Below, one piece after another: positions 1 through 64,000 of a stretch of 64,000 nucleotides of DNA. Under the pieces are notes generated by a model. It saw nothing but the letters and a program-made list of their open reading frames with translations, was not told the origin of the DNA and made no database searches. The position numbers and the translations under genes are program-made. The stretch is taken from the NCBI GenBank assembly GCA_964450715.1, contig CAYVFC010000003.1, positions 5,407 through 69,406 of the forward strand, in the 5' to 3' direction. The first letter of the stretch is position 1. Every line of letters starts with the position of its first letter. The stretch is from an uncultured Sandaracinaceae bacterium (GTDB lineage: Bacteria; Myxococcota_A; Polyangia; Polyangiales; JAFGIB01).

Positions 1-1426
1 CGAACAAAATAGGGCTCGGGGGGTAGCGGGGCGGCGCCAGGTGAAAGAGCAGCGGCAACAGCGCGTTCATCTTCCGGTATTGTTCCGGCCGCTCGCCGGG
101 AACGCCCCAGAGCAGGTTGTAGTGCACCTGGATACCGTGCTCCGCGCACCATTTTAAGGCCTGTATGTTTTGCAGCGCGGTGGTCCCCTTGCCCATCAGC
201 TTCAACAGCTCCGTGTTGAAGCTCTCGACACCGAACTGCACGTACCGCGCGCCGCTCAGCGCCAGATCTCGGATCTGGCTCTTCGGCAGGGTGGCGCGCA
301 GCTCGCAGATGAAGGTGAAGTCGCAGTCGAGCCTGCGTAGCGGAGCCAGCGCGTCCCGCAAGACCGCCCGCGGCAGCAGGGTGTCGGTCAGGTGAAAACG
401 CAGAACGCCGTGGGTCGAGGCGAGGGTCTCGATGTCCCGCTGGATCCTGCCCGCCGACTTGACCCGGTGGGGCAGGTTCTCCCGGTCCAGCCCGCAAAAC
501 CGGCAGCGGCGCTCGCCCTTTCCCCACCAGCAGCCGCGCGAGGTCTCGTAGGCCACTCCCTCCAGCGGTATCTCGCACCCCTGCTGGCGGCAGCGCCGCG
601 CTTGATCGAAGTAGTCCGAGTAGTCCGGAAGATAATGCTCGTCCAGCGAAAGGCTCGGCGTCCGGCCCGGGTTGACCACCAGCTGGCCGTCGCGCCGCCA
701 GCAGACGCCGGGTAAGGCGGAGAGGACCCGCCGCTCGCCGCGGCTCAAAGCGCGCACCAGCGGGGTGATCAGCTCCTCGCCCTCCCCCTGAACGCAGCAG
801 TCGATCCAGGGAAAGGCCATCATGTAGCCGGGGCCCATCTCGCCCGAGAAGCAGAATCCGCCGAAGACGACCGGCTTGTGCGGGTATAGCTCCTTGATGC
901 GCCGGGCCAGGGCCAGTGACGGTAGGGTCTGGTGAAAGGTGCAGGTGAAACCGATCAGATCGCTCTGGCGGACCTCGTCGCGAAGCGCCTCTTGCTCGAT
1001 GAAACGCGGCACCAGGCTATCGCGGATATGCAACAGCTCGTCCGCAAAGGCTTCGTCCAGCGGCTCCCCCGGCCGAGCGTTTCCGGCCCCGTACCCGCTC
1101 GGGGCCGCCGGGAAACCGTGACGGGTGCGGTCGAGCAGAAGCTCGAGCCTCTCGCGGTCGCTTTCGGGATGCGAATCGTCCCCGGGAAACAGGCCGCGGT
1201 TGAAGAGCCATTCGGAGACGAACCGCAGGGCGATGTCGTGGACGATGCGCTCGTAGGTCTGTACGCCCAGCAGCGAGGCGAAACGCAGGTTGGCGTGAGA
1301 GGCGGCCGCCGCCACGCCGTCGGCCCTCAGCCGCGCCCCGAGCAGCCCCAGCGGTAGCGAGGGAATGCCGATCGGCGCCCAGGGCATGGTGACGAGCAGC
1401 ACGGTTCCGGCGGGGGTCTGGTCCAA
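1..1426 (-). CDS. B12-binding-domain radical SAM enzyme, TIGR03975-like RiPP-maturation family (partial; C-terminus lies beyond the left edge)
   Basis: My own minus-strand translation reads ...VLLVTMPWAPIGIPSLPLGLLGARL..., then YETSRGCWWGKGERRCRFCGL (approx 487-530) and QFGVESFNTELLKLMGKG. The frame stays open to base 1, so it is absent from the ORF track. Start is TTG 1426 (GAGG 9-12 nt upstream) or GTG 1402. Confidence 0.8.
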   Translation of the reverse strand, partial: MDQTPAGTVLLVTMPWAPIGIPSLPLGLLGARLRADGVAAAASHANLRFASLLGVQTYERIVHDIALRFVSEWLFNRGLFPGDDSHPESDRERLELLLDRTRHGFPAAPSGYGAGNARPGEPLDEAFADELLHIRDSLVPRFIEQEALRDEVRQSDLIGFTCTFHQTLPSLALARRIKELYPHKPVVFGGFCFSGEMGPGYMMAFPWIDCCVQGEGEELITPLVRALSRGERRVLSALPGVCWRRDGQLVVNPGRTPSLSLDEHYLPDYSDYFDQARRCRQQGCEIPLEGVAYETSRGCWWGKGERRCRFCGLDRENLPHRVKSAGRIQRDIETLASTHGVLRFHLTDTLLPRAVLRDALAPLRRLDCDFTFICELRATLPKSQIRDLALSGARYVQFGVESFNTELLKLMGKGTTALQNIQALKWCAEHGIQVHYNLLWGVPGERPEQYRKMNALLPLLFHLAPPRYPPSPILF

Positions 1427-1586
1427 CGATGCGCGCCTCGTGCAAGACGGATCCGAGCTTCCTCGGGCCATCCAAGGTACCACGCTGAAACCTTGCCTGG
1501 CCAGCGTCGCGACGGGGCCGGATCGGCGGCTCTATCCGCGATGGAAAGCGCTTGACCCGGCCTCGAAGGCGGATAGAAGTATTCAA

Positions 1587-3656
1587 ATGGGAGTCGGGGT
1601 AGAGAGCTCGCACGTACTGATCTCCTCCAGGTGCGTAAACGATTGCGTTTTCTGCGCGGTAGCGAACAAGCGCAAGGCCGGGGCGCTGTCCAGCCGGGAG
1701 GAGATCCTCCGCTTCATGGAGAAGATGGCCACCGCCGGCGTCAAGCACCTGACCTTCTCCGGTGCCGGCGAGCCGACCCTGGACGAGCACTTCGAGGAAT
1801 ACCTCGACTATGCCCACCAGCTCGGCTTCCCGCGTATCCAGCTCTTCACCAACGGTCATGCCGTGTCGAGCGACAAGGTGCAGGCCTGGAAGCGATCCGG
1901 GCTCGGCCAGGTGCTGCTCTCGCTGCACGGCCTAGAGGGGGGGCACGACCGCAACGTGCGCCGACGAGGGTCGTTTAGAGAAGCCCTGCAGGCGCTCGAT
2001 ACCTTTCTGGCTGAGGGGCTTCAGGTCAACGTCAATACCTGCCTGACCCGCCATAACCTCGACGAGATAGCCGAGTTGTGCGCGCTGGTGGATCGCTATC
2101 CGGTCGGCCGCCACATGCTCTCCTTTCCCGAATGGCACGGCGCCTGTCTGGCCAATCCGGATCAGCTGCTCTGCTACCAGCAGGTCCGCGATCTCTGCGA
2201 TGACGTCGACTTTTTCGCCTTCCCCAGGGTCGTCTTCGACAACACGCCCTTCTGCATCGCCCGGCACCGGACACGCGAGCTCAGCGGGCTGGGACCGGTG
2301 GTGCTGCTGGACGCCGATCAGGAGCACACGCTGGCCATGGGCGGCGGCAATCGCTATCTCGGGGCGTGCGAGAGCCATTCCTGTCCGGTCAGGCACCTAT
2401 GCTGCGGATTCGACCCGGACTACATCGCGCATCACGGCTGGGGAGCCCTTCCCGGGCTGATCGAGGGCTTCTTCCGGCAGTTCGACTTCACCAGGTTGCG
2501 GCCGCTTCGTTCGGGCAGCGGCGGTTTCCGCCTCTCGCCGCCCCTGCGCCGCCCGGCGGCGCACCGAGCCGAGCCGGATACGGCCGGCGAGGGCATCTTC
2601 AACCTGATCCTCAAGCCGACCGCGCGCTGCAACGGTTCCTGCGCCTACTGCGCGGCCCGGAGCGAGGCCATTGCGTACGCAGATCTCTCGGTCGAGGATG
2701 CCGTCCGCATTTGCGGGACGGTGGCGCGAACCCTTCGCGAGCGGGGCGAGCGCCATCTGCAAATCGTCTGGCACGGCGGCGAGCCGCTTCTCATGGGTCG
2801 CGAGTTCTTCCGCGAGGTCTTGAGCTGGTGCCGGCAGAACCTCGAGGCGCCCCGCGTGAGCCACTCGGTGCAGTCCAACCTGCTTCTGCTGGACGAGCAG
2901 TGGATCGATCTCTTCGGTGCCTTCGACGTGCGGCTGAGCACCTCGGTCGAGCCGGTGGTCGAGGGGCTCCGGGTCTTCGCGGACGGTAGCGAGCAATTTC
3001 CGGGATGGTTCGAACGTTTCCGGCTGGCGATGCGCCGCGGCGTGAAGGTGGGGATCGTATATACCGTCACCGCTCACCACCTCGGACGGGAAGAGAAGAT
3101 CTACAACTACTTTCGCAACCTGCTCGCCACCTACCGCTCTTGCAGCGGGGTCCGTTTCAGTCCCATATACGCCGCCGGTCGCGCGGGCGACGGGAGCCGT
3201 GCGCGTTTGCTGCTCACCGACCAGCAGTACGCCACCTTTCTCCAGGCGATGCAGGCTCTTTGGAGCACGGCCGGGCGGCGGCTCGCTTTCGAGCCCTTCC
3301 GCAGCCTCGCCGGAGGCCACCGCAACTCGTGCGCGCTTTTACCCGACTGCAGCCGCCACTTCCTGGCCGTGGACGGCCAGGGCCGCGTCTCGCCCTGCGG
3401 GCGTTTTCTCGATTCCCGCGTCTTCATCGGTTCTATATACGGCGACGATTTCCCGACCCTGCAACAGAAGGCCCGCGAGCTGCTTTTCGAGCAGCGGGCG
3501 CTCCGCCTGGCCGAGACCGAGTGCCAGGGCTGCCCCGACCTGGAGCGCTGCCACGGCGGCTGTCCCTACCTGGCCTACCTGTACGGCGGCGACGCCAGCC
3601 GCAAGGAGCCCTTCTGCGCCGCCCACCGCGCGCTGTTCGCCTCAACCCGCGGGTAG
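1587..3656 (+). CDS. Tandem radical SAM / radical SAM-SPASM fusion protein (two catalytic cores in one polypeptide)
   Basis: ORF 1365..3656. Its 5' part overlaps the divergent gene, so ATG 1587 (MGVGVESSHVLISSRCVNDCVFC) is preferred. Core 1 has CVNDCVFC (1632-1655) plus FSGAGEPTL. Core 2 has CNGSCAYC (2628-2651) plus WHGGEPLL. The C-terminal SPASM block is CQGCPDLERCHGGCPY...C. Confidence 0.85.
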   Translation: MGVGVESSHVLISSRCVNDCVFCAVANKRKAGALSSREEILRFMEKMATAGVKHLTFSGAGEPTLDEHFEEYLDYAHQLGFPRIQLFTNGHAVSSDKVQAWKRSGLGQVLLSLHGLEGGHDRNVRRRGSFREALQALDTFLAEGLQVNVNTCLTRHNLDEIAELCALVDRYPVGRHMLSFPEWHGACLANPDQLLCYQQVRDLCDDVDFFAFPRVVFDNTPFCIARHRTRELSGLGPVVLLDADQEHTLAMGGGNRYLGACESHSCPVRHLCCGFDPDYIAHHGWGALPGLIEGFFRQFDFTRLRPLRSGSGGFRLSPPLRRPAAHRAEPDTAGEGIFNLILKPTARCNGSCAYCAARSEAIAYADLSVEDAVRICGTVARTLRERGERHLQIVWHGGEPLLMGREFFREVLSWCRQNLEAPRVSHSVQSNLLLLDEQWIDLFGAFDVRLSTSVEPVVEGLRVFADGSEQFPGWFERFRLAMRRGVKVGIVYTVTAHHLGREEKIYNYFRNLLATYRSCSGVRFSPIYAAGRAGDGSRARLLLTDQQYATFLQAMQALWSTAGRRLAFEPFRSLAGGHRNSCALLPDCSRHFLAVDGQGRVSPCGRFLDSRVFIGSIYGDDFPTLQQKARELLFEQRALRLAETECQGCPDLERCHGGCPYLAYLYGGDASRKEPFCAAHRALFASTRG

Positions 3657-3684
3657 GGGGGATACCATTTAGTTACCCCCCTAC
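3653..3684 (+). terminator. GC hairpin overlapping the stop codon (terminator-like, no U tract)
   Basis: Perfect 9-bp stem GTAGGGGGG (3653-3661) / CCCCCCTAC (3676-3684) with a 14-nt loop. The TAG stop at 3654-3656 sits inside the stem. Confidence 0.3.
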
Positions 3685-3757
3685 GCGAAAGACGACGGGA
3701 AGGGTTTTTACGAACCGCCTCTGGTCACCTACCGACGCGCCCGACTACCGGGCGCTG

Positions 3758-3990
3758 GCCGGGCGCGGGAAGGCCGGGACCGGGCGGCGGGGGCTACCCG
3801 CGTGCCAACCCGCCCAGCTATCGAGACCCCGGGTTGGCGCGCGGGTCGAGCGCGGGTTGCGTCCGGCAGGGCAAGAGCCCGTACGGCCGGACAATGCAAC
3901 CCGCGCGACCCCCGCCGCCCGGTGTCGGCCTTCCCGCGCCCCACCCGAAACGCAGGCAGCCCTGAAGCGATCAAGTCGTGCTAGTGTAGA
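3758..3990. repeat. Dispersed GC-rich intergenic repeat (family C), copy 1
   Basis: 3758-3816 aligns by eye at roughly 80 percent with 51411-51470. 3843-3869 is identical (27/27) to 60434-60460, and 3886-3897 is identical (12/12) to 60477-60488. The internal hairpin is CGCGGGTTGCGTCCGGC...GCCGGACaatGCAACCCGCG. Confidence 0.6.
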
Positions 3991-4907
3991 TGCCAACCCG
4001 GCGCCGCTTCGCGCCCTGCCACCAGACCATGCCCGACTTCCCCGAACAGATGATCGTGAGCGCGCCGCCGGGATTTCTCGAGCAGCAGAGCTGCCGGGTG
4101 ATCCTCCGGCTCTTCGACGTCGGGCGCGACGCCGCCCGGCTGGCCGCGCCCTACGGAAAGCGCATCAGCCACATCGACATGAACGGCAAGACGCTGGCCT
4201 CATTACCGAGGCTGGATCTGCTGGCCGAGCACCGCATCCGGCTCTTTGTCTCGGACGCGGATATTCCCTTGATACACCGGATCTCGAAGACCGCGGTCAA
4301 GCACCGTCTGGTGCTCTTCGTCCAACCGGACGCTGGCGCCGCCCGACGGATCAACCTGCTGAGCGAGTTCGATATCCCCATGCACATCGATCCCGGCGCG
4401 GGCCCCGCGGCGGAGGGCGTGCTGCCGCAACTTCTCGAGTACTACCTGCATAACCCGCTGCTGAACGCCTCCATCGCGCCCTTCAACGCGCTGATGAAGC
4501 ACGAGATCGAGGGCAAGGGGTATACCCTCTGGGATACGGAGTACGAAAAACCGGGTCGATACCTCTACCTATCCGCCGAGGGCGACATCTCGCTTTCGGG
4601 CAGGTTTCACCGAGCCGGGGTCGTCTTCGGCACCAGGTACGAGGCTTGGGAGCAAATCGCTGGGTCCGAGGCCTACCGGCGCCTGCTCGGATACCGGGAC
4701 GCCATGTTTGAGAAGGGCGAGCCCTGTGCCTTCTGCGCCGGGTTCCGCTTCTGTCAGGGCTATCTGAAAGCGGTGGACGCGGACGCCGACTGCGAGCAGT
4801 GGCAGCGGGTGTTCGAGGGAATCGGGCTGGCGGTCGACCAGGCCAGGGGTATCATAAGGGACGGTTATGGAAAGCGTGCCCGGGACCGCGGCGGGAAACC
4901 GGCGTAA
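3990..4907 (+). CDS. Hypothetical protein with only a SPASM/twitch-like Cys block (no radical-SAM CX3CX2C motif)
   Basis: ORF track, 305 aa. The only Cys cluster is C-terminal, CAFCAGFRFCQGY...DC (CX2CX5C). It overlaps the next rSAM gene by 41 nt. Start is uncertain: ATG 3990 lies at the end of the repeat, and ATG 4029 is the alternative. Confidence 0.6.
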   Translation: MPTRRRFAPCHQTMPDFPEQMIVSAPPGFLEQQSCRVILRLFDVGRDAARLAAPYGKRISHIDMNGKTLASLPRLDLLAEHRIRLFVSDADIPLIHRISKTAVKHRLVLFVQPDAGAARRINLLSEFDIPMHIDPGAGPAAEGVLPQLLEYYLHNPLLNASIAPFNALMKHEIEGKGYTLWDTEYEKPGRYLYLSAEGDISLSGRFHRAGVVFGTRYEAWEQIAGSEAYRRLLGYRDAMFEKGEPCAFCAGFRFCQGYLKAVDADADCEQWQRVFEGIGLAVDQARGIIRDGYGKRARDRGGKPA

Positions 4908-5976
4908 GAAGGTATTCTCCGTCGTCTTCATGCCCACGCTGGCGTGCAATTGCACCTGCGACTATTGCTTCCAGAACAAGACCGGCAGCCTGATGTCGGA
5001 CCAGGTGCTGCACCGCTTTCTCGACGGCCTGCTCGATCATTGCGGGCAGGAGAACATCCGTGGCCTCAAGATCTTCTGGCAGGGCGGCGACGTGCTTACC
5101 CTCTCCCCGGAACGGGCGAGCCAGATCCTGGGGATCTTCCGCGAGCGGACGGCCGGTAGCGGCGTTGCGGTCAACCACTATATACAGACCAACCTGCTGG
5201 GCTATCACCAAGGCTGGAAGCAGATCCTGCGGGACAACTTCAAGGACAGGATCAGCTCCTCGCTGGACTATCCCAACCTGTATCGCCAGGGGCCCGGCAT
5301 CGGCGTCGACGACTACTTCGACCGTTGGTTGCGGAAAAAGGAGCAGATCGAGAGCGACGGCTTTGGCGTGAGCGTGATCGCCCTGCCCAACGCGGAGACC
5401 CTCGAGCGAGGCGCCCAGGCCTTCTACGACTTCTACGGCAACACCGCCGGCATCAAGAGCCTGCAGGTCAACTTCCCCTTTCCCGGCATCGGCTCCGACT
5501 ACCCGCGAGAGCTGTCGCTCGAGAAGTACTCGGACTTCCTGCTAGATCTGTACCGGATCTGGAAAGAGGACGGCAGGCGTATCCACCTCAGGCCCTTTGT
5601 GACCATCGAGCGCAAGAAGAAGACGCCGGCGGCCAGCACCTTCTGTATCTGGTCCTATTGTTGCGCCGACGACATCCTGGCCGTGGCGCCGGCAGGAGAG
5701 GTGGCGCAGTGCGACTGCTGGATCCTCTGCCTGAACGAGTTCCAGTACGGTACGGTGCGCGACGCGAGCATGCGGCAGCTGCTGGACTCGCCCAACCGAC
5801 GGATCTTCTACCAGCGGGCGGAGAAGCTGGCGCTTCAGAGCGAGTGCGGGCAGTGCGTCTACTGGAGGCTCTGTCACGGCGGATGTCCGATCCGGGCCTA
5901 TCGCTTCTCGGGCGAGTTCTTTGCCAAGGACCATTTTTGCGCCGTTTACCGGGCCTTGTTTGACACGATTAGCTGA
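4867..5976 (+). CDS. Radical SAM/SPASM domain maturase
   Basis: ORF track, 369 aa. Motifs are FMPTLACNCTCDYC (CX3CX2C), FWQGGDVLTL, and the C-terminal SPASM block CGQCVYWRLCHGGCP...FC. Confidence 0.85.
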   Translation: MESVPGTAAGNRRKKVFSVVFMPTLACNCTCDYCFQNKTGSLMSDQVLHRFLDGLLDHCGQENIRGLKIFWQGGDVLTLSPERASQILGIFRERTAGSGVAVNHYIQTNLLGYHQGWKQILRDNFKDRISSSLDYPNLYRQGPGIGVDDYFDRWLRKKEQIESDGFGVSVIALPNAETLERGAQAFYDFYGNTAGIKSLQVNFPFPGIGSDYPRELSLEKYSDFLLDLYRIWKEDGRRIHLRPFVTIERKKKTPAASTFCIWSYCCADDILAVAPAGEVAQCDCWILCLNEFQYGTVRDASMRQLLDSPNRRIFYQRAEKLALQSECGQCVYWRLCHGGCPIRAYRFSGEFFAKDHFCAVYRALFDTIS

Positions 5977-6011
5977 CTTCGATAGTCTGGTTCAAATTCA
6001 AGAGGTGCTCC

Positions 6012-6869
6012 ATGGCTAAGAAGAGGGAACCTGAAGACGGGCGGAAGAACACCGTCGCGCGGGAGCCGGATCCCCGCGAAGCGCGCTGGCTCGATCGACG
6101 CAGCTTCCTGATGAGCGCGGGCAAGTACTCGGCTGCCGCGGCCGGTCTGCTCGCCGGCGCGCCGACCCTTTTCAGCGGCTGTTTTTTCGGCAAGAGCGAC
6201 GACGACCAGAGCGATGCCAAGCCGATCGAGCGCTACCAGCAGGAGGCGGTGCCGGCGATCATGGACGCGGACACCGGAGCCTCGCTGTCCGATGGCGAGG
6301 ATGCGGTCTACGAAATCTCCATCGAGCAAGCCGGCGACTACATGTTGACCGTCTCGTCCGAGAGCACCTTGCCGGAAGCAGACGCGGTACGGGCCTTTTT
6401 GCTCGAGGAAGACGGCGACGTGATCTGGTGGGAAGATATAAGGGCAGGTGCTACCTATACCGAAGGGTGGGAGGGCCTGCACTCGGGCATTTATTACCTG
6501 GTCATCGAGAGCCAGACCGACTCGGTCAAGGTCGTCTTCACCGTGACCGAGCAGAGCGGTAGCGGCGAGGGCGGCACGGGCGGTTCGGGCGAAGGGGGCA
6601 CGGGCGGCACCGGCGAGGGCGGTAGCGGCGAGGGAGGCACCGGCGAAGGCGGTAGCGGCGAGGGAGGTACCGGCGAAGGGGGCACGGGCGAGGGCGGCAG
6701 CGGCGAGTGGGACGACTACTCGGACTGGGTCGACAGCGCCTGGACCAACAACACCTGGTCCGACAGCTCGGGCTGGAAGGATGCGGGCAGCGGCACCTGG
6801 GTGGCCTACTCGGATTCCTGGTACGCCGGCGAGTGGGACGACGGCTGGCTGAACTACGGCTACTACTGA
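6012..6869 (+). CDS. Tat-signal lipoprotein with a PPC-like beta-sandwich, a (GEGG[ST]G)n linker and a Trp/Tyr/Asp-rich C-terminal tail
   Basis: ORF track, 285 aa, with AGAGG upstream. The twin-arginine motif is DRRSFLMSAG, followed by an h-region and lipobox LFSGC. The PPC-like pattern is GDYMLTVSS...GIYYLVIES. The last 54 residues contain 9 W, 6 Y and 9 D. Confidence 0.75.
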   Translation: MAKKREPEDGRKNTVAREPDPREARWLDRRSFLMSAGKYSAAAAGLLAGAPTLFSGCFFGKSDDDQSDAKPIERYQQEAVPAIMDADTGASLSDGEDAVYEISIEQAGDYMLTVSSESTLPEADAVRAFLLEEDGDVIWWEDIRAGATYTEGWEGLHSGIYYLVIESQTDSVKVVFTVTEQSGSGEGGTGGSGEGGTGGTGEGGSGEGGTGEGGSGEGGTGEGGTGEGGSGEWDDYSDWVDSAWTNNTWSDSSGWKDAGSGTWVAYSDSWYAGEWDDGWLNYGYY

Positions 6870-6878
6870 TCCCCCCTT

Positions 6879-6961
6879 GTCATTTCGACCGACCCTGTCA
6901 TTTCGACCGAAGGGAGAAATCTCTTTTTCGATAGAGATCTCTCACGTACGTTCGAGATGAC
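6879..6961. repeat. Palindromic dispersed repeat, family A (GTCATTTCGACCGAAGGGAGAAATCTC ... GAGATCTCTC..CG.TCGAGATGAC), full copy with a duplicated left end
   Basis: The left arm occurs twice (6879-, 6897-) and the right arm ends at 6961. The same element is found at 8562, 10714, 34679 (half copy) and 63805 (half copy). Confidence 0.85.
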
Positions 6962-8486
6962 GCGCGCCACGGGCGTGCTGGCCCTGTTCGGCGCCATCAT
7001 CGCCATGACGGCGCTGAACCGCGAGGTCGTCTCCATTTTACCTTTCGGGATCGAGGGCGACGGCCCGGGTTACATTTCCTATGCTGCCGCCCTCGGCGTG
7101 CACGGGTTCCGGGCGGTCGACCCCATGTGGCAGCCGGGCTACCCCTTTGCCCTGTGGCTGCTATCGCCGCTGTTCGCGGAGCCGTTCCGGGCCGGCGTGA
7201 TGATCTCCCTGGTCGCCGGCCTGGGCTTTTTGGCTCTCTGCTACCTGCTGGTGGCCGAGCGCTTCTCCGCCCCGCTCGGCCTGCTCTCGGTCGCCCTCAT
7301 CGCCAGCAGCGATCTGTTCGTCGTAAGCGCCTGCAGCGTCAACTCGGACATGACCTACGGCTGCCTGGCGCTGGGCAGCATCGCAGTGCTGTTTCGCGAG
7401 CGGATGCCCGCGGCCCGGCGCCTGGCCGTCGCCGGACTGCTGGCCGGCGCGGCCTATATGGTTCGACATCAGGCGCTTATGCTGCCGCTGCTCATGGCAC
7501 TCGTCTTGCCGACGCTGCCGCGCGGCGAGCGCCTGAAGGCCGGCCTATGGGGCGCGCTCGCCTTTTCGCTGGCTGCCCTTCCCGTGCTCGTCGCCTACGC
7601 TCTGCGTTTCGGCAATCCCCTCTACAATGAGCACTACCTCAACCTGGCCGGCGCGGCCTACTTCGACGGCAATCTGAACCTGTTCTTTCACGGGGGGCAC
7701 GCCGCGGCCTACGATTCGTGGGGCCAGGTACTGTCCGAGCGGCCGATGGCCATCGCGCGCTTTCTGGCGCTCAATTTTTGGCGGAGCTTCGCCGCGCTTC
7801 TTACCGAAACCCACGCGATACCCTTGCTCTGGGTCCCAGCCGTGGTGGGGATGGTGCGGATCAGGAGCGTCGACAGGCTCGTCCTGCTCGCCGCGCTGCT
7901 GCTCTGCCTTCTGTCCATGTCGACGGTTGCCACGCGGCCGCGCTACCTGCTGCTGGCGCTGCCGTTTTTCCTGCCCTTTGCGGTCGACGGCGCTGTTTGG
8001 GTTTATGGACGGGCGCGGGCGGCGATCGGGTGGAAGCTTCACGACGCCGTTCCGGCAGGTATCCTGCTGGCCGTTTTCGCGCTGCTGGCGGCGCGCGCCG
8101 GCCGGGAGGTGCTACGGGAAGAGGATCCGGTCTTCCGCGCGGCCGGGCTTTTACTCCGCGAGGCGACCGATCCGGGTGACCGAGCGCCGTTTCTCTCCAT
8201 CTACCCCTTTCACGTGGGGTACTACGCCGAAAGGCGCGGCGTGTTCCTGCTCTCGCCCCGTTTCAACCGGCCGCCCTATTCGCTCGAGGCCGCGAACCGG
8301 GCGCTGCGCGCGACCATCGAGAGAAACGGCGCCGGATACCTACTCTATTACAGGTTTCCCGGCTTCAACCGGCCCGCTTTTCCCCACCTCGCCTCGGCGG
8401 GCAGAGCCCCGCCCTTCCTCGAGCCGCTGGCCGAGCGATCCGATCCGCTGCTGGTCCTCTATCGCTACCGGCCGGAGCTTCGCTGA
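6957..8486 (+). CDS. Polytopic membrane protein, GT-C fold glycosyltransferase (PMT_2/ArnT-like, GT39/83-type)
   Basis: ORF track, 509 aa, with many hydrophobic segments. The first-loop pattern GDGPGYISYAAAL...QPGYPFALWLL resembles the D-x-x-x-Y...hPPl motif of ArnT/PMT_2 enzymes. The ATG lies inside the right end of the family A repeat. Confidence 0.55.
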   Translation: MTRATGVLALFGAIIAMTALNREVVSILPFGIEGDGPGYISYAAALGVHGFRAVDPMWQPGYPFALWLLSPLFAEPFRAGVMISLVAGLGFLALCYLLVAERFSAPLGLLSVALIASSDLFVVSACSVNSDMTYGCLALGSIAVLFRERMPAARRLAVAGLLAGAAYMVRHQALMLPLLMALVLPTLPRGERLKAGLWGALAFSLAALPVLVAYALRFGNPLYNEHYLNLAGAAYFDGNLNLFFHGGHAAAYDSWGQVLSERPMAIARFLALNFWRSFAALLTETHAIPLLWVPAVVGMVRIRSVDRLVLLAALLLCLLSMSTVATRPRYLLLALPFFLPFAVDGAVWVYGRARAAIGWKLHDAVPAGILLAVFALLAARAGREVLREEDPVFRAAGLLLREATDPGDRAPFLSIYPFHVGYYAERRGVFLLSPRFNRPPYSLEAANRALRATIERNGAGYLLYYRFPGFNRPAFPHLASAGRAPPFLEPLAERSDPLLVLYRYRPELR

Positions 8487-8561
8487 GCTTCTACGCGCTT
8501 GACAGCACTATTCCCGTCAATTCGTCCGCTCCCGCTGCCATTTTGCCCGCCCCCCCCTTTT

Positions 8562-8650
8562 GTCATTTCGACCGAAGGGAGAAATCTCGTTTGTGTAACA
8601 GAGATCTCTCACCTCCGTTCGAGATGACAACGATATTCGTTCGAGATGAC
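8562..8650. repeat. Palindromic dispersed repeat, family A, full copy
   Basis: Left arm 8562-8588, right arm 8601-8628, plus an extra partial right end at 8636-8650. Confidence 0.85.
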
Positions 8651-8656
8651 ACTTCG

Positions 8657-9547
8657 CTACGGGCACTCGGCGTGCATCTCGTCGTCGCAGGTCGGCTCGG
8701 GCTCGCCGCTGAAGTCGCAGGCATAGGTCTCGCCCTCGGAGCTGAAGGTCGCTTCGGCTGCGACGACTTTCCCGTTGGAAGTGTGCTCGCAAGGGCACGA
8801 GACCCCGATGGCTATGTACCCGAATCCCGAGCTCTTCCCGCCTTCCATATGGTAGAGGATGCACTCGTTTTCGGCGAACCAGGACGGAAACGTGGCGTCG
8901 TTCGCCTCACAGATCGTCTCGCTGGAGGAGCCGCACAGATCACCGGGATCGTCGGCGCAGGCCACGAACTGGTTCGCGCCGCAGTGCTCGGTGCCGTAGC
9001 AGTCGGTGAAGCAGCACCAGCCGTCCGTGCACTCGAGGTAATCATAGGTCGGTGCGCTTCCGCCCGAGCCGCCGTCGCCGCCGCTACCGCCGGTTCCGGC
9101 GGTTCCGGCCGTTCCCGCGGTACCGCCGGTTCCGGCGGTAGAGCCGCCCTCGCCGCCCTCGCTGCCGCCGGTTCCGGCAGCCGATCCGCCCTCGCCGCTG
9201 GTTCCGCCGCCTCCGCCGGACTCGCCGCCGCTTCCGCCGCTTCCGCCGGACTCGCCGCCGCTTCCGCCGCTTCCGCCGGACTCGCCGCCGGTGCCCGCGG
9301 CGGTTCCGCCGGAACCGCCTGTGCCGGATCCGGAACCGCTGCTGTCGACCACGCACTTGTCGGACAGGCAGACCAGCCCCGTGTCGCAGGTTCCACCCGA
9401 CGTACAGTCACAGCCCTCGGACCCAACATCGCAGTCGTTCGCCTCTTCCTCGCAGGCCGTCACCGCAACCGTGCCCAGCATCACCGCTCCCAGTAAAACG
9501 GCTCGCAAAATCGCGGATTCAACGCTCGTTCCCCTCGTCCTCATCAT
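8657..9547 (-). CDS. Secreted lipoprotein with a Gly/Ser-rich linker and Cys-rich N- and C-terminal modules
   Basis: ORF 8657..9691. The internal start MMRTRG at 9547 is preceded by GGGAGG. The signal and lipobox read LGTVAVTAC. The linker is (GGESGGSGGS)n. The C-terminal domain has many Cys. Confidence 0.7.
   Translation of the reverse strand: MMRTRGTSVESAILRAVLLGAVMLGTVAVTACEEEANDCDVGSEGCDCTSGGTCDTGLVCLSDKCVVDSSGSGSGTGGSGGTAAGTGGESGGSGGSGGESGGSGGSGGESGGGGGTSGEGGSAAGTGGSEGGEGGSTAGTGGTAGTAGTAGTGGSGGDGGSGGSAPTYDYLECTDGWCCFTDCYGTEHCGANQFVACADDPGDLCGSSSETICEANDATFPSWFAENECILYHMEGGKSSGFGYIAIGVSCPCEHTSNGKVVAAEATFSSEGETYACDFSGEPEPTCDDEMHAECP
9213..9292. repeat. Perfect 30-bp tandem repeat (about 2.7 units) inside the lipoprotein linker
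   Basis: CCGCCGGACTCGCCGCCGCTTCCGCCGCTT is repeated head to tail. It encodes SGGSGGSGGE units on the minus strand. Confidence 0.8.
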
Positions 9548-9721
9548 CCGACCTCCCAGTCGACCTCTGCCGGGCCAGGGCCATTGCGGCGCTGCGAAAA
9601 ACCCTGCAGAGAAGCCAAGAACCTTCCCGGATACCCGGAATCCCTTCCAGCCCATTTTTATCAGGTTTCGACCGACCCTTCTACAGCTCACCGGTTGTCA
9701 GCCGGTCGCCGGGGCACCAGA

Positions 9722-10678
9722 ATGGGGGCGAGTCGATCGATGAGACGCAAGGCCGCGCTGTACTGCGAAAACCAGGGATCGGAGCCGACGATCCATTCGT
9801 TTCTGGACCGGATCGTGATCGGGCGCCGCCAGCCCGGCGACCCGGATCAGTGCCACATCGTCATCCCCGACCGGATGGTCTCGGCACGCCACTGTATCGT
9901 CAGCCAGTCGTCGGACGGCCGCTTCCTGCTCCGGGACGTCAGCCGCAACGGCGTCCGGGTAGACGGGCGGAGAATCGCGCCGAACGTGGAGACCGAGCTC
10001 GCGCCGGGGGCGGTCATCCAGATCGCCGGCCGCAGCTTCACGTTCCGGGTCGAGGAGGCACCGGTCGAGCGGGCATCGACGGTCCGCGAGCAGGACTCGA
10101 CCGAGGCCGCCGCTGGCGAGTCGCCGGTAACCCTGCTGGTGGGCGATATCCGGGGCTACACCACCTTGAGCCAGCAGTTCGGCCCGGCCGATGTCGCCGG
10201 ATCGGTCCGAACGGTCTTCGAACGGTTAGCAGCATTCATCGGGCAGATGAAGGGCACGGTAAAGGAGTACCAGGGCGATGCCATCGTAGCCTTCTGGGAG
10301 GGCGATCTCAACCCGCCGTTTCAGTTCGCCCTGGACGCCTGCAACGCGGCGCTGCGCTTGCACGAGGAAGTGCGCGCCATGGCGGGCAATCCGGGCGTCT
10401 GGCGGATAAGGGACTTTCCCCTGCAGATGGATTTCGCGCTGGCTTCCGGCATGGTGTCTATCACCACCGTGGGGGGCAACCTGGCCGTGGTGGGCGACCC
10501 CATCAACTACGCCTTCCGGCTGGAGAAGTTGGCGACCGACCAGACGGGTTTCATCCTGACCTGCAACACCACCCAACTTCTAGCCAAGAAGGGCTTCCGC
10601 TTCCGGCCCCTGGGCGTGACCCAGGTCAAGGGGCGGGCCAAGGCCGAGCCGATCTTTTCCCTTCAGGGCGCTCTGTAG
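9722..10678 (+). CDS. FHA domain - class III adenylate/guanylate cyclase
   Basis: ORF 9584..10678, with ATG 9722 preferred. The FHA pattern is IGRR...VSARHCIV...RFLLRDVSRNGVRVDG. The cyclase motifs are LLVGDIRGYTTL, GDAIVAFW and VVGDPINYAFRLE. Confidence 0.85.
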   Translation: MGASRSMRRKAALYCENQGSEPTIHSFLDRIVIGRRQPGDPDQCHIVIPDRMVSARHCIVSQSSDGRFLLRDVSRNGVRVDGRRIAPNVETELAPGAVIQIAGRSFTFRVEEAPVERASTVREQDSTEAAAGESPVTLLVGDIRGYTTLSQQFGPADVAGSVRTVFERLAAFIGQMKGTVKEYQGDAIVAFWEGDLNPPFQFALDACNAALRLHEEVRAMAGNPGVWRIRDFPLQMDFALASGMVSITTVGGNLAVVGDPINYAFRLEKLATDQTGFILTCNTTQLLAKKGFRFRPLGVTQVKGRAKAEPIFSLQGAL

Positions 10679-10713
10679 ACGTCGGCGCCGAAGCCGTCGG
10701 TTATCGCGTTTCT

Positions 10714-10803
10714 GTCATTTCGACCGAAGGGAGAAATCTCTTCCTTTGATGATGGAGATCTCTCGCTCCGCTCGAGATGACACTTCACCTGGCTCGAGAT
10801 GAC
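10714..10803. repeat. Palindromic dispersed repeat, family A, full copy
   Basis: Left arm 10714-10740, right arm 10755-10781, plus an extra partial right end at 10791-10803. It sits between convergent genes. Confidence 0.85.
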
Positions 10804-10833
10804 ACCGCGCCGACGTTCGTTTCGGTATACGAT

Positions 10834-12474
10834 CTACGAACCCAGGATGGTATCCAGCGAGCTCTTTTTCGGTTGGGGCTCGTCGTCATCGGCGCCCAGC
10901 ACCGAGTCCAGGATCCGTTCCTTGCCGGCCGGCCGGGCGGGTTTCGCTGGAACGGGCGCCTTCTGCCGGCGGCTTACCCGGCGTTTCGGCGCCGCGGCCG
11001 GCTTCGAGGCCGAATCGACCGCATCGCTCTTCGCGCGCGCGCGGGCGGCCGTTGTGCCCCGGTCATCCGTCGCGCTCGGCCGATCGGCCCGGTCGGCGAC
11101 CGCGGCGTCCGCTCGCCTCGCGGCCAGCGCGTTTTTATTTGCGATATCCGTCGCGCTCGATTGCGACCCCGGCGGCTCGTACGGGTGAAGCTCGTTCATC
11201 GCGTCGGTCGATCCGTTCTCGTCCGTGTCCCCGCCGCCGCCCGCGCCCCCGGCGAAAAAGCCCACCGCTACCAGCGCGCCGCCCAGCAGTATCGCGGCCA
11301 GACCCAGCAGCGGCGCGCGACTGGATATCGTCCGTCGCATGGGCACGTTGACCGGCTGCAGGGTCGACGACTCCGCCGCCGCCTTGGCCTGCGGTCCGGC
11401 GGCCGAGGTCACGGCAGCCGCGTCGGCAGCCGCGTCGGTCCGGGCTTCGGGCGCGCCGCCAGGTACCGCGTAGGTCTCCTCCGCCGGGTCTCCTCCGCCG
11501 GCCGGCGAGTCGCCGGGCGGGGAAGCGCCCGGGGAGCCCGGCCCGGCTTCGTCTTTGATCGGCGAATCCAGCCCCCCGACCGGATGGTCGTTGCTCGCTT
11601 CCCAGTCCAGTTGTTGATCGGGAAAGAAGGGCGCGAGCGCCTTGGCCAGGCTGGCCACGTCCTGGTAGCGCGTCTCGAGTGAGCTCGATATCGCCCGCTT
11701 GACCACGGCGTCGAGCTCGGCCGGAAGCTCCTCGACGTGCTCGGTCATGGGGGTCGGGTTGCCCTCGTGAATCTTGATCGCCAGCTCCAGGATGCTCCCT
11801 TCGTAGGGCATCTGCCCGGTGAGCACCTCGTAGAGGATGACGCCCAGCGCGTAGACGTCGGTCTGGACGGTGACGTTCCTGGCATCCTGTAGCTGCTCGG
11901 GGGACATGTAAAGGAGCGTGCCCATGGTGCTCCCCTCCTGGGTCAGGGTGCCCTGCCCCCTACCCTCGGTCACCTTGGCGATGCCGAAATCGAGCACCTT
12001 GGGGGTCCAGCCCTCGGGCGTCTCGGCCAGGAAGATGTTCGCCGGCTTGAGATCGCGGTGCACCACGCCCTTCTGGTGGGCCGCGTAAACGCCCCGCAAT
12101 ACCGGTCCCATGACGCGGCCCGTTTGCTCCAGCGGTAGGCGCCCCTCCCCCAGGTAGTCGCTCAGCGACTGACCTTCGAGAAACTCCATGACGATGTACG
12201 GGGCGCCCGTCTCGGTGCTGATGTCGATGGGCCTGACCACGTTGGGATGCTCGATGCGCGCTGCGACCTGGGCCTCGGTCAGGAAGCGTTTGACCGCCAC
12301 CTCGTGGCTGGCCAGATGCGGCATCAACCACTTGATGGCCACGCGGTTGCCGAGCACGGTATGGGTGGCCGCATAGACCGCGCCCATCGCTCCCTCGCCG
12401 ATCTTCCTGTCGATGCGATACTTGCCGTTGTCGACCAGGTCGCCGACCTGGGGGAGCTGTGGTTCGCTACTCAC
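10834..12474 (-). CDS. Ser/Thr protein kinase with a C-terminal TM segment and a Pro/Ala-rich tail
   Basis: ORF track, 546 aa. Motifs are GEGAMGAVY...VAIK, VVHRDLKPANIFL, DFGIAKV and YMSPEQ. Confidence 0.9.
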   Translation of the reverse strand: MSSEPQLPQVGDLVDNGKYRIDRKIGEGAMGAVYAATHTVLGNRVAIKWLMPHLASHEVAVKRFLTEAQVAARIEHPNVVRPIDISTETGAPYIVMEFLEGQSLSDYLGEGRLPLEQTGRVMGPVLRGVYAAHQKGVVHRDLKPANIFLAETPEGWTPKVLDFGIAKVTEGRGQGTLTQEGSTMGTLLYMSPEQLQDARNVTVQTDVYALGVILYEVLTGQMPYEGSILELAIKIHEGNPTPMTEHVEELPAELDAVVKRAISSSLETRYQDVASLAKALAPFFPDQQLDWEASNDHPVGGLDSPIKDEAGPGSPGASPPGDSPAGGGDPAEETYAVPGGAPEARTDAAADAAAVTSAAGPQAKAAAESSTLQPVNVPMRRTISSRAPLLGLAAILLGGALVAVGFFAGGAGGGGDTDENGSTDAMNELHPYEPPGSQSSATDIANKNALAARRADAAVADRADRPSATDDRGTTAARARAKSDAVDSASKPAAAPKRRVSRRQKAPVPAKPARPAGKERILDSVLGADDDEPQPKKSSLDTILGS

Positions 12475-12579
12475 TATGGATCCGCGCTGTCGGCCGGGAT
12501 TTTGGAGCCCGGATCAGTGTACCGCATTTCCGGGGCACGGACGACCGCGGGCCGATCGCCGCGGCAAACCGAGCGGAAA

Positions 12580-13602
12580 TCAGAACCGGCCGTCCAGGCA
12601 AAGACCTGCCACCGACGGGCCGACCACGGGCGTGACGCTCGCCGATTCGCTCGGCTCGCCCGGCAGGACGAAGTGCAGCACCACGCCCGTGCCCACGGTC
12701 AACACGCCGGCCACCCAGAGCACGTCGGTCACGGTCGCCAGGGTGTCGGCGCTCTGCTTGGTCGATTCGAGATCCGGGTCGCAGACGTCGTCGCGGCACT
12801 TCTGCTCCAGCTCGCTCTGCTCCACCAGTGCCATCACCCCGGTCACCGCGGCTCCGATCAGCATCGCGCCGCCCACGCCGGCCACCACCACCGGAACCAG
12901 GGGAAACCCGCCGCCGGTATCCTCTGCTCTCTCCGACCCGGGAGCCGAAGCCGAATCCGCTGTGGAAGCCGGCGACGCGGCCGCAGGCAAAGCGGCAGCC
13001 GGTGCAGCCGCCAGCTCGGTCTCGGGCGCCCGTGCCTTTTGCAGCACGTATATGAGCTCCTTGCTCTCGCCGCCCTTTACCTCGAGCTCGGCGGTCAGCG
13101 TCTGGTAGCCGTCCGCGGATACCGTGACGGGGTGACGGCCAGCTTCCAGAAAGGCCCGGCCCTTATCGTCCAGCTCGAGGGGCTGGTCCGCGATCTTTAT
13201 CTCGGCCTCCCGCGGAGAGAGCTCGACCGTGAAGGCGCCCACCCGCTGGCGCGCCCGCTCGAGCAGGCTCTCGGCTTTTTCGCGCCGCTTGTCCTCGAGC
13301 GGGTAGCGCTGGATTCCCTCTTGCAGGTTGCGTACCGCCCGCACGTTGTCGCCATCCTCCAGCGAGCAGCGGCCGATGGCCAGGTAGACCAGGGGATCGT
13401 CGGCTCTAAGCGCGCGCGCCCTCTCGAAGTAGTGCACGCAGGCCTTCCAGTCCGAGTCGATCACCGCCGCTTCCCCCTTTTTCAGCAGCTGCTCGTAGCT
13501 CTCCCCGGATCCGGCGTCGCCGTTGGGCCTGCTCTGCGCGGCGACCCCCCGGGGCACGCCGATAACCGCTACCATCATCAAGACGCTCGGTCCGATTCGC
13601 AT
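12580..13602 (-). CDS. Secreted TPR-like / PEGA-domain protein with a C-terminal TM anchor
   Basis: ORF 12580..13896. The internal start MRIGPSVLMMVAVIG (signal peptide) at 13602 is preceded by AGGAGGA. The PEGA-like strand pattern is VTVSADGYQTLTAELEV. The hydrophobic segment is VVVAGVGGAMLIGAAVTGVMAL. Confidence 0.7.
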   Translation of the reverse strand: MRIGPSVLMMVAVIGVPRGVAAQSRPNGDAGSGESYEQLLKKGEAAVIDSDWKACVHYFERARALRADDPLVYLAIGRCSLEDGDNVRAVRNLQEGIQRYPLEDKRREKAESLLERARQRVGAFTVELSPREAEIKIADQPLELDDKGRAFLEAGRHPVTVSADGYQTLTAELEVKGGESKELIYVLQKARAPETELAAAPAAALPAAASPASTADSASAPGSERAEDTGGGFPLVPVVVAGVGGAMLIGAAVTGVMALVEQSELEQKCRDDVCDPDLESTKQSADTLATVTDVLWVAGVLTVGTGVVLHFVLPGEPSESASVTPVVGPSVAGLCLDGRF

Positions 13603-13654
13603 GGGCTTCCTCCTGCCTTCGAGCGCCTCCACTTCCCTCGACGCGCTTCGACGA

Positions 13655-15319
13655 TCAAGGAACATACTTCGCCGTCCAGATGTTGTTACCGTCCGTTTGA
13701 TCGATGTGTCCGGTGACCAGGACGTTGTTCTCCGAGTCGGCGGCGATGGCGTAGGCGGTGTCGTGACCGTCGGCGTCGCCGTTGCGGGTCCGCGTCCAGA
13801 GCACGACGCCGTCCGAGCTGTACTTGCGGACCCAGGCGTCAGCTCCCTGGGCGGCGTCGAGCTCGCTGCCGGCGACCAGCACGTTGCCCCGGGCATCGAC
13901 CGCTACGCCGTATCCCCGGTCGTCGCCGTCCACGCCGTTGTTGTTGTAGGTCTCGCTCCAGAGCAGCGATCCGTCGGCGCCGTCGAGCTTGCCGATCCAG
14001 ATATCCGCGCCCTGGCCCGAGACGGTCTGGTAACCGGCCACCAGCACGTCATCCTCTCCATCGATAGCGATGGCCCGGCCCTCGTCGGGCAGATCGCCGT
14101 TGCCGGAGAAGGTGGCGGTCCACAGCTCGGCCCCGTCCGGATCGTACTTGCGAACCCAGATGTCCGTACCCTGGCCCGTGACGGTCTGGTAACCGGCCAC
14201 CAGCACGTTGTCCGCGGAATCGACGGCAATGCCGTAACCGACATCGTCGCCATCCGCGCTGCCGTTGTGGGTCCGGGTCCACTGCTCGCCCGAGCCGCTG
14301 CTCCCATATTTGCCGATCCAGATGTCGCCGCCCTCGCCCCCGAGCCCGACGGTACCGGTGACCAGCACGTTACCCGCCGAGTCCAGCGCCACGCCGTAGC
14401 CGTAGTCAAAGCCGGCGCTGGAGTCGGGCTGCTGGCTCCACGGCGCTGCTCTGCCCTCGGCGCCGTACTGCAAAAGCCAGATATCCGTATAGCTGTCGGC
14501 GGTGAGCACGTAGCCCACGACCACGGCGTCGCCCGCGGAATCGACGGCAACGCCGCAACCCCGGTCATCGCCGCTCGACTCGCCGTTATAGTAGCGGTCG
14601 TCCGTCCACAGGGCCGTTCCCGCCGGGTCGTACTTGACCGTCCAGATATCCCTGCCCGACGCGCTACCGTCGCCGCAGGAGGTTCCGGTCACCAGCAGGT
14701 TGTCCGAGGCGTCCGCGGCAACGCCGAAACCGCGGCTGTCGCACTCGGCGGCGCTGTGCAGCCGCTCCCACTCGCGCGTGCCGACCGCGCAGCCGCCGCC
14801 GCCGTCGCACCGGCCGGTCGAGCTCTCGCACGAGGTCTCGCTACGCTGGTAGTTGCTCTGGCATACACCCTGCCCGTCGCAGGCATCGGGCAGATCGCAC
14901 TCGGTCTGGCTCGGGTCGCCGCAGGCCGTTCCTTCGGCTACGGCGCAGCTTCCCGCCACCTCGTCGCAGGTGTCGTTGCACTCGTCGCCGCCCTGGCACG
15001 GATCGCCCGCGTGGGTGCAGTTTCCCTCGGCGTCGCAGCTATCCACGCCGTTGCAGAAGATCCCGTCGTCGCAGCTCTGCCCCTCGTCCAGCCAGAAGCA
15101 GCCGTCGCAGCAAGCGTCGCCTTCCGAGCAGGTGCATCGACCGCCGTCTTGCGGCGAGCCGCCGTCGTTCTCGCCGGCACTGCCGCCGTCATCCGTATCG
15201 CGGAACACGTACTTGTCCGTGTCGATGATCGTCGAGCACGAGGTGAGCAAAAAAAGCGCGGGCAAGAGTATCGCCGCGTTCGGGGCAATTCGTTTTAGAT
15301 CTCTCGTCGCCATGTTCAT
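13655..15319 (-). CDS. Lipoprotein with an N-terminal Cys-rich module and SBBP-type beta-propeller repeats
   Basis: ORF 13655..15418, with start MNMATRDLKR at 15319. The lipobox is LFLLTSC. The repeated pattern is D.(A/S)GNVLV(T/A)G......DIW..KY...G...W. Confidence 0.75.
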   Translation of the reverse strand: MNMATRDLKRIAPNAAILLPALFLLTSCSTIIDTDKYVFRDTDDGGSAGENDGGSPQDGGRCTCSEGDACCDGCFWLDEGQSCDDGIFCNGVDSCDAEGNCTHAGDPCQGGDECNDTCDEVAGSCAVAEGTACGDPSQTECDLPDACDGQGVCQSNYQRSETSCESSTGRCDGGGGCAVGTREWERLHSAAECDSRGFGVAADASDNLLVTGTSCGDGSASGRDIWTVKYDPAGTALWTDDRYYNGESSGDDRGCGVAVDSAGDAVVVGYVLTADSYTDIWLLQYGAEGRAAPWSQQPDSSAGFDYGYGVALDSAGNVLVTGTVGLGGEGGDIWIGKYGSSGSGEQWTRTHNGSADGDDVGYGIAVDSADNVLVAGYQTVTGQGTDIWVRKYDPDGAELWTATFSGNGDLPDEGRAIAIDGEDDVLVAGYQTVSGQGADIWIGKLDGADGSLLWSETYNNNGVDGDDRGYGVAVDARGNVLVAGSELDAAQGADAWVRKYSSDGVVLWTRTRNGDADGHDTAYAIAADSENNVLVTGHIDQTDGNNIWTAKYVP

Positions 15320-15458
15320 CGTCGAGCCTCGCTCAACCGTAAGATGCCATGATATCGCTTCCGAACGGTATGCTGTAGCCGAGGCGCGGGGGAAGCCCGC
15401 GGCGCGAGTGGAGACCACGGGGCATCAATAGCCGCGCCTCATGCCGAAAAGACGCATC

Positions 15459-18400
15459 TCACGCTGAAGGCTCCGGCGAGGCCGGCTCGGACGAGGGGGG
15501 CGGAACCGGGGGCAGGATGGTGCAATCCTGCAGCGGCGCGGGCGCAAGCGCGGCCGGGTCGTCGCGCCAGGCGGCGAGCCATTGTTGCCAACCGAGCTGT
15601 TGGCGATCGAACACGACGCGGCGCCGGTCGAGCAGGGGCGGGCGTGCGGCCGGGGCCGGGCCGCGGACGCGCGGCCGCATGGTCGAGGGGCGGATGAGGC
15701 TGTCGAGCTTGTAGACGATCTCGGTACGGTAGTCGGGCTCGGGCCAGACCAGCAGGTGCTTGCCGGTGACGTCGTAGGTGGCGCCCGGGCCGATGGCTTC
15801 GCGTATCTGCTCGCGCACCAGGTTCACGCCCGCCAAGCGGTATAGTCCCGCCAGCGCGTTCTCGAAGAGCACGGCGGCAAGGCCGGTTTCCTCGGCGGGC
15901 TCCGCTTGCGCAGCCGGATCGGCTTTTGCGTCACCCGAGGTTCCCCGGCTCCCTACCAGCGCGCTCACGAAGCCGGGCTCGGGCATGCTGGCCAGCAGCA
16001 GCCCGCCCTGCTCCTCGAGAGCTATTTCGCAGGCCGGCGCCGGGTCCAGCGCCGGGCAGGCCAGGCGCAGGTGGATGCGGTGCGAGCCGCAGTTGACCGT
16101 TTCGACCAGAACCGGTCCGTGGGGCCAGCCGGGCGACCGCACGAGCAGCGCCAGGATCTCGCGCTGTACCAGGCGGCGCACCGCGGTCTCGACCTGCCCG
16201 AGCTGCTCGCGGAACTCGGCCCGGTAGCCGCCCGGCGCCTGGCCCCCGGGCGCGCTGCCGCGCGCGCCGCCGTCCGAACGGGTGCGCTGCAGCTCGTGCT
16301 CGCGCTGCGCGTTGCGCCTGAGCCGCTCGTAGATCTTGGGCAGCGTGCCCGAGTGCAGCCCCGGCAGCAGCAGCATGGCCACCGTCTCGCCGTGCGGCCC
16401 GAAGGGCAGGGGCTCGAGCAGCCGCGGCATGGCGGCCCGGTAGAGCTTGCGGTTCTCTTTCAGCTCCCAGGCCAGGAAACCGAATACGCTGGGTAAAATG
16501 AACACGGTGACGCTGACGAAGGCGCCGAGCGCGACGGTCAGCAGCGGCGGGAAGAGGGTCTCGAAGTACGCCACCACGGCGGCGGGAACCGGCAAGAGGA
16601 TGGGTAAGGTGAGCTTGTGGGCGACCGTGGCCACCGGGAAGTGCTTGAGCGGGTTGAGCTCCGGCTCCACGAAGAGGGTGACGTACATGCGCACCAGGTA
16701 GGCCAGCGAGCCCCAGATCAGCGCGGCGGCCGCGCTTACCGCCAGTGTGGCGCGGTTCTGACCGGGCCGGAAGCGCAGCATCTCGTCCACCCGGTACATG
16801 GCTCGCTCGATGCGGTCCATCAGCCTGCTGAACAGGTCCGCGATCAAACCGATGAGCCCGGGCAGCACCTGGTGGCTGAAGACGTGCCAGCGCGGCGCTA
16901 CCCAATCGAAGAGCAGCTCCTCTATCCGCTCGCCCATGCGCGGCCCCGACACCAGAGCCACCAGCAGGAAGACCTCGCAGGCCATCAGCTCGGCCCAGGG
17001 CATGTCCAGGGAGTGCGCGAACCAGGTGTTTCTCGTCAGAAGATAGGCGAGCGCGCCCGCGGCTGCCGGCGCTAAGACGCGGCGAAGCGCTGCGCGAACC
17101 GGCCGTATGCGGAAGGCGCGCGCCACGGCGCGGCGCTGTAGCAGCCAGCGCGGCAGGTGGATGAACAGCGCGAGCAGCAACCAGCCGATCCAGCCCAGCA
17201 GCTTGAGCGTTGCCCCCCGGAAAAGCGGCAGGTGGGCCAGGGCCAGGGTCAGCAGCGCCGTGGCCAGAAACGATACGGGCGTGAGCAGCGCGACCGGGCG
17301 GTGGCCCAGCGCGCTCCAGAGCGGGTTGATTGCGATGTAGCCGAGCCCCTCCAGCAGCAGATAAGAGCCACCAAAGGGCAGCAGGAAGAACCAGAAGAGG
17401 AAGCGGCCCGTCCGGATGCCGAAGGCGAGCGAGGTCAGCCGCTGCAGCCCCCGCAGATAGATCTCGCCGCCGCGGTAGACGCCGTCCAGCGATCGGGCCA
17501 GCAGCCGATCGAGCTGCAGCAGCTCGTCGCCCTCGATGAGCTGCCGGCCGCCGGACAGGTCCCCGAGCCGGAGCCGGTTGCGCGACAGCGCGTCGCGCAG
17601 ACGGCTGAAGCTGGTGAAGCCGCGTTCCACGATCTCGTCCAGCAGCTCCTCCACCAGCCTGTCCCGCGCCACCTGCTCGACCATCGCGCCCGGCCGCAGT
17701 CCCACTGTATCGAGCGCCTCTACGATGGCCGACCGTAGGGCCAGCCGGACGTTGTCGTCCGCGCGCTGTACGGCTCGTTCGAGCGTGCGGCAGAGAAGGC
17801 TGCGGTCGGACCGCTCCAAGCGGGCGCAGGCGGATTTACGGGCGGCAGCGCGCAGGTGGCCGGCCACGCGGACCTCGCGGGTGGCCGGAAGCGGGCGCAC
17901 TAGCGGCTTTTTGCCGCGCGAGAAGATCCAGCGCGCCGGGTCCAGGGCGGAGCGCGGCCGCTCGAAGGCCTCTGCCGCGCGCTGCAGGTCGAACAGCAGG
18001 CGGGCCTCCAGCGAGTAGCGCCGGCCACGGTGCGGTGCCGCTACCTCCAGCAGGGGAATCAGAAGCTGCCTCCACTGCTCTGGCGTGCGCAGCGGGTAGG
18101 GGGACTGCTCGAAGGCGTCCAGGGCCGCTTCCAGCCTGGCGCCGAGACCGCCCAGGTCTGCCTCGACCTGCTGTCCGATTCTCTCGTCGGCGATGGTCCG
18201 CGAGGCGCACGCATAGAGAAAGGCAGCGCGCACCTGGTTTCCCTTGGATCTGGCCGCGTCGCCCGCGCGTATCATGCGCCTGGCTTGCCGCGCGCTCGGC
18301 GGCGGGCGCGGGCAGGGTGCGGCCGGTTGCGGGGACGCCTCCGAATCGGAGGTGCGTACCGAAACGCCGGAGCCGGGTGGCGAAAGCTCGCTCTTCAGGA

Positions 18401-19037
18401 TGGTGCCGAGCAGCGGCGAGAGGCGCTGCTTCAACGCGTCTACGTCCAGGTCCAGCCCGATGACCTCGTCGACCTGCTCGGGCGACTCCAGGCTGGGAAA
18501 GGTGGGGGCGAGAAGCCCGGGCGCGAAGTGCCTGAGCTCCAGGTAGAGCGCCACAAACTCGATATAGTGCTGCCGTTCGTCGTGCGGCGGCAACAGCAGC
18601 CCGTCGTGCCGCAGGATGGCGCTGGCCTCGTCGAACTCGTTGCGGCCGATGCGTTCGATGCGCTCCCGGATGCGGGCCGCGGTCAGCGTGCCCTGGCGTG
18701 CCAGCCGCTCGAGCTGCAGGTGAACGCGCGCGTGAAAGAAGTGCCGCAGCAGCCGCTCCCGCATCAGCTCGGGATTGCGCCGCGCGGCGCCCGAGGGCGG
18801 CGGGCGCTCGAGCAGCACCACCTCCTCGGGCAGCGACTCCGGGTCGGCGTCTATCTCGTCGGCGGCGACGATCCGCAACAGGGCCTCGCGGCCGATGCCG
18901 TAGCAGTGAGAATGCGGCACCTGCAGGCTCAGTCCCAGCATCCCGCGATCGGTCAGGATGACCCGCCGCATCAGGCGGGGATCCACGATCAGCGCTCCCG
19001 CCTCCCGCAGCTCGGCCTCGATTCCGCTCGGCTCCAT
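15459..19037 (-). CDS. Large (1192 aa) conserved-hypothetical integral membrane protein
   Basis: ORF track. It has a soluble Arg/Leu-rich N-terminal half, a central block of hydrophobic segments (FLFWFFLLPFGGSYLLLEGLGYIAI, LLGWIGWLLLALFIHL and others) and a soluble C-terminal region. I recognise no family. Confidence 0.7.
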   Translation of the reverse strand: MEPSGIEAELREAGALIVDPRLMRRVILTDRGMLGLSLQVPHSHCYGIGREALLRIVAADEIDADPESLPEEVVLLERPPPSGAARRNPELMRERLLRHFFHARVHLQLERLARQGTLTAARIRERIERIGRNEFDEASAILRHDGLLLPPHDERQHYIEFVALYLELRHFAPGLLAPTFPSLESPEQVDEVIGLDLDVDALKQRLSPLLGTILKSELSPPGSGVSVRTSDSEASPQPAAPCPRPPPSARQARRMIRAGDAARSKGNQVRAAFLYACASRTIADERIGQQVEADLGGLGARLEAALDAFEQSPYPLRTPEQWRQLLIPLLEVAAPHRGRRYSLEARLLFDLQRAAEAFERPRSALDPARWIFSRGKKPLVRPLPATREVRVAGHLRAAARKSACARLERSDRSLLCRTLERAVQRADDNVRLALRSAIVEALDTVGLRPGAMVEQVARDRLVEELLDEIVERGFTSFSRLRDALSRNRLRLGDLSGGRQLIEGDELLQLDRLLARSLDGVYRGGEIYLRGLQRLTSLAFGIRTGRFLFWFFLLPFGGSYLLLEGLGYIAINPLWSALGHRPVALLTPVSFLATALLTLALAHLPLFRGATLKLLGWIGWLLLALFIHLPRWLLQRRAVARAFRIRPVRAALRRVLAPAAAGALAYLLTRNTWFAHSLDMPWAELMACEVFLLVALVSGPRMGERIEELLFDWVAPRWHVFSHQVLPGLIGLIADLFSRLMDRIERAMYRVDEMLRFRPGQNRATLAVSAAAALIWGSLAYLVRMYVTLFVEPELNPLKHFPVATVAHKLTLPILLPVPAAVVAYFETLFPPLLTVALGAFVSVTVFILPSVFGFLAWELKENRKLYRAAMPRLLEPLPFGPHGETVAMLLLPGLHSGTLPKIYERLRRNAQREHELQRTRSDGGARGSAPGGQAPGGYRAEFREQLGQVETAVRRLVQREILALLVRSPGWPHGPVLVETVNCGSHRIHLRLACPALDPAPACEIALEEQGGLLLASMPEPGFVSALVGSRGTSGDAKADPAAQAEPAEETGLAAVLFENALAGLYRLAGVNLVREQIREAIGPGATYDVTGKHLLVWPEPDYRTEIVYKLDSLIRPSTMRPRVRGPAPAARPPLLDRRRVVFDRQQLGWQQWLAAWRDDPAALAPAPLQDCTILPPVPPPSSEPASPEPSA

Positions 19038-19084
19038 CCCTCCCCTTGTCTGGCCCTTTGGTTGGCGGATGTCGAGTCAATTCG

Positions 19085-19690
19085 TTACCAGCTGAAGCGC
19101 GTCGCCAAAGCCGGCTCGTCCGGGCGACTCGGGTCCGTCTCATACACGCGGGCACTCTTTCGGAAGAGGCTTGCCAGAGTGGACATGTAGGCCGCGTACG
19201 CGTGGCGGAAGGGATGATATTGCACCAGCGGGTTGCCGTAGTCTTCCAGTTGAAACGCCGCCGGTCCGAGCCGCACCACCAGGCACGCGCCGCCCTGGTA
19301 CATGCGTTCCCACATCTTGTCGTTCTTGGCCATCACCGCGGCGAAGGCCTCGACTGCTCTTCCGCTCTTGATCGCCGGGGAGAGGTACATCTCCGCTACG
19401 CGCACCGCCATGCGTCTGCCCGCGTCCTCGATGGTCGAGTTCGGAATGTTCAGTTGCGAGGCCGTCCTGTAATGTAGCTCCGCCGCCTCGATCGGAACCC
19501 AGCTGGTAACGATGGTAGACACGAGCCAGTCGCGGTCTTTCTCGGACAGGGCCTCCAGGTACCTGTCGTACACGCCCCAGCTCTTGAGGTTGTTTATAGC
19601 GTTTACCAGCAACAGGCCGCGCATATGGGTCACCCGCGGGCCATCGGGATGGACGTAGTCGAGGAGCACCTCTCCGTCAGGAGCGGGCAA
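19085..19690 (-). CDS. Hypothetical protein, possibly DUF2378 / TIGR02265-like (Myxococcus paralogous family)
   Basis: ORF track, 201 aa. The TTG start has a perfect AAGGAG 8 nt upstream. It lies 48 nt upstream of the 1192-aa gene. The family call is a weak recollection only. Confidence 0.6.
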   Translation of the reverse strand: MPAPDGEVLLDYVHPDGPRVTHMRGLLLVNAINNLKSWGVYDRYLEALSEKDRDWLVSTIVTSWVPIEAAELHYRTASQLNIPNSTIEDAGRRMAVRVAEMYLSPAIKSGRAVEAFAAVMAKNDKMWERMYQGGACLVVRLGPAAFQLEDYGNPLVQYHPFRHAYAAYMSTLASLFRKSARVYETDPSRPDEPALATRFSW

Positions 19691-19871
19691 GGTCTTCTCC
19701 TTTTCGCCGGTGAAGCGATCTGACCGGAAACCGGTTTGTTAACGGCATAGACCGCCCCTGGATAAAGGCCACGAAGTACTCTGCCATTGTCGTACGGTCT
19801 ACGAAAAATTTCCACCCCGGCCGGGAGGACGCGGAACCATGGGGACGCTGAAAAGGAGACAAGCCCCCCTA

Positions 19872-20669
19872 TCATTCCCAGACCCTCTCCCCCGGGGCCG
19901 GCGGATCGATCGCGCCGCCGGCAAAGCACTGCGCGATCGACATCCACTTGTCAGCGATTTCGCCCGTGACCCGCAGTCCGGTGTCGGCCCGGTTGCGGCA
20001 CTGGGTCACTACCAGGCAGAAGTCCTCGGCCGTGCCTTCGACCCGGTCGCTCTGGTTGGACTGGTTCCATTGCCAGGTAGCGCCCGAGGGCGCGGTCAGC
20101 TTCACATGAGGCGCCTCGGCCGGGGGCTCGAGCCCCCGGTTGATGAAGGTCCAGCCAAAGGTCTTGACCCCGATCACCGCCACATTCTTGATGCGATCGG
20201 TGTTCTCCCGCTTCACGCGGAGTAGATCGTAGATAGCCTGGCCGTGCGCCCAGGTCTCCATCTGCCGCGCGGTGGTGAACATCTTGACGCCCATGTCCGG
20301 GCCGAACCATTTAAGCCGCAGCTGCGGGTCGGCCTCGCCCAGCCGGTCGCACATTTCGATATAGCCCCGGTGCCAAGTCTCGAGCAGCTCTGCCGGACCC
20401 TGTTTTCCCAGTTTTTGTCTGGCAAGGGCGGACAGCTCCACGCCCCCTAGCATGGCGGTGACCAGCTCGTCGGCGGCCTGCTTGAAATCGGTCTCCGAGG
20501 TCAGCGACTGAAGCGCCATCCGGTCGAAGTAGTGCAGGTGGGCGATGATGTCCCAGAGGGTCCAGTCGTTGAACAGGGTAGGCCGCTCCCAGGCACTCGC
20601 CTCCAGGGGTTTCAAGAAATCGTACAGCGCGTCGCCTTCCTCGCGCATGTCCAGAGCTTGTTGCAGCAT
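19872..20669 (-). CDS. DinB/MDMPI-fold protein (TIGR03084-like)
   Basis: ORF track, 265 aa. WTLWDIIAHLHYFD is an N-terminal four-helix-bundle His motif. This is the last gene of the carboxylase operon. Confidence 0.6.
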   Translation of the reverse strand: MLQQALDMREEGDALYDFLKPLEASAWERPTLFNDWTLWDIIAHLHYFDRMALQSLTSETDFKQAADELVTAMLGGVELSALARQKLGKQGPAELLETWHRGYIEMCDRLGEADPQLRLKWFGPDMGVKMFTTARQMETWAHGQAIYDLLRVKRENTDRIKNVAVIGVKTFGWTFINRGLEPPAEAPHVKLTAPSGATWQWNQSNQSDRVEGTAEDFCLVVTQCRNRADTGLRVTGEIADKWMSIAQCFAGGAIDPPAPGERVWE

Positions 20670-20699
20670 CTCTTCGCCTTTCGGTTAGGGCGTAGCGGC

Positions 20700-21863
20700 T
20701 CAGTACTGCTCCAAAATATGCCGGGCGATGGTCAGGATCTGGATCTCGGTGGTGCCGCCGCCGATCTCCACCAGCTTGGCGTCGCGCGCCAGGCGTTCCA
20801 CCACGTACTCTTCCATATATCCGTAGCCGCCCAGGATGTGAATGGCCTCCAGCGCCACGAAGGTGCCGACCTCGGCCGCGTAGAGCTTACCGGCGCAGAC
20901 GTCCAGGGCATCCATCTCGCTTTCTTGGTAGACGATACGGCGCGCGTTGCTGAGCGCCACGTACATGCGGGCCAGCCGCTGCTGGATCATCTGGTAGCTC
21001 GCGATGCTCTGGCCGCCCTGCACGCGGTTCTTGGCGTATTCGACCGCGATCTCGAAGCAGCGCTCGGCAATGCCGTAGCCCATCACCGCCAGGCCCATGC
21101 GCTCGGTCACCAGCGACTTGCGCACGTGGTCCCGGTCGGCGATGCCGCCGCCCAGCAGGTTCTCGCGCGAGACGCGCACCTCGTCGAGGTATACGGCTCC
21201 GGTGGGCGAGCTCTTCATCCCCATCTTCTTGAAAGGCTGGGAGACGGTCAGGCCCTCGGCGCCCTTCTCCACGATGAAGGCCTGTACCGCGTCCCGTTCG
21301 TCCTTGGCGTATACCAGAAACAGATCGGCATAGGGCGCGTTGGTGATGAAGGTCTTCTCGCCGCTCAGCAGGTAGTCGTCTCCATCCGGGCGCGCCCGGG
21401 TGCGCATGGCGCGCAGCGCGTCCGATCCCGCTCCCGGCTCGGTCAGGCACCAGCAGCCGATCTTTTCCGCCCGCATGACGGGCGGAAAGTAGCGCCCCAC
21501 CTGTTCGGGCGTGCCCTTGTTGCGCAGGTTCATGCCGAACAGCCCCACGCTGGCGCCGAAGGAGAGGGCATAGCCCGGGTTGACGCGGCTCATCTCGATC
21601 ATCAGCTGGTTTTGGGCGAAGCGAAAGAGCGATTTCATCTGCGAATCTGCCTCGCCTTTCGCGTTTCCGGCTTCTCCGGCAGGCCTTTCCCGCCCCATCT
21701 GCTCGGCGCCGGCAGCCAGGCCCAGCTGTTCGACCATCTTCTTCATCAGCCCGAAGGGGAGCTCCTGTCCGGACTCGAAGGCCGGGGTTCTCGGCTCCAG
21801 CTCCTGCTGCATGAAGCGCCGGAACTGGTCGCGGATGGCTTTCTGGGTTTCGTTCAGTTGCAT
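20700..21863 (-). CDS. Acyl-CoA dehydrogenase
   Basis: ORF track, 387 aa. Motifs are CLTEPGAGSD, a YVVERLARDAKLVEIGGGTTEIQ-type C-terminus and a catalytic-base region YGYMEEY. Confidence 0.9.
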   Translation of the reverse strand: MQLNETQKAIRDQFRRFMQQELEPRTPAFESGQELPFGLMKKMVEQLGLAAGAEQMGRERPAGEAGNAKGEADSQMKSLFRFAQNQLMIEMSRVNPGYALSFGASVGLFGMNLRNKGTPEQVGRYFPPVMRAEKIGCWCLTEPGAGSDALRAMRTRARPDGDDYLLSGEKTFITNAPYADLFLVYAKDERDAVQAFIVEKGAEGLTVSQPFKKMGMKSSPTGAVYLDEVRVSRENLLGGGIADRDHVRKSLVTERMGLAVMGYGIAERCFEIAVEYAKNRVQGGQSIASYQMIQQRLARMYVALSNARRIVYQESEMDALDVCAGKLYAAEVGTFVALEAIHILGGYGYMEEYVVERLARDAKLVEIGGGTTEIQILTIARHILEQY

Positions 21864-21865
21864 GG

Positions 21866-22741
21866 CTACCGTCTCATTCCCAGCATCTGCCGCGCCTCGG
21901 CCGGGGTGGCGGGCTCGCGCCCGGCCTGGCGCGCGATCTCGACCAGCGCCTCGACGAGCTGACCGTTGTCTGTGGCCTGGCTGCCGTCCGGCAGGTAGAA
22001 GGTATCCTCCAGACCGGTGCGCAGGTTGCCGCCCTGCTCGGCCGCTGCCCGGTGCAGCTCCCAGATCTTCTCGCGGCCGCTGCCGGTGGCGATCACCTGC
22101 CAGTGGGCCCCCTCCGGCAGCTCCTCCTTCAAAATGGGAAGCAGGTCGGCGCGCGCGGGCATACCAGATTCAACCCCCATGACAAAGGAGAGGTGCGCGT
22201 CTCCGTCGAACATGCCGTTCTGCTGGTACATGCGCACGCTGCGTACGATACCGGTATCAAAGCACTCGAACTCGGGAACCACGCCGTTCTCCCGCATGAT
22301 GTCGAGGAAACGCTCGATCTTTTCCACCGGGTTGTCGAAGAGAAGCGGCGGCCAGGCCCATTGGCCGTTCTTGCGGATCTTGAGGTAGTTCAACGAGCCG
22401 GCGTTGCAGGCCGCCATTTCGGGCTTGAAGGCGTAAAGACAGGCCGCCGGCCCGGAGATGTCCTCTCCCACCACCCCGGTGCTCATGCAGATGATGATTT
22501 CGGGCACTCGCTCGCGGATGGCCGCCAGGATGTCGCCCACCTCGCCCAGATCCCAGGTAGGAAAGGCGCCCGCCCCGGGCTGCTGCGAGCGGAAGTGGGT
22601 GTGCATGACGCTGGCCCCCTGGTCGTAGGCTCGCCGGGTGGCCTCGGCCATCTGTTCCGGGGTGACCGGGACGTTGAAGCGGGCGGGATCGGTGAGCACG
22701 CCGGTGAGCGCGCAGGTGACCACGACTTTGTCGCTAGACAT
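21866..22741 (-). CDS. BKACE family enzyme (3-keto-5-aminohexanoate cleavage enzyme-like, DUF849)
   Basis: ORF track, 291 aa. Motifs are VVVTCALTGV...PVTPEQ and VMHTHFR (the H-x-H metal site). Its stop is 2 nt from the ACAD start. Confidence 0.8.
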   Translation of the reverse strand: MSSDKVVVTCALTGVLTDPARFNVPVTPEQMAEATRRAYDQGASVMHTHFRSQQPGAGAFPTWDLGEVGDILAAIRERVPEIIICMSTGVVGEDISGPAACLYAFKPEMAACNAGSLNYLKIRKNGQWAWPPLLFDNPVEKIERFLDIMRENGVVPEFECFDTGIVRSVRMYQQNGMFDGDAHLSFVMGVESGMPARADLLPILKEELPEGAHWQVIATGSGREKIWELHRAAAEQGGNLRTGLEDTFYLPDGSQATDNGQLVEALVEIARQAGREPATPAEARQMLGMRR

Positions 22742-22753
22742 GTTCTACCTCCC

Positions 22754-23530
22754 TCACTTCCCCTTGAAATCCGCTGGCCGCTTCTCGATGAAGGCCGTTA
22801 TCCCCTCGGCCGCGTCCTCGGTGGAGGCCACCTCCTTCAACTTGCCGGCCAGGAAATCGAGCGCTCGGTCGAAAGGCATGTCCTCCATGTCGTAAAAGGC
22901 TTCTTTCCCGATCTTCATACCGATGGGGCTCTTGGCTGCCAGTGACTCGATGACGCGGTTGACCTCCCGGTCCAGATCCTCGGGCGGCACCAGGCGCGTC
23001 ACCATGCCCATCTCGAGCGCTTGCTCGGCGCTCAGCTTCTCGCCCAGCAGCACCATCTCCATGGCCCGCTTGCGGCCCAGGTTGCGGAAGATGAGCGCGC
23101 CGATCATCATGGGAAACAGGCCCACGTTGACCTCCGGGGTGCCGAAGCGGGCCCGGTCGCTGGCGATGACGATGTCGCAGGCCAGCGCGAATCCCGTTCC
23201 CCCGGCCACGCAGGAGCCGTTGACCCGGGCCACGGTGGGCTTGGGAAAGCGAGACAGGCGCTTGAGCAGGTCCGCGTACCTCTGGAAGGGATCGGCGTCG
23301 CCCCCTGCCTCGGCCGCTCCGGAGCCCAGGTCGGCTCCCGAGCAAAAGGCGCGCTCCCCGGACCCGGTCACCAGCACCACCCGCACCTGCGGGTTTCTCT
23401 CGGCCCGGTCGAGATACTCGTGAAAGAGCCTTATCGTCTCGCCGGTAATGGCGTTTCTCTGCGGTTCGCGGTTGATGGTGATGCGGGCGACCCGCCCCTC
23501 TTCCTCGTACAGTAGATCCCTGTCGTTCAT
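22754..23530 (-). CDS. Enoyl-CoA hydratase/isomerase (crotonase) family
   Basis: ORF track, 258 aa. Motifs are AFCSGADLG and VNGSCVAGGTGFALACD. Confidence 0.9.
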   Translation of the reverse strand: MNDRDLLYEEEGRVARITINREPQRNAITGETIRLFHEYLDRAERNPQVRVVLVTGSGERAFCSGADLGSGAAEAGGDADPFQRYADLLKRLSRFPKPTVARVNGSCVAGGTGFALACDIVIASDRARFGTPEVNVGLFPMMIGALIFRNLGRKRAMEMVLLGEKLSAEQALEMGMVTRLVPPEDLDREVNRVIESLAAKSPIGMKIGKEAFYDMEDMPFDRALDFLAGKLKEVASTEDAAEGITAFIEKRPADFKGK

Positions 23531-23552
23531 GCTCTCTGTTCCCTTACCCCTT

Positions 23553-23642
23553 CCCGTTCCCGGCTCGAAACGCTCTTCCCGCCTCCGCGCGGGTGCCCCG
23601 CGCTCCGTTAGGTCCGGCAGGGTATTCCGAGCCGGGAACGGG
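23553..23642 (-). other. Intercistronic long-range stem (15-bp perfect inverted repeat, about 60-nt loop)
   Basis: CCCGTTCCCGGCTCG (23553-23567) is the exact reverse complement of CGAGCCGGGAACGGG (23628-23642). It lies between the accC stop and the crotonase start. Confidence 0.5.
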
Positions 23643-23643
23643 C

Positions 23644-25023
23644 TCAGTCGTCATTGTCGTCGTCATCGTCGTCATTGTCATCGTCCGGCACGAATCTCCT
23701 TATGAATCCCGTATCGAAGTCACCGGCGCCAAAGGTCGCGTCGTCCATTATTCGAAGATAGAGCGGCACGGTGGTTTTGACGGGCGAGATTTCCAGCTCC
23801 TGAAGCGCCCGCTTCATCACCGCGATGGCCGCCGGGCGGGCAGGGGCGTGGGCGACGAGCTTGGCCAGCAGCGAGTCGTAGTAGACCGGAAGCTCATAGC
23901 CCTGGTAGAGGTGGGTATCGATCCGCACCCCCGGGCCGCTCGGGGCATGGTAGCGCTCGACCCTTCCCGGACAGGGCAGGAAGTTCCTTTCCGGGTCCTC
24001 CGCGTTGATCCGGCACTCGATGGCCGAGCCGCGAAAGGCGACTTCAGCGGAGGCGTACCCGAGCTGTTCGCCGGCCGCCAGCCGAATTTGCTCCTTTACC
24101 AGGTCTATACCGGTTACCAGCTCGGTCACCGGGTGCTCCACCTGGATGCGGGAGTTGATCTCGATGAAGTAGAAGCGCTTGTCCCGGTCCAGCAGGAACT
24201 CGACCGTGCCCGCGTTTCGGTAGCCCACCGCCCGCATGGCTTGTACCGCGGCGTCGCTCATCTGCTGCCGTAATTCCTCCGATAGCGCAGGCGATGGCGA
24301 CTCCTCGATCAACTTCTGGAAGCGCCGCTGGATGGTGCACTCGCGCTCTCCGAGATGGGCAATGTTGCCGAACGCGTCCGCCACTACCTGGAACTCCACG
24401 TGCCGCGGGCTAGATAGGTACTTCTCCAGGTAGATTTCGTCGTTACCAAAAGCGGCGCGCGCCTCGGCCCGGGCGATCGCGAATTCTCCTCGCAGCGCTT
24501 CGGTGTCGCCGCACACCCGTATCCCTCGCCCGCCGCCGCCGGCCGAGGCCTTGATCATCACCGGATAGCCGGCCCGGTCGGCGAAGACCTCGGCCTCGGT
24601 AACATCGGCCACCGCCCCCCGGCTGCTCGGCACTACCGGCACGCCGGCCTTATGCATGGCCTGCTTGGCAGCCAGCTTGTCGCCGGTGAGCCTGAGGCAC
24701 TCGGGCGAGGGCCCGATGAAAACCATGCCCTGCTTCTCGCACCTCTCGGCGAAATCCCCGTTTTCGGCCAGGTAGCCATACCCGGGATGGATGGCGTCCG
24801 CGCCGCACTGTTGCGCGGCGGCGAGGATCCTCTCCTGGTCCAGGTAGCTCTTACCTCCCGGCGGCGGCCCGATGCAGATCTTCTCGTCGGCCCACCTGAG
24901 GTGCAGCGACTCGCCGTCCGCCTCCGAGTAAACGGCCACGCAGGCGATACCCAGCTCCCGGCAGGCGCGGATCACCCTGAGCGCGATCTCACCCCGGTTG
25001 GCCACGAGGATTTTTCCGAACAT
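23644..25023 (-). CDS. accC: Biotin carboxylase subunit of acyl-CoA carboxylase
   Basis: ORF track, 459 aa. Motifs are MFGKILVANRGEIALRVIRACRELG, KASAGGGGRGIRV and EINSRIQVEHPVTE. It carries an unusual acidic tail, DDDNDDDDDDNDD. Confidence 0.95.
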   Translation of the reverse strand: MFGKILVANRGEIALRVIRACRELGIACVAVYSEADGESLHLRWADEKICIGPPPGGKSYLDQERILAAAQQCGADAIHPGYGYLAENGDFAERCEKQGMVFIGPSPECLRLTGDKLAAKQAMHKAGVPVVPSSRGAVADVTEAEVFADRAGYPVMIKASAGGGGRGIRVCGDTEALRGEFAIARAEARAAFGNDEIYLEKYLSSPRHVEFQVVADAFGNIAHLGERECTIQRRFQKLIEESPSPALSEELRQQMSDAAVQAMRAVGYRNAGTVEFLLDRDKRFYFIEINSRIQVEHPVTELVTGIDLVKEQIRLAAGEQLGYASAEVAFRGSAIECRINAEDPERNFLPCPGRVERYHAPSGPGVRIDTHLYQGYELPVYYDSLLAKLVAHAPARPAAIAVMKRALQELEISPVKTTVPLYLRIMDDATFGAGDFDTGFIRRFVPDDDNDDDDDDNDD

Positions 25024-25278
25024 CTACCCCGCCTCGATCACGAAAAGCAGATCGCCGTCCCCAACCGTGGCCTCGTTCTCCGCGGCGATCTCGACGACCG
25101 TACCGTTCGCCGGGGACTTGATCTTCTGGAAGACCTTCATGGTCTCCATCAGGCCCAACGTCTGCTTCTTCTTCACCGCATCGCCCTTCTCCACGAAGGG
25201 CGGCTGGTCGGGCGCGGGCCTGCGGTAGAACACACCTGACATCTTGGCTCTTACCTCCACCAGCTTCTTATCCGTCAT
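25024..25278 (-). CDS. Biotin carboxyl carrier protein (short biotinyl-domain form)
   Basis: This is the last 84 codons of ORF 25024..25842, MTDKKLVEV...LGLMETMKVF...VVEI (the E-x-MK biotinyl-lysine motif). GAGGAAAGGA lies upstream of ATG 25278. The stop abuts the accC start. Confidence 0.8.
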   Translation of the reverse strand: MTDKKLVEVRAKMSGVFYRRPAPDQPPFVEKGDAVKKKQTLGLMETMKVFQKIKSPANGTVVEIAAENEATVGDGDLLFVIEAG

Positions 25279-25301
25279 CGCTTGTCGTCCTTTCCTCGAT
25301 C

Positions 25302-26858
25302 TCAGGTGGGCGGCGTCCCGTGCATCTTCGCCCTTCTGGGAGCGGTTACCGTTTTGTTGCGGGTGATTTCCAACGCCTCGATGAGCTTTATCCTGGTATC
25401 CGCGGGTTCGATGATCTCGTCCACCACCCGCGCGGTGTAACCCCGGGCCACGTCGAAAACGTCGACCTTCTCCCGGGATCGGCCCAGGTACCCCTGGTAG
25501 GCGTCCGGCTCGATCCCCTTGCCGTAAACGGTCCGGTAGTCGAGCTCGGAGGCCTCCACCGCGAAACGGGCCGCGGGCCAGGCGTAGCAGAGGTCCACCC
25601 CGGTCGAGCCGGCCATGCCCATGATCATACCGCCGGCGTCCGAGTAGCACTCCCGGAGGACCACGCTTATCTTGGGTATGCTGGCCGTGAGATAAACGTC
25701 CAGTATCTTGCCGAAGTGGCGTAACAAACCGCGGGCCTCCTGCTGTTCGCCCGGCACCCGCGCCGGGGTGTCCACTAAATTGATGAGCGGGATGTTGTAG
25801 GCATCCAGTACCTGCAGGAAGCGATAGTACTTGTCGCAGCAATTGATCTCCATGATGCTGCCCGGCCCGGCCGGGTTGCAGGCGGCGATGCCTACCGATT
25901 CGCCGTTCAGCCGGGCGAAGCAGGTGATGAGGTCAGCGGCATAGCCCGGTTTGATCTCGTAGATCTCGCCGCCGTCCACCAGCTTCTCGATCACCCGGTG
26001 CATGTCGTAGCTCTGTCCGTAGTCGACCGGGACGATGTCGCCCAGCTCCTCCACCCGGCGGGTGGGTTTGTCGCCCATATCCCGGCGGGGCGGCCGCTCC
26101 TTGAAGCTCGAGGGAAGATAGGCGAGCAGCTTCCGCGTTTGCCGGATGGTCTGTTCGTCGTCATCGCCCACCACGTCGCAGGTGCCACTGTGCACCATGT
26201 GGTAGTCGGCATTGCCGACGCTCTGGTCTATCTTCTCGGCGGTGACCGCCGCCGCCTGCCGCGGCCCGGCCAGCCAGAGGTTGGCGGTCTTGCGGCTCAT
26301 CAAGAGGAAATCGCAGAGCGTGGGCGCGTAGGCCTGACCGGCGATGCAGGGCCCCATCAGCACGTTGATCTGGGGAACGATGCCGGAGCAGCGGGATATG
26401 GTGTAGAAGTACCAGTCGATTCCGGCCATGATCACGTCCACGTAGCCCAGCCGGCCGCCGGAGGAGTCGAGCAGCCAGACCATGGGGAATCCGTTGCGGG
26501 CGGCCATGCTGATCAGCTCCGCGCACTTCTGGATGTGCTGCATGCCGAGCGAGCCGCCCAGCACGGTGAAGTCGCTGGCGTACACGGCGATGGTCCGTCC
26601 CTCTACCTTGCCCGTACCGATCACCGCCCCGTCGCAGGGCGCCTCGGTCTTTCTGCCGTCCATGCGCACGCTGGTGGCGTTCGCGCAGGAGCCGATCTCG
26701 ACGAAGGTTCCCGGATCGAGCAACACCTCGATCCGCTCCCTGGCCGTGAGCTTGCCGCGCCCGTGCTGCCGCTCGATGTGCTTCTGCCCCCCGCCCAGCA
26801 GGTTGTCCTGCTGGATCTGGCGCAGCCTGGCGATACCCTCCTGTAACCTGTCCGACAT
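25302..26858 (-). CDS. Acyl-CoA carboxylase carboxyltransferase subunit (PccB/MccB family), copy 1
   Basis: ORF track, 518 aa. Motifs are GKLTARERIEVLLDPGTF and DFTVLGGSLG, in a two-lobed CT architecture. Confidence 0.9.
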   Translation of the reverse strand: MSDRLQEGIARLRQIQQDNLLGGGQKHIERQHGRGKLTARERIEVLLDPGTFVEIGSCANATSVRMDGRKTEAPCDGAVIGTGKVEGRTIAVYASDFTVLGGSLGMQHIQKCAELISMAARNGFPMVWLLDSSGGRLGYVDVIMAGIDWYFYTISRCSGIVPQINVLMGPCIAGQAYAPTLCDFLLMSRKTANLWLAGPRQAAAVTAEKIDQSVGNADYHMVHSGTCDVVGDDDEQTIRQTRKLLAYLPSSFKERPPRRDMGDKPTRRVEELGDIVPVDYGQSYDMHRVIEKLVDGGEIYEIKPGYAADLITCFARLNGESVGIAACNPAGPGSIMEINCCDKYYRFLQVLDAYNIPLINLVDTPARVPGEQQEARGLLRHFGKILDVYLTASIPKISVVLRECYSDAGGMIMGMAGSTGVDLCYAWPAARFAVEASELDYRTVYGKGIEPDAYQGYLGRSREKVDVFDVARGYTARVVDEIIEPADTRIKLIEALEITRNKTVTAPRRAKMHGTPPT

Positions 26859-26880
26859 GGTCTCTCCTCTTTCTTCGCCG

Positions 26881-28431
26881 TCAAGCCGGTTTGACGTAAC
26901 GCCGCTTTTCGGGGATCTCTTCCTGCTTGTCCTCTGTAGCCTGCAAGGCCTTGATGATCCGCGGGCGGGTCTCTCGCGGATCGATGGCCTCGTGCAGCAT
27001 GTAATAAGAGGTCCAGCTCTTGGATAGGTTGAGCACGTTCATCTGCTCGCGGATCACGCTCACCATGGAGTCGTACAGCTGCTGGTATTGGCCCTCTTCC
27101 CGGGCCTTCTCCAGCTCCTTGTGGAAGATGGCCTGCACGATCGACTCGGGGCCGGTGGGGGCGAACTCGCCGCAGGGCCAGCCCAGCACGATGTCGGGGT
27201 TCATCTGCGCGCAGCCCATCACGATGTTGGTACCCCCGTAGGCGCGCCTGAGCACCACCGTGATCTTCTGGGTGGTCAGATGCGCGTAGGAGAGCAGGTT
27301 CTTGGCCCCGTGACGGATGATGCCCAGCCGCTCCCACTTGTCCCCGGGCACGTAGGCGGTGGAGTCGACCAGGGTCAGCAGCGGGATGTTGAAGGCGTCC
27401 AGGAAATTGATGAAGCGGTCGTACTTGTCCGCCGAATCGATCTCGAACACCCCGCTCATCTCGTCCGGGTTGTTGGCCGCGATGCCCACTACCCGGCCCT
27501 CGAAGCGGGCGAAGCCGGTCACCAGGTGGGTGGCGTAATCGGGCTTGAGCTCGAACAGCTCGCCGTCGTCCGCGATCTTCTCGATGATCTCGTGGATGTC
27601 ATAGGTGTGCCTGGGGTCATCCGGCATTACATCGAGGATGTTCTCGTCTTTCCGGGCCGGGTCGTCGCCGCTTTGGACGCGGGCCGGACGCTCGAAGCAG
27701 CTCTGCGGCAGAAAGCCGAGCAGCTGCTTGACCAGGTCGATCGCCTCCGGGTCGCTGTCGGCCACCAGGTCGCACTGCCCCGCTCTCTCCATGTGGAAGT
27801 CCGCCCGCCCGGCCTCTTCCGACTCGAGCGGCCCCCCGAGCCAGAGAAAGCCCGTGCTGCGGTTGATGATGAGAAAGTCGGCCAGCGCGGCAACCGCGGC
27901 CTGCGTACCGGTGCAGGGGCCCAAGAGCAGCATGATCCGGGGAATGATGCCGGAATAGAGGCTGAGGTTTCTCAGCAGCTTGCCCAGACCGTTCAGCCCG
28001 CAGTTGCCGTCCCTGAGGCTCAGACGTTCCCCGGCCGAGTCGAGCATGCCCACCAGCGGCATCCGTCGCTTGCCGGCCATCTCCACCAGGTCCGCCAGCT
28101 TCCAGGCAGCCTGGTCCCCCAGCGAGCCCGACATAACGGTGAAATCCATGCTGAAGAGCATGATCGGCCGTCCCTTCACCCGGCCGGAGCCCATCACGAT
28201 GCCCTCGCCGGGTGAGGGCCTGAGCTTGCCGTCGAAGGGCTGCCGCGCGTCGCGCACCAGCGAGCCGATCTCGTCGAAGCTGTCCGCATCGAGCAGCTTT
28301 TCGATCCGTTCGCGGGCGGTGAGCTTGCCCAGCGCGTGCTGCTCGTCGATGCGCTGCTGGCCACCCCCGTAGAGGTTCTCCAGCCGGTTCATCTCGAGCC
28401 GCTGGATATATCCTTCAATCCATTTACCCAT
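26881..28431 (-). CDS. Acyl-CoA carboxylase carboxyltransferase subunit (PccB/MccB family), copy 2
   Basis: ORF 26881..28491, with start MGKWIEGYIQ at 28431 preceded by GGAGGAGGA. Motifs are GKLTARERIEKLLD and DFTVMSGSLG. Confidence 0.9.
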   Translation of the reverse strand: MGKWIEGYIQRLEMNRLENLYGGGQQRIDEQHALGKLTARERIEKLLDADSFDEIGSLVRDARQPFDGKLRPSPGEGIVMGSGRVKGRPIMLFSMDFTVMSGSLGDQAAWKLADLVEMAGKRRMPLVGMLDSAGERLSLRDGNCGLNGLGKLLRNLSLYSGIIPRIMLLLGPCTGTQAAVAALADFLIINRSTGFLWLGGPLESEEAGRADFHMERAGQCDLVADSDPEAIDLVKQLLGFLPQSCFERPARVQSGDDPARKDENILDVMPDDPRHTYDIHEIIEKIADDGELFELKPDYATHLVTGFARFEGRVVGIAANNPDEMSGVFEIDSADKYDRFINFLDAFNIPLLTLVDSTAYVPGDKWERLGIIRHGAKNLLSYAHLTTQKITVVLRRAYGGTNIVMGCAQMNPDIVLGWPCGEFAPTGPESIVQAIFHKELEKAREEGQYQQLYDSMVSVIREQMNVLNLSKSWTSYYMLHEAIDPRETRPRIIKALQATEDKQEEIPEKRRYVKPA

Positions 28432-29044
28432 GCTTCCTCCTCCTACCGCCCGCGGCCGCCTTTTTGCCGGGCATCTCCTGCAGGGCCGCATCGATGAACG
28501 CGTCCGCCGACTCGGAGAGCGTATCGACGATCGACTCCCGGCTCATCTTACCCGCCAGGTCGAAGCAGGCCAGAGTGGCCAGCCCCTGGGCGAAGATCCA
28601 CATTTGCAGCACCAGCGCCTCGACCTGGCGCGGCGACAGCCCGGCCAGCCTCGGATCGCGCGCCACGCTCTTCTGGAAGGCCGCCTGCTGGGTGCGGGCG
28701 ATGTCCCGGATCTCGTCCTTCTCGAAGAACATCGATCGCAAAAAGAGCTCCCGCTGCTCGCGGGCGAAGAGCACCGTGCCCACGCCCATGTTGAGCAGCG
28801 GCTGGTCGGTGTACGACCTGGATATGTACTCGACGTACAGCGCCCTGGCGTTCTTGACCACCTCGCGGCTGAGCTCCGCCATGGAGTCGAAGTAGCTGTA
28901 GACCGGAGCGGTAGAGGCGCCCAGCCGCTCGGCCACCCGGCGGGCGGTGAGCACCTTCAGCCCCTGGTCGATGCCCACCTGTTGCACCACCTCGAAGGCG
29001 GCCCGGACCACGTCATCCCTGCTGAACTGCTTTTTTGGCGGCAC
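28424..29044 (-). CDS. TetR/AcrR family transcriptional regulator
   Basis: ORF track, 206 aa, GTG start. The HTH is LTARRVAERLGASTAPVYSYFDS. It overlaps the next gene by 8 nt and is the first gene of the operon. Confidence 0.9.
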   Translation of the reverse strand: MPPKKQFSRDDVVRAAFEVVQQVGIDQGLKVLTARRVAERLGASTAPVYSYFDSMAELSREVVKNARALYVEYISRSYTDQPLLNMGVGTVLFAREQRELFLRSMFFEKDEIRDIARTQQAAFQKSVARDPRLAGLSPRQVEALVLQMWIFAQGLATLACFDLAGKMSRESIVDTLSESADAFIDAALQEMPGKKAAAGGRRRKHG

Positions 29045-29093
29045 CGCGGTCGACCCCTTATGGTAACGCTTGTTCTGTAACAGACGTTAGATA

Positions 29094-29115
29094 ACACTTG
29101 TAATATAACAGGTGT
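29094..29115. promoter_or_regulatory. Candidate TetR operator palindrome in a divergent promoter region
   Basis: ACACTTGTaatataACAGGTGT has 7/8 inverted arms. It sits in a locally AT-rich 150-bp gap between the TetR and NMO genes. CTGTAACAG / CTGTCAACAG motifs lie nearby. Confidence 0.35.
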
Positions 29116-29193
29116 CATGTTACTGTCAACAGAGATAGGCCGCCTCCGGGGTAGAATGGCGGAAACCAGGCAGACGAGCGGGAGAACCAGGCC

Positions 29194-30351
29194 ATGAAGA
29201 AAGGTAGAGTCCTCAGGACCAGGCTGTGCGAAATGCTGGGCATCGAGTACCCCATCCTCAGCGCCGGGATGGGGCCGAGCCTCATCGGGGAGAAGACCGG
29301 CGCGCCGGTGGAGCTGGTGGCGGCGGTCTCCGAGGCGGGCGGGCTCGGGGTGCTGGGCGCGGCCGGCTTCACGGTCGAGGAGCTGCGCGAGCAGATCCGG
29401 GAGGTCAAGAAGCTAACCGGGCGCCCCTTTGGCGTGGATCTGCTCCTGCCGCGGCAGATCGTGGACGCGGGCGACGCCCAGGTCGAGGGTGACGGCGAGC
29501 TGTTGCTGAGCGAGGTCATCAAGAGCCTGCCCGCCGAGCACCTGCAATGGATGATGAAGATTAAAGAGGAGATGGGCCTACCCGACGTCGAGGCCCGGAT
29601 CAGGATGGGCAGCACGGTCAACCGGCCCCACGCCTCGGTTCGGGTCTGCATCGAAGAGAAGGTGCCGCTGTTCTGCGCGGGGCTGGGTAATCCCGGTTTC
29701 ATGGTGGCCGACGCGCACAGGGCGGGCATGAAGGTGCTGGGCATCGCCGGCAACGTCAAGAACGCCGTGCGCATCGCCCGCTCGGGAGCGGACCTGGTGG
29801 TGGCGCAGGGCCACGAGGGGGGAGGGCATACCGGGCGGGTGGGATCGCTGGCCCTGTGGCCGCAGGCGGTCGACGCCGCCTATCCCACGCCAGTGCTGGC
29901 CGCGGGCGGCATCGGCGACGGCCGGGGGGTAGTGGCCGCGCTCTCGCTCGGTTGCATCGGCGTCTGGGTGGGCACCCGCTTTCTGGCCACGGTCGAGGGC
30001 GGCGCCACCGAGGTGCAGAAGCAGGCCATCCTGCAGGCCACGGACGAGGACACCCGGCGGACCTATCTGTACACGGGCAAGACCTCGCGGGCTACCTTCA
30101 ACAGGTTCCACGTCATCTGGGAGGAATCGGGCCTTCAGCCTCTGCCCTTCCCCATCCAGGTGATCTTCGCCTCTGCCATGGCCGAGATGTTCGACCGTGC
30201 CGAGAAGAAGGAGTTCATCGGCCCCTTTGCCGGCCAGGTCTGCGGGCTCATCGACGAGATCAAGCCCGCCGCCCAGGTTCTGCAGGACATGGTCGACGAG
30301 GCGGTCGACATCCTCGGCCGCCGGCTCCCGCAAGAGGTGACCATTTCCTGA
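29194..30351 (+). CDS. Nitronate monooxygenase / 2-nitropropane dioxygenase family (FMN TIM barrel)
   Basis: ORF track, 385 aa. Motifs are LGIEYPILSAGMG and VVAQGHEGGGHTG. Confidence 0.85.
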   Translation: MKKGRVLRTRLCEMLGIEYPILSAGMGPSLIGEKTGAPVELVAAVSEAGGLGVLGAAGFTVEELREQIREVKKLTGRPFGVDLLLPRQIVDAGDAQVEGDGELLLSEVIKSLPAEHLQWMMKIKEEMGLPDVEARIRMGSTVNRPHASVRVCIEEKVPLFCAGLGNPGFMVADAHRAGMKVLGIAGNVKNAVRIARSGADLVVAQGHEGGGHTGRVGSLALWPQAVDAAYPTPVLAAGGIGDGRGVVAALSLGCIGVWVGTRFLATVEGGATEVQKQAILQATDEDTRRTYLYTGKTSRATFNRFHVIWEESGLQPLPFPIQVIFASAMAEMFDRAEKKEFIGPFAGQVCGLIDEIKPAAQVLQDMVDEAVDILGRRLPQEVTIS

Positions 30352-30749
30352 TCGGTGTGGAGGGTCAACAGACCGGCCAGGATATCGCGTTCCGATTCGT
30401 CCTCCCGCGCGAGTATTTCCTCTCGCCTGCTCGTCGTAGGCGTCGCTCGGGTGGTAGAGCTTGACCGACCGGTAGCCGTGCAGGCTGACGCACCTCTGCA
30501 GTAGCCGCTACATCTGCTCAGCATTGCGCATGGTGTCTCCCTCCCGCCAGACGGTAAACGCATGCGGAAACCGTGAGGGTAGTCGTTCGGAGTTTTTCCC
30601 GTCAAGTCAGCGCCGCGACTTACGGACCGGTCGGCGAAGGGAGCAAGAGGTGAACGAATCGTGAGCCTGCTGAACTCTGTCCGGACACTGTATAACGATA
30701 GGGCCGTTCTTTCGGCAACCGCTCGCTTCCCAAGAGGAGGTTCGTCGAC

Positions 30750-33059
30750 GTGAAGGTGAAGGGAACGCTTCTACTCTTGGTTGTCGCGGCCGGGACTTGG
30801 CCCCGGTCCGCGCTCGCGCAGGACGCGATCACCGGGGAGTCGATCGAGGTGCACGCCACCTTTTTCAACGTGGGGGTGATGGTCGCGGTTTCCGGCGATG
30901 ACAACGGAAACGCCAGCGCCAGTTTGGAGGTCGAGGTGAACGGTAGCGGGTTTCGACCCGCGCACCGTCTTTCGCGCACGGGCGCGGACCGCTTCGTGGG
31001 AAGCGCCTTTTTCCTGCCCGAGGGGACCGGCTTCGGCGTTCGCGTCACCCTTTCCGATCCGGACGGCACGACGAACGAGGTGTTGACCGCGTCGGGAACG
31101 CTACGACGGCTCGAGATCCCGGAAGCGGATGGCGATACCATCCACGTTTCTCCCATCGGCGACGACGAGGGTAACGACGGGTCGGAGTCGTCTCCCTTTG
31201 CCACGGTGAGCCGTGGCGTCGAAGCGGCCGAGCCCGGAGACACGGTGCTGATACACGCGGGGACCTATCACGAGGAGGTATATCTCCCCCGCGGTGGAAC
31301 CGTACAGGCGCCCATCGCCATCCGCTCGGCCGGCGACGGGCCAGCGGTTCTCGATGGCGCCGCCCCGGATCTCAAGGACGCGGGGGCCTGGACCGATGAA
31401 GGGGGCGGCGTCTACAGCGCGGCCGTGGCCGGGACGCGCTACGTGGCCGTGAACGGGGTGCGGCTCTGGCGCTACGAGAGCCTCGCTGATTTGCAGAATT
31501 TATCCGAGGGCATGGACGGAGGATTCTTCTTCCAGGGGGGGCGGGTGTACGTCCGGCTGTCCGGAGACGCCGCCCCGCAGGGCAAGGAGATCCAGGTGTC
31601 GACCCTGGGGCGCGCTTTCTGGCTGGAAGCCACGCCGTACCTGGTCATCCGGGGGCTGACCATCCGCTGCTACGGGAGCGAGCAGTACTCGCAAGGGATC
31701 ATGGTGCGCGACGGCTCGCACGGCGTGTGGATCGCGGAGAATAGCTTCGAGAACGTCATGCCCGGCATCTGGGTCAAGAACGAGGTCGACGACCTGACCG
31801 TCATCGATAACGAGTTCTCGGACCGGGGGCTCGGCGAGTTCCCCTGGGCCGCGGTCAAGGCCCAGGGCGGCATGGAGAGCGGCGCTATAGGCGTGGATAA
31901 CCAGTACCAGGGCCAGGGTATCGTCTTCTACCGCAACCGGGTGCACGATTCGTTCGACGGGCTGGGTATCTGCGGCGATCAGGTCATGGCCCGTCCCAAC
32001 AACGCCGACGTCATGGGCAATACCCTCTATCACTTGGGCGACGACGGCATCGAGACCGACGGCGAGTGCGTGAACGTGCGCATTCTCATGAACCGCTTCG
32101 AGGACACGCTGGTAGGCGTATCGGCGGCGCCCGCCGTGGGAGGTCCCACCTATGTCATCCGCAACCTGATGGTGGACCTCAAGAACGTCGCCGCGGGCTC
32201 GGACTGGATGACCCGCGCCTTGAAGTTCAACGTGGGCGATCCGCGCACCTCGGGTGAGGTCTTCGCCTACCACAACACGGCGGTTACCTACGAGGCCGGA
32301 CAGGCGTCCTTCGCGGTCACCGACGACTCCAGATGGAGCGCGCTTCACCTGGCCAACAACATCTGGGTCGGCACGGACTACGGCTTTACCTACACCAATA
32401 CCGGCGACGAGCCGTTGACGCAGCGCAACGATCTCATCTTCTCCACCGGAACTCGTTGGGTCAGCTTCCAGGCAGAGCGCTACGGTACGGTCGACGAGTA
32501 TTTTGCGGCCACCGGCCTCTGCGACGCTTGCCTGGCGCTCGACCCGGCGTTCACCGACGGCCCGGGCGGGGACTATACGCTTACCGCGTCGAGCCCCGCG
32601 GTAGACAGAGGGCTGGTGATAAACGGTGTCAACGACGACTTCGCGGGTGACGCGCCCGACCTGGGCGCTCACGAGCTGGGCGGGCCTGAGCCCGGGTTTA
32701 TCGATGCCGGTGTGGCCGGCAACGGGGCCGGCGGTTCGAGCGGCGAAGGAGGAATCGGAGGCGGATCCGGCTCTGCTGGCGCGGATTCGGTCGCCGGTAC
32801 CGGCGGGGAGACCGGTGGCGGCGCGGGAGCGGGCGGAAGCGCCGCCGGTGACGCGGGCGGCCTGGTGACCGGCGAGGACGGCGGCCCGCTCTCCCCCGGC
32901 GCCAGCGTCGAATCGTCAGCAGGCGGCGATAGCGCGACCTCGGGTTGCGGTTGCCGACTGGCGGCGATGGGGAACCAGCGGCGCGAGGCCTTGCTGCCGT
33001 TTTTTCTTGTTTTGATGTTCGTATCGATTTTCTACCGGCGCCGGCATCGAACCCCGTAG
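30750..33059 (+). CDS. Secreted right-handed beta-helix protein with a Gly-rich spacer and a MYXO-CTERM-type sorting tail
   Basis: ORF track, 769 aa. The GTG start follows AAGAGGAGG. The signal peptide is LLLLVVAAGTWPRSALAQ. Parallel beta-helix repeat patterns are present. The tail is SGCGCRLAA...LLPFFLVLMFVSIFYRRRHR. Confidence 0.8.
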   Translation: MKVKGTLLLLVVAAGTWPRSALAQDAITGESIEVHATFFNVGVMVAVSGDDNGNASASLEVEVNGSGFRPAHRLSRTGADRFVGSAFFLPEGTGFGVRVTLSDPDGTTNEVLTASGTLRRLEIPEADGDTIHVSPIGDDEGNDGSESSPFATVSRGVEAAEPGDTVLIHAGTYHEEVYLPRGGTVQAPIAIRSAGDGPAVLDGAAPDLKDAGAWTDEGGGVYSAAVAGTRYVAVNGVRLWRYESLADLQNLSEGMDGGFFFQGGRVYVRLSGDAAPQGKEIQVSTLGRAFWLEATPYLVIRGLTIRCYGSEQYSQGIMVRDGSHGVWIAENSFENVMPGIWVKNEVDDLTVIDNEFSDRGLGEFPWAAVKAQGGMESGAIGVDNQYQGQGIVFYRNRVHDSFDGLGICGDQVMARPNNADVMGNTLYHLGDDGIETDGECVNVRILMNRFEDTLVGVSAAPAVGGPTYVIRNLMVDLKNVAAGSDWMTRALKFNVGDPRTSGEVFAYHNTAVTYEAGQASFAVTDDSRWSALHLANNIWVGTDYGFTYTNTGDEPLTQRNDLIFSTGTRWVSFQAERYGTVDEYFAATGLCDACLALDPAFTDGPGGDYTLTASSPAVDRGLVINGVNDDFAGDAPDLGAHELGGPEPGFIDAGVAGNGAGGSSGEGGIGGGSGSAGADSVAGTGGETGGGAGAGGSAAGDAGGLVTGEDGGPLSPGASVESSAGGDSATSGCGCRLAAMGNQRREALLPFFLVLMFVSIFYRRRHRTP

Positions 33060-33082
33060 GGGAGCGCAAGGCCCGCCCCTAC
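33056..33082. repeat. GTAGGGG...CCCCTAC GC-hairpin repeat (family B), degenerate copy just after a stop codon
   Basis: GTAGGGGAGCGCAAGGCCCGCCCCTAC resembles the reverse complement of the 44267 and 60243 copies. Confidence 0.5.
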
Positions 33083-33162
33083 TTTGCCCGCCCCTCTGTA
33101 GGCCATATTTCCCGACCTCCCCGCGCCCCCACCGAGACGCTAGGAACGAATAGGAAAACAGT

Positions 33163-33198
33163 TGTGTAGAATCATTGGCGCTTGCCCCCTCCCCCGCG
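33163..33198. repeat. TGTGTAGAAT-type terminal motif (family C end)
   Basis: TGTGTAGAATCATTGGCGCTTGCCCCCTCCCC resembles 51569-51604 and the inverted copy at 51124-51156. Confidence 0.5.
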
Positions 33199-33202
33199 TC
33201 GA

Positions 33203-33754
33203 TTACTCGAGCTCGAATCCCTGCCGCTTGAGGTCGAGCTTCTGAAAGGCAACGGCGATCAGCGCGTGGTCGATCTCGCCGCTGGCCAGCATAACGGCAA
33301 TACGTTCCAGGTCATGAAGCTCGACCTCGATATCCTCCCCGGCATCTAGCTGTTGCCCGGAGACCTTCCGGCACCCTTCGGCCAGATAGCAGTACAGGCG
33401 GTTGTTCTGAAAGGCCGGGTTGGGCGAGATGGAGCCGAGAGAGGTCCAGCGTTCCGCCTCGTACCCGGTCTCCTCTTTGAGCTCCCGCCTGGCGGCCTGC
33501 AGCGGCTCTTCGCCCTGGTTCACCATGCCGGCCGGGATTTCCAGGGTGTGCGTTCGCGGGCCGAAGCGGAACTGCCGGATCAACAGCACCTGCCGCTCCG
33601 GCGTCAGCGCGATGACGTTCACCCAGTCGGGCGAGTCCACGACGGTCGCGTCGATCTCCAGGCCGGTGCGGGGCGAAACGAATATCTCGGTGCGCAGATC
33701 GAAGATGCGGGTGCGCTGTATCAGGCTGCCCGATACGTGTTTCCACGGTTTCAT
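33203..33754 (-). CDS. NUDIX hydrolase (ADP-ribose pyrophosphatase-like)
   Basis: ORF track, 183 aa. The Nudix box is GMVNQGEEPLQAARRELKEETGY. Confidence 0.9.
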   Translation of the reverse strand: MKPWKHVSGSLIQRTRIFDLRTEIFVSPRTGLEIDATVVDSPDWVNVIALTPERQVLLIRQFRFGPRTHTLEIPAGMVNQGEEPLQAARRELKEETGYEAERWTSLGSISPNPAFQNNRLYCYLAEGCRKVSGQQLDAGEDIEVELHDLERIAVMLASGEIDHALIAVAFQKLDLKRQGFELE

Positions 33755-33814
33755 TTTTTCGGCTCGGTATCCGACGCGTGCTCCAACCGAACTCGCCGTC
33801 GGGGCGGTCCGGCT

Positions 33815-34591
33815 TCAGAACTTTCCGTGCTTGCCCTTGCCCTTGGCAAAGCTCTTGGCGCCCTCGGTAGACTCCCCGCTCGACAGGCTCTTCATGCCCA
33901 GGCCGTACTCTAGCGCCAGGCCCTCGTCAAAGGGACGGCCCATGCCGCGGTACACGGCCTGGCGATCGTCCCTTAAACACTGCTGCGGAAACTCGGCCAG
34001 CTCGGCGGCCAGCTTCTCGGCAGCCGCGCGCGAGCCGCCGGTCTTCACCACCCGGTTGACCAGCCCGATGTCGAGCGCCTCCTTGGCCTTGACCGGCCGG
34101 CCGGTGAGGATGAGATCCAGCGCCCGGCTCATGCCGATCAGGCGCGGCAGCCGTTGCGTTCCGCCGTCGATCAGCGGTACTCCGAAGCGCCGTTCGAAGA
34201 CGCCCAGCACCACGTCCCGTTCCGCGATCCGCAGGTCGCACCAGAGCGCCAGCTCCAGGCCTCCGGCCACGCAGTAGCCGGAGATGGCCGCGATCACCGG
34301 CTTGGAGAGCAGCATACGGGTTGGCCCCATGGGAGCGTTCGCGCTCATGTTGTGGTCGAGCCGCTCGGCCTCGTAGGTCGGGTTTCGGGCTAGCGCCTTG
34401 AGGTCGGCCCCGGCGCAAAAGGTGCCGCCCGCTCCCCAGAGGACCGCCGCGTACGCCGAGTCGTCCGCCTCGAACGCGCGAAAGGCATCGGCCAGCAGGC
34501 GCGACGTCTGGTAATCGACTGCGTTCTTCACCTTGGGGCGGTCGATGATCACCGTCGTCACCTTGCCGCTCTTCTCAACCACGACCTTCAT
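33815..34591 (-). CDS. Enoyl-CoA hydratase/isomerase (crotonase) family
   Basis: ORF 33815..34621, with start MKVVVEKSGK at 34591 preceded by AGGAGG. Motifs are TFCAGADLKA and ISGYCVAGGLELALWCD. Confidence 0.9.
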   Translation of the reverse strand: MKVVVEKSGKVTTVIIDRPKVKNAVDYQTSRLLADAFRAFEADDSAYAAVLWGAGGTFCAGADLKALARNPTYEAERLDHNMSANAPMGPTRMLLSKPVIAAISGYCVAGGLELALWCDLRIAERDVVLGVFERRFGVPLIDGGTQRLPRLIGMSRALDLILTGRPVKAKEALDIGLVNRVVKTGGSRAAAEKLAAELAEFPQQCLRDDRQAVYRGMGRPFDEGLALEYGLGMKSLSSGESTEGAKSFAKGKGKHGKF

Positions 34592-34678
34592 GTTTCGACC
34601 TCCTGGGGTTCTGCAGCGCAATACGGCGCCATCCTAGCGGAAGCGCGCCGATCTGTAAAAAGAGGCGTTCCACAATAA

Positions 34679-34705
34679 GAGATCTCTCCCTCCGGTCGAA
34701 ATGAC
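34679..34705. repeat. Family A repeat, solo right-arm half copy
   Basis: GAGATCTCTCCCTCCGGTCGAAATGAC. Confidence 0.7.
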
Positions 34706-34760
34706 ACCGAAAGGCGCGCTCGGTCTGGGCGCGCCGTTCGACCTGTCCCCGCTTCCTAAC

Positions 34761-36209
34761 TCACCCGTCCCGGGCCGTTTTTGCCTCTGCCAGCCTCGGG
34801 CCGCTCCGTGCCATCAGCTCTCGCGCGCTCTGCACCCACTTATCTCGAACGATCCGCTTCGCATTGACGCCGATCTTTCCGGCGATTTCTTCTATCTCGG
34901 CGGGCCCCCAGGCAGCGATCTGCTCGTACTGTCCGATCCCGTTGTCCTTGAGCGCGCGTTCGAAGCGCGGACCGATTCCGCGGATGCGCTTCAGATCATC
35001 CTCTGGTTCCGCCGCATCCCGGCAAGACGCCGCGGCCGGAGTCTGCAGCTGCCGGACGGTTCCCATGCGCTGCCCCTCTTCGCTTCCCTGCTCGGCCGCG
35101 GCCCGTTCCGCCCTGGGTTCTCCCTCGTCGATCTGCGCCCGTAGCTGCTGCAGCTGGTGTTTCTGCCGCTCGAGCCTCCGGTCGCGCTCTTCAATCTCCT
35201 CCTGAAGCCGCCGCAGGCGCTGCTCCTGCTGCTCGATCTTCTGTCCGCGCTCTTCAATCTCCTCCTGCAGCTGCCGAAGCCCTTGCTCTTGCCTGTCGAG
35301 CTTCTGTCCGCGCTCGTCGTTCTGTTCCCGCAGCTGTTTCAGCTGCTGCAGCTGTTGTTTCTGCTGTTCCAGCTCCCGGTCGCGTTTGGCGATCTCTGCC
35401 TGTTGCCGTTCTGTCTCGCGCGCCAGCCGGCCATTGAGCTTATCGATTTCGACCCGCAGCTCCCTGGTGTTCCGCTCGATTAGCTTCTCGCGCTCCAGGT
35501 GCTCCGCCCGTTCCTCTCGACGCCGGTTGGCCTGGAGCCTCCGCTTGAGCTCGTCGCGTTCGGCTTCAGCCGCCGCCCGCGCCCGCTGGCTGCGCTCCAG
35601 GGCGCGCGACCTCTCGGTGAGCCGCCTTTCCAGCTCGACGGTTCGCGTGCGGTAATACCTGGCCTCGTAGGCCTCCTTGGTTTCCGTCTCGCGCCGCGCG
35701 GTCAACCGATCATCGGCAAGCGGCCGGGCGGAGGTAGGCAATCCGTTCGGACTGCTCGCCCGCGTGTCCCGGTTCGAGCTCGCCGCCCGAGCGGCCTTGC
35801 CCGATGGTTGTAGGGACAGGCCCCGCTCGGCGCTGGTGTGCGCGGCAACACTGCTTGGCGACAAGTGACGCTGCAAGGAAGGCGAAAATGCGACGGTCGG
35901 CATTTTCGGCATCTTGACCGAGCCGACGGGCGGAGGCGGGGGCGGGAGGTTGACCGCCGGCGGAGGCGCTGGCGGCAGGTCGACCGCGGCGACCGCTGGC
36001 CCCCGCGGTTGGGGCGCCGCGAGCGGCCTGTCCTTGGCGCCGCCCGCCCCGAATTGGGGCAAGGCGAATTTCAGGGTCGGATCTTCGCGGTCGAGGTCGG
36101 GATCCGGCTCAGGTTGGCCGCCACGCCCCAGGCCTTGCCCGCCTTCAGAGACGGCCACCGAAGGCCTGTCGCTCTTCTCACCGCATTGCCCGTCGCTTCG
36201 CTCTTGCAT
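34761..36209 (-). CDS. Coiled-coil protein with a Pro-rich N-terminus and a C-terminal helix-hairpin-helix motif
   Basis: ORF track, 482 aa. It has long E/R/Q/L heptad-like repeats with 21-aa units. The C-terminal motif is DDLKRIRGIGPRFERALKDNGIGQYEQIAAW. The start is not well supported by an RBS. Confidence 0.7.
   Translation of the reverse strand: MQERSDGQCGEKSDRPSVAVSEGGQGLGRGGQPEPDPDLDREDPTLKFALPQFGAGGAKDRPLAAPQPRGPAVAAVDLPPAPPPAVNLPPPPPPVGSVKMPKMPTVAFSPSLQRHLSPSSVAAHTSAERGLSLQPSGKAARAASSNRDTRASSPNGLPTSARPLADDRLTARRETETKEAYEARYYRTRTVELERRLTERSRALERSQRARAAAEAERDELKRRLQANRRREERAEHLEREKLIERNTRELRVEIDKLNGRLARETERQQAEIAKRDRELEQQKQQLQQLKQLREQNDERGQKLDRQEQGLRQLQEEIEERGQKIEQQEQRLRRLQEEIEERDRRLERQKHQLQQLRAQIDEGEPRAERAAAEQGSEEGQRMGTVRQLQTPAAASCRDAAEPEDDLKRIRGIGPRFERALKDNGIGQYEQIAAWGPAEIEEIAGKIGVNAKRIVRDKWVQSARELMARSGPRLAEAKTARDG
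35184..35309. repeat. 63-bp tandem repeat (2 good units plus a degenerate third) within the coiled-coil gene
   Basis: GCGCTCTTCAATCTCCTCCTG... recurs at 35184 and 35247. It encodes EEIEERGQK(I/L)(E/D)(Q/R)QEQ(R/G)LR(R/Q)LQ units. Confidence 0.75.
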
Positions 36210-36380
36210 CGTCCGGAGATCCTCGTCGGATATTCAGATGTATCACAACCGGGCGCCAGTGGATCGCATTTCCCGTAACCCGGCGAAAATCGCGGAATTT
36301 CACCGCTGTTCGCGACGGCTTTTCGGTATACTTGCCGTCGGGCGGACCGGGTATGACCGGGTGCTCGCCCGGTGAGGGTC

Positions 36381-38663
<2,283 letters not shown>

Positions 38664-38679
38664 GGGGGGAGACCGGAAC

Positions 38680-39615
38680 ATGTCGAGGCCGCCTTTTCAG
38701 AAGGGGCTGCACCAGCTCGCCGAGCACACCTGGGTCTGGTTGCAGCCGGACGGCTCCTGGGGGTACAGCAACGCGGGGCTCATATGCGACGGCGACCGGT
38801 CGCTACTCGTCGATACGTTGTTCGATCTTCCGCTCACGCGTGAGATGCTGCGCGAGGTGATGCGCGTCACCGCGGGCCGGACCATCGATACGTTGGTCAT
38901 CACCCACGCCAACGGGGATCACTGCTGGGGCAACGAGCTCGTCGGGGGAGCCGAGATCGTCTCCTCGCAGCAGTGCGCGGAGGAGATGCAGCAGGTGGAC
39001 CCTTCCCTGTTGGCGATGCTGCTCGGATCGGAGGCACAAAGCCCGGTGATCGACTACATGAGGCGGATCTTCGCCGCCTTTGATTTCCGGGGGATAACAG
39101 TCACCTTGCCCACGCGTACCTTCGAGGGGGAGCTAGAGCTAGCCGTGGGCCAGCGGCCGGTACGCCTGATCCAGGCCGGGCCCGCCCATACGGGCGGCGA
39201 TATCATGGTACACGTGCCCGACGATCGAATCCTGTTTACCGGGGATATCCTATTCATCGGCGTCACGCCTCTGATCTGGGCCGGCCCTATCTCCAGCTGG
39301 GTTACCGCCTGCGACCGCATCCTGCAGATGGACGTGGATCATTTGGTGCCCGGCCACGGGCCGGTAACCGACAAGGCCGGAGTACAGCAGGTGCGCGACT
39401 ACCTCTGCCTGGTGGAGCGCGAGGCGACCGCGCGCTTCCAGGCCGGCATGAGCGTGGAAGAGGCGGCGCGCGACATCCCGCTCGGCCCCTTCCAGTCCTG
39501 GAAGGACAGCGAGCGTCTCGCGGTCAACGTTTACGCCAGGTATCGCGAGCTCGGCGGCGAGCAGCAGCCGGCCAGCACCATCGATCTGTTCGAGCTGATG
39601 GCCAGGCTGGCGTAG
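38680..39615 (+). CDS. MBL-fold metallo-hydrolase
   Basis: ORF track, 311 aa. Motifs are VITHANGDHCWGN (an HxHxDH variant) and PGHGP. Confidence 0.85.
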   Translation: MSRPPFQKGLHQLAEHTWVWLQPDGSWGYSNAGLICDGDRSLLVDTLFDLPLTREMLREVMRVTAGRTIDTLVITHANGDHCWGNELVGGAEIVSSQQCAEEMQQVDPSLLAMLLGSEAQSPVIDYMRRIFAAFDFRGITVTLPTRTFEGELELAVGQRPVRLIQAGPAHTGGDIMVHVPDDRILFTGDILFIGVTPLIWAGPISSWVTACDRILQMDVDHLVPGHGPVTDKAGVQQVRDYLCLVEREATARFQAGMSVEEAARDIPLGPFQSWKDSERLAVNVYARYRELGGEQQPASTIDLFELMARLA

Positions 39616-39793
39616 CGCGGCGTCGCCTTGACGCTCTGGCGACGGCGGCGGTGAAAATTCGCGCTACGAGCGGCGACCCAATGCAGTCGGTGTAGGACCC
39701 GCGTGTTGTCGCATTGACACCTACATAGGTGGATAGGTAGAGCTTCATGGCTCTATCCGCGGGGGATTCGTCTTAACAGTTGTTGGAGCTCTT

Positions 39794-41089
39794 ATGACCC
39801 GTCGCTTCTCGAATCGCTTGATAGCCGATTTTTCTCGCATCGCTCGATCCCGGAGTCGCGCATTGTGCGTATGTTGCGCTCTCGCGTTGATTTGTCTCTC
39901 CTGCTCGATCGAGCCGACGCAGCCGGACTGGTCCGGGATAAGCGGGATGGACGGTTCGGTAGCGGGCAACGGCGGCAACGGCGGACAAAACATGGACGCG
40001 GGTCCGGGCGGCTCGGGAGGCACTGGCGGTGCTGGTGGTGCCGGTGGACAGGGTGGAGCGTCGGGCACGGGCGGCCAGGGCGAGGCCGGCGGCGGAACGG
40101 CGGAATACGACGACGCGGGCAACGTCACCTACCACGACGGCGACGGGGGCGTCTGTACTTCCATGGGACAGCGGGCCGAGAACAAGGTGCAGCCGGCCGA
40201 TATCATCATCGCCGTCGACCAGTCGGGGAGCATGGATCTGGAGACGGCGTGGGTGCAGCAGCAGCTGAACGACTTTGCCAGCCTGATCACCGCGGCCGGT
40301 ATCGACGCGCACGTGGTTTTGATCGCCAGCCGGACCTCGGACAACGCGATGTGCGTGCCGCCGCCGCTGGCCGGACCCAGCTGCGCCGATAACCTGCCGG
40401 TTTTCCTGCAGGTGGACGACGGGGTGGGCAGCCACAACGCTCTGGTCAAGATCACCGGGCACGTCGCCAACTACAGCGCAATCCTGCGGCCCGACGCCTC
40501 CAAGCACTTCGTGGTCATCTCCGATGACGAATCGACCGAGATGACCGCGGCCGCCTTTGACGCCCAGATCCGCGCGGCCGACCCGGTGCTGTTCGCCTCC
40601 TACGTCTTCCACGCCATCTACTCCTTTGCCGATCCCATCTCCTCCTGCTTCACCGGCAGCCCCTGCTGCGGCATTTCCGCCGCCCCGGGCCTGGTCTACC
40701 AGCAGCTGGTCGACCAGACCGGAGGCGTGTCCGGCGACCTGTGCGCGCAGAACTTCCTGCCGGTCTGGAACGCCGTGGCCACCACGGTGATCGAGAGCAG
40801 CGGCCTGGCCTGCGAATGGGATATCCCGGATCCGCCCGACGGGGAGAGCTTCGATCCCGCCCTGGTCAACGTCAACTTCAGCACCCCGAGCGCGCCCGGG
40901 CAGTCCATCGGTTTCGTGCAGGTGCCCGACGACTGCGTGCGGACCTCAGACGGCTGGTACTACGATGACAACGATGCCCCGACCCGCATCTTCTTCTGCC
41001 CCGAGACCTGCCAGCGGATCCAGGGGCAGATCGACGCCGCGGTCGATATCGAGTTCGGCTGCAAGCAGGTCATGGCCCCACTGGAGTAG
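39794..41089 (+). CDS. Lipoprotein with a von Willebrand factor A domain
   Basis: ORF track, 431 aa. The lipobox is LICLSC, followed by a Gly-rich linker. The MIDAS motif is IIIAVDQSGSM. Confidence 0.8.
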   Translation: MTRRFSNRLIADFSRIARSRSRALCVCCALALICLSCSIEPTQPDWSGISGMDGSVAGNGGNGGQNMDAGPGGSGGTGGAGGAGGQGGASGTGGQGEAGGGTAEYDDAGNVTYHDGDGGVCTSMGQRAENKVQPADIIIAVDQSGSMDLETAWVQQQLNDFASLITAAGIDAHVVLIASRTSDNAMCVPPPLAGPSCADNLPVFLQVDDGVGSHNALVKITGHVANYSAILRPDASKHFVVISDDESTEMTAAAFDAQIRAADPVLFASYVFHAIYSFADPISSCFTGSPCCGISAAPGLVYQQLVDQTGGVSGDLCAQNFLPVWNAVATTVIESSGLACEWDIPDPPDGESFDPALVNVNFSTPSAPGQSIGFVQVPDDCVRTSDGWYYDDNDAPTRIFFCPETCQRIQGQIDAAVDIEFGCKQVMAPLE

Positions 41090-41140
41090 GTAGCGGCAAG
41101 TCCGGCAACGCGGTATATAGCCTGCCCGGAGAAGCCGAGC

Positions 41141-41836
41141 ATGGACGCGTTTGACCAGGATGCCCTGAACAGCTTCATCATCGACAACGGCGTCATCGGT
41201 TTCTTCCCCGAGGGCAGGACGCTCAAGTCCGGAAGGTTCTCTTATTGGTATGCGAACTGCCGGAACCTGGCCTCGAGCGTCGGGCGGATCGACCGTACCG
41301 CCGATTTCCTCATCGCCTTTCTGGCCGCGCGCAGCCTTGTCTGCGACTACGTATACGGGGTGCCGGCCGGCATTACCGGTTTGGCCACCGTGGTCAATTA
41401 CAAGCGGGGGATGGCCGGTGATCGCGAGCACCGGGTGGTGATAGGAAGGGAGAAACCCAAGCAGCACGGCGACCCTCGCGACCGGTACTTCATCGGAAAG
41501 GTCGAGCCGGGCGACCGGGTGGTGGTGATCGAGGACGTGACCACCACCGGCGGCTCCATGCTCAAGAGCCTCGGAGCCCTGGCCGAGGCCGGGGTCGAGG
41601 TGGCGGCAGTGGTCTCGATCGTCGACCGGATGGAGAGGCGGGACGACGGCAAGAGCGTGGCCGAGTGCGTGCAGCAGAGAGGATCGGTCTACCACTCGAT
41701 GACCGACGCGGATCAGCTCATCCCGCTGGCCATCGCCCGGTACCGTCCCGACGCGGATTTCCTTCGGCAATTCCAGCAGAGGTACAACCAGTACGCGCTG
41801 AAAACGATCGAGGTGGCGCCCAGGGAAGGTTCCTGA
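41141..41836 (+). CDS. pyrE: Orotate phosphoribosyltransferase
   Basis: ORF track, 231 aa. The PRPP-binding motif is RVVVIEDVTTTGGS. The stop overlaps the pyrF start (ATGA-type overlap). Confidence 0.85.
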   Translation: MDAFDQDALNSFIIDNGVIGFFPEGRTLKSGRFSYWYANCRNLASSVGRIDRTADFLIAFLAARSLVCDYVYGVPAGITGLATVVNYKRGMAGDREHRVVIGREKPKQHGDPRDRYFIGKVEPGDRVVVIEDVTTTGGSMLKSLGALAEAGVEVAAVVSIVDRMERRDDGKSVAECVQQRGSVYHSMTDADQLIPLAIARYRPDADFLRQFQQRYNQYALKTIEVAPREGS

Positions 41837-42591
41837 TGGTGGAGCTGAGCGAACGCGAACGGGAAGCCCGCAAGAAGCTCTGCCTTCCCCTGGACGGCCT
41901 GCAGACGATTGGGCAGGTCGAACAGCGGATCGAAGAGCTCGCGCCCTTGGTGGGGCTTTTCAAGATCGGCAAGGAGTCCTTCGTCCGTTTCGGCCCCGAG
42001 GTCGTCCGCCTGGTGCAGCGGCGCGGCGCCGAGGTCTTCCTCGATCTCAAGTTCCACGACATTCCCAATACGGTCGCCGGGGCCGCGCGGGCGGCCGCCG
42101 AGCTGGGCGTGTTCCTGTTTAATGTCCACGCCTCGGGCGGCCTGGAGATGATGACGGCGGCGGTCCAGGCGGCCAGGTCGGTGGCCCTCGGCGGCGGTGC
42201 GCCGCCGGCGAGGGTGGTCGCGGTGACGGTCCTTACCAGTCTTGATCGGGGTATACTCAACGGCGAGCTCAGGGTCGAAGGCTCCGTGGAGGAGCAGGTA
42301 CTGCACCTGGCCCGCCTGGCGGTGCGGGCGGGGTGTGACGGTATCGTCTGCTCGGCCGCGGATTTGCGGGCGATCCGGCCGAGCCTGCCCGAGGGCTTTC
42401 TCTACGTCACCCCGGGCATCAAGGGCCCCGCCACCGCGGCCGGGGCGGACCAGAAGCGGGTCTTCACTCCCGGCAAGGCGCTGCGCGCCGGCGCCGGCAT
42501 CCTGGTGGTGGGCCGGGCGATCACCGCCGCGGCCGACCCGGTGCAGGCGGCGCGCGAGGTGCTGCGCGACATGAGCGAAGATGCGCTCTAG
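41836..42591 (+). CDS. pyrF: Orotidine 5'-phosphate decarboxylase
   Basis: ORF 41665..42591, with start MVELSERE at 41836. Motifs are FKIGKE, FLDLKFHDIPNTV and ILVVGRAI. Confidence 0.9.
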   Translation: MVELSEREREARKKLCLPLDGLQTIGQVEQRIEELAPLVGLFKIGKESFVRFGPEVVRLVQRRGAEVFLDLKFHDIPNTVAGAARAAAELGVFLFNVHASGGLEMMTAAVQAARSVALGGGAPPARVVAVTVLTSLDRGILNGELRVEGSVEEQVLHLARLAVRAGCDGIVCSAADLRAIRPSLPEGFLYVTPGIKGPATAAGADQKRVFTPGKALRAGAGILVVGRAITAAADPVQAAREVLRDMSEDAL

Positions 42592-44263
42592 GGATAGTAT
42601 AATAAAATACTTGCTGAGCGAGGAGATCATCTTCGCCACCGTGTCCGGGATCCTGACCACCAAGCCCGAGCTCATCCGGCTGGTCGATCGAACCATCCCC
42701 CAGATCGGGATCATCACCACCAAGAGCTACCAGGTCCTGCCCAATCCCGGGAACCGGGAACCGATCATCGTAGAAGCCGGGGTGGGAAACTTCGGAAACG
42801 CAGTTGGGCTGCGCAATCCCGGTATGGAGGCCGGAAGCCGAGAGCTGAGCCGGTTCGAGCTCAGAGCGCTGCTCAACGTATCGCTTTCAGCCAGCTGCCC
42901 CGAGGACTTCGTCATTCTGGCGGAGAAGTTCGCCGATATAGCCGACCTCCTGGAGCTGAACTTTTCCTGCCCCCACGCCCGGGAGGGCTTCGGCTCCAGC
43001 ATCGGCTCCGACGCGCGGTTGGTAGGGCAATACCTGACGGTCATACGACGCGCGACCGACGCGGTTCTCTTTGCCAAGCTAACGCCGAACGTCGAGAACA
43101 TCGGCGAGATCGCCCGCGCGGCGGTGGCGGCCGGGGCGGACGGGATCGTCGCCATCAACACGGTCGGGCCCGAGCTGTACCTGGAAGAGAGCAGCGGAAA
43201 ACCGCTTCTCAACAACCCGCGGGGCCACCGGGGCGGCAAGTCCGGCGAGTGGATCCGTGAGATCGCCCTGGAGAAGGTGAGGGAGATCCGGCGGGCGGTG
43301 GGCGATGGCGTTCCCGTCATCGGCATGGGCGGGGTCACCTACGGGCAGGACGTCCGGAACATGATCTCGGCCGGGGCCAATGCGGTGGGCATCGGCAGCG
43401 TCCTGGCCCGGATCGAACCGGAAAAGCGGCCCGATTACTTCGCGGCGCTCATCGCTGACGTCGAAACCGGGAGCGATGCCGCCGGCGCCTTCGTCTCTCG
43501 GCAGCGGCTGGGACACTACAGGCCCTACCGAATCGCGCGCATCGAGGAGCACGGCCCGGATCTGCGGGTGTTCGAGCTCGACGGCACGCTCGACTACCGA
43601 GCGAGCCAGTTCGTCTTCATCTGGCTTTCGGAGATCAGCGCGGAGAAACCCTTTGCCGTGGCCGGCTCCGATCCCTTGACGTTTATCATCCGCAAGCGCG
43701 CTTACCATCCGGCCGAGAACCGGGGGCTTTTCACCCACGAGATCTTCCAGAAACGGGTCGGTGACCGGCTCTTCGTCCGGGGACCGTACGGCCGGCCCGC
43801 GCCGGTTACCCGCAAACCCCGGGCTTGCCTGGTAGTCGGGGGAACCGGGCTAGCGGTAGCGCCCGGGCTGGTTCAGGAGTTGGCCGAAGCCGGCAAGGAC
43901 GTCGTCGTCTACTATGGGATCGCCTCTCCCGAACAGGTCGCCTTCCGCGAGTCTATCGAGCGATTTGCCAGGTATATCCCGGTAGCGGATGAAGGCGTCA
44001 TCGGTCGGGTGCTACAGGTAATGCAAGCCGATCTGCAGGGCGAGCCGATCGGAGAGTTCTGCTTTTACAACATAGGCCCCGAGCCCATGATGAAGGCCGC
44101 TGCGGAGATCGAGCAGAAGCTGGGCGCCAGCGAGATCTACCTGTCGCTGGAGACCAACACCATGTGCGGCTACGGCATCTGCGGCGAATGCGAATGCGGC
44201 GGGAGGCTGCCTTGTCGGCAGGGGACCTTTTTTGACTACGAGTTCCTGGTCGGCCGCCTCTAG
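42581..44263 (+). CDS. pyrD: Dihydroorotate dehydrogenase class 1B catalytic domain fused to a PyrK-like FAD/[2Fe-2S] electron-transfer domain
   Basis: ORF track, 560 aa. The N-terminal half has LELNFSCPHA (Cys base) and GIVAINT. The C-terminal half has FVRGPYG, LVVGGTGLAVAP and CGYGICGECEC...C. It overlaps pyrF by 11 nt. Confidence 0.8.
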   Translation: MRSRDSIIKYLLSEEIIFATVSGILTTKPELIRLVDRTIPQIGIITTKSYQVLPNPGNREPIIVEAGVGNFGNAVGLRNPGMEAGSRELSRFELRALLNVSLSASCPEDFVILAEKFADIADLLELNFSCPHAREGFGSSIGSDARLVGQYLTVIRRATDAVLFAKLTPNVENIGEIARAAVAAGADGIVAINTVGPELYLEESSGKPLLNNPRGHRGGKSGEWIREIALEKVREIRRAVGDGVPVIGMGGVTYGQDVRNMISAGANAVGIGSVLARIEPEKRPDYFAALIADVETGSDAAGAFVSRQRLGHYRPYRIARIEEHGPDLRVFELDGTLDYRASQFVFIWLSEISAEKPFAVAGSDPLTFIIRKRAYHPAENRGLFTHEIFQKRVGDRLFVRGPYGRPAPVTRKPRACLVVGGTGLAVAPGLVQELAEAGKDVVVYYGIASPEQVAFRESIERFARYIPVADEGVIGRVLQVMQADLQGEPIGEFCFYNIGPEPMMKAAAEIEQKLGASEIYLSLETNTMCGYGICGECECGGRLPCRQGTFFDYEFLVGRL

Positions 44264-44268
44264 AGGTA

Positions 44269-44300
44269 GGGGCGGGCCTTGCGCCCGCCCTTGACTTTTT
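44269..44300 (+). terminator. Intrinsic terminator (family B GC hairpin plus T-rich tail)
   Basis: GGGCGGGC (44270-77) pairs with GCCCGCCC (44283-90), followed by TTGACTTTTT. It starts 6 nt after the pyrD-K stop, between convergent genes. Confidence 0.55.
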
Positions 44301-44320
44301 AGGGGAGGGGGCAACGGGGG

Positions 44321-45613
44321 TTAGTCGTCGAAGTCGCCTTCGGGCCCCTTGTCCGTGTCGAGCTGGGCGGCGCGCTCGATGATCTTCTCGCGCGACCACT
44401 CCGAGGGGTTCTCGAGGCGGCCCACCTTGGGACCGGGATCGTAGCCATTGACCTGCAGGATGTTCTCCACCACCAGGGGGGCGGTGTCCGCCGCGTCGAA
44501 GACATCGGTAAGCAGCGTGTAGACGAATCGCTCCACCGCCCCGGCCATCCGCTCGCGGACCTCGGCCTGCAGCCCTAAAAGCCGGTTCTCGAAGGGCAGG
44601 TTCAGCTTCTTGTAGTCGCCCGCCTTGAGCCCCTTGGACTCGGCGTGGGCGACCATTTCTTTCCAGACCTCGTCGGTCACTCCGTTGCCCTGCACCTTGC
44701 GGAGCCGGCCCTCTTCCAGGATGGCGTTGCCGAACTCGTTGACATCGACGCCCCAGGATAGCATCTGCAAAGCGGTGGCTACGTTGGCCTTGGTGGTGCG
44801 CGTCTGCTCGGCGATGGCCCGCAGCCGTTCCGAGTTGTTGCCCGAGGTGCCGTGCTGGGCACCGGAAACGCCGTAGGGCTCCAGCGCCTGGTGGACGGAC
44901 GCGGTCAGCCCTACGTCGATGCCGGCGTCGCTCTGCTCGATGCCGTGCGTGGTGCCGTTGTTGAGCGCGATCCAGTCGGGGAAGATGCCGTGTGCGTTCA
45001 GGCCCTGGATGAGGAAACGGGCCTCTGCGGGCGTGGAGAGCCCCGCCGCTCCTTTGATCTCGCCCACCTCGGTTTCCAGCCCGGCCCAGCTCGGGATGCA
45101 GGGATTGATCTCGATGTTGGCTGAAAGGTTGTCCGCGTCCGGCTGGTGGGAAGCGTCGACGGCGATGGAGGTAATACCAGCATCAAACAGCGACGGGATC
45201 TCGGTCTTGGCCCATTCCAGGTCCTTTGCGTTTTTGATCCCGTAGTGATCGGCGTGGACCGCCACCGGGACGGTGATCCCCAGCTCGTTGCAGGTGCCGT
45301 CGACCATGCGGGCCATGTTCCAGAGGCTGACCGCACAATAAGCGGCCGCTCCGCCCTCGGACTTGGCTATCTCGATGATGATGGCGGCGTTGGCCCGCTG
45401 GGCGGCCTGCAGTGCGCCGCGCATGACGAAGTAACTGCGGGCGTTGGCGGCGATGGTCATGCATTTGCCCTTGGCAATCATGGCCCGGTCGATGAACTTT
45501 CCGCTGACGATCAGGGCTTGGGAGCCGGGGAAGAGTCGCTGGACGTTGGGGGGACGGCCGATTTTCAGGGCGTTCTTGAAGGCGTTCTTGGAGATCTTTT
45601 TCCTTTTCGGCAT
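44321..45613 (-). CDS. fba: Class II fructose-bisphosphate aldolase family protein (long form)
   Basis: ORF track, 430 aa. Motifs are VAVHADHYG, NNGTTHG and AQHGTSG. The RBS AAGAGGA lies upstream. Confidence 0.8.
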   Translation of the reverse strand: MPKRKKISKNAFKNALKIGRPPNVQRLFPGSQALIVSGKFIDRAMIAKGKCMTIAANARSYFVMRGALQAAQRANAAIIIEIAKSEGGAAAYCAVSLWNMARMVDGTCNELGITVPVAVHADHYGIKNAKDLEWAKTEIPSLFDAGITSIAVDASHQPDADNLSANIEINPCIPSWAGLETEVGEIKGAAGLSTPAEARFLIQGLNAHGIFPDWIALNNGTTHGIEQSDAGIDVGLTASVHQALEPYGVSGAQHGTSGNNSERLRAIAEQTRTTKANVATALQMLSWGVDVNEFGNAILEEGRLRKVQGNGVTDEVWKEMVAHAESKGLKAGDYKKLNLPFENRLLGLQAEVRERMAGAVERFVYTLLTDVFDAADTAPLVVENILQVNGYDPGPKVGRLENPSEWSREKIIERAAQLDTDKGPEGDFDD

Positions 45614-45644
45614 GAATTCCTCTTAAGTATAGATAAATTAAATT

Positions 45645-45672
45645 AAAAAAACCGGCACCCCCGTGCCGTTTT
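45645..45672 (-). terminator. Bidirectional intrinsic terminator, stronger on the minus strand
   Basis: A7, then CGGCAC (45653-58), CCCC, GTGCCG (45663-68), then T4. On the minus strand the hairpin is followed by T7. It lies 32 nt upstream of the fba start codon. Confidence 0.5.
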
Positions 45673-45742
45673 GTATGCGAGTGTGGCAGCAGGGGGAAAG
45701 ACGCCCGCGTTCACAAGGTTCGGGGCGCCGCCGGTTATTTTG

Positions 45743-45748
45743 ATTATA
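45743..45748 (-). promoter_or_regulatory. Perfect TATAAT -10 box (minus strand) about 90 nt upstream of the terminator
   Basis: The minus strand reads GTGTTGCGGTATAATC. The -35 is weak. No ORF follows. Confidence 0.25.
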
Positions 45749-45998
45749 CCGCAACACTCACCAGGGAAGAAGGGCCGTCCATATCGGATAGCGCTTTTTT
45801 TATAGGCCGAGGCATCTTTTTTTTCATCGTTCCCAGGCAGGGTATCGGTTTTCGGCCCGGAGCGATTTTTCCGTTTTTACGGCTCTTTCCTGCGAAGCGC
45901 CACCTCTTTTTTCATTTCGAGGAAAATTAGAAAATAAGCTCGCAGCCTTTTGAGATAACAGGCAAAAGGGGTAAAACCATAATCGGTTTTCGTTCGCG

Positions 45999-46013
45999 GG
46001 CACGAGCGTTGCA
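45999..46013 (+). promoter_or_regulatory. Sigma-54 type -24/-12 promoter motif, copy 1 of 3
   Basis: gGGCACGagcgTTGCAt compared with the consensus TGGCACG-N4-TTGCW. Confidence 0.5.
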
Positions 46014-46043
46014 TGGGCGAAACCGTTTTCGATTTCGCTTCCG

Positions 46044-46058
46044 GGCACGCGCGTTGCA
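46044..46058 (+). promoter_or_regulatory. Sigma-54 type -24/-12 promoter motif, copy 2 of 3
   Basis: gGGCACGcgcgTTGCAt, 45 bp after copy 1 within a tandem repeat of about 46 bp. Confidence 0.5.
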
Positions 46059-46089
46059 TGGGTCGAAACCGATACTCATGTCGCTCCGG

Positions 46090-46104
46090 GGCACGAGCGT
46101 TGCA
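46090..46104 (+). promoter_or_regulatory. Sigma-54 type -24/-12 promoter motif, copy 3 of 3
   Basis: gGGCACGagcgTTGCAt, 46 bp after copy 2 and about 64 nt upstream of ATG 46168. Confidence 0.5.
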
Positions 46105-46167
46105 TGCATTCAGCATCCCGTTTCGTGTGACGGTTTTCGATCGCGAGCGACAGGGAAGGAAGATTCG

Positions 46168-47160
46168 ATGGACGAGGTCTCGACGCGACAGGCGCGGATT
46201 CCCACCTTGCACGTGGTAGCGGACTCGATTCCGCTGGCTCACTACCGGGCGATGAAGGCGGTATGGGAGCAAGGGATCTCCATGCGCACCGAGTACGACC
46301 GCCGCGGTCGGAACGGCGAATTCATCGATCCCCCGAGCCGAGAGGCGCGCGTGCTGGTCGAGGTCACCCAACCCTACGCCCAACCGCGCTTTCCGCCGGT
46401 CTCCTTTTGCGAGATCGGGGCCTATATCGCCGAGGTCATGGGCCTGAAGGATCACTACGTGGTGCCCATCGACGAGTTGAAGAAGTGCAAGGACGGCGAG
46501 CTGACCGCTACCCGCTGGCCTTATACCTACCACCAGAGGCTCTTCGCCCATCCGGCCGAGGACGGATCGGTCGTAGACCAGATGGAGCTGGCGGTCGGGC
46601 GCGTGGCGACCACTCCGTATAGCCGCCGGGCCGTGGCCTCCACCCCGGTGCCCAACCTGGACGTCTTCCTCAAGGAGGACATTCCCTGCCTGCGCGAGGT
46701 GCAGCTCCGCTGCCCCCTGGACGAGAGGGGCAACCGCGTGCTCAACATGAACACGGTCTGGCGCTCGCGCGACCTGTACAAGGCCTGGGCGGACAACGTG
46801 ATCGGCATGACCTTCCTGATGGGAAAGATCGCGCGCGACCTCGAGCAGAGGACCGGCGAGAGGGTCCGCGTGGGCAGTTACGCCGATTACAGCTTCTCGC
46901 TGCACATCTACGGGCAGGACTTCGCGGCCGTGGGAGGGGACGCGGACAGGGGGCTCAAGAGCTTCTTCGACAACTTCGACGAGCGGAAGATCCTTGAGCG
47001 CTCCATGACCAGCGAGCGCGCGCGCGACCTGCTTATCCTGCCGCAGCTCGAGGAGTTACGTACCGAGGCCAAGATAAAGGAGTGGAAGCTCGACGACCGG
47101 GCTATCGCGCTGCTCGATAGCCTGATCGAAGAGCTGAGCAGCGGCAGGGTCCTGCCCTGA
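46168..47160 (+). CDS. Thymidylate synthase (ThyA-fold) family protein, divergent
   Basis: ORF 46009..47160, with start MDEVSTRQ at 46168 after GGGAAGGAAG. ThyA-like motifs are YSRRAV (the SRR), IPCLREVQL (P-C nucleophile), WRSRDLYKAWADNVIG (RS.D...N) and SLHIYGQD (HiY). Confidence 0.6.
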   Translation: MDEVSTRQARIPTLHVVADSIPLAHYRAMKAVWEQGISMRTEYDRRGRNGEFIDPPSREARVLVEVTQPYAQPRFPPVSFCEIGAYIAEVMGLKDHYVVPIDELKKCKDGELTATRWPYTYHQRLFAHPAEDGSVVDQMELAVGRVATTPYSRRAVASTPVPNLDVFLKEDIPCLREVQLRCPLDERGNRVLNMNTVWRSRDLYKAWADNVIGMTFLMGKIARDLEQRTGERVRVGSYADYSFSLHIYGQDFAAVGGDADRGLKSFFDNFDERKILERSMTSERARDLLILPQLEELRTEAKIKEWKLDDRAIALLDSLIEELSSGRVLP

Positions 47161-47175
47161 ACCCTCCTCGAATTT

Positions 47176-48789
47176 TTACTCCGCGGCTCCGGCGCTCGCC
47201 TGCTTGCGCAGAGCCTTCTTGGCCACCGCTCGCACCGTGGCGTCCTCGTCGTCGGCGGCTTTCTGCAGCGCCTCGGCGAACGCATCCGGGTCCAGCTTGC
47301 TCATGGCCCGCACCGCGTAGTAGCGGACCAAAGAGCTCTCCGCCCGGCTGCCGGTCTCCAGCTGCTCGGCGATGGGCTTGCGGGCCTCGTCCGAATCGGC
47401 GTCCTTGTACTCCTGCATTAGGCGGTCAAAGGTCTCGCGGTCGGCGTTTCCCTCTCCGTTCTTGGTGTACACGCCGCTGGGAGAGGAGGGCCTGCTGGGC
47501 GGCGGGATGCTGCCCGTCGCGGGGGGCACGCTGATCGAACCGCGGGCGGCCGGACCGGCGGGCGGTTGCACCGCGCCCCGACTCAACGCCGAGGTGTCGA
47601 GATTCAGGTCGGGCTTGCGCCCCGATCGCCTGCGCACCGGGCTCTCGGTCATACCGGTGAGCGTGTGGGTGCGGAACAGGTCCAGGCTCTCGATCTCGCC
47701 CAGATCCAGCGCCGGGATCTCCTTCTGCAGCTTCTCCCGGAGCGCGCCGCCCTCGCGCTGGGCGTTGGCTACCATCTGCTGCACCCCGTCGGGCAGCGAG
47801 TGCGAGGAGGCGAGCAGGCGCCAGGTCACCGGAAGTGACTTGTTCTCCATCGACCTGTAGACGCCCAGATAGATGGCGCCCCCGCCGGTTTCGTCCTTGA
47901 GCTGGTCGTTGACCTGCTCGAAGACCGAGAAGGGGGTCTCCTTCAACGTCTCCTCGTTGGCCTCCAGCACCAGCCCCAGGTAGGAGACGCGCTCCAGCGA
48001 CGCGCCCGCGGGCATCAGCGAGCTGTACTGCATGTTTTCGCGCACCGCCTGCATGACCGAGTCCACCGTCACCTTGGCGAGCTCGCCCTCCCCGTAGTTG
48101 AGCAGTCCGCCCGAGAGCAGTATGGAGCGGAAGTCCTCGCCGTCCAGGGGACGGATGGCTGTGACCTGCTCCCGGTCGTTGAGCCCGTTCAGCACGTCGA
48201 GCGGGGCGAGGATGGCCGAGTTGATCTTCTCGTAGTAGCGGTCCAGGGAGACGTCGCCGTGCACCTGCGAGAGCTGCTGATTGTCGATCAGGATCCAGCC
48301 CAGCAGCGGGGTGCTGGTCAGCGAGCTCACGGCTCGTACGGCGTTTACCTTGGCTATGCCGCTCTCGTGCTCGTGCGGAAGCGTGGTCAGCGCGATCATC
48401 GGCAGCGAGAGGTCCTTCAGGGTTTCAATCAGCTCGCGTAGCGCCGAGCCCGTGCCCCCGCCCAGCCCGGCCGTCAGCAGCACCGCGTCCGCTCCGGCGG
48501 CGTGGGCCGAGACCGCGCTTCGGACGCGTTCCGCGTGTTGCTGAATACATTCATAGCCGTAGTTCAGGTCCGAGCCCGCTCCATCGTAGCCGTCGATACC
48601 GATGTAGATGCGCTGCTCGCTCGGCACGTTCAGGTGCGCCCCACCGGGCGCCAGCGAGGCCAGATCGGTATGAGCGGTGTTGAGCGCCAGCGCGCGATAG
48701 CCCCGGCGGTAGAGCTCGGCGGCCAGGTTGCCCCCGGCTTGCCCCAGACCCACGGCCGCGATTTCCAGAGAACGATTAGCGGGTTTCAC
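47176..48789 (-). CDS. FtsZ/tubulin-superfamily GTPase paralogue with a Pro-rich linker and a HEAT-like C-terminal extension
   Basis: ORF track, 537 aa. The GTG start follows TAGGAGG. Motifs are IAAVGLGQAGGNLAAE (G1), ALNTAHTDL, GAGSD, VLLTAGLGGGTGSA (the tubulin signature GGGTGS) and PLDGEDFRSIL (T7-like). The C-terminus reads DEDATVRAVAKKAL. Confidence 0.8.
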   Translation of the reverse strand: MKPANRSLEIAAVGLGQAGGNLAAELYRRGYRALALNTAHTDLASLAPGGAHLNVPSEQRIYIGIDGYDGAGSDLNYGYECIQQHAERVRSAVSAHAAGADAVLLTAGLGGGTGSALRELIETLKDLSLPMIALTTLPHEHESGIAKVNAVRAVSSLTSTPLLGWILIDNQQLSQVHGDVSLDRYYEKINSAILAPLDVLNGLNDREQVTAIRPLDGEDFRSILLSGGLLNYGEGELAKVTVDSVMQAVRENMQYSSLMPAGASLERVSYLGLVLEANEETLKETPFSVFEQVNDQLKDETGGGAIYLGVYRSMENKSLPVTWRLLASSHSLPDGVQQMVANAQREGGALREKLQKEIPALDLGEIESLDLFRTHTLTGMTESPVRRRSGRKPDLNLDTSALSRGAVQPPAGPAARGSISVPPATGSIPPPSRPSSPSGVYTKNGEGNADRETFDRLMQEYKDADSDEARKPIAEQLETGSRAESSLVRYYAVRAMSKLDPDAFAEALQKAADDEDATVRAVAKKALRKQASAGAAE

Positions 48790-49168
48790 GGATACCTCCT
48801 ACAAATGAAAAACCTTTCCAGAACCGATGTCCGCGGCTCGTTCGGGGTCCTGCGACCCTCGGCTGCCGGGGACCATTTCGACGCCCTCGGAGCCCGGACA
48901 AGGGCGCTAGCCTACCACTTCGCGGCGGCGAGAAAAGCATCCCCGTTTGGGGGTAATTTGGCCGGCCGGATCGCGTGGTGGGCGTCGCGTTTTCCCCGGC
49001 GCGGCGTCTTCGGGTCGTACGTAGAGGTGATCCGGGTGTTTTGGATTTCCACATACGGATCCGAATCTTGAGCTTGGATAGGACGACTCATAGTGCTAAA
49101 AAGGAACAGTAGGTCCACTAGTGTCAGGTTCGGGTTGCTGGCAAATCAACGATAGGGAGCGAAAGACG

Positions 49169-51070
49169 ATGTATAGATTACCCCTTGGTATCATTAGTAT
49201 TTTAACGATTCTCACCTTTGCGGCCTGCGGGGGAGGTGACGACGAAGGTGGCGATGCGGCAGCCGGAGAGGGCGGCGGCGGCGCGGACGGCGCGGCAGCC
49301 GGCGGCGGCGGCGGCGGCGGCGGAGCCGGTGGAGCTGGCGGCGAGAGCGGTAGCGGCGCACCGGTCTGCGGAAATGCGGTGGTCGAGCCGCCCGAGCAGT
49401 GCGACGACGGCAACCAAATCGACGACGACGGCTGCACCAACCTGTGCGAGAAGACCTGCAGCGTCGACGGCGACTGCAACGACCTGAATCCCTGCAACGG
49501 CGTGGAGGTCTGTAGCGGCGGCGTCTGCGGCCCGGGCACCAACCTGACCAACGGCGAGCAGTGCGGGGACAACATGTCGTGCTACGAGGGGCAGTGCCTG
49601 GAGCACGTGTGCGGAAACGGGATCGTGCAGGGCGACGAGGAGTGCGACGACGGCGACGACGACGATACGAACGGCTGTACCCGCCAGTGCCGGTTCACCT
49701 GCATCGCCGACGACCAGGAGCGCGATGTCTGCGAAAACGACTGCGATCCCCTGGCAACCTGCGACGACGCGACACACACCTGCACCGCGGGCTCGCCCTT
49801 GCCTGACGGCACGCTCTGCGACCGCGACCGCGGTTACTGCGAAAACGGCCTGTGCATCCTATCGACCTGCGGCGACGGCAATCAGGAGCCCAACGAGGAG
49901 TGCGACGACGGCAACACCGTCGACGGCGACGACTGCACCGCGGTCTGCACCCTGTCGGTCTGCGGCAACGGGGTGATAGACGGCAACGAGCACTGCGACG
50001 ACGGCAAGACCTGTATCAACAGCGACGACGAGGCGCTCAACTTCACCTCCTGCACCGACGATCCGAGCCCCTGCGAGGCGGCCAACGGCATCTGCACGCC
50101 GGCCAACCTGGACGGCTGCGACTTCAAGTGCCGGGCCGAGTTCGCGGTCAGGGGCATCTCCCTGAACGTCTCGGCGGATCCGGCCCCGGCCTTCTGCGCC
50201 TACGCCAACAGCGACAAGCAGGGCAACGCGTTCGCCGGCCTGTTTCCGGACCCGACTCTCATCAACGCCGCCAACACTTTCATTTCGGGCTCGCTCCTGG
50301 ACGGCAGCTTCATCGTCCTGTTTCACGTGATGGACGTCGATGACTACTCGCTTAGCGTTTCCGATCCATTGACCAAGCTCGCCATGGTCCCGGGCGACTT
50401 TCCCGCGGGAGTGACCGCCTTGGCCGGCGCGGTAGATGAAGAGGTTCTCATCTACCACGCGTTCTACGATGACAAGCTGGAGCCCGTAACGTCCGCCAAT
50501 GCCGAGCTTGACGCCACCGCGGACAAGCTCATCTCCAAGACGCCCATACCCTATTCCATAGGGTTCAGCATGACCGACGGCGACATGGTCCTGAGCAATG
50601 TCATGATCGAGATTGAGGTCGATCCCGAGCGCAGCGGTATCCCGGCGCCGCCCGAGACCCGGGACGGCCTTGTGCTTCCGGAGAGCGTCGGCACATACAC
50701 CAACGGCGTGATGTGCGCCGCGATGCCGACCTCTATGTTCTCCTCCATGGGAGTGCCGCAGAGCAACGTGCTCGGGCTGCCGCTTTCTTTGACCGATATG
50801 TGTTCCGATCAGAGTTATACCTCCTGTCCCGACGGAGTGGACCCGCCCGATTGCAGCTCGGTGCTGGACCTTATTCAGGGAGGATGCTCTGGGACGCTCC
50901 CTGGATTTCCCCCCAACGTCTTGATCAAGCCCATCGGCGATCCCGATGCCGACACGGATGGCGACGGCGTGAACGATGCATACTCGATCGTGTTCATGGT
51001 CTCCGCCGTGCGGGCCAGGATCGCTGGCTTCTCCGAGAACGATCCCCCGTATGACCCCCTACCGCTGTAA
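49169..51070 (+). CDS. Lipoprotein with Myxococcus cysteine-rich repeats (TIGR02232/DUF4215 type) and a novel C-terminal domain
   Basis: ORF 49121..51070, with start MYRLPLG at 49169. The lipobox is LTFAAC, followed by a Gly-rich linker. Four repeats of the form CGNG.V...E.CDDGN..D.DGC...C are present. Confidence 0.8.
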   Translation: MYRLPLGIISILTILTFAACGGGDDEGGDAAAGEGGGGADGAAAGGGGGGGGAGGAGGESGSGAPVCGNAVVEPPEQCDDGNQIDDDGCTNLCEKTCSVDGDCNDLNPCNGVEVCSGGVCGPGTNLTNGEQCGDNMSCYEGQCLEHVCGNGIVQGDEECDDGDDDDTNGCTRQCRFTCIADDQERDVCENDCDPLATCDDATHTCTAGSPLPDGTLCDRDRGYCENGLCILSTCGDGNQEPNEECDDGNTVDGDDCTAVCTLSVCGNGVIDGNEHCDDGKTCINSDDEALNFTSCTDDPSPCEAANGICTPANLDGCDFKCRAEFAVRGISLNVSADPAPAFCAYANSDKQGNAFAGLFPDPTLINAANTFISGSLLDGSFIVLFHVMDVDDYSLSVSDPLTKLAMVPGDFPAGVTALAGAVDEEVLIYHAFYDDKLEPVTSANAELDATADKLISKTPIPYSIGFSMTDGDMVLSNVMIEIEVDPERSGIPAPPETRDGLVLPESVGTYTNGVMCAAMPTSMFSSMGVPQSNVLGLPLSLTDMCSDQSYTSCPDGVDPPDCSSVLDLIQGGCSGTLPGFPPNVLIKPIGDPDADTDGDGVNDAYSIVFMVSAVRARIAGFSENDPPYDPLPL

Positions 51071-51082
51071 TCTGTAGATGTG

Positions 51083-51105
51083 CGGGCGGGCCGTGCGCCC
51101 GCCCG
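51083..51105 (+). terminator. Family B GC hairpin directly after a stop codon (no U tract)
   Basis: CGGGCGGGC (51083-91) pairs with GCCCGCCCG (51097-105), with a 5-nt loop. Confidence 0.35.
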
Positions 51106-51123
51106 TCATGGCTTACCTCTCAA

Positions 51124-51604
51124 GGGAAGTGGCAAGCCCTCACGATTCTACACATCTTCAAGGGTACCGGATGAAAGGCGGTCCTACCCCGGTGATCGCG
51201 TCCAAGCAGGAACTCGCCGGTAGAATCGATGCAGGAGCCGGGCGGGTATAGCCCGTCGACGCTCCGGCCAGCGTTACCTCGGAGGGGATCGCCACTGCTT
51301 TTCTGCGAACAAAAAGCCGTTCGGCAGGGTATTGCACTCTTTTTCAGTCGCGCGCCGGGCCATACCCGCCCGGCTCCGCAGGCCGCACTTCTCGGATAGC
51401 AGCGCGACGCCGGCCTGGCGCGGACGGTCCGGGGCCGGCCGGCGGGGGCGTCCCGCGTGCCAACCGCCCCCGAATAGTGGGGCTATTTCGAGGAGGAACG
51501 ACGCAGCAGATGCGCCCGCCCCGCAAGCGAGGCGACGGGAGTTGCATTTTGAGCCGGGAACTAACTAGATGTGTAGAATGATTAGGGCAAGCCCTTCCCC
51601 TACG
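51124..51604. repeat. About 480-bp non-coding element bounded by about 33-bp imperfect inverted repeats (MITE-like)
   Basis: 51124-51156 (GGGAAGTGGCAAGCCCTCACGATTCTACACAT) compared with the reverse complement of 51569-51604 (...GGGAAGGGCTTGCCCTAATCATTCTACACAT). The interior shares about 60 bp with 3758-3816. It contains no credible ORF. Confidence 0.35.
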
Positions 51605-52577
51605 TCAGCTCTTCCAGGACCTCGGCCGCGATTTCGGCCACGTCCGGATTTGGATCCTCGAGCAGCCGCCGTACCGCTGGCGCGGCTTCTCGGGAGCCGA
51701 TCTTGCCAAGCAGGTCGACCGTGTCGCCTCGCAACGCCGCGTCCTCCGAGCCGAGCGCTTCGCACAGCCCGCCGACGATGGCACCTAGCGCGCCCGGGCC
51801 CTGCTCGAGCAACTGCTCGGCAGCCAGCAGCAGGCCCATGCGGCTACTGGTGGTGCTGCCCTGCCACAGGGCCAGAAAGGCCTCCGGGCCACCCGGGTCG
51901 CCGATGAGCGCCAGCGCCCCCGCGATCCGCTGGGTCTGCAACAGCGACTGCAGGTGGCGACGGCGGTAGTCGGCGCTGCCTCTGGAGAGAACGATCTCGG
52001 CCAGTCCCCGGGCCGGCTCGACCCCGGTCAGGGCCAGACCGCCGTCGATCACCGTCAGCGGAACGGACCGTACCTCCAGCTCGCCGGCCAGAGCGGTGAA
52101 GCGCTGAGCGTCGATCACGAAGACCGAGACGCGCTTGCTGGCCAGCGCCAGCTCGTTGGCGGCCCTGACGGCCTGCGGGCAGTGCGGGCACTCGGTGGCC
52201 ATGAAGACGAACAGCTCGGCCGGAGCGGGCAGCGCCCGCAGGCGCTCCACCAGCTCGACCTGGAGGCTGGGGGGATATTCGGCCGCGAGCGCTTCCACGA
52301 ATGGGGCTGCTTCGCGGCCCTCGGGAAGCGCCAAGTAGTGGATGTCGCCGCGGCCCGGGCCGGAGAGGGTCAGCGCCGGCCGGGCCGGTAGATTCCCCGA
52401 TTCCCCTTCGTGCAGCACCGCGCCTCCAGCCGCGGCAGCGGCGACCGCTTCGGCTACGCTTTTCAACGCCGCGCCGAGCTCGGAGCCGTCCGGCGCCTGG
52501 TGAAAATGCAGCTCGAGCGGCGGAACGCGGCCAGCGAGCGCCTGGCCGATACGCTGCAGATCCCGTTTGGCGAGCAT
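51600..52577 (-). CDS. Thioredoxin-fold (glutaredoxin-like, CPHC) protein with C-terminal HEAT-like repeats
   Basis: ORF track, 325 aa. Motifs are FVFMATECPHCPQAV and LLEDPNPDVAEIAAEVLEEL. Confidence 0.7.
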   Translation of the reverse strand: MLAKRDLQRIGQALAGRVPPLELHFHQAPDGSELGAALKSVAEAVAAAAAGGAVLHEGESGNLPARPALTLSGPGRGDIHYLALPEGREAAPFVEALAAEYPPSLQVELVERLRALPAPAELFVFMATECPHCPQAVRAANELALASKRVSVFVIDAQRFTALAGELEVRSVPLTVIDGGLALTGVEPARGLAEIVLSRGSADYRRRHLQSLLQTQRIAGALALIGDPGGPEAFLALWQGSTTSSRMGLLLAAEQLLEQGPGALGAIVGGLCEALGSEDAALRGDTVDLLGKIGSREAAPAVRRLLEDPNPDVAEIAAEVLEELT

Positions 52578-52608
52578 GAGGGCACGCTACCGGCCCGTCC
52601 GGGTGGCG

Positions 52609-53145
52609 TCAATCCGGTCCGGTCCGGTCGTCGTCGTCGCCCGTCTGCCCGGCAACGCACTGCAAGACCAGCTCCAGAAGCCTGCCGCTCTGCACCAGAC
52701 CTCGTAGCTCGTGGGTATCGTCTACCTCTATCAAACGGACGAGCCCCTCGGTTCCGGTGCGGGCCAGCGCCCGGCTGTCCTGTACCGGCACTACCTGGTC
52801 GCCGGTACCGTGCACCAGTATCACCGGCACCCCGGGGGGCAACCGGGCCTTGCCGTTGTATCGCAGGGCAGCCTGCGCCAGCAGCAGCGTCGGGCCCTTC
52901 CACAGCTCGCGGCGTAGCAGCTCCACCACCACCGCTCCGCCGAACGAGGAGCCGACCAGGACGTGGGGCAGGAACTCTAGCAGGGTGCGGGCTTGAAGCT
53001 GTACGCAACCCTCGAAGTCCTTGGTGTTCATGGCCGGTGTGCAGGCGGTGAAGTGCCGGGCGAACAGCACGGCCTTGCGCCCCGCCGGGCTGCTCTGCAG
53101 CCCGTGGGCGAACTGAACCCTCGTACTTGTTGGCGACGGTCGCAA
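52609..53145 (-). CDS. Alpha/beta hydrolase, YqiA-like esterase
   Basis: ORF track, 178 aa. Motifs are VQFAHGLQSSP, VGSSFGG (nucleophile elbow), ILVHGTGDQVVP and DDTHEL. The TTG start lies inside an inverted repeat, so the start is uncertain. Confidence 0.65.
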   Translation of the reverse strand: MRPSPTSTRVQFAHGLQSSPAGRKAVLFARHFTACTPAMNTKDFEGCVQLQARTLLEFLPHVLVGSSFGGAVVVELLRRELWKGPTLLLAQAALRYNGKARLPPGVPVILVHGTGDQVVPVQDSRALARTGTEGLVRLIEVDDTHELRGLVQSGRLLELVLQCVAGQTGDDDDRTGPD

Positions 53146-53230
53146 AAAAAACCGAAATGGCGCTTCGAAAACAATCCGCGTCGATCCGTTCTCTGCTTAG
53201 AACAGTTTCGGCTTTTTTGCGACCGTCGCC
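53132..53230. repeat. About 100-bp palindromic structure in a divergent promoter region
   Basis: GGCGACGGTCGCAAAAAAAACCGAAA (53132-53157) compared with the reverse complement of TTTCGGCTTTTTTGCGACCGTCGCC (53206-53230). Each arm contains the mini-palindrome GCGACgGTCGC. Confidence 0.7.
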
Positions 53231-53297
53231 CCGACAACCGATACCGCTCAAGGCAGATGTGGTACTGTATCCGCGTACAGCTAGAGGGGAGATCATC

Positions 53298-53954
53298 ATG
53301 CGCAAGATCACAATACAACTGTGTCTTATCTTCTGGGGGTGCGGTGGCGCTCAGTCGCACGCGACCGAGCTGGAACCGCTGGAAGATTCGGTAGCCGAAG
53401 CAGATCAGGTAGCCGAGGAATCCGAACCGGTCGAAGGGGAAGAACCGGTCGCCGCGCCGGCGAGCGGTCCTGCCTCTATCGCCGTCACGCCCAAGGTGGC
53501 CGGACAGGCGGTCGCAGGCCGCGTCCAGATCGTGAACGAGGCCGGGGAGACGGTCGCGGAGGGCAGTGCCGGTCAGAGCTTCACGGTTAAGTCCGGGAGC
53601 TACACCGTGCAGGTGCAGGTGACCGACGAGAAGGCGCTGGCCGACCGCCCGACCCGGACCATGGAGGTCGACCTGCAGCCCGGTGCCCAGTCCAAGCAGG
53701 AAATGAGCTTTCCGTGGTGCAAGGTGCGGGTAGTGGTACGGATCAAGGGCAAGAAGGCGCGCAAGGCCGAGGTCAAGCTGATACGCGGCGGAGAGCACGT
53801 GGCGACCCTGCAGTCCGGAGCCGCGCAGCACGTACCGCTCTCCCCTGGTCACTACCAGGCCGAGGTCACGTCCGGAGGTACCATGACCAAGCTGGACGAC
53901 GTCATGTTTCCCGAGGGCTCCACGCGCGACGTTCCCATAGATGTGAGCTTTTGA
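53298..53954 (+). CDS. Lipoprotein, acidic linker plus beta-rich domain, unknown function
   Basis: ORF 53127..53954, with start MRKITIQLCLIFWGC (lipobox) at 53298 after AGAGGGGA. Confidence 0.7.
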   Translation: MRKITIQLCLIFWGCGGAQSHATELEPLEDSVAEADQVAEESEPVEGEEPVAAPASGPASIAVTPKVAGQAVAGRVQIVNEAGETVAEGSAGQSFTVKSGSYTVQVQVTDEKALADRPTRTMEVDLQPGAQSKQEMSFPWCKVRVVVRIKGKKARKAEVKLIRGGEHVATLQSGAAQHVPLSPGHYQAEVTSGGTMTKLDDVMFPEGSTRDVPIDVSF

Positions 53955-54112
53955 CCGGCCGCGAAAATTCCTCCAAGATCAAAGTAGCTACGGGGTCACG
54001 ATCTAGACATGGCCCTGTTACCGACGCGCGCTCACCGTTCGAGCGAGCGGGGAAACGGGATGATGCGGTCATCTGTCCGACTGCCGAATAGTGCAGATTT
54101 TGCGCTGCAAGG

Positions 54113-54121
54113 TGCTATAAT
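54113..54121 (+). promoter_or_regulatory. Extended -10 promoter candidate (TGcTATAAT) for the kinase gene
   Basis: TGCTATAAT is flanked by the inverted repeat TGCAGAT...ATCTGCA and lies about 28 nt upstream of ATG 54149. Confidence 0.3.
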
Positions 54122-54148
54122 CTGCATATTCCGTAGAACGGGGATATA

Positions 54149-56011
54149 ATGGTAGGTGTGGCGGCGAGATCCAGTGATCGTGCAGGTCGTTCCCTGGTAG
54201 GCCGCAGGCTCGGCCGGTACGAAGTGCTCGCCAAGCTCGCGTCCGGAGGCATGGCGGCCGTGTACGTGGCACGCGCACAAGGCGTGGCCGGATTCGAGCG
54301 CCTGGTGGCTATCAAGATCCTGCACTCCAACCTGGCCCACGAGCAGGAATTCGTCAGCATGTTCCTGGACGAGGCCCGGCTGGCCGCCCGCATCCGGCAC
54401 CCCAATGTGGTCCCCACTCTGGATATCAGCGACACCGTCTACGCCGGCTACTTCATCGTCATGGAGTACGTCGAGGGAGACCACCTGGGACAGCTGCTCG
54501 CCGGTGCGACCAAGCTCAACGATCGCATACCGCAGCCCGCGGCTATGCGTATCATGGTCGATGCTCTGAGCGGGTTGGGCGCGGCGCACAAGCTGACCGA
54601 CGAGGACGGCAAGCCGCTCAATCTGGTACACCGCGACGTGTCACCCCACAACATCATGGTGGGGCTCGACGGTATATCCAGGCTCACGGACTTCGGTGTG
54701 GCCAAGGCCGAGGACCGGCTCACCCATACGCGCGATGGACAGATCAAGGGCAAGCTCTCTTATATGGCTCCCGAGCAGGCGTCGGTAGCGCGAACCGATC
54801 CGCGGTCCGATCTCTTTTCCATAGGTATCATCTTCTGGGAATCGCTGACCGGCGTGCGCCTCTTTCGCTCCGAGACCACGGCCGGCACCCTCAACAAATT
54901 GGTGTCCGAGCCGATACCCATGCCCTCGTCGGTGGACCCCGAGTTGAAGGCCTTTGACCCCTTGCTCAAGAAGGCGCTTTCGCGCGACCCCGAGGCGCGT
55001 TTCCAGAGCGCGGACGACTTTTCCGATGCCTTGGAAAAGCTGGCGCCCGAGGTCGGCGGGATGGCCTCGCTCCGAGACGTCGGCAAGGTCGTGGAGAAGT
55101 TCGCTGCCGAACGTATAGCCGCCGACAAGAAGCGCATCAAAGAAGCTATCCAGACCTTTGGCTCGGCCGAATACGCGATCGCCGCTCGACCTCCGGGAGC
55201 CGATGACGTCATCTCCGAGCCCTCGGGCGGCTCCTGGACGGGTTCCTCGGCATCGCCGATCTCGCGTTCAGGGATGTCGGCCGCCAACTCGGCGGTCTCC
55301 AAGATGAGCGGCGTATATCCCCATGGTACCTCGCCCTCGGCCGTGGTCCGCGGGATTCCGCTACGGCCTCCCCCGCCTCCGCCTCGCCGACCGTCGGTCG
55401 CTCAGACCGAAGAGGTGGTCGAGATCTCGAGCGTGGACCTGGAGCAGTCCGAGATTTCGATCATGTCGGCCTCGCAGGTCGGGCCTGCCCCGGGTTCGCA
55501 CGGCAAACTGCTAGCGGTTCTGGCGGTCTGCTGCGTGGTACTGGCCGGGGTGGCGCTGTGGGCGATGTTCAGGGAGCTAGAACCGGGCGGCGTACGGGTG
55601 ATCCAGATGGAGACCGAGTCCGAGCCCGCGCCGCCGGCCCCGCCGCAACCCCCCCCAAAACCTCCGGAGCCGAAAAAGCCCGCCGTTTCGGATGGCGATG
55701 GCCAGCAGCAGGCCGGTTCGGACACGACAGAACAGACCAAGGCGGAAGCGTCGAAGAAGCCCGACGAGCCGAAAGCGGTCAAGCCCCCGAAACACCCGCG
55801 CCGGCCGCCCCGGGTTCGCAAGCCGCCCAAGGCTAGCAGGCCGTCCAAGATCGATAAGCCCGCCGCGGTCGCTCCGGAGCCGAAAAAATCCGACCCCCTG
55901 TTACCGGATGGCATTCTCAAGCCGACTGCGCCTAACGCCAAGCCCGCGCCTCCTCCCCCGCCGAAGAGACGCCCGGTGGACGAGCTGGATCCGAATAACC
56001 CCTATCGTTGA
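54149..56011 (+). CDS. Ser/Thr protein kinase with a TM segment and a Pro/Lys-rich C-terminal tail
   Basis: ORF track, 620 aa. Motifs are GGMAAVY...VAIK, LVHRDVSPHNIMV, DFGVAKA and YMAPEQ. Confidence 0.9.
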   Translation: MVGVAARSSDRAGRSLVGRRLGRYEVLAKLASGGMAAVYVARAQGVAGFERLVAIKILHSNLAHEQEFVSMFLDEARLAARIRHPNVVPTLDISDTVYAGYFIVMEYVEGDHLGQLLAGATKLNDRIPQPAAMRIMVDALSGLGAAHKLTDEDGKPLNLVHRDVSPHNIMVGLDGISRLTDFGVAKAEDRLTHTRDGQIKGKLSYMAPEQASVARTDPRSDLFSIGIIFWESLTGVRLFRSETTAGTLNKLVSEPIPMPSSVDPELKAFDPLLKKALSRDPEARFQSADDFSDALEKLAPEVGGMASLRDVGKVVEKFAAERIAADKKRIKEAIQTFGSAEYAIAARPPGADDVISEPSGGSWTGSSASPISRSGMSAANSAVSKMSGVYPHGTSPSAVVRGIPLRPPPPPPRRPSVAQTEEVVEISSVDLEQSEISIMSASQVGPAPGSHGKLLAVLAVCCVVLAGVALWAMFRELEPGGVRVIQMETESEPAPPAPPQPPPKPPEPKKPAVSDGDGQQQAGSDTTEQTKAEASKKPDEPKAVKPPKHPRRPPRVRKPPKASRPSKIDKPAAVAPEPKKSDPLLPDGILKPTAPNAKPAPPPPPKRRPVDELDPNNPYR

Positions 56012-56037
56012 GCGGCACGCACGGTCTGCGGTACAAC

Positions 56038-56099
56038 TGTGGTGTAGGTGTAGGGTGTAGTGTAGGTAGTGTAGGTGTAGGGTGTAGGGGGTGTAGGGG
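56038..56099. repeat. TGTAG(G) microsatellite-like tract
   Basis: Eight TGTAG cores at 56043, 56049, 56056, 56061, 56070, 56076, 56083 and 56092, with 5-9 bp spacing. The top strand is G/T-only rich. Confidence 0.8.
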
Positions 56100-56264
56100 T
56101 CGGACTTAACTATTTAACAATTGGAGGGTGCAGGGGTCGGACTTAACTGTTTAACAATTGTGTGAAGAGGGCGGACTAAACCATTTGACAATTGTAGAGA
56201 AGAAGGAATACCCAGTTGTCGACTGGTTGGTTGAATCAATTGTTAAATAGTTAAGTACGACCCC
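56096..56264. repeat. Array of three direct 26-28-bp repeats plus one inverted copy (iteron/MITE-like)
   Basis: DR1 56096-56123 is GGGGTCGGACTTAACTATTTAACAATTG. DR2 is 56133-56160 and DR3 (degenerate) is 56169-56194. The inverted copy at 56237-56264 is 27/28 complementary to DR1. It ends 1 nt before the ACP GTG start. Confidence 0.8.
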
Positions 56265-56501
56265 GTGAAGACCGAGCAAAGGCTCATCCAGCTGGCGGCC
56301 GAGCATTTCCGGCTGGAGCCGACCGGCCTTGCACCCGAGGATGACATCTTCGAGGCGCTGGGTATCGACAGCGTGCAGGTGCTCGAGCTTCTCAGCGAGT
56401 TGGAGATGTATTTCGACGTTGAGATACCCGACTACGAGCTGAGGGAGGTCAGGACCTTCGCCGAGCTGGCCGAGCAGATCGAGCGGCGTGCGGGCGTGTG
56501 A
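56265..56501 (+). CDS. Acyl carrier protein (stand-alone)
   Basis: ORF track, 78 aa, GTG start. LGIDSVQVLEL contains the phosphopantetheine Ser. No obvious SD is present. Confidence 0.75.
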   Translation: MKTEQRLIQLAAEHFRLEPTGLAPEDDIFEALGIDSVQVLELLSELEMYFDVEIPDYELREVRTFAELAEQIERRAGV

Positions 56502-56528
56502 AGGCGCGAGCATCCTCGACAGACGCAG

Positions 56529-56999
56529 ATGAGAAACTCCGAGCAGATACGGTTCGTCGATGGCGGGGAGGTGCAAGAGGCCGCCTCTCCCGAGTTCCGC
56601 ATGGAGATCGAGGCCCGGCCCGAGGACGTGGACGAGCAGGGGCACGTATCCAACGTGGTCTATGTGCGCTGGGTACAGGACGTGGCGCGCGCCCACTCGG
56701 ATGCCATCGGCTACGACCTGGACGCCTACCTGCGTATCGGTTCGACCTTCGTGGTTCGCAAGCACGAGATCAGTTACTTCCTGCCGGCCTTTGCCGGCGA
56801 CCGAATCGTGCTGCTGACCCACGTGGCCTGGTGGCGCAGCGCTATCAGCGAGAGGCGCACCCGTATCGTGCGCCTGGCGGACGACAAGGAGATCGGAAGG
56901 GCGGCCACCGTCTGGGCCTTTGTCTCGGTGAGCAACGGCCGTCTGCGTCGCATTCCTGCCGAGATCCAGGAGGCGTTTAAAAAACCGCCGCACGGCTGA
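56529..56999 (+). CDS. Hotdog-fold acyl-CoA/acyl-ACP thioesterase (4HBT/YbgC-like)
   Basis: ORF track, 156 aa. Motifs are RPEDVDEQGHVSNVVYVRWVQDV and FVVRKHEISYFLPA. Confidence 0.8.
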   Translation: MRNSEQIRFVDGGEVQEAASPEFRMEIEARPEDVDEQGHVSNVVYVRWVQDVARAHSDAIGYDLDAYLRIGSTFVVRKHEISYFLPAFAGDRIVLLTHVAWWRSAISERRTRIVRLADDKEIGRAATVWAFVSVSNGRLRRIPAEIQEAFKKPPHG

Positions 57000-57044
57000 G
57001 GGATAGAGGCCCTGGGTGAGGGTCCGAGGATCGGGAGGGTATTC

Positions 57045-58148
57045 ATGCGAGCCAGCGCGCAGTTCGATCGAGGCGAAGCGCGGCGGCCCGGAGCCGTTCA
57101 TCCGGGTGGTGCGGAGGTGACCGCGTGCTTGCTCTTGGGCCTCTGCTCGCTCTGGGTCGCCTGCGCGGCGCAAGAGACCGGCATCGACGACGCCGGTGCG
57201 AGCGGCGAGGGGGGCGGCGCGGCCGCGACCGGCACGGCTGACGGCGGCGCTGGCGCAGGCGGGACGGACGCTGCGGCCGGCAGCGGCGCGCCTCCGGAGG
57301 ACGACCCCACGGTCGAGTCCCTGTCCGGCAACGGACCCTACGGGTACGAATCGCTTCTCGGGCAGGACCGGTTCAACCCCGAGGGATTTCCCATCGCCGA
57401 CAGCGCCTTTCTTTCGGCTACCCTCTACTATCCGATCGACGCCCCGACTCCTTTCGGGGCCGTGACCGTCTGTCCCGGTTTCACCGAATCGCAGGCCGAC
57501 ATCGGCTGGTTCGGGCCTCTGCTGGCCTCCTGGGGATACGCGGTGCTGACCATGGACACGGCCAGCAGCACCGATTCCCCTCCGCAGCGCGCGCTGCAGC
57601 TGATGGCGGCGATCGAGACGCTGAAGGCCGAGAACGACCGGAGCCAGAGCCCCCTGTACGGAGCCATTGACGCATCGAAGCTCGCGCTCATGGGCCACTC
57701 CATGGGCGGCGGCGGAACGCTGATCGCGGCCGATGCGAACAGCTCGCAATTGAAAGCTGCTATTCCAATAACTCCCTATTCCGGCGCGGTCGGGGGCGGC
57801 GCCGGCACCTTCCCCAACATTACCGTCCCCACCTTGATTCTCGCCGGCCAGCTGGACGGGATCGCGCCGCCCGCCCTGAACGCCTTACCTTTCTACCAGA
57901 GCATTCCGAGCACGACCCCCAAGGCCTATGTCGAGCTGGCCGGCGAGCCGCACGGCTTGGCCAACGGATCGGCGGACGGCAGCTGCCCGTCGAGCAGCTC
58001 CTTCTCCGGAGGTTGCGGCGCGCACCACGATATCGTCGGCCGTCTCGTCGTCAGTTGGCTGAAGCTGTTCCTGGACGGCGACCAGCGCTACCGGCAGTTC
58101 ATCGCCGATGAACCGGCCTTTTCCAGTTTCGACACCACGTTAGATTGA
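57045..58148 (+). CDS. Cutinase/polyesterase-like alpha/beta hydrolase lipoprotein (actinobacterial cutinase / PET-hydrolase family)
   Basis: ORF track, 367 aa. The lipobox is LWVAC, followed by a Gly/Ala linker. Motifs are TLYYP, VCPGFTESQADIGWFGPLLASWGYAVLTMDT, LMGHSMGGGGTL (Ser), LAGQLDGIAPP (Asp), ELAGEPHGLAN (His) and SWLKLFLDGDQRYRQF. Confidence 0.85.
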   Translation: MRASAQFDRGEARRPGAVHPGGAEVTACLLLGLCSLWVACAAQETGIDDAGASGEGGGAAATGTADGGAGAGGTDAAAGSGAPPEDDPTVESLSGNGPYGYESLLGQDRFNPEGFPIADSAFLSATLYYPIDAPTPFGAVTVCPGFTESQADIGWFGPLLASWGYAVLTMDTASSTDSPPQRALQLMAAIETLKAENDRSQSPLYGAIDASKLALMGHSMGGGGTLIAADANSSQLKAAIPITPYSGAVGGGAGTFPNITVPTLILAGQLDGIAPPALNALPFYQSIPSTTPKAYVELAGEPHGLANGSADGSCPSSSSFSGGCGAHHDIVGRLVVSWLKLFLDGDQRYRQFIADEPAFSSFDTTLD

Positions 58149-58155
58149 ACAGGGT

Positions 58156-60123
58156 TCAGGGTTCGACGGCGCCGGCGGTACAGCCCTGGGCGGGGCGCGG
58201 CTGGCCGCGCTGGTCGGTGGCCGGGCAATCGCTGCCGGCCCCCAGCGCCGGGCTCGTGCCTTCGGGCATCAGGGTGGCGGTGGGACCGCCGTTGTCCGCG
58301 AGCGCGCCCAGAAGCGCGTTCTGCCAGGTGATGCCGGCGGTGCAGGGGTTGTCGTCCTGGTCGTTGCCGCCGACCCTCTTGGCGGGCCACTGTAGGTTGC
58401 CGGAGCCGGGCATGGTGGCAGGAGCGCCGGGGTTGTCGATGGAGCAGGTCATCGGCGTCCACTCGTGGTTGTCGGTGTTGTCGAGGAAGATGGAGTTGAA
58501 GACGGAGAGCGTGCGCCGGCTGCCGTGATTCAGGATAGCTGCTGCAAAGAAACCCTCGCCGCCGCGCGCCTCGTTGCTGGCGAAGGTGACATTGCGAACC
58601 ACTCCCTCCCCGCACGGCGGGGTCGGGGTCCAGTCGCCGCAGCTGTAGACCAGCGCCCCTCCCAGGCCGCCGTCCGTGTAGTTCCCGTAGAAGGTGCTGT
58701 TCTCGATCAGCATTTCGCTACCGTGCGCGCCCTGCTCCACCCGCACCGCTCCTCCCAGACCGTCGCTATGATTGCCGGAAAAAGTGCAGGACTGGATCTC
58801 GAGATCCACGTCCTGCACGTACATGGCGCCGCCGCCCGAACCGGCGTAGTTATCGATGAAGGCGCAGCGGTCGAAGCTGAGCCGGCTGCGCGCGCTGTTG
58901 GGCGTGCGGAAGACCGTACCCAGCTCGTTACCCTGGTTGCCCCGGAAGATGCAGCCGCAGAAGCTGTTGTGGTCGTCGGCGCCCCCGTCGATGGCGATGA
59001 CCGTTCCGTTGCCGCCGGCTCCTCCCTGGTTGGCGTGTCCGACCCCCGGACAGCCGTCGGCGTCTCCGCCGGCATAGTTGGCGCCCGTACCGGTCGCCTG
59101 GTTGTTCTCGAAAAGGCAGTTCACGAAGCTCCCTTCCGCGTGTAGCAGACCCACTGCTCCCGAGTTCGATCCCTGGTTGTCCAGGAAGCGGCTGCCGACC
59201 ACGGTCACCTCGTTCGCTCCCAGGGCATAGATGGCGCCCCCGCCCACGTCGGGACCCGGCGTGGCCGCGCGGTTGCCGGAGAAGGTGCAATCCAAGACGC
59301 GCAGCCGCCCGTCGCGCACGTACACCGCGCCCCCCGCTCCGTCCGCGTACCCGTAGGCACAGGCCGGGTTGCCCGCGTCTTCGGGCGTGTAATCGACCGC
59401 CGGCGCTTCGGCGTTCTGAAGCGTCAGGCCTTGCAGCACCACCACCGTGTCGGTGGCGCGGAAGTCCGGGCTGTCGAACTCGAAGATACGGTTCGTACGC
59501 CCATCGAGCCGGCCGCCGTCCAGGGTGATGAGCCCGCCGCCGTCCACCGTGGTGTCTCTATCCAACGGAAGCTGTAGCGCTGCGGTGACGTCTATGGTCA
59601 CCGGATCGGGCCCGCAGTTAAAGGCGATGGCACCGCCCTGGACCACGGCCGCCTCGAGCGCGGTAAAGGTACAGCTCGCCGAGCTACCGTCGCCGACCAC
59701 GTGGTCGGGTGACGAGGTGTCGACCTGGTCGATCAGCCGCGCGCAGATCTCGTCCGGGACGCTGCCCGTGGAGCCGCCCGATCCGCCTGCGCCGCCCGTA
59801 CCGCTGCTTCCCCCCTCTCCGCTCGCGCCGCCCTCTCCCGCGCCACCGGTCCCGGACCCCGCGCTGCCCGAGGCGCCGGCTTCACCGCCCGCGCCCCCGG
59901 TTCCGCCTCCGCCGCTGCCCGCGCCTGGCTCGGCGCCGCCCGCGGTGCCGCTCGATCCCGCGTTCGTGCCAGCGCTACCCGCGCTGCCGCCGTCGCCTGC
60001 GCTCGTACCGCCAGCTCCCCCGTCGGAATCGTCATCGCCGCAAGCGGTGGCGAGGGTGAGTATCGCCGTGAGTGATGCTACGACGATCCCTTCACGTGCA
60101 ATAAACCGGTTTCTGTCTCTCAT
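58156..60123 (-). CDS. Lipoprotein with Pmp-like beta-helix repeats and a choice-of-anchor-Q type C-terminus
   Basis: ORF 58156..60156, with start MRDRNRF at 60123 after GGGAGGAG. The lipobox is LTLATAC, followed by a long Gly-rich linker. Repeats of the form GGA(I/V/M)Y...F.(G/N)N are present. The C-terminus reads ADNGGPT.T....SPA...G...C...DQRG.PRP. Confidence 0.8.
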   Translation of the reverse strand: MRDRNRFIAREGIVVASLTAILTLATACGDDDSDGGAGGTSAGDGGSAGSAGTNAGSSGTAGGAEPGAGSGGGGTGGAGGEAGASGSAGSGTGGAGEGGASGEGGSSGTGGAGGSGGSTGSVPDEICARLIDQVDTSSPDHVVGDGSSASCTFTALEAAVVQGGAIAFNCGPDPVTIDVTAALQLPLDRDTTVDGGGLITLDGGRLDGRTNRIFEFDSPDFRATDTVVVLQGLTLQNAEAPAVDYTPEDAGNPACAYGYADGAGGAVYVRDGRLRVLDCTFSGNRAATPGPDVGGGAIYALGANEVTVVGSRFLDNQGSNSGAVGLLHAEGSFVNCLFENNQATGTGANYAGGDADGCPGVGHANQGGAGGNGTVIAIDGGADDHNSFCGCIFRGNQGNELGTVFRTPNSARSRLSFDRCAFIDNYAGSGGGAMYVQDVDLEIQSCTFSGNHSDGLGGAVRVEQGAHGSEMLIENSTFYGNYTDGGLGGALVYSCGDWTPTPPCGEGVVRNVTFASNEARGGEGFFAAAILNHGSRRTLSVFNSIFLDNTDNHEWTPMTCSIDNPGAPATMPGSGNLQWPAKRVGGNDQDDNPCTAGITWQNALLGALADNGGPTATLMPEGTSPALGAGSDCPATDQRGQPRPAQGCTAGAVEP

Positions 60124-60242
60124 GGCTCTCCTCCCTGGATGCACCGGGTCGAGCACCTCTTGGAGCTAAGTGCAGAAGCCAGCCGCGGATGGCTCAAGAT
60201 TGATGGCGTCTCGTCCGGTTTTCGCGGGGATCATCCATCCCC

Positions 60243-60275
60243 GTAGGGGGCGGGCCTTGCGCCCGCGCGCCGCCC
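60243..60275. repeat. Family B GC hairpin repeat copy
   Basis: GTAGGGGGCGGGCCTTGCGCCCGCGCGCCGCCC. Compare 44267-44291. Confidence 0.6.
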
Positions 60276-60433
60276 GATTCCAGGGGGGCAAGCCCCTCCG
60301 CTCGTTTACCAGAATGGTCGTACGCGGGGTCACGGGAAGCGCGCGGCAGGAGCGTTACGGTAGCCCGTTCAGCGTGAAACCCGGTGAGAAGGCTCGATCG
60401 CGCGCTTCTCGTGACCCGGAGGGGGGGCGGGGG

Positions 60434-60488
60434 GGGTCGAGCGCGGGTTGCGTCCGGCAGAGCGAGAGTTTCCGAAGCCGGACAATGC
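60434..60488. repeat. Family C repeat core copy
   Basis: GGGTCGAGCGCGGGTTGCGTCCGGCAG is 27/27 identical to 3843-3869. GCCGGACAATGC is identical to 3886-3897. Confidence 0.8.
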
Positions 60489-60643
60489 GACTCTCGCGTC
60501 CACCGAGAGTTCTGTACACGTCCCCGCCGGCAGTAGACCAGCGCCGTAAGGGGGTCGAACTCGATAAGTCGATGATTGCCGCGTGAAGACGGCGGCAAGA
60601 CGTACGATGACTGACAGCTCTCTCGACTTCTCGAGTCCGACCC

Positions 60644-61291
60644 CTAGGAAGCACGGGGGGTGGAGAGGAATGACCGAACGAGCTGCCCGATGGTGATGGT
60701 CGGCCCGCCATGCCCACAGCAGTCGTCGTCGTCCAGGTCGATGAGCCGGCTGTCGTCCTTGAACGGCTCGATGGCGGCAAAGGCCTCCGGGGTGGCCAGC
60801 GATATAAGCGCTTCCACCGCCGCCCCGGCTATAGCCGCGCTTTCGTAGCCCAGAAAGGGCTTGATGAGCTGCTCGGCGTCGGGCTCGCCTATCTCGGCGA
60901 TGATCCAGGGAAGCTGCTCCAGCGCGGGCGAGGCCTGCTTGCGCTTGAGCGCCCGCTTGACCGCGGCCGAGAACGGACGAGGTCGGTCGCAGCCCACGTC
61001 GACCAGCGCCTCGCAGGCCTGGATGCGCACCGATGGGTCGTCGTGATCGAGCAAGCGCATCAGCGCATCCAAGGTCTCCGAGCCCGGCGCTTGCGCGCAC
61101 AGGTCGGCCAGCCGCTCCAGTTGCATGCAGGCCTGCGAAGCATCGGAGAGCTTCTCGGCTTCGGCGACCGCACGAGCCAGAAGCGTGCGCAGCTCCTTGC
61201 TATTGCTCTTCAACAGGCCGGACTCGGCCTTGCGTAGCGCCTGGTCGGCGTCGAATACGGCTTTTAACTGTGCGCGCAGTGTCTTTGCCAT
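60644..61291 (-). CDS. HEAT-repeat protein
   Basis: ORF 60644..61621, with start MAKTLRAQLK at 61291. Motifs are LLDHDDPSVRIQACEALVDVG and AIAGAAVEALISL. Confidence 0.65.
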   Translation of the reverse strand: MAKTLRAQLKAVFDADQALRKAESGLLKSNSKELRTLLARAVAEAEKLSDASQACMQLERLADLCAQAPGSETLDALMRLLDHDDPSVRIQACEALVDVGCDRPRPFSAAVKRALKRKQASPALEQLPWIIAEIGEPDAEQLIKPFLGYESAAIAGAAVEALISLATPEAFAAIEPFKDDSRLIDLDDDDCCGHGGPTITIGQLVRSFLSTPRAS

Positions 61292-61304
61292 CTTGATCCC
61301 TGAA

Positions 61305-61335
61305 CCCAAAACCCCGGAAGCAGACGCTTCCGGGG
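61305..61335 (-). terminator. Intrinsic terminator after the MaoC gene
   Basis: Perfect 10-bp stem CCCCGGAAGC (61312-21) / GCTTCCGGGG (61326-35) with a 4-nt loop. The minus strand then reads TTTTGGGTT. Confidence 0.6.
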
Positions 61336-61377
61336 TCGGAAAGAGGTTGACGCTCGAACAGAGGTGAGGTGCGGCGG

Positions 61378-62235
61378 TTACTCCTCCACCACGCACCAGG
61401 CATCGCGAAGAAGGTCCTTGCCCTCCTCGTTCTTGGCGATCAGTCCGTACTTGGTCCCGCCCTCCTCGGCCGGGCCGATCTTGAAGCCCTGGAAGGTCAG
61501 CGTCTGGCCGGGGATGACCGGACGGGCGAACTGCACCCGGTAGCGCTTGAGCTTCATCGGGTCCTTTTCCGGGCCGCAGACGTTGTCCACGAAGACCTTG
61601 TGGCCGAAGGCCATGGTGCATAGCCCCTGCAGGATGATGCCGGGCAGCCCCACGTCGGTGGCGAACTTGTTGTCGATGTGGATGGGGTTGTGGTCACCGG
61701 AGGGCTCGGCGTAGATCCAGGTCTGGCCGTTACGCACTTTCATCTGCTGGGTGAAGAGGATCTCGGTCGGCTCGGCCGAGGTGCGCTTGATCTCGTCCAC
61801 GTTCTCGTCGCCGGCGCTGCGGTCGAAGAACTCCCACTTGGAGAGCACCACTTCCTCGCCGTCCTGGTTCTTGGTGACCGTGTCCCAGCCGACCACGCCG
61901 CCCTTCTTGCGGGTCTCGATGTGGGTGATGGTTCCCTCGGTGGTCAACACGTCGCCCGGCTTGATGGCCTTGAGCCATTTGAACTCCTGGGAGTAGTGAA
62001 CCACCATCATGAAGTTCATACCGATCTCCGGGTCCAGGATGACGTGGGCCGTGGGGCCGGCCGTATACCTGACTGCGTACATCGGAGGCGCGATGATCCC
62101 GCCCTCCCTTCGGTTGTCGAAGTAGGCGTCGTTGTCGTCGTTGGTTCCCAGCGCGTAGTAGATCGTCTCGTGCTGCTCGATCTGCATCGGCTCGGACGGG
62201 TATTTCTTGCCAACCACCTTGTCGTTCAATGGCAT
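61378..62235 (-). CDS. MaoC-like (R)-specific enoyl-CoA hydratase/dehydratase, double hotdog
   Basis: ORF track, 285 aa. Motifs are YAEPSGDHNPIHID and GIILQGLCTMAF. Confidence 0.85.
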   Translation of the reverse strand: MPLNDKVVGKKYPSEPMQIEQHETIYYALGTNDDNDAYFDNRREGGIIAPPMYAVRYTAGPTAHVILDPEIGMNFMMVVHYSQEFKWLKAIKPGDVLTTEGTITHIETRKKGGVVGWDTVTKNQDGEEVVLSKWEFFDRSAGDENVDEIKRTSAEPTEILFTQQMKVRNGQTWIYAEPSGDHNPIHIDNKFATDVGLPGIILQGLCTMAFGHKVFVDNVCGPEKDPMKLKRYRVQFARPVIPGQTLTFQGFKIGPAEEGGTKYGLIAKNEEGKDLLRDAWCVVEE

Positions 62236-62462
62236 TACAGACCTCCTGAGGTGTTTTTACGGATGTTTCTCGGGAACGGTTCCCTGAAACGGATCGGGGG
62301 CATCGCGCCGCACGCGAGGCGGCGAGGATTTTCGAGATCCGTACTTACTCGTAAGTGCCGAAATTTGTCAACGCGGACGCCCTTTCCCGGTAATCGACAC
62401 ACCGGCAAGGGCGGGAGCCCCGGGGCGGGACCGGGCGCGGCGGCCGATTCCGCCTTCTGCCC

Positions 62463-63662
62463 TCAGCGCCGCGCCTTGTTCTTGCGGGGGCGGCTCTTCT
62501 TCAGCAGCATCGAGGCCAGCCGGGCGGCGCGGTCGGTCTTCTCCCAGGTGAAGCTCTTCTCGGTGCGGCCGAAGTGACCGTAGGCGGCCGTGGGCCGGTA
62601 GATGGGCCGGAGCAGATCCAGCTGCTGGATGATGGCCGCGGGCCTGAAATCGAACACGCGTCCGACCGCCCGGGCGATCTTGTCCTCGGACACCACGCCG
62701 GTGCCATAGGTGGTCACGTGAATGCTGATGGGCTTGGCCACCCCGATGGCATAGGAGACCTGCACCTCGCACCTGCGGGCCAGCCCGGCGGCCACGATGT
62801 TCTTGGCCACGTAGCGTCCGAAGTAACAGGCGCTGCGGTCGACCTTGGACGGATCCTTGCCGCTGAACGCGCCACCGCCGTGCCGACCCATGCCGCCGTA
62901 GGTGTCGACGATGATCTTGCGGCCCGTAAGCCCCGCGTCCCCGTAGGGGCCGCCGATGACGAAGCGCCCGGTGGGATTGACCCAGAACTTGGTCTTGCTG
63001 TCGATCATCCGGCGCGGCACCACCGGCTTGATGATCTTCTCGATCACGCCCTCGCGGATCTTTTTGTAGCTGACGTCCGGGGAGTGCTGGGTCGAGACCA
63101 CCACCGCGTCCACCCGCTTGGGCCGGTGGTCGGCGTCGTACTCGATGGTGACCTGGCCCTTGGCGTCCGGGCGCAGCCAGGGCAGCCGGCCGCTCTTGAG
63201 CAGCTGCGACTGCCGCTTCATCAGCTTGTGGGCCAGCATGATGGGCATGGGCATGAGATCGGGCGTCTCGTCCACCGCAAAGCCGAACATCAGCCCCTGG
63301 TCGCCGGCTCCCTGCTCCTTGAACATCCCCTTGCCCTTGGACACGCCCTGGCTGATATCGGGCGACTGCTGCTCGACCGCGGTGAGCACCGCGCAGGTAG
63401 CCGCGTCGAATCCCATCGAGGAATCCGTGTAGCCGATGTCGGTGACAGTCTGCCGCACCAGCTTGGCGAAATCGATATCAGCCTTGCTGGTGATCTCCCC
63501 GGCGCAGATTACGTAGCCGGTCTTGACCATGGTTTCGCAAGCCACGCGCGAGCGCTTGTCGGCGGCCAGCGCGGCGTCGAGCACGGCGTCCGAGATGGCG
63601 TCGCACATCTTGTCCGGGTGCCCCGCGGACACGGATTCGGAAGTGAACAGGTAGCCGGCCAT
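62463..63662 (-). CDS. metK: S-adenosylmethionine synthetase
   Basis: ORF 62463..63809, with start [21 protein letters not shown] at 63662 after AGGAGG. Motifs are [10 protein letters not shown] and GGGAFSGKD. Confidence 0.95.
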
Positions 63663-63695
63663 AAAAATCCTCCTGGGTCGCAATCGGAATCTTTC

Positions 63696-63713
63696 ACATA
63701 CGAGTTCGTATGT
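63696..63713. promoter_or_regulatory. Perfect 8-bp inverted repeat overlapping a TTGACA -35 box upstream of metK
   Basis: The minus strand reads TTGACATACGAACTCGTATGT, containing ACATACGA-AC-TCGTATGT. The -10 is weak. Confidence 0.3.
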
Positions 63714-63804
63714 CAACTGGTTAACACAGTTTGTAGACGCGCGTCCGTGCAGTGTCAAATAGGCCGTTTTTTTATCGTTTTCGTTCCCGCCGTAGAATTC
63801 CCAT

Positions 63805-63830
63805 GTCATCTCGACCGAAGGGAGAGATCT
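63805..63830. repeat. Family A repeat, solo left-arm half copy
   Basis: GTCATCTCGACCGAAGGGAGAGATCT. Confidence 0.7.
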
Positions 63831-64000
63831 TCTTCCGGTCGTGCTGGCTGCAGTCGCTCCTGTCGTAGAATCTGGGCCCAGTTGAGCATGGCCGTGCCCG
63901 CGTGCTGGACGAAGTCGTTCCTCACGGAGAGATCAGCCGGGTATCCGGGAACCCCTCCCAGGGCCGCCCGAGGATTTAGCAGCAGGTGCTCGGGCCCGGG
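63806..64000 (-). CDS. Unknown protein, C-terminal 64 codons only (gene continues beyond the right edge)
   Basis: My own minus-strand translation reads [64 protein letters not shown]. The last 8 or so codons and the TGA stop lie inside the family A repeat. Confidence 0.4.

Follow-up and report, generated by a model that had tools for sequence, protein, structure and literature searches.

A multi-enzyme radical SAM locus with a candidate protein-sized, signal-bearing precursor in an uncultured Sandaracinaceae bacterium

INTRODUCTION

PoyB and PoyC are B12-dependent radical SAM (rSAM) C-methyltransferases of the proteusin type and belong to TIGR03975, a family whose enzymes usually act on short precursors of the NHLP/Nif11 type. 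In darobactin and dynobactin, Trp is cross-linked to residue i+2 within motifs of the W-N-W, W-S-K and W-x-N types. Ether and C–C links alike are made by a single enzyme, DarE (PMC9055067). Triceptides are products of rSAM-SPASM enzymes (3-CyFEs) that act on repeated aromatic-X-X triplets, and aromatic-to-C-beta linking is recognised by a three-residue register whose third position is Asp or Asn (PMC11499958).

Precursors bearing export signals are described for MNIO enzymes. DAG-RiPPs, reported in 2026, are RiPP-lipoprotein hybrids of ChrH-like MNIO enzymes that are modified in the cytoplasm and then enter the lipoprotein pathway; the family includes precursors of >30 kDa modified at the C-terminus, and the paper names neither radical SAM nor Tat (PMC13056109). 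Bufferins and oxazolins are described as MNIO RiPPs with a periplasmic product in which a signal peptide replaces the classical leader (PMC11626156, PMC12452194).

We analysed a window of 64 000 nt, meaning the whole stretch of DNA, at the left end of which an original prediction had placed a multi-rSAM maturation cluster with a Tat-exported lipoprotein as best candidate substrate. Here we compare this locus with its homologues and with the systems above.

RESULTS

Layout of the locus

The locus holds four rSAM cores plus one degenerate relative, p305 (Table 1); this count, like the placement and identities of the genes, agrees with the original prediction. With start sites taken from Logan contig gene calls (window 1426 and 1587), the two transcription units diverge as had been described, from a spacer of 160 nt, or 106 nt with the ATG at 1480, rather than of 160–185 bp. 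The p305 gene and the following rSAM-SPASM gene overlap by 41 nt, and the gene for the 285-aa protein begins 35 nt beyond the rSAM-SPASM stop. Neither a protease or ABC exporter gene nor an MNIO gene was found in the cluster, where every modifying enzyme is a radical SAM protein.

Table 1. Features of the radical SAM locus in window coordinates
Feature	Position	Strand	Remarks
B12-rSAM, TIGR03975	1..1426 (alternative ATG 1480)	minus	truncated by window edge
Divergent spacer	1427..1586		between B12-rSAM and plus-strand operon; too small for a precursor gene
Fusion rSAM + rSAM-SPASM, 689 aa	1587..3656	plus	ORF open from 1365
GC-rich nested palindromic insertion	3657..4028		noncoding; core hairpin 3741-3960
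p305, degenerate rSAM-SPASM paralogue	4029..4907 (or from 3990)	plus	
rSAM-SPASM, 369 aa	4867..5976	plus	candidate cyclophane synthase
285-aa candidate precursor, leader/signal part, residues 1-57	6012..6182	plus	DRRSFL, GKYS, Ala/Gly-rich h-region, lipobox LFSG/C57
285-aa protein, beta-sandwich, residues 71-183	6222..6560	plus	predicted fold
285-aa protein, Gly/Glu/Ser/Thr-rich linker	6561..6704	plus	GEGGTG repeats; predicted disordered
285-aa protein, Trp/Tyr tail, residues 232-285 and stop codon	6705..6869	plus	proposed core region
PMT_2 (GT-C, ArnT/PMT-like) integral-membrane glycosyltransferase	6957..8486	plus	

The PMT_2 call at the right end scores 34.6 bits (cutoff 26.1). A PMT_2 fragment with 65% identity lies 3′ of the orthologous 285-like gene in one relative (L006), and the gene is absent from another (L007). 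Its product is a possible periplasmic tailoring enzyme of the exported product, and its membership of the system is uncertain.

Radical SAM enzymes

The minus-strand gene is, by profile match, a B12-binding radical SAM of the RiPP C-methyltransferase subfamily TIGR03975, as had been recognised from the part within the window. That part alone scores 404.7 bits, and the full-length protein of 639 aa, encoded on the same contig (L002 4641-6560), scores 503.1 bits over model positions 1–606 of 606 (cutoff 281.85 for both). Its Pfam Radical_SAM match (55.2 bits) is over cutoff. The cluster motif is the non-canonical C-x8-C-x2-C, not CX3CX2C, and, judged from its sequence, the C-terminal stretch of ~60 aa may form a winged-helix module for leader binding. 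The gene is co-linear with the remaining genes in L007. Because the B12-rSAMs of L008, L010, L012, L014 and L016 belong to a different family, with 20–24% identity to that of the window, the methylation step is not uniformly conserved.

The tandem rSAM/rSAM-SPASM fusion was read correctly from the start: the protein has two Radical_SAM stretches, and its C-terminal half is an rSAM-SPASM enzyme that matches DynA and anSME, its nearest families, end to end. The N-terminal rSAM carries CX3CX2C along with conserved Cys 152, 223, 261, 266 and 272 and is nearest to NirJ, MftC, PqqE and HxsC. The same fusion was found in L007, L010, L012/13, L014, L016 and L023.

The third rSAM-SPASM enzyme, of 369 aa and with 701 homologues, has an invariant CX3CX2C core (C27, C31, C34) and invariant SPASM Cys (alignment A2). 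Profile checks proposed with the original prediction gave a divided result, with TIGR03975 and TIGR04085 (for which the 369-aa enzyme scores 47.9 bits and the cutoff is 27) over cutoff and Pfam B12-binding (23.8 bits against 32.1) and Pfam SPASM (17.8 bits) under theirs, so that the B12 and SPASM assignments are carried by the NCBIfam models. For both SPASM domains of the locus the top NCBIfam matches are the cyclophane synthases DynA, DarE/DarW, AmcB, GrrM, YhhB, XyeB and FxsB together with anSME. The scores of the 369-aa enzyme are all below cutoff: DynA 107.7 bits, anSME 96.8, DarE 77.6, AmcB 70.9 (cutoff 425), GrrM/OscB 56 (310), FxsB 44.4 (370), YhhB 40 (445) and XyeB 34.9 (450). Its nearest solved structures are anSME (E 1.3e-27) and ChlB. 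Judged by these profiles, the maturase is homologous to 3-CyFE families yet outside every curated one, and it is a candidate cyclophane synthase for the tail of the next gene's product.

p305 matched no Pfam or NCBIfam model. It has lost CX3CX2C and retains a Trp and four Cys (C-x2-C-x5-C-x12-C) that do not vary among its homologues, and hhalign places the C-terminal half of the protein on the SPASM region of the neighbouring enzyme family (91.8%, E 7.6e-7). The residual SPASM-like Cys block noted earlier is therefore real, and it is the length of 305 aa that needs revision, a start at 4029 (292 aa), which matches the starts of the homologues, being more likely. A homologue stands immediately 5′ of the rSAM gene at 63 (blastp) to 77 (clustering) of 84 loci. 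On this alignment and synteny p305 is a degenerate rSAM-SPASM paralogue and a conserved partner of the rSAM-SPASM enzyme, for which we propose a role as leader-binding or scaffold subunit; the quality of the AF2 model is too low to argue for any function.

The 372 nt that separate the fusion gene from p305 form a nested GC-rich palindrome (-171 kcal/mol). Described before as a dispersed repeat, the element does recur at 51.4 and 60.4 kb, but only as partial copies, 62–74-nt pieces of ~82% identity at 51408-51469 and 60434-60505. Rfam gave no match for it, and ORFs inside it matched no family. It is missing at the orthologous junction of L005 and L007, where the gaps are 21–22 nt, and it could disturb operon expression in the host genome.

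Leader, signal and lipobox of the 285-aa protein

The 285-aa ORF has the RR motif, lipobox and Trp/Tyr tail that had been reported for it. The twin-arginine motif DRRSFL (residues 28-33) matches the S/T-R-R-x-F-L-K pattern, the h-region shows weak hydrophobicity (mean Kyte-Doolittle 1.03), and a PS51257-type lipobox, LAGAPTLFSGC, ends at Cys57, the only Cys in the protein. RR, GKYSAAAAGL and Cys57 are invariant among the five closest homologues. Among 13 protein-sized relatives, 10 have a PS51257-type lipobox; none is present in L008, which has no lipobox Cys, or in L014, and RR is missing in L007 (RK) and L023. Pfam TAT_signal and TIGR01409 gave no match at E up to 10 with five leaders or with whole proteins, a weak negative for such short profiles, which are easily lost in HMMER filters. 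What remains of the twin-arginine signal as first described is thus the motif, h-region and lipobox, with no profile match, and it is this motif and signal architecture that suggest Tat.

Across 57 loci RR is conserved in 56, Ser at +11 in 57, and GK[YW]S is invariant. Because this conservation goes beyond that of ordinary signal peptides, and beyond the Tat consensus, the leader could be a recognition sequence only, in which case the RR N-terminus would be a maturase leader merely resembling a Tat signal and the product would be Sec-exported, otherwise released, or intracellular. The silent Tat HMMs and the losses of RR (L007, L023) and lipobox (L008, L014) fit that alternative too. We consider it distinctly unlikely, since the N-terminus has the complete three-part make-up of a signal peptide (an n-region that is basic and contains RR, a hydrophobic h-region, and an AxA site or lipobox), the lipobox Cys does not vary within the window clade, the middle domain is of a kind found in secreted proteins, and Tat would be a better route than Sec for a cross-linked tail together with a folded domain. 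Tat export is the reading that we carry forward.

Folded domain and aromatic tail

Residues 71-183 are the only confidently folded part of the protein (pLDDT >90) and are modelled as a PPC/collagen-binding-domain-like beta-sandwich (structural matches 1nqj and 5sv5, TM ~0.7). PPC-like domains are typical of secreted proteins, and the predicted fold would count for export. The middle domain is replaced by a different one in L008 and L016 and lacking in L014, and the GEGGTG linker is short or missing in most relatives. These parts vary or drop out; hardly any change is seen in the RR/GKYS/Cys57 region or in the tail, which is the best conserved segment of the protein and is predicted unfolded.

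The 54-aa tail contains 9 Trp and 6 Tyr and terminates in GYY. Its nine aromatic-X-Asp/Asn triplets (WDD, YSD, WVD, WTN, WSD, WKD, YSD, WDD, WLN) compare with 3.25 in shuffles (P ~1e-4), and enrichment was seen in 9/9 tails tested, those of the window and eight relatives, with shuffle P from 0.003 down to 0/10,000 shuffles. Relatives with the fusion enzyme have Tyr-Ser-Asp triplets besides Trp triplets. These features argue that the 285-aa protein is most likely a protein-sized precursor, with the disordered Trp/Tyr tail at its C-terminus as core region.

Because every match to a characterised synthase is far below cutoff, the chemistry could differ from three-residue cyclophane formation: ether bridges as in daropeptides, long-span Trp-Trp or Trp-Tyr links or another C–C topology, epimerisation, or beta-hydroxylation of Asp/Asn. 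anSME scores comparably to the cyclophane synthases, four rSAM cores exceed the needs of simple triceptide formation, and DarE makes ether plus C–C links with one enzyme (PMC9055067). Against this, the strict three-residue register with Asp/Asn in third place is the aromatic-to-C-beta signature (PMC11499958), and it persists in short Gly-rich relatives that show no other conservation. Such other chemistry on the same substrate we hold to be unlikely, and cyclophane formation is retained below.

Homologous loci and the search for another precursor

The co-conservation proposed as a check was found: wherever the contig of a relative extends far enough (L005, L006, P0005 contig, L007), p305, rSAM-SPASM and 285-like genes stand in the same order at like distances. 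A wider gene set, comprising the rSAM, tail protein, B12-type rSAM, fusion and p305, recurs in L007, L008, L010, L012/13, L014, L016 and L023, relatives that span several phyla. At least 58 of the 84 homologous rSAM loci have an adjacent precursor with the leader [DS]RR[DE]FLxGLGK[WY]S followed by Trp-X-Asn/Asp repeats, GGGGW-X-N in the short Gly-rich ones. At ~20 loci the precursor is protein-sized, mostly with a lipobox, and the eight of these with enough flank also have the B12-type rSAM and the fusion enzyme.

This family bears on a further alternative, that the lipoprotein is an accessory protein (binding, immunity, export) and that the rSAMs have as their target a small peptide that escaped annotation or a protein encoded elsewhere. 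The preference of TIGR03975 enzymes for short NHLP/Nif11-type precursors favours a separate peptide, and known SPASM maturases mostly act on peptides of <100 aa. However, there is no conserved small ORF, the gaps between genes being 11–44 nt in the relatives and the 372-nt gap of the window a non-conserved palindrome, and no short or NHLP/Nif11-type precursor was found in the spacer, in the gaps or within 5 kb to the left of the window. The earlier statement that no credible short precursor ORF exists thus holds also after the leftward extension that had been suggested. Since the leader and repeat motif of the tail protein are common to the short precursors of homologous loci, the 285-aa protein itself is indicated as substrate, which synteny, conservation within the protein, motif statistics and the larger family support at the sequence level; we give the accessory role very little credence.

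DISCUSSION

Proposed pathway

From the gene content, synteny, conservation, motif enrichment, common leader and homology between the enzymes and cyclophane synthases we infer the chemistry, the division of labour, the use of Tat, the lipidation and the role of p305 in the following model, which as a whole we consider moderately probable: the tail of the 285-aa protein would be cyclophane-cross-linked and C-methylated in the cytoplasm, after which the protein would be exported by Tat and lipidated. The 369-aa rSAM-SPASM enzyme, with p305, would abstract H from the third residue of aromatic-X-Asp/Asn triplets, and the carbon of that residue would then be joined to the aromatic ring, giving a row of three-residue cyclophanes like those of triceptides, darobactin and dynobactin. 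The fusion enzyme may install a further set of cross-links or make some other radical modification, and the TIGR03975 B12-rSAM would C-methylate the tail. The N-terminal [DS]RR[DE]FLxxxGK[YW]S would serve at once as the leader recognised by the maturase and as twin-arginine signal. Once modified, the protein, a folded beta-sandwich plus a rigid cross-linked tail, would pass through Tat, the signal would be cleaved at the lipobox and Cys57 lipidated, leaving the product tethered to the membrane, where the neighbouring GT-C glycosyltransferase may decorate it.

A larger reading, which we offer tentatively as possible rather than probable, takes the window as one end of a big undescribed class of Tat-exported radical-SAM cyclophanes with a dedicated leader, RR[DE]FLxGLGK[WY]S. 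The RR leader would be read by the maturase complex first and by the Tat translocase second, and the p305 family might hold the leader until cross-linking is done, by analogy with the chaperones TorD, DmsD and NapD, which proofread Tat cofactor enzymes. The protein-sized branch would yield a lipid-anchored, possibly glycosylated protein that displays a rigid, protease-resistant multi-cyclophane Trp/Tyr tail.

If the proposed pathway is correct, radical-SAM cyclophane chemistry reaches from short peptides to whole exported lipid-anchored proteins, Tat gains a new kind of cargo, modified beforehand by cross-linking instead of cofactor loading, and the RiPP-lipoprotein route is not limited to MNIO enzymes. 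It would also define a three-part core of leader-bearing precursor, pseudo-SPASM partner and rSAM-SPASM enzyme, a core present in at least 84 genomes from many phyla and outside all curated models. Such systems can be mined simply through the conserved leader motif, and the tail with its multiple cyclophanes is a candidate for a rigid display scaffold that resists proteases.

Comparison with known systems

The original prediction took anSME and QhpD as models, and the likeness is that these rSAM-SPASM enzymes modify a cytoplasmic protein ahead of export. Assignment to either was rejected: TIGR03942 (anSME), with 96.8 and 140.3 bits, falls short of its cutoff of 349.45 and the substrate has no C/S-x-P/A-x-R sulfatase motif, and TIGR03906 (QhpD) gives 25.9 bits against 453 and, with the lipobox Cys as the sole one, no Cys is available for thioethers. 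Cyclophane formation of the triceptide/darobactin type fits better than that analogy.

Triceptide systems (XyeB, GrrM/OscB, YhhB, HaaB, HtkB, ChlB) share with the locus an rSAM-SPASM maturase and a substrate with repeated aromatic triplets, and the GGGGW-X-N repeats of the short Gly-rich relatives recall GrrA. Matches to the curated 3-CyFE models all stay under cutoff here (GrrM/OscB 56–87 bits against 310), and TIGR04260 (GrrA/OscA1) gave no match for the window protein and E = 7.9 for a short Gly-rich relative. Triceptide systems differ in that the precursor here has 285 aa with a signal-like leader, lipobox and folded domain, that an obligatory partner with a degenerate SPASM domain is added, along with a B12-rSAM and two more rSAM cores, and that there is no leader protease or exporter. 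The darobactin/dynobactin enzymes (DarE, DynA, DarW) are the top-scoring characterised families, with DynA at 107.7 and 145.8 bits for the two SPASM domains, far under the cutoffs of 450–650 bits. Their products are antibiotics of 7–10 residues freed from short precursors, whereas here a multi-motif tail of ~54 residues would stay on the lipoprotein. With the proteusin-type enzymes PoyB/PoyC the locus shares a full-length TIGR03975 member, here paired with SPASM enzymes and a signal-bearing protein and with no NHLP/Nif11 precursor nearby.

DAG-RiPPs resemble the system in the lipoprotein signal of the precursor, in the order of cytoplasmic modification and lipoprotein processing proposed here, and in having among them large precursors modified at the C-terminus; they differ in their MNIO enzyme, Sec-type SPI/SPII signals and other chemistry, in contrast to the radical SAM enzymes and the twin-arginine motif before the lipobox found here. 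Bufferins and oxazolins likewise have a signal peptide in place of a classical leader; they differ in Sec signals, Cys modification and copper binding, and are not known to involve an rSAM enzyme. That no characterised system has this combination is accordingly too broad a statement, RiPP-lipoprotein hybrids and precursors of >30 kDa being known (PMC13056109), but it stands in so far as those use MNIO enzymes. As far as sequence comparison can tell, the locus most likely combines triceptides with the lipoprotein route of the MNIO DAG-RiPPs, a protein-sized lipoprotein cyclophane that is undescribed for the radical-SAM class.

Gene layout and enzyme families

Coordinates of the cluster genes are collected in the table. 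Gene layout and family scans agree with the original prediction that the cluster holds four radical SAM (rSAM) cores and one degenerate relative.

Genes of the cluster and its right-hand neighbor
Gene	Coordinates	Strand	Remarks
B12-rSAM	1-1426, alternative ATG at 1480	minus	runs off left window edge; start 1426 called on public contig
rSAM/rSAM-SPASM fusion	1587-3656, ORF open from 1365	plus	689/763 aa, two Radical_SAM stretches
p305	3990/4029-4907	plus	305 aa, no family match
rSAM-SPASM	4867-5976	plus	369 aa, TIGR04085
285-aa protein	6012-6869	plus	no family match
PMT_2 (GT-C) membrane glycosyltransferase	6957-8486	plus	family scan

The minus-strand fragment belongs to TIGR03975, 'RiPP maturation radical SAM C-methyltransferase' (404.7 bits, cutoff 281.85). 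Exact-sequence look-ups found the same contig in a public assembly (L002), reaching 5.1 kb past the left edge of the window; there the complete enzyme has 639 aa and scores 503.1 bits across the whole model. Its cluster motif is C-x8-C-x2-C in place of CX3CX2C (window 1-1426, minus strand; L002 4641-6560), and a counterpart in L007, the locus of a relative, has C-x7-C-x2-C instead. In sequence, the final ~60 residues resemble a winged-helix (RRE-like) module.

In the fusion enzyme, the N-terminal Radical_SAM stretch is nearest to NirJ, MftC, PqqE and HxsC, whereas DynA (145.8 bits) and anSME (140.3 bits) both give end-to-end alignments to the C-terminal half. The 369-aa enzyme is an rSAM-SPASM protein (TIGR04085, 47.9 bits, cutoff 27). 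Its top full-length matches are DynA (107.7 bits), anSME (96.8), TIGR04083 (93.8) and DarE (77.6), followed by DarW (71.1), AmcB (70.9) and GrrM/OscB (56), all far below cutoffs. Family scans gave no match for p305 (the 305-aa ORF product) or for the 285-aa protein. Right of 8.5 kb are a Ser/Thr kinase, a PEGA protein and a beta-propeller protein on the opposite strand, unrelated to the cluster.

Search for a conventional precursor

Two places could have held a short precursor gene, the left flank and the large gap inside the operon. In the flank, 13 nt separate the B12-rSAM stop codon from a convergent TSP3-repeat gene. Left of that gene, the contig encodes an AbiEii-like nucleotidyltransferase paired with a small ORF, as well as a Zn peptidase and a Sushi/EGF protein. 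No gene resembling NHLP/Nif11 or any other RiPP precursor occurs in these 5.1 kb. A conventional precursor immediately beyond the left window edge would have weakened the original prediction; given these flank genes, we reject that candidate. The nucleotidyltransferase pair (AbiEii/DUF6036-like, L002 3350-4005, with a 53-68-aa ORF downstream) looks like a toxin-antitoxin-type system unrelated to the cluster.

The gap between the fusion gene and p305 (3657-4028) is a nested GC-rich palindrome whose core (3741-3960) folds to -171 kcal/mol. It had been described as a dispersed repeat; recurrence at both other sites in the window (51408-51469 and 60434-60505) stands, with the restriction that only pieces recur, as different sub-hairpins at ~82% identity with 27 nt exact. 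An Rfam scan gave no match for the palindrome and nothing credible anywhere in 1-9000. Because the palindrome is not conserved and the fusion/p305 junction is 22 nt in L005 and 21 nt in L007 (both loci of relatives), we take the gap to be an insertion and reject a precursor hidden there. The element looks like a MITE/REP, and its position inside the operon may affect operon expression.

The 285-aa protein

Close homologues of the 285-aa protein are rare: a collection of 5.8 billion clustered proteins contains only five. Another ~10 sharing its full-length architecture came from a profile search against 1.84 billion representatives, in which the other matches were to the middle domain alone. 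Invariant in the alignment are the N-terminal block W26-x-DRR-x-FLM-x-AGK-x-SAAAAGL-x-AG, Cys57 and the C-terminal tail (NTWSDSSGWKDAGSGTWVAxSDxWYxGEWDDGWLNYGYY), while the middle is only 35-58% identical among homologues. The N-terminus carries DRRSFL, which fits a twin-arginine motif, and a PROSITE-type lipobox whose last residue, Cys57, is the sole Cys of the protein. Residues 71-183, the sole part that AlphaFold folds confidently, are modeled as a PPC/collagen-binding-domain-like beta-sandwich; the signal region, Gly-rich linker and tail are predicted to be disordered. The 54-aa tail contains 9 Trp, 6 Tyr, 9 Asp and 3 Asn, and holds nine aromatic-X-Asp/Asn triplets versus 3.25 in composition-preserving shuffles (P ~1e-4). 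The triplets are enriched in 9/9 tails tested.

Co-conservation with the rSAM genes

The original prediction proposed co-conservation of the 285-aa protein with the rSAM genes as a check, and it is found. In all three of the closest relatives with readable flanks, the order is p305-like gene, rSAM-SPASM with overlapping start, then a 285-like gene 36-44 nt downstream. On the contig of a further homologue, P0008, only a 62-aa fragment of the upstream gene is visible, 42 nt away.

The wider set comes from the 369-aa enzyme, which has 701 homologues at E < 1e-10. Among them, two with lower identity (55% and 45%), at loci L007 and L008, lie in contexts that carry the same system. L007 encodes two TIGR03975-like B12-rSAMs, the fusion, a p305 homologue, an rSAM-SPASM and a 247-aa protein with RK-NFF..GKYS, lipobox VFSGC, a beta-sandwich and the tail ...WSDSSW...GTWYAHSDTWYAGEWSNGWQNFAYY. 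The co-linearity of all these genes links the B12 enzyme to the operon. Upstream of the L007 fusion gene (1-5002), both B12-rSAMs are accompanied by a Peptidase_U32 gene and by a 281-aa gene that carries no annotation; some members of the U32 family are O2-independent hydroxylases. In L008 the rSAM is followed by a 242-aa protein, then by the B12-rSAM and fusion. This protein has TRRQML..GNYS, an AxA site replacing the lipobox, a different middle domain and the tail DWCDYGDWTDYSDWTDD...WSNWSL.

Scanning species-representative genomes with an alignment of the rSAM yielded 80 loci; the 285-aa family alignment, run against genome and metagenome contigs, matched nothing. The closest loci (L010-L016 and L023) are in MAGs labelled Deltaproteobacteria, Polyangiaceae, Planctomycetota, Fermentibacteria, Hydrogenedentota and Rectinemataceae; for the window itself, relatives and gene content make Myxococcota likely. 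No precursor is recognisable in L015; in the other seven an RR/lipobox protein of 146-308 aa adjoins the rSAM, its gene directly downstream or, in L023, on the opposite strand, and ends in W/Y-[SDNT]-[DN] repeats, often ...WGNWM[EQ]SW. Six of these (L010, L012-L014, L016, L023) also have the fusion enzyme and a p305 homologue and, except for L023, a B12-type rSAM; L011 is left out of this tally, its contig stopping just past the precursor gene. A separate observation is P0143, an 834-aa protein of the representative library in which an rSAM/rSAM-SPASM fusion is continuous with a RREFL..lipobox..beta-sandwich..W/Y-S-D tail precursor. Whether this is a genuine enzyme-substrate fusion or the result of a frameshift, it places fusion enzyme and precursor next to each other.

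A wider family with short precursors

More distant loci (rSAM 34-41% identical) have the order short ORF, p305 homologue, rSAM. The short ORF (65-135 aa) has a leader, ...[ED]n-L-L-[DS]-RR-[DE]-F-L-x-G-L-G-K-W-S-K-I-V-I-G-A-A-..., then AxA and GGGGW-[IVA]-N-[RG] repeats. RR is present in 56/57 loci, and the aromatic at +10 and Ser at +11 in 57/57 each. Two screens combined place a leader-bearing precursor in at least 58 of 84 loci, many of the remaining loci having truncated flanks. From the gene counts and the leader/repeat pattern, the core of the system is a leader-bearing Trp-X-Asn/Asp precursor with a pseudo-SPASM partner and an rSAM-SPASM enzyme. The window is a rarer branch, with the precursor enlarged to a lipobox-bearing protein, the fusion enzyme and B12-rSAM added, and Tyr-Ser-Asp triplets beside the Trp triplets. 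NCBIfam and Pfam have no model for the rSAM clade, p305 or the precursors.

The short-precursor family (L017-L089) is large and uncurated, with its RRDFLxGLGKWSK leader, AxA site and GGGGW-X-N-R repeats. Examples are L020 8829-9068, L024 8864-9097 and L030 8862-9077, each adjoining a p305-like gene and rSAM-SPASM; hosts include Chromatiaceae, Geobacter, Syntrophobacter, Acidobacteria and other groups. In 41 short-precursor loci (L019-L038 and others) a ~150-aa signal-peptide protein, which looks NTF2/SnoaL-like from its sequence, is encoded before the precursor gene, ~2.1 kb upstream of the rSAM. Downstream of the rSAM in L086 (11103-12644), a ~513-aa ORF dense in P-W-S-N / W-N-N repeats is another, larger, protein-sized candidate substrate.

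The p305 partner

A word-indexed search returned only three p305 homologues, a false look of rarity; blastp on the loci found one in most of them. A homologue lies directly upstream of the rSAM in 63/84 loci by blastp and in 77/84 by clustering. In the public gene call, the start is placed 13 codons downstream of that of the 305-aa ORF. The family has one invariant Trp and four invariant Cys (C-x2-C-x5-C-x12-C), and p305 lacks CX3CX2C. Its C-terminal 120 residues align with the SPASM region of the neighboring enzyme family (hhalign 91.8%, E 7.6e-7) and weakly with anSME; TIGR04085 touches 3/22 family members. With a mean pLDDT of 48.7, the AF2 model is not good enough for a fold search; it has alternating strand-helix units N-terminally. 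We read p305 as a probable catalytically dead rSAM-SPASM paralogue that may retain one auxiliary cluster. Its strict pairing with the conserved leader suggests a leader-binding or scaffold role. Elsewhere in the system, the C-terminal rSAM half of the fusion in L012 (7124-9247) and L016 (17009-19078, minus strand) lacks CX3CX2C and most SPASM Cys, a second case of rSAM-to-pseudo-rSAM decay.

Proposed mechanism

Synteny, the conserved tail and the triplets support the original prediction that the 285-aa protein is an rSAM substrate, and we hold this with high confidence. The full mechanism of tail cross-linking, C-methylation, Tat export and lipidation we consider somewhat favored. From the observed comparative pattern we infer chemistry, export route and lipidation as follows. 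In the cytoplasm, the SPASM enzymes would install cross-links in the disordered tail at its aromatic-X-Asp/Asn triplets, the motif by which triceptides are defined (PMC11499958). The fusion enzyme would contribute further radical chemistry and the TIGR03975 enzyme would put C-methyl groups on the tail. Tat, which takes folded or rigid cargo, would then export the modified protein, to be processed at the lipobox and lipidated.

The cluster has neither a protease nor an ABC exporter, and the PMT_2/GT-C gene after the tail protein gene is conserved in L006, the locus of the closest relative with flank (2152-2550, a 65%-identical fragment). Together with the secreted-type middle domain, these features fit an export route free of dedicated machinery and a periplasmic destination; the PMT_2 neighbor, which is absent from L007, raises the possibility that the Ser/Thr-rich linker is O-glycosylated in the periplasm.

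There are weak points. HMM scores against characterised cyclophane synthases are sub-threshold, Tat-signal HMMs gave no match on the leaders or whole proteins tested, and RR or lipobox is missing in a few relatives. The leader is unusually conserved, so it could be a recognition element alone.

Comparison with known systems

The original prediction drew an analogy with anSME and QhpD. The general 'modify, then export' logic is common to the window system; the defining features are absent. A sulfatase (anSME) reading is rejected, the substrate having no motif and the HMM score being sub-threshold, as is a QHNDH-like reading, with no Cys besides Cys57 and again a sub-threshold HMM.

The window system would work like a triceptide or darobactin-type pathway but belongs to none of the curated families. 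In the literature searched, with key triceptide papers in subscription journals outside it, no link appeared between Tat, signal peptides, lipoproteins or the periplasm on one side and triceptides, cyclophanes or radical SAM on the other, which does not prove absence. DAG-RiPPs (PMC13056109, 2026) likewise route a cytoplasmically modified precursor, sometimes >30 kDa, into the lipoprotein pathway. That paper is silent on radical SAM and Tat. DAG-RiPPs use MNIO enzymes and Sec-type signals, whereas the window has rSAM enzymes and an RR motif.

Follow-up and report, generated by a model that had tools for sequence, protein, structure and literature searches.

The operon and its genes

The window, that is, the whole stretch of 64,000 nucleotides that was analysed, carries near its start a forward-strand operon headed by a gene for a protein with two radical SAM cores, followed by the gene for a pseudo-radical-SAM partner (here called p290), the gene for a third radical SAM enzyme with a SPASM domain and, three genes downstream of the fused gene, the gene for a protein with a Tat-like signal and a lipobox, which is the candidate substrate. 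To our knowledge, radical SAM maturases of peptides and proteins have almost always been described as single-core enzymes. On two independent Logan contigs, the gene calls begin at the ATG that corresponds to 1587, a start that agrees with the N-termini of the homologues. The features of the locus are listed below.

1..1426, reverse strand: 3' portion of a B12-binding radical SAM gene transcribed divergently (full 639-aa product read from locus L001)
1587..3656, forward strand: fused two-core radical SAM gene (translation of 689 aa plus stop)
1587..2546, forward strand: N module (residues 1-320), radical SAM core 1 with a twitch-like Cys-rich extension (profiles, PDB matches, model)
1632..1655, forward strand: core 1 CX3CX2C triad CVNDCVFC, residues 16-23 (C16, C20, C23), at least 90% conserved
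1755..1781, forward strand: core 1 GGE-type SAM strand FSGAGEPTL, residues 57-65 (G59, G61, E62 and P63 invariant)
2253..2405, forward strand: N-module Cys set C223, C261, C266, C272 (4/4 invariant in 24 sequences)
2547..2588, forward strand: inter-domain linker, residues 321-334, predicted to be disordered (pLDDT below 50), its length and sequence varying among homologues
2589..3653, forward strand: C module (residues 335-689), radical SAM core 2 with a SPASM domain (profiles, PDB matches, Foldseek)
2628..2651, forward strand: core 2 CX3CX2C triad CNGSCAYC, residues 348-355 (C348, C352, C355), at least 90% conserved
2769..2792, forward strand: core 2 GGE strand WHGGEPLL, residues 395-402 (W395, G397 and G398 invariant)
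3330..3617, forward strand: SPASM motif, eight Cys (C582, C588, C604, C646, C649, C655, C659, C677), conserved and in anSME-type spacing
4029..4907, forward strand: p290, 292-aa partner of pseudo-radical-SAM/SPASM fold, with four invariant Cys and no CX3CX2C
4867..5976, forward strand: third radical SAM/SPASM enzyme, 369 aa (NCBIfam; conserved in orthologous operons)
6012..6869, forward strand: candidate substrate, 285-aa protein
6087..6182, forward strand: Tat-like RR motif and lipobox Cys (residues 26-57), found by inspection
6702..6866, forward strand: aromatic-X-Asp/Asn C-terminal tail (last 55 aa), found by motif count

No Pfam or NCBIfam family was matched by p290, whose invariant Cys in the homologue alignment are C233, C236, C242 and C255 (nt 4725-4793), and whose model (pLDDT 88, pTM 0.84) finds its best fold matches in anSME, TigE, PqqE and SuiB. 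The ORF of the third enzyme shares 41 nt with the end of p290, and its product matches the NCBIfam models of DynA (6e-31) and anSME as well as the SPASM domain TIGR04085 (47.9 bits, above the cut-off of 27), with scores of 56 against a cut-off of 310 for GrrM/OscB, 44 against 370 for FxsB and 35 against 450 for XyeB; its identity to the C module of the fused protein is about 26%. The divergent gene is assigned to TIGR03975, 'RiPP maturation radical SAM C-methyltransferase' (503 bits, cut-off 282), and its product carries the Pfam domains B12-binding, Radical_SAM and DUF5825. Its membership in the same cluster is probable, given that 6/7 related loci have an adjacent B12 radical SAM gene; as these genes are only 21-27% identical to the TIGR03975 gene of the window, they were rejected as a conserved fifth module. 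A search of nt 1-12000 against Rfam gave no match, and the PADLOC defence models gave a generic viperin-core match only.

Two radical SAM cores in one polypeptide

The first-pass annotation had described two complete radical SAM cores in one polypeptide, a description on which profiles, structure prediction and fold matches now agree. Translation of 1587..3656 recovered the 689-aa length and each motif at the position first given for it. Pfam Radical_SAM matches the protein in two separate stretches (1.1e-32), the first at residues 11-167, the NCBIfam profiles divide cleanly at about residue 335, and the AlphaFold2 model (mean pLDDT 87) contains two separate predicted (beta/alpha)6 half-barrels at residues 7-179 and 337-526; its pTM is only 0.54 and the relative placement of the two cores is not fixed by it. 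Both cores fit the radical SAM superfamily (PF04055), core 1 by its triad, GGE-type strand and six modelled beta/alpha units, and core 2 by its triad, GGE strand, the second Pfam stretch and the modelled barrel.

The best NCBIfam matches of the N module (NirJ, pseudo-SAM/SPASM, MoaA, MftC and HxsC, with HxsC4 also among the matches) cover only residues ~5-200 and fall far under the cut-offs. Sequence matches in the PDB are to SkfB (6efn), the best, and PqqE (6c8v), and fold and sequence matches of this half taken together point to SkfB, PqqE, MoaA and viperin. The extra Cys cluster noted earlier at the end of core 1, which includes CESHSCPVRHLCC (residues 261-273), proved to be part of a set of four Cys that is unchanged in all 24 homologues, and a beta-hairpin (238-249) and helices are modelled amid this set. 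C223, C261, C266 and C272 are probably the ligands of one auxiliary Fe-S cluster, as their conservation suggests. The invariant Cys around a predicted hairpin, together with a twitch enzyme, SkfB, as the best PDB match, give the module an apparent resemblance to the twitch type. Judged from its sequence, the N module is a radical SAM domain of distant HxsC/NirJ/SkfB-like type, extended by a twitch-like region with four Cys.

Over residues 341-687, the C module matches DynA (1e-42; score 146.4 against a cut-off of 450) and anSME (TIGR03942, 5e-41; 140.9 against 349.45), both under cut-off, as are DarE (68 against 650) and the cyclophane synthases AmcB (88 against 425) and YhhB (82 against 445). 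Its PDB sequence match is anSME 4k37 (3.6e-17), Foldseek returned anSME with a TM(target) of about 0.8 and ChlB (9gm3) as the second-best fold match with 0.74, and fold and sequence matches combined name anSME, ChlB and CteB. Although the Pfam SPASM model gave no above-threshold match on the window protein, the alignment reaches the C-termini of the anSME, DynA and CbpB models and several homologues carry PF13186; the full SPASM motif first read at the end of core 2 is borne out by the eight conserved Cys, which follow the spacing CX9-15GX4C ... CX2CX5CX3C ... C. These comparisons identify the module as an anSME/ChlB/DynA-like core with a SPASM domain, for which Cys spacing and the anSME fold match predict two auxiliary clusters. 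In total, five [4Fe-4S] sites are predicted per chain, three in the C module and two in the N module. The best NCBIfam matches of both SPASM modules of the operon, C and third, are aromatic cross-linkers (DynA, AmcB, YhhB, DarE/DarW and GrrM/OscB). Because all curated scores for the fused enzyme lie far under cut-off, no chemistry can be transferred to it by homology. With all NCBIfam matches below threshold and only the generic Radical_SAM assignment from Pfam, the fused family lacks a curated model, which makes the finding of immediate use for enzyme discovery.

The fusion is genuine and conserved. Twenty-four full-length homologues were found at 35-58% identity in independent assemblies (JGI, ENA, Logan and NCBI), with query coverage of 89-100% (99-100% in 19/24), and they are spread over several phyla, including Poribacteria, with further loci in Rectinemataceae and Planctomycetota MAGs. 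Across this set, the two triads and the two GGE-type strands, together with the Cys of the N half and of the SPASM motif, are either invariant or conserved to at least 90%, a pattern well beyond what chance would give. One might imagine that a stop or frameshift overlooked around nt 2400-2600 had joined two neighbouring radical SAM genes, since stand-alone N-type (P0135, 305 aa, L010) and C-type proteins (L011, L019) occur and the junction is a low-complexity linker, but a single ORF spans the junction in all the full-length homologues with a linker of variable length, and the identical protein was recovered on two independent Logan assemblies from separate sequencing runs and is also listed from an NCBI source. 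In-frame GC3 is 0.76-0.90 in every 150-nt window of the gene and holds at 0.82-0.88 across 2337-2637, and this high value in one frame through the junction indicates that no frameshift or missed stop is hidden there. One apparent split directly after the N module (P0126, 312 aa, L009) was set aside as unreliable, because its contig breaks off in a repeat 40 nt past the stop. Taken together, these results lead us to reject the artefact, the chance of which we regard as close to negligible.

The repeat-tailed putative lipoprotein and the exchange of modules

The candidate substrate is composed of an RR/lipobox N-terminus, a central domain, a GEGG linker and the aromatic-X-Asp/Asn tail. By inspection, RR stands at residues 29-30 and the Cys at residue 57 of the window protein, in DRRSFLM...LFSGC. 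Asp or Asn occupies the +2 position in 9/13 aromatic triplets of its tail, and in four other divergent tails the counts are 12/15, 14/22, 14/17 and 23/25; none of 2000 shuffles reached the tail counts, a test that overstates independence since the repeats descend from one unit. Among 93 scanned loci, the dense motif was found in 8/8 loci of the family with enough flank and in only two others, and a repeat-tailed protein accompanies the enzymes in every informative locus, whatever the gene order. At L008, the maturase ORF continues straight into a precursor-like tail. Most precursors keep the RR motif and a Cys directly after the hydrophobic region, and tatA/tatC genes adjoin the operon in L004 and L005; Tat export of the precursors is not universal, however, as the RR pair is absent from those of L003 and L013. 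In a related clade with a third-N fusion the core repeat is GCRVWGN, in which only the W-G-N triplet is kept and a Cys is added, so that thioether or other links are possible there. A role for a conserved aromatic C-terminus, as in MftC-like decarboxylation, was dropped, since the precursor of L011 has basic residues at its C-terminus. From operon and motif together, the Tat/lipobox protein is most likely the substrate of the maturases.

The order fused gene, p290, third enzyme and precursor seen in the window is repeated in L003, L005, L007 and L013; in L006 it is kept from the fused gene through the third enzyme as far as the contig end, and in L004 the modules are the same but differently ordered. 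The fused N-C protein belongs to a rare four-part enzyme set of N, C, p290 and third. In other lineages these modules are joined differently, and Rosetta-stone fusions of the types N-p290, p290-N, third-N, p290-N-third, C-p290 and C-N were found. Many proteins are N-p290 or p290-N, and over 40 proteins contain p290 joined to an N-type or a C-type core. Orthologues of the two halves also occur apart in related operons. The C-type core has a gene of its own in L019, L017 and L020, where the N-type core is joined to the third enzyme, and in L011 the N-type core is joined to p290 plus the third enzyme and the C-type core stands alone. In a group of sister proteins (P0024, P0124, P0125, P0025 and P0026) the Cys triad and GGE strand of the second domain are lost and the N core is intact; core 2 is therefore not catalytic in every lineage.

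These arrangements bear on the earlier suggestion that a covalent two-core enzyme performs two consecutive radical steps on one substrate. The operon, with its single conserved candidate, speaks for one substrate; the consecutive steps are weakened by a fluid fusion boundary, across which N, C, p290 and third are re-fused in various ways, and by the decay of the second core in the sister proteins. That the N-C linkage specifically means two such steps is unsupported, since the same modules are fused otherwise elsewhere, and the fusion is better read as marking membership in a multi-subunit machine than a dedicated relay from N to C. The fluid boundary indicates that several modules are assembled together, and for these, parallel action on different motif types is just as conceivable as successive steps.

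Proposed maturation and its relation to known systems

We consider it probable that the four modules form a maturase that cross-links the Trp/Tyr-rich tail of the exported lipoprotein, with two intact cores fused in one chain. The enzymes would act in the cytoplasm on the C-terminal tail of the co-encoded Tat/lipobox protein, and the most likely chemistry would be repeated side-chain cross-linking, i.e., cyclophane formation. Cleavage of SAM in each SAM-bound core would yield a 5'-deoxyadenosyl radical that takes a hydrogen from the +2 residue, leaving a carbon radical to attack the Trp or Tyr ring. Tyr-X-Asp motifs may be handled by one SPASM core and Trp-X-Asn/Asp motifs by the other, and a separate step may fall to the N core together with p290, to which it is often fused. 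Once rigidified, the protein would leave the cytoplasm by the Tat route and be held by a lipid anchor. In this type of chemistry, aromatic1-X2-X3 motifs of triceptides are cross-linked to the C-beta of X3 by SPASM radical SAM enzymes, and ChlB acts on a YDR motif (PMC11499958).

Of the readings that compete with this maturase, a different modification of the same tail deserves the most weight, although we hold it to be rather doubtful: C-alpha epimerisation, Asp/Asn beta-hydroxylation or oxidation, a thioether, or the aromatic ether or C-N bonds of the kind present in darobactin and dynobactin. Side chains are oxidised by anSME-type SPASM enzymes, DarE/DynA-type enzymes make ether and C-N links and score as well as triceptide synthases, the GCRVWGN-repeat precursors contain Cys, and the N core has no characterised close relative; yet what very different tails strongly conserve is an aromatic residue at i paired with Asp/Asn at i+2, which is the signature of a three-residue cross-link (PMC11499958) and not of a single-residue modification. 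It is less likely still that only one core is catalytic and the other a structural or substrate-docking pseudo-enzyme, with a single radical step. The decayed second domains of the sister proteins fit such an arrangement, and with p290 the operon already has one degenerate radical SAM fold, but the motifs of both active sites and all auxiliary Cys are kept in the window protein and in 20/24 aligned homologues; since both sites are kept and the two halves are conserved to a similar degree, selection appears to act on both.

We judge as very unlikely a cofactor or small-molecule substrate (a tetrapyrrole, a molybdopterin-like compound or an FbiC-like coupling of two radicals) with an unrelated lipoprotein. 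The best N-half profiles do include NirJ, AhbC/AhbD, MoaA and PqqE, and the two-core fusion FbiC serves cofactor synthesis (PMC11917521), but the N-half matches cover the generic core alone and reach 60-98 bits where the cut-offs are 265-650, the operon lacks tetrapyrrole, Moco and F420 genes, and the neighbours are peptide-maturase-like SPASM enzymes, the C-methyltransferase and, in every locus, the repeat-tailed protein.

Going beyond the maturase proposed above, we tentatively envisage an undescribed, protein-scale and RiPP-like maturation in which a machine of about nine Fe-S clusters, fused in lineage-specific combinations, would place dense cross-links on the tail of a Tat-exported lipoprotein. 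With equal reserve, this machine might comprise two SPASM cores, an HxsC-like core and a pseudo-radical-SAM Fe-S subunit, and its product might, again tentatively, be a rigid, acidic, aromatic 'armoured' envelope appendage with an HXS-like antiphage role or a part in metal or mineral binding or adhesion. The candidate is an unusual substrate, a full-size exported lipoprotein with about ten or more aromatic-X-Asp/Asn motifs rather than a short peptide, and if its tail is indeed cross-linked, triceptide-type chemistry would no longer be confined to small natural products but would take in structural proteins of the cell envelope. A conserved covalent fusion of two cores, in an operon that adds a third core and a pseudo-core and whose modules are re-fused in other orders in other lineages, offers a ready system for studying how several sites that generate radicals draw on a single substrate and a common source of reductant.

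As far as we know, cooperation of two maturases has been demonstrated only for separate proteins, as with TrnC/TrnD and HxsB/HxsC. A literature search on two-domain or tandem radical SAM maturases and on Tat plus radical SAM precursors returned FbiC, Tes and TrnC/TrnD, and the fused family was absent from it. FbiC, a fusion of CofG and CofH, also has two radical SAM domains in one polypeptide, each with its own 5'-deoxyadenosyl radical, and the domains are separate in other organisms (PMC11917521). However, it makes a deazaflavin cofactor from small molecules and its domains are not of the SPASM/twitch kind, whereas the window protein has SPASM and twitch enzymes as its fold matches and lies in a context of protein or peptide maturation; the CofG, CofH and FbiC models were not among the best 25 NCBIfam matches of the whole protein or of the N half. 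TrnC/TrnD of thuricin CD, two radical SAM/SPASM maturases that form an obligate tight complex and act together (PMC12093266), may be seen as a non-covalent counterpart of the fusion, but they are separate polypeptides that install sactionine thioethers on short peptides, and only one of the activities is strictly essential. anSME and DynA/DarE provide the best sequence and structure matches of the C half and share with it a SPASM domain with two auxiliary clusters and protein or peptide substrates; in contrast, scores are below their cut-offs, the operon has neither a sulfatase gene nor a darobactin-like short precursor, and the candidate precursor is a 285-aa lipoprotein, all of which places the window enzyme outside these families.

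The HXS system, in which the SPASM enzyme HxsB, HxsC and the partner HxsD mature a tripeptide-repeat protein in the cytoplasm before its export to the envelope (PMC13128918), resembles the proposed maturase in combining a SPASM and a non-SPASM type with a partner protein and an exported tripeptide-repeat substrate. Both HxsC and HxsC4 are matched by the N module, and nearly the full length of the HxsC model is covered in L011. Nevertheless, HxsC (TIGR03977) scores are 61.7-77 against a cut-off of 267.9, HxsB (TIGR03978) is matched weakly, by the third enzyme and its homologues, and the repeats are aromatic-X-Asp/Asn instead of His-X-Ser. Moreover, the candidate substrate of the window has a Tat-like/lipobox signal where the substrate of HXS has a peptidoglycan-binding domain, the enzymes of the window are fused and include a second SPASM enzyme, the partner is the 292-aa pseudo-radical-SAM protein and not a small protein, and the hosts are uncultured lineages outside Pseudomonadota. 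By analogy with HXS, cross-linking of the tail might serve envelope defence or a surface function.

Finally, the triceptide synthases (XyeB, YhhB, GrrM/OscB, FxsB, AmcB, ChlB, HtkB and HaaB) are SPASM enzymes that act on repeated aromatic1-X2-X3 motifs (PMC11499958). All of their curated models score the window enzymes below cut-off, and the known synthases have a single core and short precursor peptides, in contrast to three predicted active cores plus a pseudo-core and to candidate substrates that are exported (lipo)proteins of 146-285 aa with about 9-23 motifs, putatively cross-linked. Nonetheless, ChlB is among the top fold matches of the C half, the tail motifs fit the aromatic1-X2-X3 definition, and such repeats stand next to a SPASM enzyme, as expected of a triceptide precursor, in 8/8 informative loci.

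Two radical SAM cores in one polypeptide

The reading frame that ends at 3656 on the + strand is open from 1365 and encodes 689 aa if begun at ATG 1587, which is the called start on two independent Logan contigs with exactly the same protein and agrees with the aligned N-termini of the homologues. On translation, every motif listed by the first-pass annotation was found in place. Core 1 (N module, residues 1-320) carries the triad CVNDCVFC at residues 16-23, the GGE-type strand FSGAGEPTL at 57-65 and the Cys stretch CESHSCPVRHLCC at 261-273, and core 2 (C module, residues 335-689) has the triad CNGSCAYC at 348-355, the GGE-type strand WHGGEPLL at 395-402 and a C-terminus with eight Cys in SPASM spacing.

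That these are two radical SAM cores in one chain, as had been proposed, is supported by domain models and structure prediction alike. Pfam Radical_SAM matches two separate stretches, and the NCBIfam profiles split cleanly between the halves (NirJ, MoaA, PqqE, MftC and HxsC at residues ~5-200; DynA, anSME, AmcB, YhhB, DarE/W and CbpB at ~340-687), all of them far below their curated cut-offs. The AlphaFold2 model built from the homologue alignment (mean pLDDT 87) has a separate six-stranded beta/alpha half-barrel for each core (7-179 for core 1, 337-526 for core 2), and the linker that joins them (321-334) is disordered; its pTM of 0.54 is too low to fix how the two cores are placed relative to each other. 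In Foldseek comparisons with the PDB, anSME ranked at the top (TM normalised to target ~0.8), above the triceptide (three-residue cyclophane peptide) synthase ChlB, CteB, SkfB, TigE, viperins, MoaA and PqqE, and a PDB sequence search matched the C half to anSME and ChlB and the N half to SkfB, PqqE and GDGT-MAS.

The two-core fusion is real and conserved, but rare. Among 5.8 billion proteins searched, 24 were full-length homologues (641-834 aa), found in JGI, ENA, Logan and NCBI assemblies, with 35-58% identity and query coverage of 89-100% (99-100% in 19 of them). Both triads, both GGE-type strands, C223, C261, C266, C272 and the SPASM Cys are each kept in all or at least 90% of the aligned sequences, conservation is similar for the halves (N 38-63%, C 33-55%), and the segment between them varies in length and sequence. 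Because these homologues span the junction with conserved motifs and GC3 in the reading frame stays at 0.76-0.90 across all 150-nt windows, junction included, a missed stop or frameshift between the halves is excluded, and the concern over an assembly error is thereby settled in favor of a genuine fusion. Its rarity is apparent from the ~10 full-length clusters (50% identity) found among 1.84 billion representatives.

Operon partners and candidate substrate

The gene belongs to a conserved operon, as shown by the identical locus on the longer Logan contig L001 and by the orthologous loci L003 (Poribacteria MAG), L004, L005, L006, L007, L013 (Rectinemataceae MAG) and L014 (Planctomycetota MAG). 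The order is fused N-C enzyme, p290, third radical SAM/SPASM enzyme and a protein of 146-285 aa, and a B12-binding radical SAM gene usually adjoins.

Features around the fused-enzyme gene (window coordinates unless a locus is named)
1-1426, - strand (whole gene L001 7921-9840): B12-binding radical SAM gene, divergent, running off the left edge
4029-4907: p290, ~290 aa
4867-5976: third radical SAM/SPASM enzyme, ~26% identical to the C half
6012-6869: candidate substrate protein, 146-285 aa across loci
6957-8486, + strand: 509-aa polytopic membrane protein, PMT_2 family (ArnT/PMT-like glycosyltransferase)
8657-9691, - strand: 344-aa protein
6896-6961, 8561-8628 and 10713-10760: relatively AT-rich element, directly past the stop codon of each of three genes in a row
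34679-34706 (- strand) and 63804-63831: further copies of the element

The divergent B12-binding gene scores 503 bits against TIGR03975 ('RiPP maturation radical SAM C-methyltransferase', cut-off 282) and is a bona fide member of that C-methyltransferase family; its product, which also matches DUF5825, has CWWGKGERRCRFC (CX8CX2C), encoded at about nt 494-532 of the window, in place of CX3CX2C. No Pfam or NCBIfam family was found for p290, in whose alignment four Cys, arranged as CX2CX5CxG...C, never vary. Since its model (pLDDT 88, pTM 0.84) has anSME, TigE, PqqE and SuiB as top fold matches and the SAM-cluster triad is missing, p290 is a predicted pseudo-radical-SAM Fe-S protein with a radical-SAM/SPASM fold.

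The fourth gene product has a Tat-like RRxFL motif and a hydrophobic segment with a lipobox-like Cys at its end. Most versions then have a central domain, and in all of them the C-terminal tail is dominated by Trp, Tyr, Asp, Asn and Ser. What otherwise very different tails have in common is an aromatic residue with Asp or Asn at +2 (YSD, WTN, WSN, WSD, YAD and others), which holds for 9/13 of the aromatic triplets of the window protein (L003, 12/15; L005, 14/22; L007, 14/17; L011, 23/25). In 2000 composition-preserving shuffles the observed count was never reached, a figure that overstates independence because the tails are repetitive. Among 93 loci scanned, a dense run of the motif was present at all eight family loci with enough flank and at only two others, one being L015, the locus of a C-type-p290 fusion, with Tyr-X-Asp and Cys repeats. 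The precursor gene lies downstream, upstream or convergent relative to the enzymes.

In the clade with third-N fusions, the precursors have a different core of GCRVWGN repeats in which the W-G-N triplet is kept, and share the leader-like N-terminus SRRSFLTSLGKWS; these sequences suggest that Cys-containing W-G-N repeats, too, are processed by the same module set.

Precursors of the third-N clade, with the same Tat-like leader SRRSFLTSLGKWSS
L019 5437-5820
L017 7244-7777
L020 1371-1709

At two unrelated loci, tatC and tatA/B genes (L004 15993-17210; L005 17600-18891) directly flank the maturase operon, as would fit a Tat system dedicated to exporting the modified protein. At L008 (10001-12505, GCA_964485495.1), where the p290 and third-enzyme genes are absent and a YcaO gene and more radical SAM genes lie nearby, an 834-aa fused maturase ORF loses its SPASM-motif end and reads on, in frame, through a precursor-like beta domain and a YSDW-type tail; it is a chimera left by a deletion or else a fusion of enzyme and substrate.

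Further along the window, the PMT_2 gene begins 88 nt past the candidate substrate gene, in the same orientation, and its product could glycosylate the exported Ser/Thr-rich protein; the gene is not conserved at other family loci. The 344-aa protein, assigned to no family, is probably secreted and has a long Gly/Ser/Thr/Glu low-complexity region, with 9-nt periodic repeats in the DNA (9060-9307), ahead of a Cys-rich C-terminal domain. The recurring, conserved and relatively AT-rich element TGTCATTTCGACCGAAGGGAGAAATCTC...GAGATCTCTC..TCGAGATGAC has a short inverted repeat, occurs in five copies in the window against none expected by chance, has no Rfam match and probably represents an intergenic element, REP/MITE-like or a terminator.

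Module shuffling and decay

A family-profile search of the 1.84 billion representatives, whose matches were scanned with custom HMMs for the N module, C module, p290 and third enzyme, recovered the window-type N-C fusion among several permutations: third-N (P0134, P0138), p290-N-third (P0139, 950 aa), N-p290 (three proteins and one with a split p290 match), p290-N (18 proteins), C-type-p290 (23 proteins), C-N and N-N. Orthologues are indeed split elsewhere, since stand-alone C, p290 and N genes were found: the gene order is precursor, stand-alone C-type, stand-alone p290 and third-N fusion in the deltaproteobacterial and Desulfomonilaceae MAG loci L019, L017 and L020, and precursor, stand-alone C-type and p290-N-third fusion in L011 and L012, and L010 has a stand-alone N-type gene among unrelated neighbours. 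Because P0046, P0224, P0234 and P0255 have three or four CX3CX2C triads each, radical SAM fusions in metagenomes exceed two cores by far; these proteins of 1047-1318 aa contain three to five Radical_SAM-type stretches, mostly N-type modules. In L015 (7495-10217, Phycisphaerae MAG), a simpler relative of the system that lacks the N-type core, the 776-aa C-type-p290 fusion adjoins a Cys/Tyr-rich repeat protein (…EYCDYANYSDYADENCGYCD…).

P0024, P0124, P0125, P0025, P0026 and L014 740-2860 retain an intact N core, but their second domain is without triad and GGE strand, and often without the SPASM Cys as well; these sister lineages reveal the decay of an active core into a pseudo-enzyme domain.

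It had been suggested that a covalent two-core enzyme performs two consecutive radical steps on one substrate. That idea is partly supported. The conserved fusion on which it was built stands, but a dedicated relay is not supported: since the four modules travel together while fusion boundaries shift among them, the N-C fusion is best read as marking physical association in a multi-module machine, and not a unique N-to-C reaction relay.

Proposed chemistry and known systems

In triceptides, the ring of an aromatic1-X2-X3 motif is joined to the X3 C-beta by a SPASM radical SAM enzyme, and ChlB forms such a linkage on a YDR motif (PMC11499958). Given the tail motif, the ChlB fold match and best profile matches that are mostly to aromatic cross-linkers for both SPASM modules, we infer repeated cyclophane-type cross-linking as the best-supported chemistry, in which the links would be installed along the precursor tail. 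As there are two SPASM cores and two main motif flavours, Tyr-X-Asp and Trp-X-Asn/Asp, the cores may divide the work between them. The distantly HxsC-like N core, repeatedly fused to p290, may form with it a separate processing module, by analogy with HxsC-HxsD in the HxsA/HxsB/HxsC/HxsD (HXS) system (PMC13128918). Tat export would suit a rigid, already cross-linked substrate.

Family members are publicly annotated as 'radical SAM protein' only, and no description of the family was found in a literature search. The fusion is embedded in a putative, so far uncharacterised maturation system in which several radical SAM enzymes would act on an exported protein with a repeat tail. Known parallels in architecture or logic include FbiC, a CofG+CofH fusion whose single chain holds two radical SAM domains and which occurs in split form in archaea (PMC11917521), Tes, for which two CxxxCxxC motifs were noted (PMC8941075), and TrnC/TrnD, two SPASM maturases that cooperate obligately as separate proteins (PMC12093266). 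The closest whole-system analogue is the antiphage HXS, in which two radical SAM enzymes and a partner mature a tripeptide-repeat protein that is later exported. The present family scores below the curated cut-off in every case, and its domain architecture, its partner protein, the motif of its repeats and the kind of substrate set it apart.

Follow-up and report, generated by a model that had tools for sequence, protein, structure and literature searches.

The 54-residue C-terminal tail of the protein encoded at positions 6012..6869 (+) of the window, the term used here for the whole 64,000-nucleotide stretch of DNA that was analyzed, appears to be the core region of a conserved multi-radical-SAM maturation system, the target of which would be a protein instead of a short peptide. 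On balance, it seems probable that the tail is modified at multiple sites in the cytoplasm, most likely by the formation of three-residue cyclophanes joining Trp to the Cβ of Asp or Asn, and that the protein is subsequently exported by the Tat pathway and anchored by a lipid. We infer each element of this proposal, namely, that the tail is modified at all, that the chemistry yields cyclophanes, how labor is divided among the enzymes and what final function is served.

Layout of the candidate substrate and its tail

The candidate substrate is a 285-residue protein comprising a twin-arginine leader with a lipobox, a PPC-like beta-sandwich, a Gly-rich linker and a W/Y-x-D/N tail. The tail, representing the proposed core (modified) region (6705..6866, +; residues 232-285, ending ...GWLNYGYY), contains 9 Trp, 6 Tyr, 9 Asp and 3 Asn residues and lacks Cys. 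Nine [WYF]-x-[DN] triplets are found, namely, WDD, YSD, WVD, WTN, WSD, WKD, YSD, WDD, and WLN; the tail sequence, the Trp and Tyr counts and the nine triplets were all exactly as listed in the earlier, sequence-only reading of this DNA. In shuffles of the tail's own composition, 3.25±1.38 such triplets were obtained, with nine being reached in about 1 in 10,000 shuffles, while W-x-[DN] alone was observed seven times, as compared to 2.0 expected. Asp or Asn is found at position +2 after 7 of the 9 Trp residues, as compared to 0-3 at other offsets. As such, the tail presents the Ω1-X2-X3 pattern (where Ω is an aromatic residue) of a triceptide core, a pattern kept in all relatives. Because the GC3 value in frame across the tail is 0.96 and the tail peptide is conserved in an organism with a GC content of 44%, the reading frame is considered real.

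The tail shares 81-85% identity with its counterparts in three relatives and 59% with that of a fourth, whose tail ends early. It is, therefore, more conserved than the PPC-like domain (32-60% identity), despite being predicted to be disordered, with AF2 pLDDT values of 31-42 and no confident fold when a five-sequence alignment was used. Where Tyr is replaced by His among the relatives, the aromatic-S-D triplet is preserved. Conserved Ser residues are found beside the tail triplets. The W-x-x-W motif is absent, as is, across the entire 285-residue protein including the tail, the C/S-x-P/A-x-R sulfatase motif. The Ω-x-Ω motif of daropeptides is almost absent from the tail, with only the terminal YGY fitting. 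Inspection also led to rejection of the tail as a C-terminal sorting signal (MYXO-CTERM, PEP-CTERM, or T9SS CTD), as neither a transmembrane helix nor a basic tail was seen.

The leader (6084..6182, +; aa 25-57, RWLDRRSFLMSAGKYSAAAAGLLAGAPTLFSGC) includes the twin-arginine-type motif WLDRRSFLM (D-R-R-S-F-L-M), the h-region AAAAGLLAGAP and the lipobox LFSGC, containing Cys57. These correspond to the elements of a Tat-exported lipoprotein, namely, an [ST]-R-R-x-F-L-K-like motif, a hydrophobic h-region and a lipobox of the form L-x-[GA]-C, and from these motifs we infer Tat export and lipidation of the protein. Curated Tat HMMs returned only marginal scores against the leader (E values of 0.27 and 0.014), none of which was significant. 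The earlier designation of an exported lipoprotein can be refined, in that the signal is, by motif, of the twin-arginine type with a lipobox. The RR pair and Cys57 are invariant across the close family, in which the folded domain is also kept. At 67-88% identity among family members, as compared to the lower values cited above for the PPC-like domain, the leader segment is unusually conserved and may play a double role as maturase leader. The leader and all of the distant substrate classes considered below have in common the motif R-[RK]-x-x-[LFI]-x-x-x-[GA]-x-[YFW]-S.

The region spanning aa 71-182 (6222..6557, +) was assigned by AF2 and Foldseek as a PPC / collagen-binding-domain-like beta-sandwich. 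Across this region, pLDDT values were 80-95, with the beta-sandwich being confidently predicted (>90), and the best Foldseek matches were 1nqj (ColG CBD; TM 0.71-0.73) and 5sv5 (PPC domain; TM 0.70), with E values of 2e-5 to 7e-5 and TM values being target-normalised. The label "PPC-like," previously assigned from the letters alone, thus holds, given how the sandwich superposes on collagenase CBD and pre-peptidase C-terminal domains; a Pfam search returned no sequence match for the domain. Between the sandwich and the tail lies a Gly-rich (GEGG[ST])n spacer (6558..6704, +), encoded by a 15-nt tandem repeat for which TRF reported a period of 15 with 7.1 copies, as well as periods of 30 and 45, in an array found at about 6556-6707. 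A Gly-rich repeat linker had been correctly recognized here, although its unit is the five-residue GEGG[ST] (15 nt) and not strictly the six-residue sequence originally proposed. The spacer, predicted by AF2 to be disordered, is found only in the window protein and its closest relative, and is absent from P0003-P0005, P0008, and the L006 protein. Ser and Thr residues are regularly spaced along the linker.

The tail family and its radical-SAM neighbors

When a profile of the tail was searched against 1.84 billion protein representatives, only four proteins were matched. Because of this rarity, the tail is, judging from sequence, not a generic binding module. In each of the five tail-bearing loci with readable upstream DNA (the window, the contig encoding P0002, L003, L004, and L006), an orthologous radical-SAM/SPASM gene is located directly upstream, with the encoded enzyme sharing 69% (L003), 52% (L004, from the 44% GC organism), and 55% (L006) identity with that of the window. 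The accessory protein and the double radical-SAM protein described below are cluster companions in L003, L004, and L006, as well as in L007 and L012-L015, where gene order is altered. L006 additionally contains a U32 (UbiU-like) pair. The sequence-only reading had called for a search for tail homologs and their neighbors, reasoning that W/Y-rich tails commonly found away from radical-SAM genes would speak against a substrate role; what was found is a tiny family that is preceded by the enzyme gene wherever the context could be read.

Enzyme homologs at 40-45% identity adjoin proteins and peptides that are otherwise unrelated (L007, L010, L012-L017, L009, and L011). What these distant partners have in common is limited to a leader of the twin-arginine type and to W-x-[D/N] repeats at the C-terminus, and the fraction of Trp residues followed by Asp or Asn at +2 ranges from 6/8 to 5/5. 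The partners are a 242-residue protein in L007 (6/8 Trp), a 233-residue protein in L010 (likewise 6/8), a 219-residue protein in L012-L017 that bears the tail GWDNAWNDAWNDAWSNAGWQDHWSDWYNAPWGNWMQSW, and peptides of ~102 residues in L009 and L011 that are built on (GGGGGW[VI]N[GR]R)n, where the corresponding Trp fractions are 4/4 and 5/5. Such recurrence of the same leader type and the same repeats across unrelated partners is how a multi-site substrate would be expected to look; together with the conserved synteny, it lends sequence-level support to the multi-site radical-SAM substrate pattern suggested earlier. Genomic context was sampled for 7 of the 701 enzyme homologs, and the contexts of the further loci all came from exact-protein matches. 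Scans of genome and metagenome contigs with the substrate and enzyme alignments yielded only one weak 1-kb locus (L005), and so the system would appear to be absent from, or undetected in, 185,579 species representatives.

These distributions bear on the idea that the tail goes unmodified and serves as an aromatic/acidic segment for binding or adhesion, with the radical-SAM enzymes acting on some other target. Although Trp/Asp-rich segments are able to bind sugars or cations, this explanation is deemed very improbable. The adjacency of tail and enzyme genes is kept in every informative context despite changes in gene order, and, wherever upstream DNA could be read, the tail family is never found apart from these radical-SAM enzymes. 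Moreover, the cluster gaps offer no alternative small ORF: the gap at 3657-3989 holds no plausible hidden precursor ORF and measures just 21 nt in L006, while the three-gene clusters of L009 and L011 contain no candidate substrate other than the W-x-N peptide.

The same small relatives raise the prospect that the lipoprotein portion is merely a carrier, i.e., that the protein is a RiPP of the classical kind whose leader happens to be oversized, with the cross-linked tail being cut off and released as a free peptide. All characterized triceptides are short peptides freed by proteolysis (PMC12912966), the linker is flexible and variable, and the L009 and L011 peptides, in which an A-x-A signal-peptidase site immediately precedes the repeats, resemble ordinary precursor peptides. 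By contrast, no conserved protease or exporter/transporter was found in the clusters compared, the close family keeps both the folded domain and the Cys of the lipobox, and a Tat-type signal implies that the protein is exported in its entirety. Indeed, a protein of 285 residues that combines a Tat-type signal and lipobox with a folded PPC-like domain does not correspond to a short precursor from which a core is proteolytically released, and release of the tail is accordingly regarded as improbable, if less so than an unmodified tail.

Putative maturation genes and curated enzyme families

The putative rSAM/SPASM maturase (4867..5976, +; 369 aa) is encoded directly upstream of the substrate gene by an ORF, the first 41 nt of which lie within the preceding gene. 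In the enzyme, CNCTCDYC forms the CX3CX2C motif and the SPASM Cys set is complete, with seven Cys residues being invariant in the family alignment and the SPASM model TIGR04085 giving a score of 47.9 (cut-off 27); as is seen with triceptides, the substrate gene thus has as its neighbor a gene for a radical-SAM enzyme in which CX3CX2C is combined with a full SPASM domain. At E<=1e-10, 701 homologs of this enzyme were found. The preceding gene (4029..4907, +) encodes an accessory protein of 292 residues (305 when read from 3990), the C-terminal half of which retains CX2CX5C...C. No Pfam or NCBIfam match was obtained for this protein and a PDB profile search was equally empty, while its AF2 model was poor (pLDDT 49.5). 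The hhalign match to the rSAM/SPASM family was weak (E 0.08) yet collinear with the SPASM half and, together with the Cys pattern, suggests that the accessory protein resembles a degenerate SPASM domain. Its gene is conserved beside the radical-SAM gene in L003, L004, L006, L009, and L011 according to tblastn; at L012, it was recognized by eye from 9297 onward, with no tblastn hit being returned there.

Further upstream lies a gene for a fused double radical-SAM protein (1587..3656, +; 689 aa from the called start, with the ORF being open from 1365), in which the Pfam Radical_SAM model hits two stretches. In the numbering of the 763-residue ORF, an N-terminal NirJ/MoaA-like radical-SAM domain spans aa ~85-245, and a C-terminal rSAM/SPASM unit spans aa ~415-760. 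The C-terminal half is a paralog of the 369-residue enzyme (26% identity, E 6e-30) and best matches DynA (1.5e-42) and anSME (7.9e-41), in both cases far below the cut-offs. The double protein is kept in L004, L006, L007, and L012-L015. Of the three SPASM-type genes previously counted upstream of the substrate gene, two therefore encode true rSAM/SPASM units, one of these fused behind an extra radical-SAM domain, while the third is only degenerate and SPASM-like. Beyond these three, a fourth upstream gene is divergently transcribed and encodes a B12-binding radical-SAM protein; its 5' part (1..1426, -; the first 475 codons) lies in the window and the remainder beyond the left edge. The full gene (639 aa) is found at 4641-6560(-) of L001, which is identical to the window across a 6922-nt overlap. 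With TIGR03975, the model named "RiPP maturation radical SAM C-methyltransferase," the full protein reaches 503.1 bits, where the cut-off is 281.85, and is, judging from this profile, a bona fide RiPP-maturation C-methyltransferase.

Downstream of the substrate gene, a PMT_2 GT-C membrane glycosyltransferase is encoded (6957..8486, +; 509 aa; PF13231 PMT_2 at 2.8e-8). Were this enzyme the modifier, linker or tail Ser/Thr residues could be O-glycosylated in the periplasm, or Trp residues C-glycosylated. The gene lies directly 3' of the substrate gene in both the window and L003, where a homologous N-terminus is found (66% over 47 aa), and the regular spacing of linker Ser/Thr would be compatible with such a role. 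Still, glycosyltransferase conservation is limited to this closest clade; the gene is missing from this position in L006 and L012-L015, with other genes being found there in L006 and L012, and most relatives lack the linker. The enzyme is considered peripheral, at best an add-on in one clade, and hardly any probability is assigned to its being the modifier; Trp C-glycosylation was rejected on the basis of the missing W-x-x-W and this narrow conservation. The window, with a GC content of 66%, also encodes Ser/Thr kinases and a DUF4215 repeat protein, a combination that may point to a Myxococcota-like bacterium.

For the 369-residue enzyme, the best full-length models were DynA (107.7; cut-off 450) and anSME (96.8; 349.45), followed by DarE (77.6/650), DarW (71.1/650), AmcB (70.9/425), and GrrM (56/310), and then by FxsB (44.4/370), YhhB (40/445), and XyeB (34.9/450). 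Apart from anSME, each of these is a maturase that forms cyclophanes or cross-links. A curated cyclophane-synthase cut-off was reached by none of the three rSAM/SPASM-type proteins, such that none was placed in the XyeB, GrrM/OscB, FxsB, YhhB, or AmcB families. The enzymes score about equally against anSME and DynA/DarW, the nearest solved structure to the 369-residue enzyme is that of anSME (4K36-39; E 4e-15), and only weak similarity was detected to the QhpD model TIGR03906 (E 1e-6 to 1e-11). On the substrate side, the window protein gave no hit to TIGR04260 (GrrA/OscA1 Gly-rich repeat RiPP), while the L009 peptide gave a sub-threshold match to this cyclophane-containing family (E 6.4e-5; 23.5 bits, cut-off 31). 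Enzyme phylogeny by itself, as read from such scores, does not predict C-C cross-linking. Because no curated cut-off was reached and anSME is equally close, the specific triceptide chemistry proposed here is drawn from the substrate motif and not from enzyme phylogeny.

These scores also leave a minor share of probability, larger than that given to release of the tail, for the tail being a substrate of some other chemistry. This could involve a DarE-type ether, a DynA-type C-N bond, anSME-like Cβ oxidation or hydroxylation of Asp, Asn, or Ser, C-methylation only, or a Trp-derived cofactor. Equidistance of the enzymes from anSME and DynA/DarW, the C-methyltransferase in the locus and the conserved Ser residues flanking the triplets are all compatible with such outcomes, and the U32 pair of L006 could serve as an O2-independent aromatic hydroxylase. 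Against this, the fixed Asp or Asn at +2 after an aromatic residue, common to all partners, is the geometry of a three-residue cyclophane (PMC11499958), and neither the Ω-x-Ω motif of daropeptides, YGY aside, nor C/S-x-P/A-x-R is found in the tail.

Proposed maturation and relation to known systems

In the preferred cyclophane reading, the preprotein would be synthesized in the cytoplasm, where its disordered C-terminal tail would be engaged by the adjacent rSAM/SPASM enzyme, probably assisted by the SPASM-like accessory protein and possibly with recognition of the conserved twin-arginine leader. In every W/Y/H-x-[D/N] triplet, the +2 Asp or Asn would lose a Cβ hydrogen to a 5'-deoxyadenosyl radical, and the resulting Cβ radical would attack the aromatic ring at position 0, yielding a three-residue cyclophane with a change of -2 Da per site at up to about nine sites. 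Further cross-links and C-methyl groups would come from the double enzyme, through its paralogous rSAM/SPASM unit, and from the B12-rSAM C-methyltransferase. The finished protein, folded and modified, would then leave by the Tat pathway and be lipidated at Cys57, so as to display, on a flexible tether rich in Gly, an aromatic/acidic tail that is rigid and resists proteases.

So far, radical-SAM cyclophanes have been known in short peptides that are secreted, and among these are new antibiotic leads against Gram-negative bacteria. Should the present reading hold, peptide-antibiotic chemistry would be found on the tail of a protein that is full-size, exported by Tat and anchored by a lipid, blurring the boundary between RiPP natural products and protein post-translational modification. 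The known motif space would gain Asp/Asn at +2 across about nine tandem sites, a Tat signal might be able to double as a maturase leader, and a defined substrate-enzyme pair would be accessible to simple co-expression. More tentatively, and with some doubt, this could be the founding example of a widespread, undescribed class, in which the Tat leader would serve as both maturase handle and export signal and the poly-cyclophane W-x-D/N tail would stay lipoprotein-anchored. The aromatic C-terminus (...GWLNYGYY, ...WGNWMQSW) might then represent a rigid, beta-signal-like ligand of the envelope machinery, for instance of BamA, by analogy with darobactin, dynobactin, and xenorceptides. Such products would be protein-anchored triceptides at the cell envelope rather than secreted natural products. 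The enzyme homologs number in the hundreds, mainly from delta-proteobacterial/Myxococcota-like and Chromatiales metagenomes, and a Tat leader combined with C-terminal W-x-[D/N] repeats would provide a mining rule for the roughly 700 of them.

Of the known systems, anSME is the nearest with a solved structure and matches equally well by HMM, and acts by Cβ-H abstraction on full-size, often exported protein substrates. The present substrate, however, contains neither a sulfatase domain nor C/S-x-P/A-x-R, and the enzyme lies below the TIGR03942 cut-off (96.8 vs 349.45). QhpD, the radical-SAM enzyme that acts on the γ-subunit (QhpC) of quinohemoprotein amine dehydrogenase, introduces Cys-to-Asp/Glu links into a protein subunit in the cytoplasm, ahead of translocation to the periplasm (PMC7876137). 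There too, enzyme and substrate are encoded in one operon; several cross-links are formed at Asp/Glu methylene carbons and the leader is required for enzyme binding (PMC7876137). Yet, QhpD forms Cys-S-to-C thioethers, which a tail lacking Cys could not accommodate, and QhpC leaves via an ABC transporter after leader cleavage and not by Tat. Daropeptides and dynobactin (DarE, DarW, DynA, and PasB) provide the best-scoring enzyme models (DynA, DarW, and DarE), C-terminal aromatic residues and Trp-centered cross-linking, the last of these being proposed here. They differ in that Ω1-X2-Ω3 is essentially missing from the tail, HMM scores come to no more than about one-quarter of the cut-offs, such that no DarE/DynA-family maturase was identified, and their products are free antibiotics of 7-10 residues.

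Triceptides are defined by aromatic-to-Cβ cross-links at Ω1-X2-X3 motifs (PMC11499958) and are made by the 3-CyFE enzymes XyeB/XncB, GrrM/OscB, FxsB, YhhB, HtkB, and MicB. The present enzymes lie far below all of the curated family cut-offs, X3 is mostly Asp, the motifs number nine or more, and the presumed substrate is a 285-residue Tat-type lipoprotein with a folded domain rather than a short leader-core peptide. Likewise, no protease or exporter accompanies the system, and three further radical-SAM domains are conserved alongside. A literature search that did not reach Nguyen 2020/Sugiyama 2022 found no report of Asp at X3 of a cyclophane. At the same time, W-x-N is a validated motif, with xenorceptide A2 containing WVN and WSK rings that are linked from Trp-C6 to Cβ (bioRxiv 10.1101/2024.12.16.628070), and the partner peptide of a distant relative (L009) resembles GrrA/OscA1. 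As in triceptides, a repeated Ω1-X2-X3 substrate is encoded beside an rSAM/SPASM gene, and several sites per substrate are predicted to be modified.

The tail-bearing protein

The ORF at 6012-6869(+) of the window encodes a 285-aa protein whose final 54 residues (nt 6705-6866) read EWDDYSDWVDSAWTNNTWSDSSGWKDAGSGTWVAYSDSWYAGEWDDGWLNYGYY, an exact match to the tail given in the sequence-only reading. The tail contains 9 Trp, 6 Tyr, 9 Asp and 3 Asn, and all nine aromatic-x-[D/N] triplets previously listed are present, compared with 3.25±1.38 in shuffles of the same composition, about 1 in 10,000 of which gave nine. Asp or Asn lies at exactly +2 of seven of the nine Trp, versus 0-3 at every other offset, such that the enrichment is a positional signal. 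Given an in-frame GC3 of 0.96 across the tail and the encoding of the same peptide by an organism of 44% GC, the reading frame is judged to be genuine.

At the N-terminus, the twin-arginine motif WLDRRSFLM and the lipobox LFSGC accompany a hydrophobic stretch; since curated Tat HMMs gave only marginal scores, the Tat assignment is motif-based. In an AlphaFold2 model, residues 71-182 form a confident beta-sandwich (pLDDT >90) that Foldseek groups with collagenase collagen-binding and pre-peptidase C-terminal (PPC) domains (TM 0.70-0.73), bearing out the earlier description of a PPC-like domain. By contrast, the tail (pLDDT 31-42, from a shallow alignment) was modelled without a confident fold. 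The linker DNA is a tandem array of a 15-nt unit encoding GEGG[ST]. A long Gly-rich spacer of much the same kind, (GGSGGE/GTGG)n, is found in a neighboring 344-aa Cys-rich secreted protein (8657-9691(-)), so that spacers of this type seem to belong to the genome's general habits and not to the radical SAM (rSAM) system in particular. Large secreted Cys-rich or repeat proteins are also encoded at 13655-15418(-) and 49121-51070(+), one bearing a DUF4215 Myxococcus-type Cys-rich repeat, as are several Ser/Thr kinases (10834-12474, 54149-56011); together, these genes point to a source organism of Myxococcota-like type.

When the whole protein was searched by word index against 5.8 billion proteins, only four relatives emerged (35-58% identity), while an exhaustive search of 1.84 billion representatives with a tail-only profile returned four proteins altogether, of which P0008 was new. 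One more member, in locus L006, was detected through gene context. The tail is not a generic module. Its identity to the window protein is 81-85% in three relatives and 59% in a fourth, whose tail stops short, as compared to 32-60% for the PPC-like domain across the family; the Gly-rich linker is found in only two members. Strongly conserved yet predicted to be disordered, the tail looks like a modification substrate or linear motif, unlike a folded binding domain. The signal region (6084-6182 in the window) is 67-88% conserved in the family alignment, far above what is usual for signal peptides.

Neighboring radical SAM genes

Directly upstream of the substrate gene lies a gene for a 369-aa rSAM/SPASM enzyme (4867-5976) with CX3CX2C and the full set of SPASM cysteines. 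This is preceded by a gene for an accessory protein of 292 or 305 aa (4029/3990-4907) without a family match, the C-terminal half of which resembles a degenerate SPASM domain (hhalign match weak, E 0.08, but collinear, with CX2CX5C...C kept), and, before that, by a fused double rSAM gene (1587-3656), whose product has a C-terminal half paralogous to the 369-aa enzyme (26% identity, E 6e-30). A divergent B12-rSAM gene (1-1426, minus strand) runs past the left edge and was completed from a Logan contig that matches the window exactly; scoring 503 bits against TIGR03975 (cut-off 281.85), it is assigned as a bona fide RiPP maturation radical SAM C-methyltransferase.

Both rSAM/SPASM units match the cross-link and cyclophane maturases DynA, DarW, DarE, AmcB, GrrM, YhhB, XyeB and FxsB, and match anSME, the closest solved structure to the enzyme, about equally well. 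As all models score far below curated cut-offs, the units represent an uncurated clade, and enzyme phylogeny by itself leaves the chemistry unfixed. With enzymes equidistant from anSME, the tail could instead undergo a different chemistry, namely ether or C-N linkage, oxidation at Cβ, methylation alone or the formation of a cofactor.

An orthologous rSAM/SPASM gene lies immediately upstream in all five members with readable upstream sequence, namely the window, the contig of relative P0002, L003 (69% identity, with the accessory protein), L004 (52%, with the accessory protein and double rSAM) and L006 (55%, with both of these and two TIGR03975 methyltransferases); two other contigs, one lacking upstream sequence, were left out of the count. 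As such, tails commonly occurring without rSAM neighbors, which the sequence-only reading had named as evidence against its proposal, were not encountered. It is improbable that the tail is a binding module left unmodified, in view of its conservation despite predicted disorder, the tiny size of its family, this synteny and the W-x-[D/N] partners found across the enzyme clade.

Downstream, a PMT_2-type membrane glycosyltransferase gene follows the substrate gene both in the window (6957-8486) and in its closest relative (L003, 2227-2367). The enzyme may add glycans to the Ser/Thr-rich linker or tail once the protein is exported, at most in this closest clade, as the gene is not conserved in L006 or L012.

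The L004 orthologue (44% GC contig) contains one in-frame TAA (1948-1950) soon after CX3CX2C, which could be an error of sequencing, the mark of a pseudogene or a case of recoding. The L006 cluster includes a U32 'peptidase' pair (1276-3061), comprising a 317-aa UbiU-like protein (E 7e-13) and a 281-aa partner. UbiU/UbiV-type proteins are O2-independent aromatic hydroxylases, and the pair hints at Trp/Tyr hydroxylation in some versions of the system.

A palindromic intergenic element with the core TCATTTCGACCGAAGGGAGAAATCTC occurs five times in the window (6878-6950, 8543-8600, 10695-10760, 34679-34704(-) and 63806-63831) and not at all in shuffles. Of these, three perfect copies sit just past gene ends, one immediately 3' of the tail ORF stop. 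The element is reminiscent of REP or terminator repeats and, read in wrong frames, yields spurious 'CHFDRREKS' ORF fragments.

Partner proteins across the enzyme clade

Searching with the 369-aa enzyme revealed 701 homologues (E<=1e-10), seven of which were sampled for gene context. In L007/L008, the gene after that of the enzyme (P0014, 45% identity) encodes a 242-aa protein in which an unrelated middle domain stands between a twin-arginine leader and the tail ...GDWCDYGDWTDYSDWTDDYSVYGRWQDWDNYYVWGAWSNWSL; B12-rSAM and double rSAM genes lie beyond it. In L010, a Deltaproteobacteria MAG, the enzyme (P0024, 44%) precedes a 233-aa RR-plus-lipobox protein with the C-terminus RWNDSSVEWSNAPSWSDWYDSPWSDYSDYSDYSDYWGNWMESW. 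In marine MAGs (L012-L017, 14 contigs), the enzyme (P0036, 42%) precedes a 219-aa RR-plus-lipobox protein with the C-terminus GWDNAWNDAWNDAWSNAGWQDHWSDWYNAPWGNWMQSW, followed by B12-rSAM, double rSAM and accessory protein genes. Minimal clusters of Chromatiales type (enzymes P0066 and P0061, 40%) occur in Thiorhodococcus (L009, 6276-9185) and in L011 (6285-9149), in the order SnoaL_3 protein, ~102-aa peptide, accessory-protein homologue and rSAM/SPASM enzyme. Besides its RR leader, the peptide has (GGGGGW[VI]N[GR]R)n repeats and an A-x-A cleavage site, and it matches the GrrA/OscA1 cyclophane RiPP family below threshold; these clusters likely represent a sister family, as yet undescribed, of cyclophane RiPPs with Gly-rich repeats.

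Asp or Asn at +2 of Trp was seen in 6/8 cases in L007, 6/8 in L010, 4/4 in L009 and 5/5 in L011, with other offsets near zero. Across the enzyme clade, partners share the leader motif R-[RK]-x-x-[LFI]-x-x-x-[GA]-x-[YFW]-S. Judged from these sequences, the enzyme co-varies with a W-x-[D/N] unit and a shared-motif leader, partners otherwise differing throughout. An additional motif, G-[KRN]-[YFW]-S, is common to the window signal region and the leaders of all distant partners; together with the conservation of that region, this suggests that the signal may double as a maturase leader. Judging by the minimal clusters, W-x-N sites may need no more than the 369-type enzyme and accessory protein; the double rSAM and B12 enzymes go with more complex tails, pointing to a possible division of labor.

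Proposed modification and relation to known systems

What defines triceptides, which are made by rSAM/SPASM enzymes, is a bond from an aromatic carbon to Cβ on Ω1-X2-X3 motifs (PMC11499958); in xenorceptide A2, WVN and WSK rings with Trp-C6-to-Cβ bonds have been solved (bioRxiv 10.1101/2024.12.16.628070). Daropeptide and cyclophane maturases share a common origin (PMC12912966). The rSAM enzyme QhpD cross-links Asp/Glu methylene carbons of a protein subunit in the cytoplasm, before the periplasm is reached, using a leader for binding (PMC7876137).

In the most economical reading, H abstraction at Cβ of the +2 Asp/Asn in the cytoplasm would be followed by C-C bond formation to the aromatic ring at up to ~9 sites, other rSAM proteins would add further cross-links and C-methylations, and the modified protein would then be exported by Tat and lipid-anchored at Cys57. 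Tat accepts folded, modified cargo. The modified tail may alternatively be cut off and released in the manner of a classical RiPP, but the clusters contain no conserved protease or exporter, and both the lipobox and the folded domain have been conserved.

The tail and rSAM genes are computationally well supported as a substrate-enzyme system, the chemistry being a prediction. The tail is probably targeted by the rSAM system; for three-residue cyclophane formation as the chemistry the odds are about even, and the combined statement is considered slightly favored.

A full-text literature search, outside of which key primary papers and hence possible earlier mentions lie, revealed no paper joining twin-arginine signals with three-residue cyclophanes. 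The predicted system works in the same manner as triceptide systems but departs from several of their membership criteria: the enzyme reaches no curated cut-off, a Tat-type lipoprotein of 285 aa takes the place of a short peptide as the substrate, release machinery is absent, and X3 in the tail is mostly Asp.
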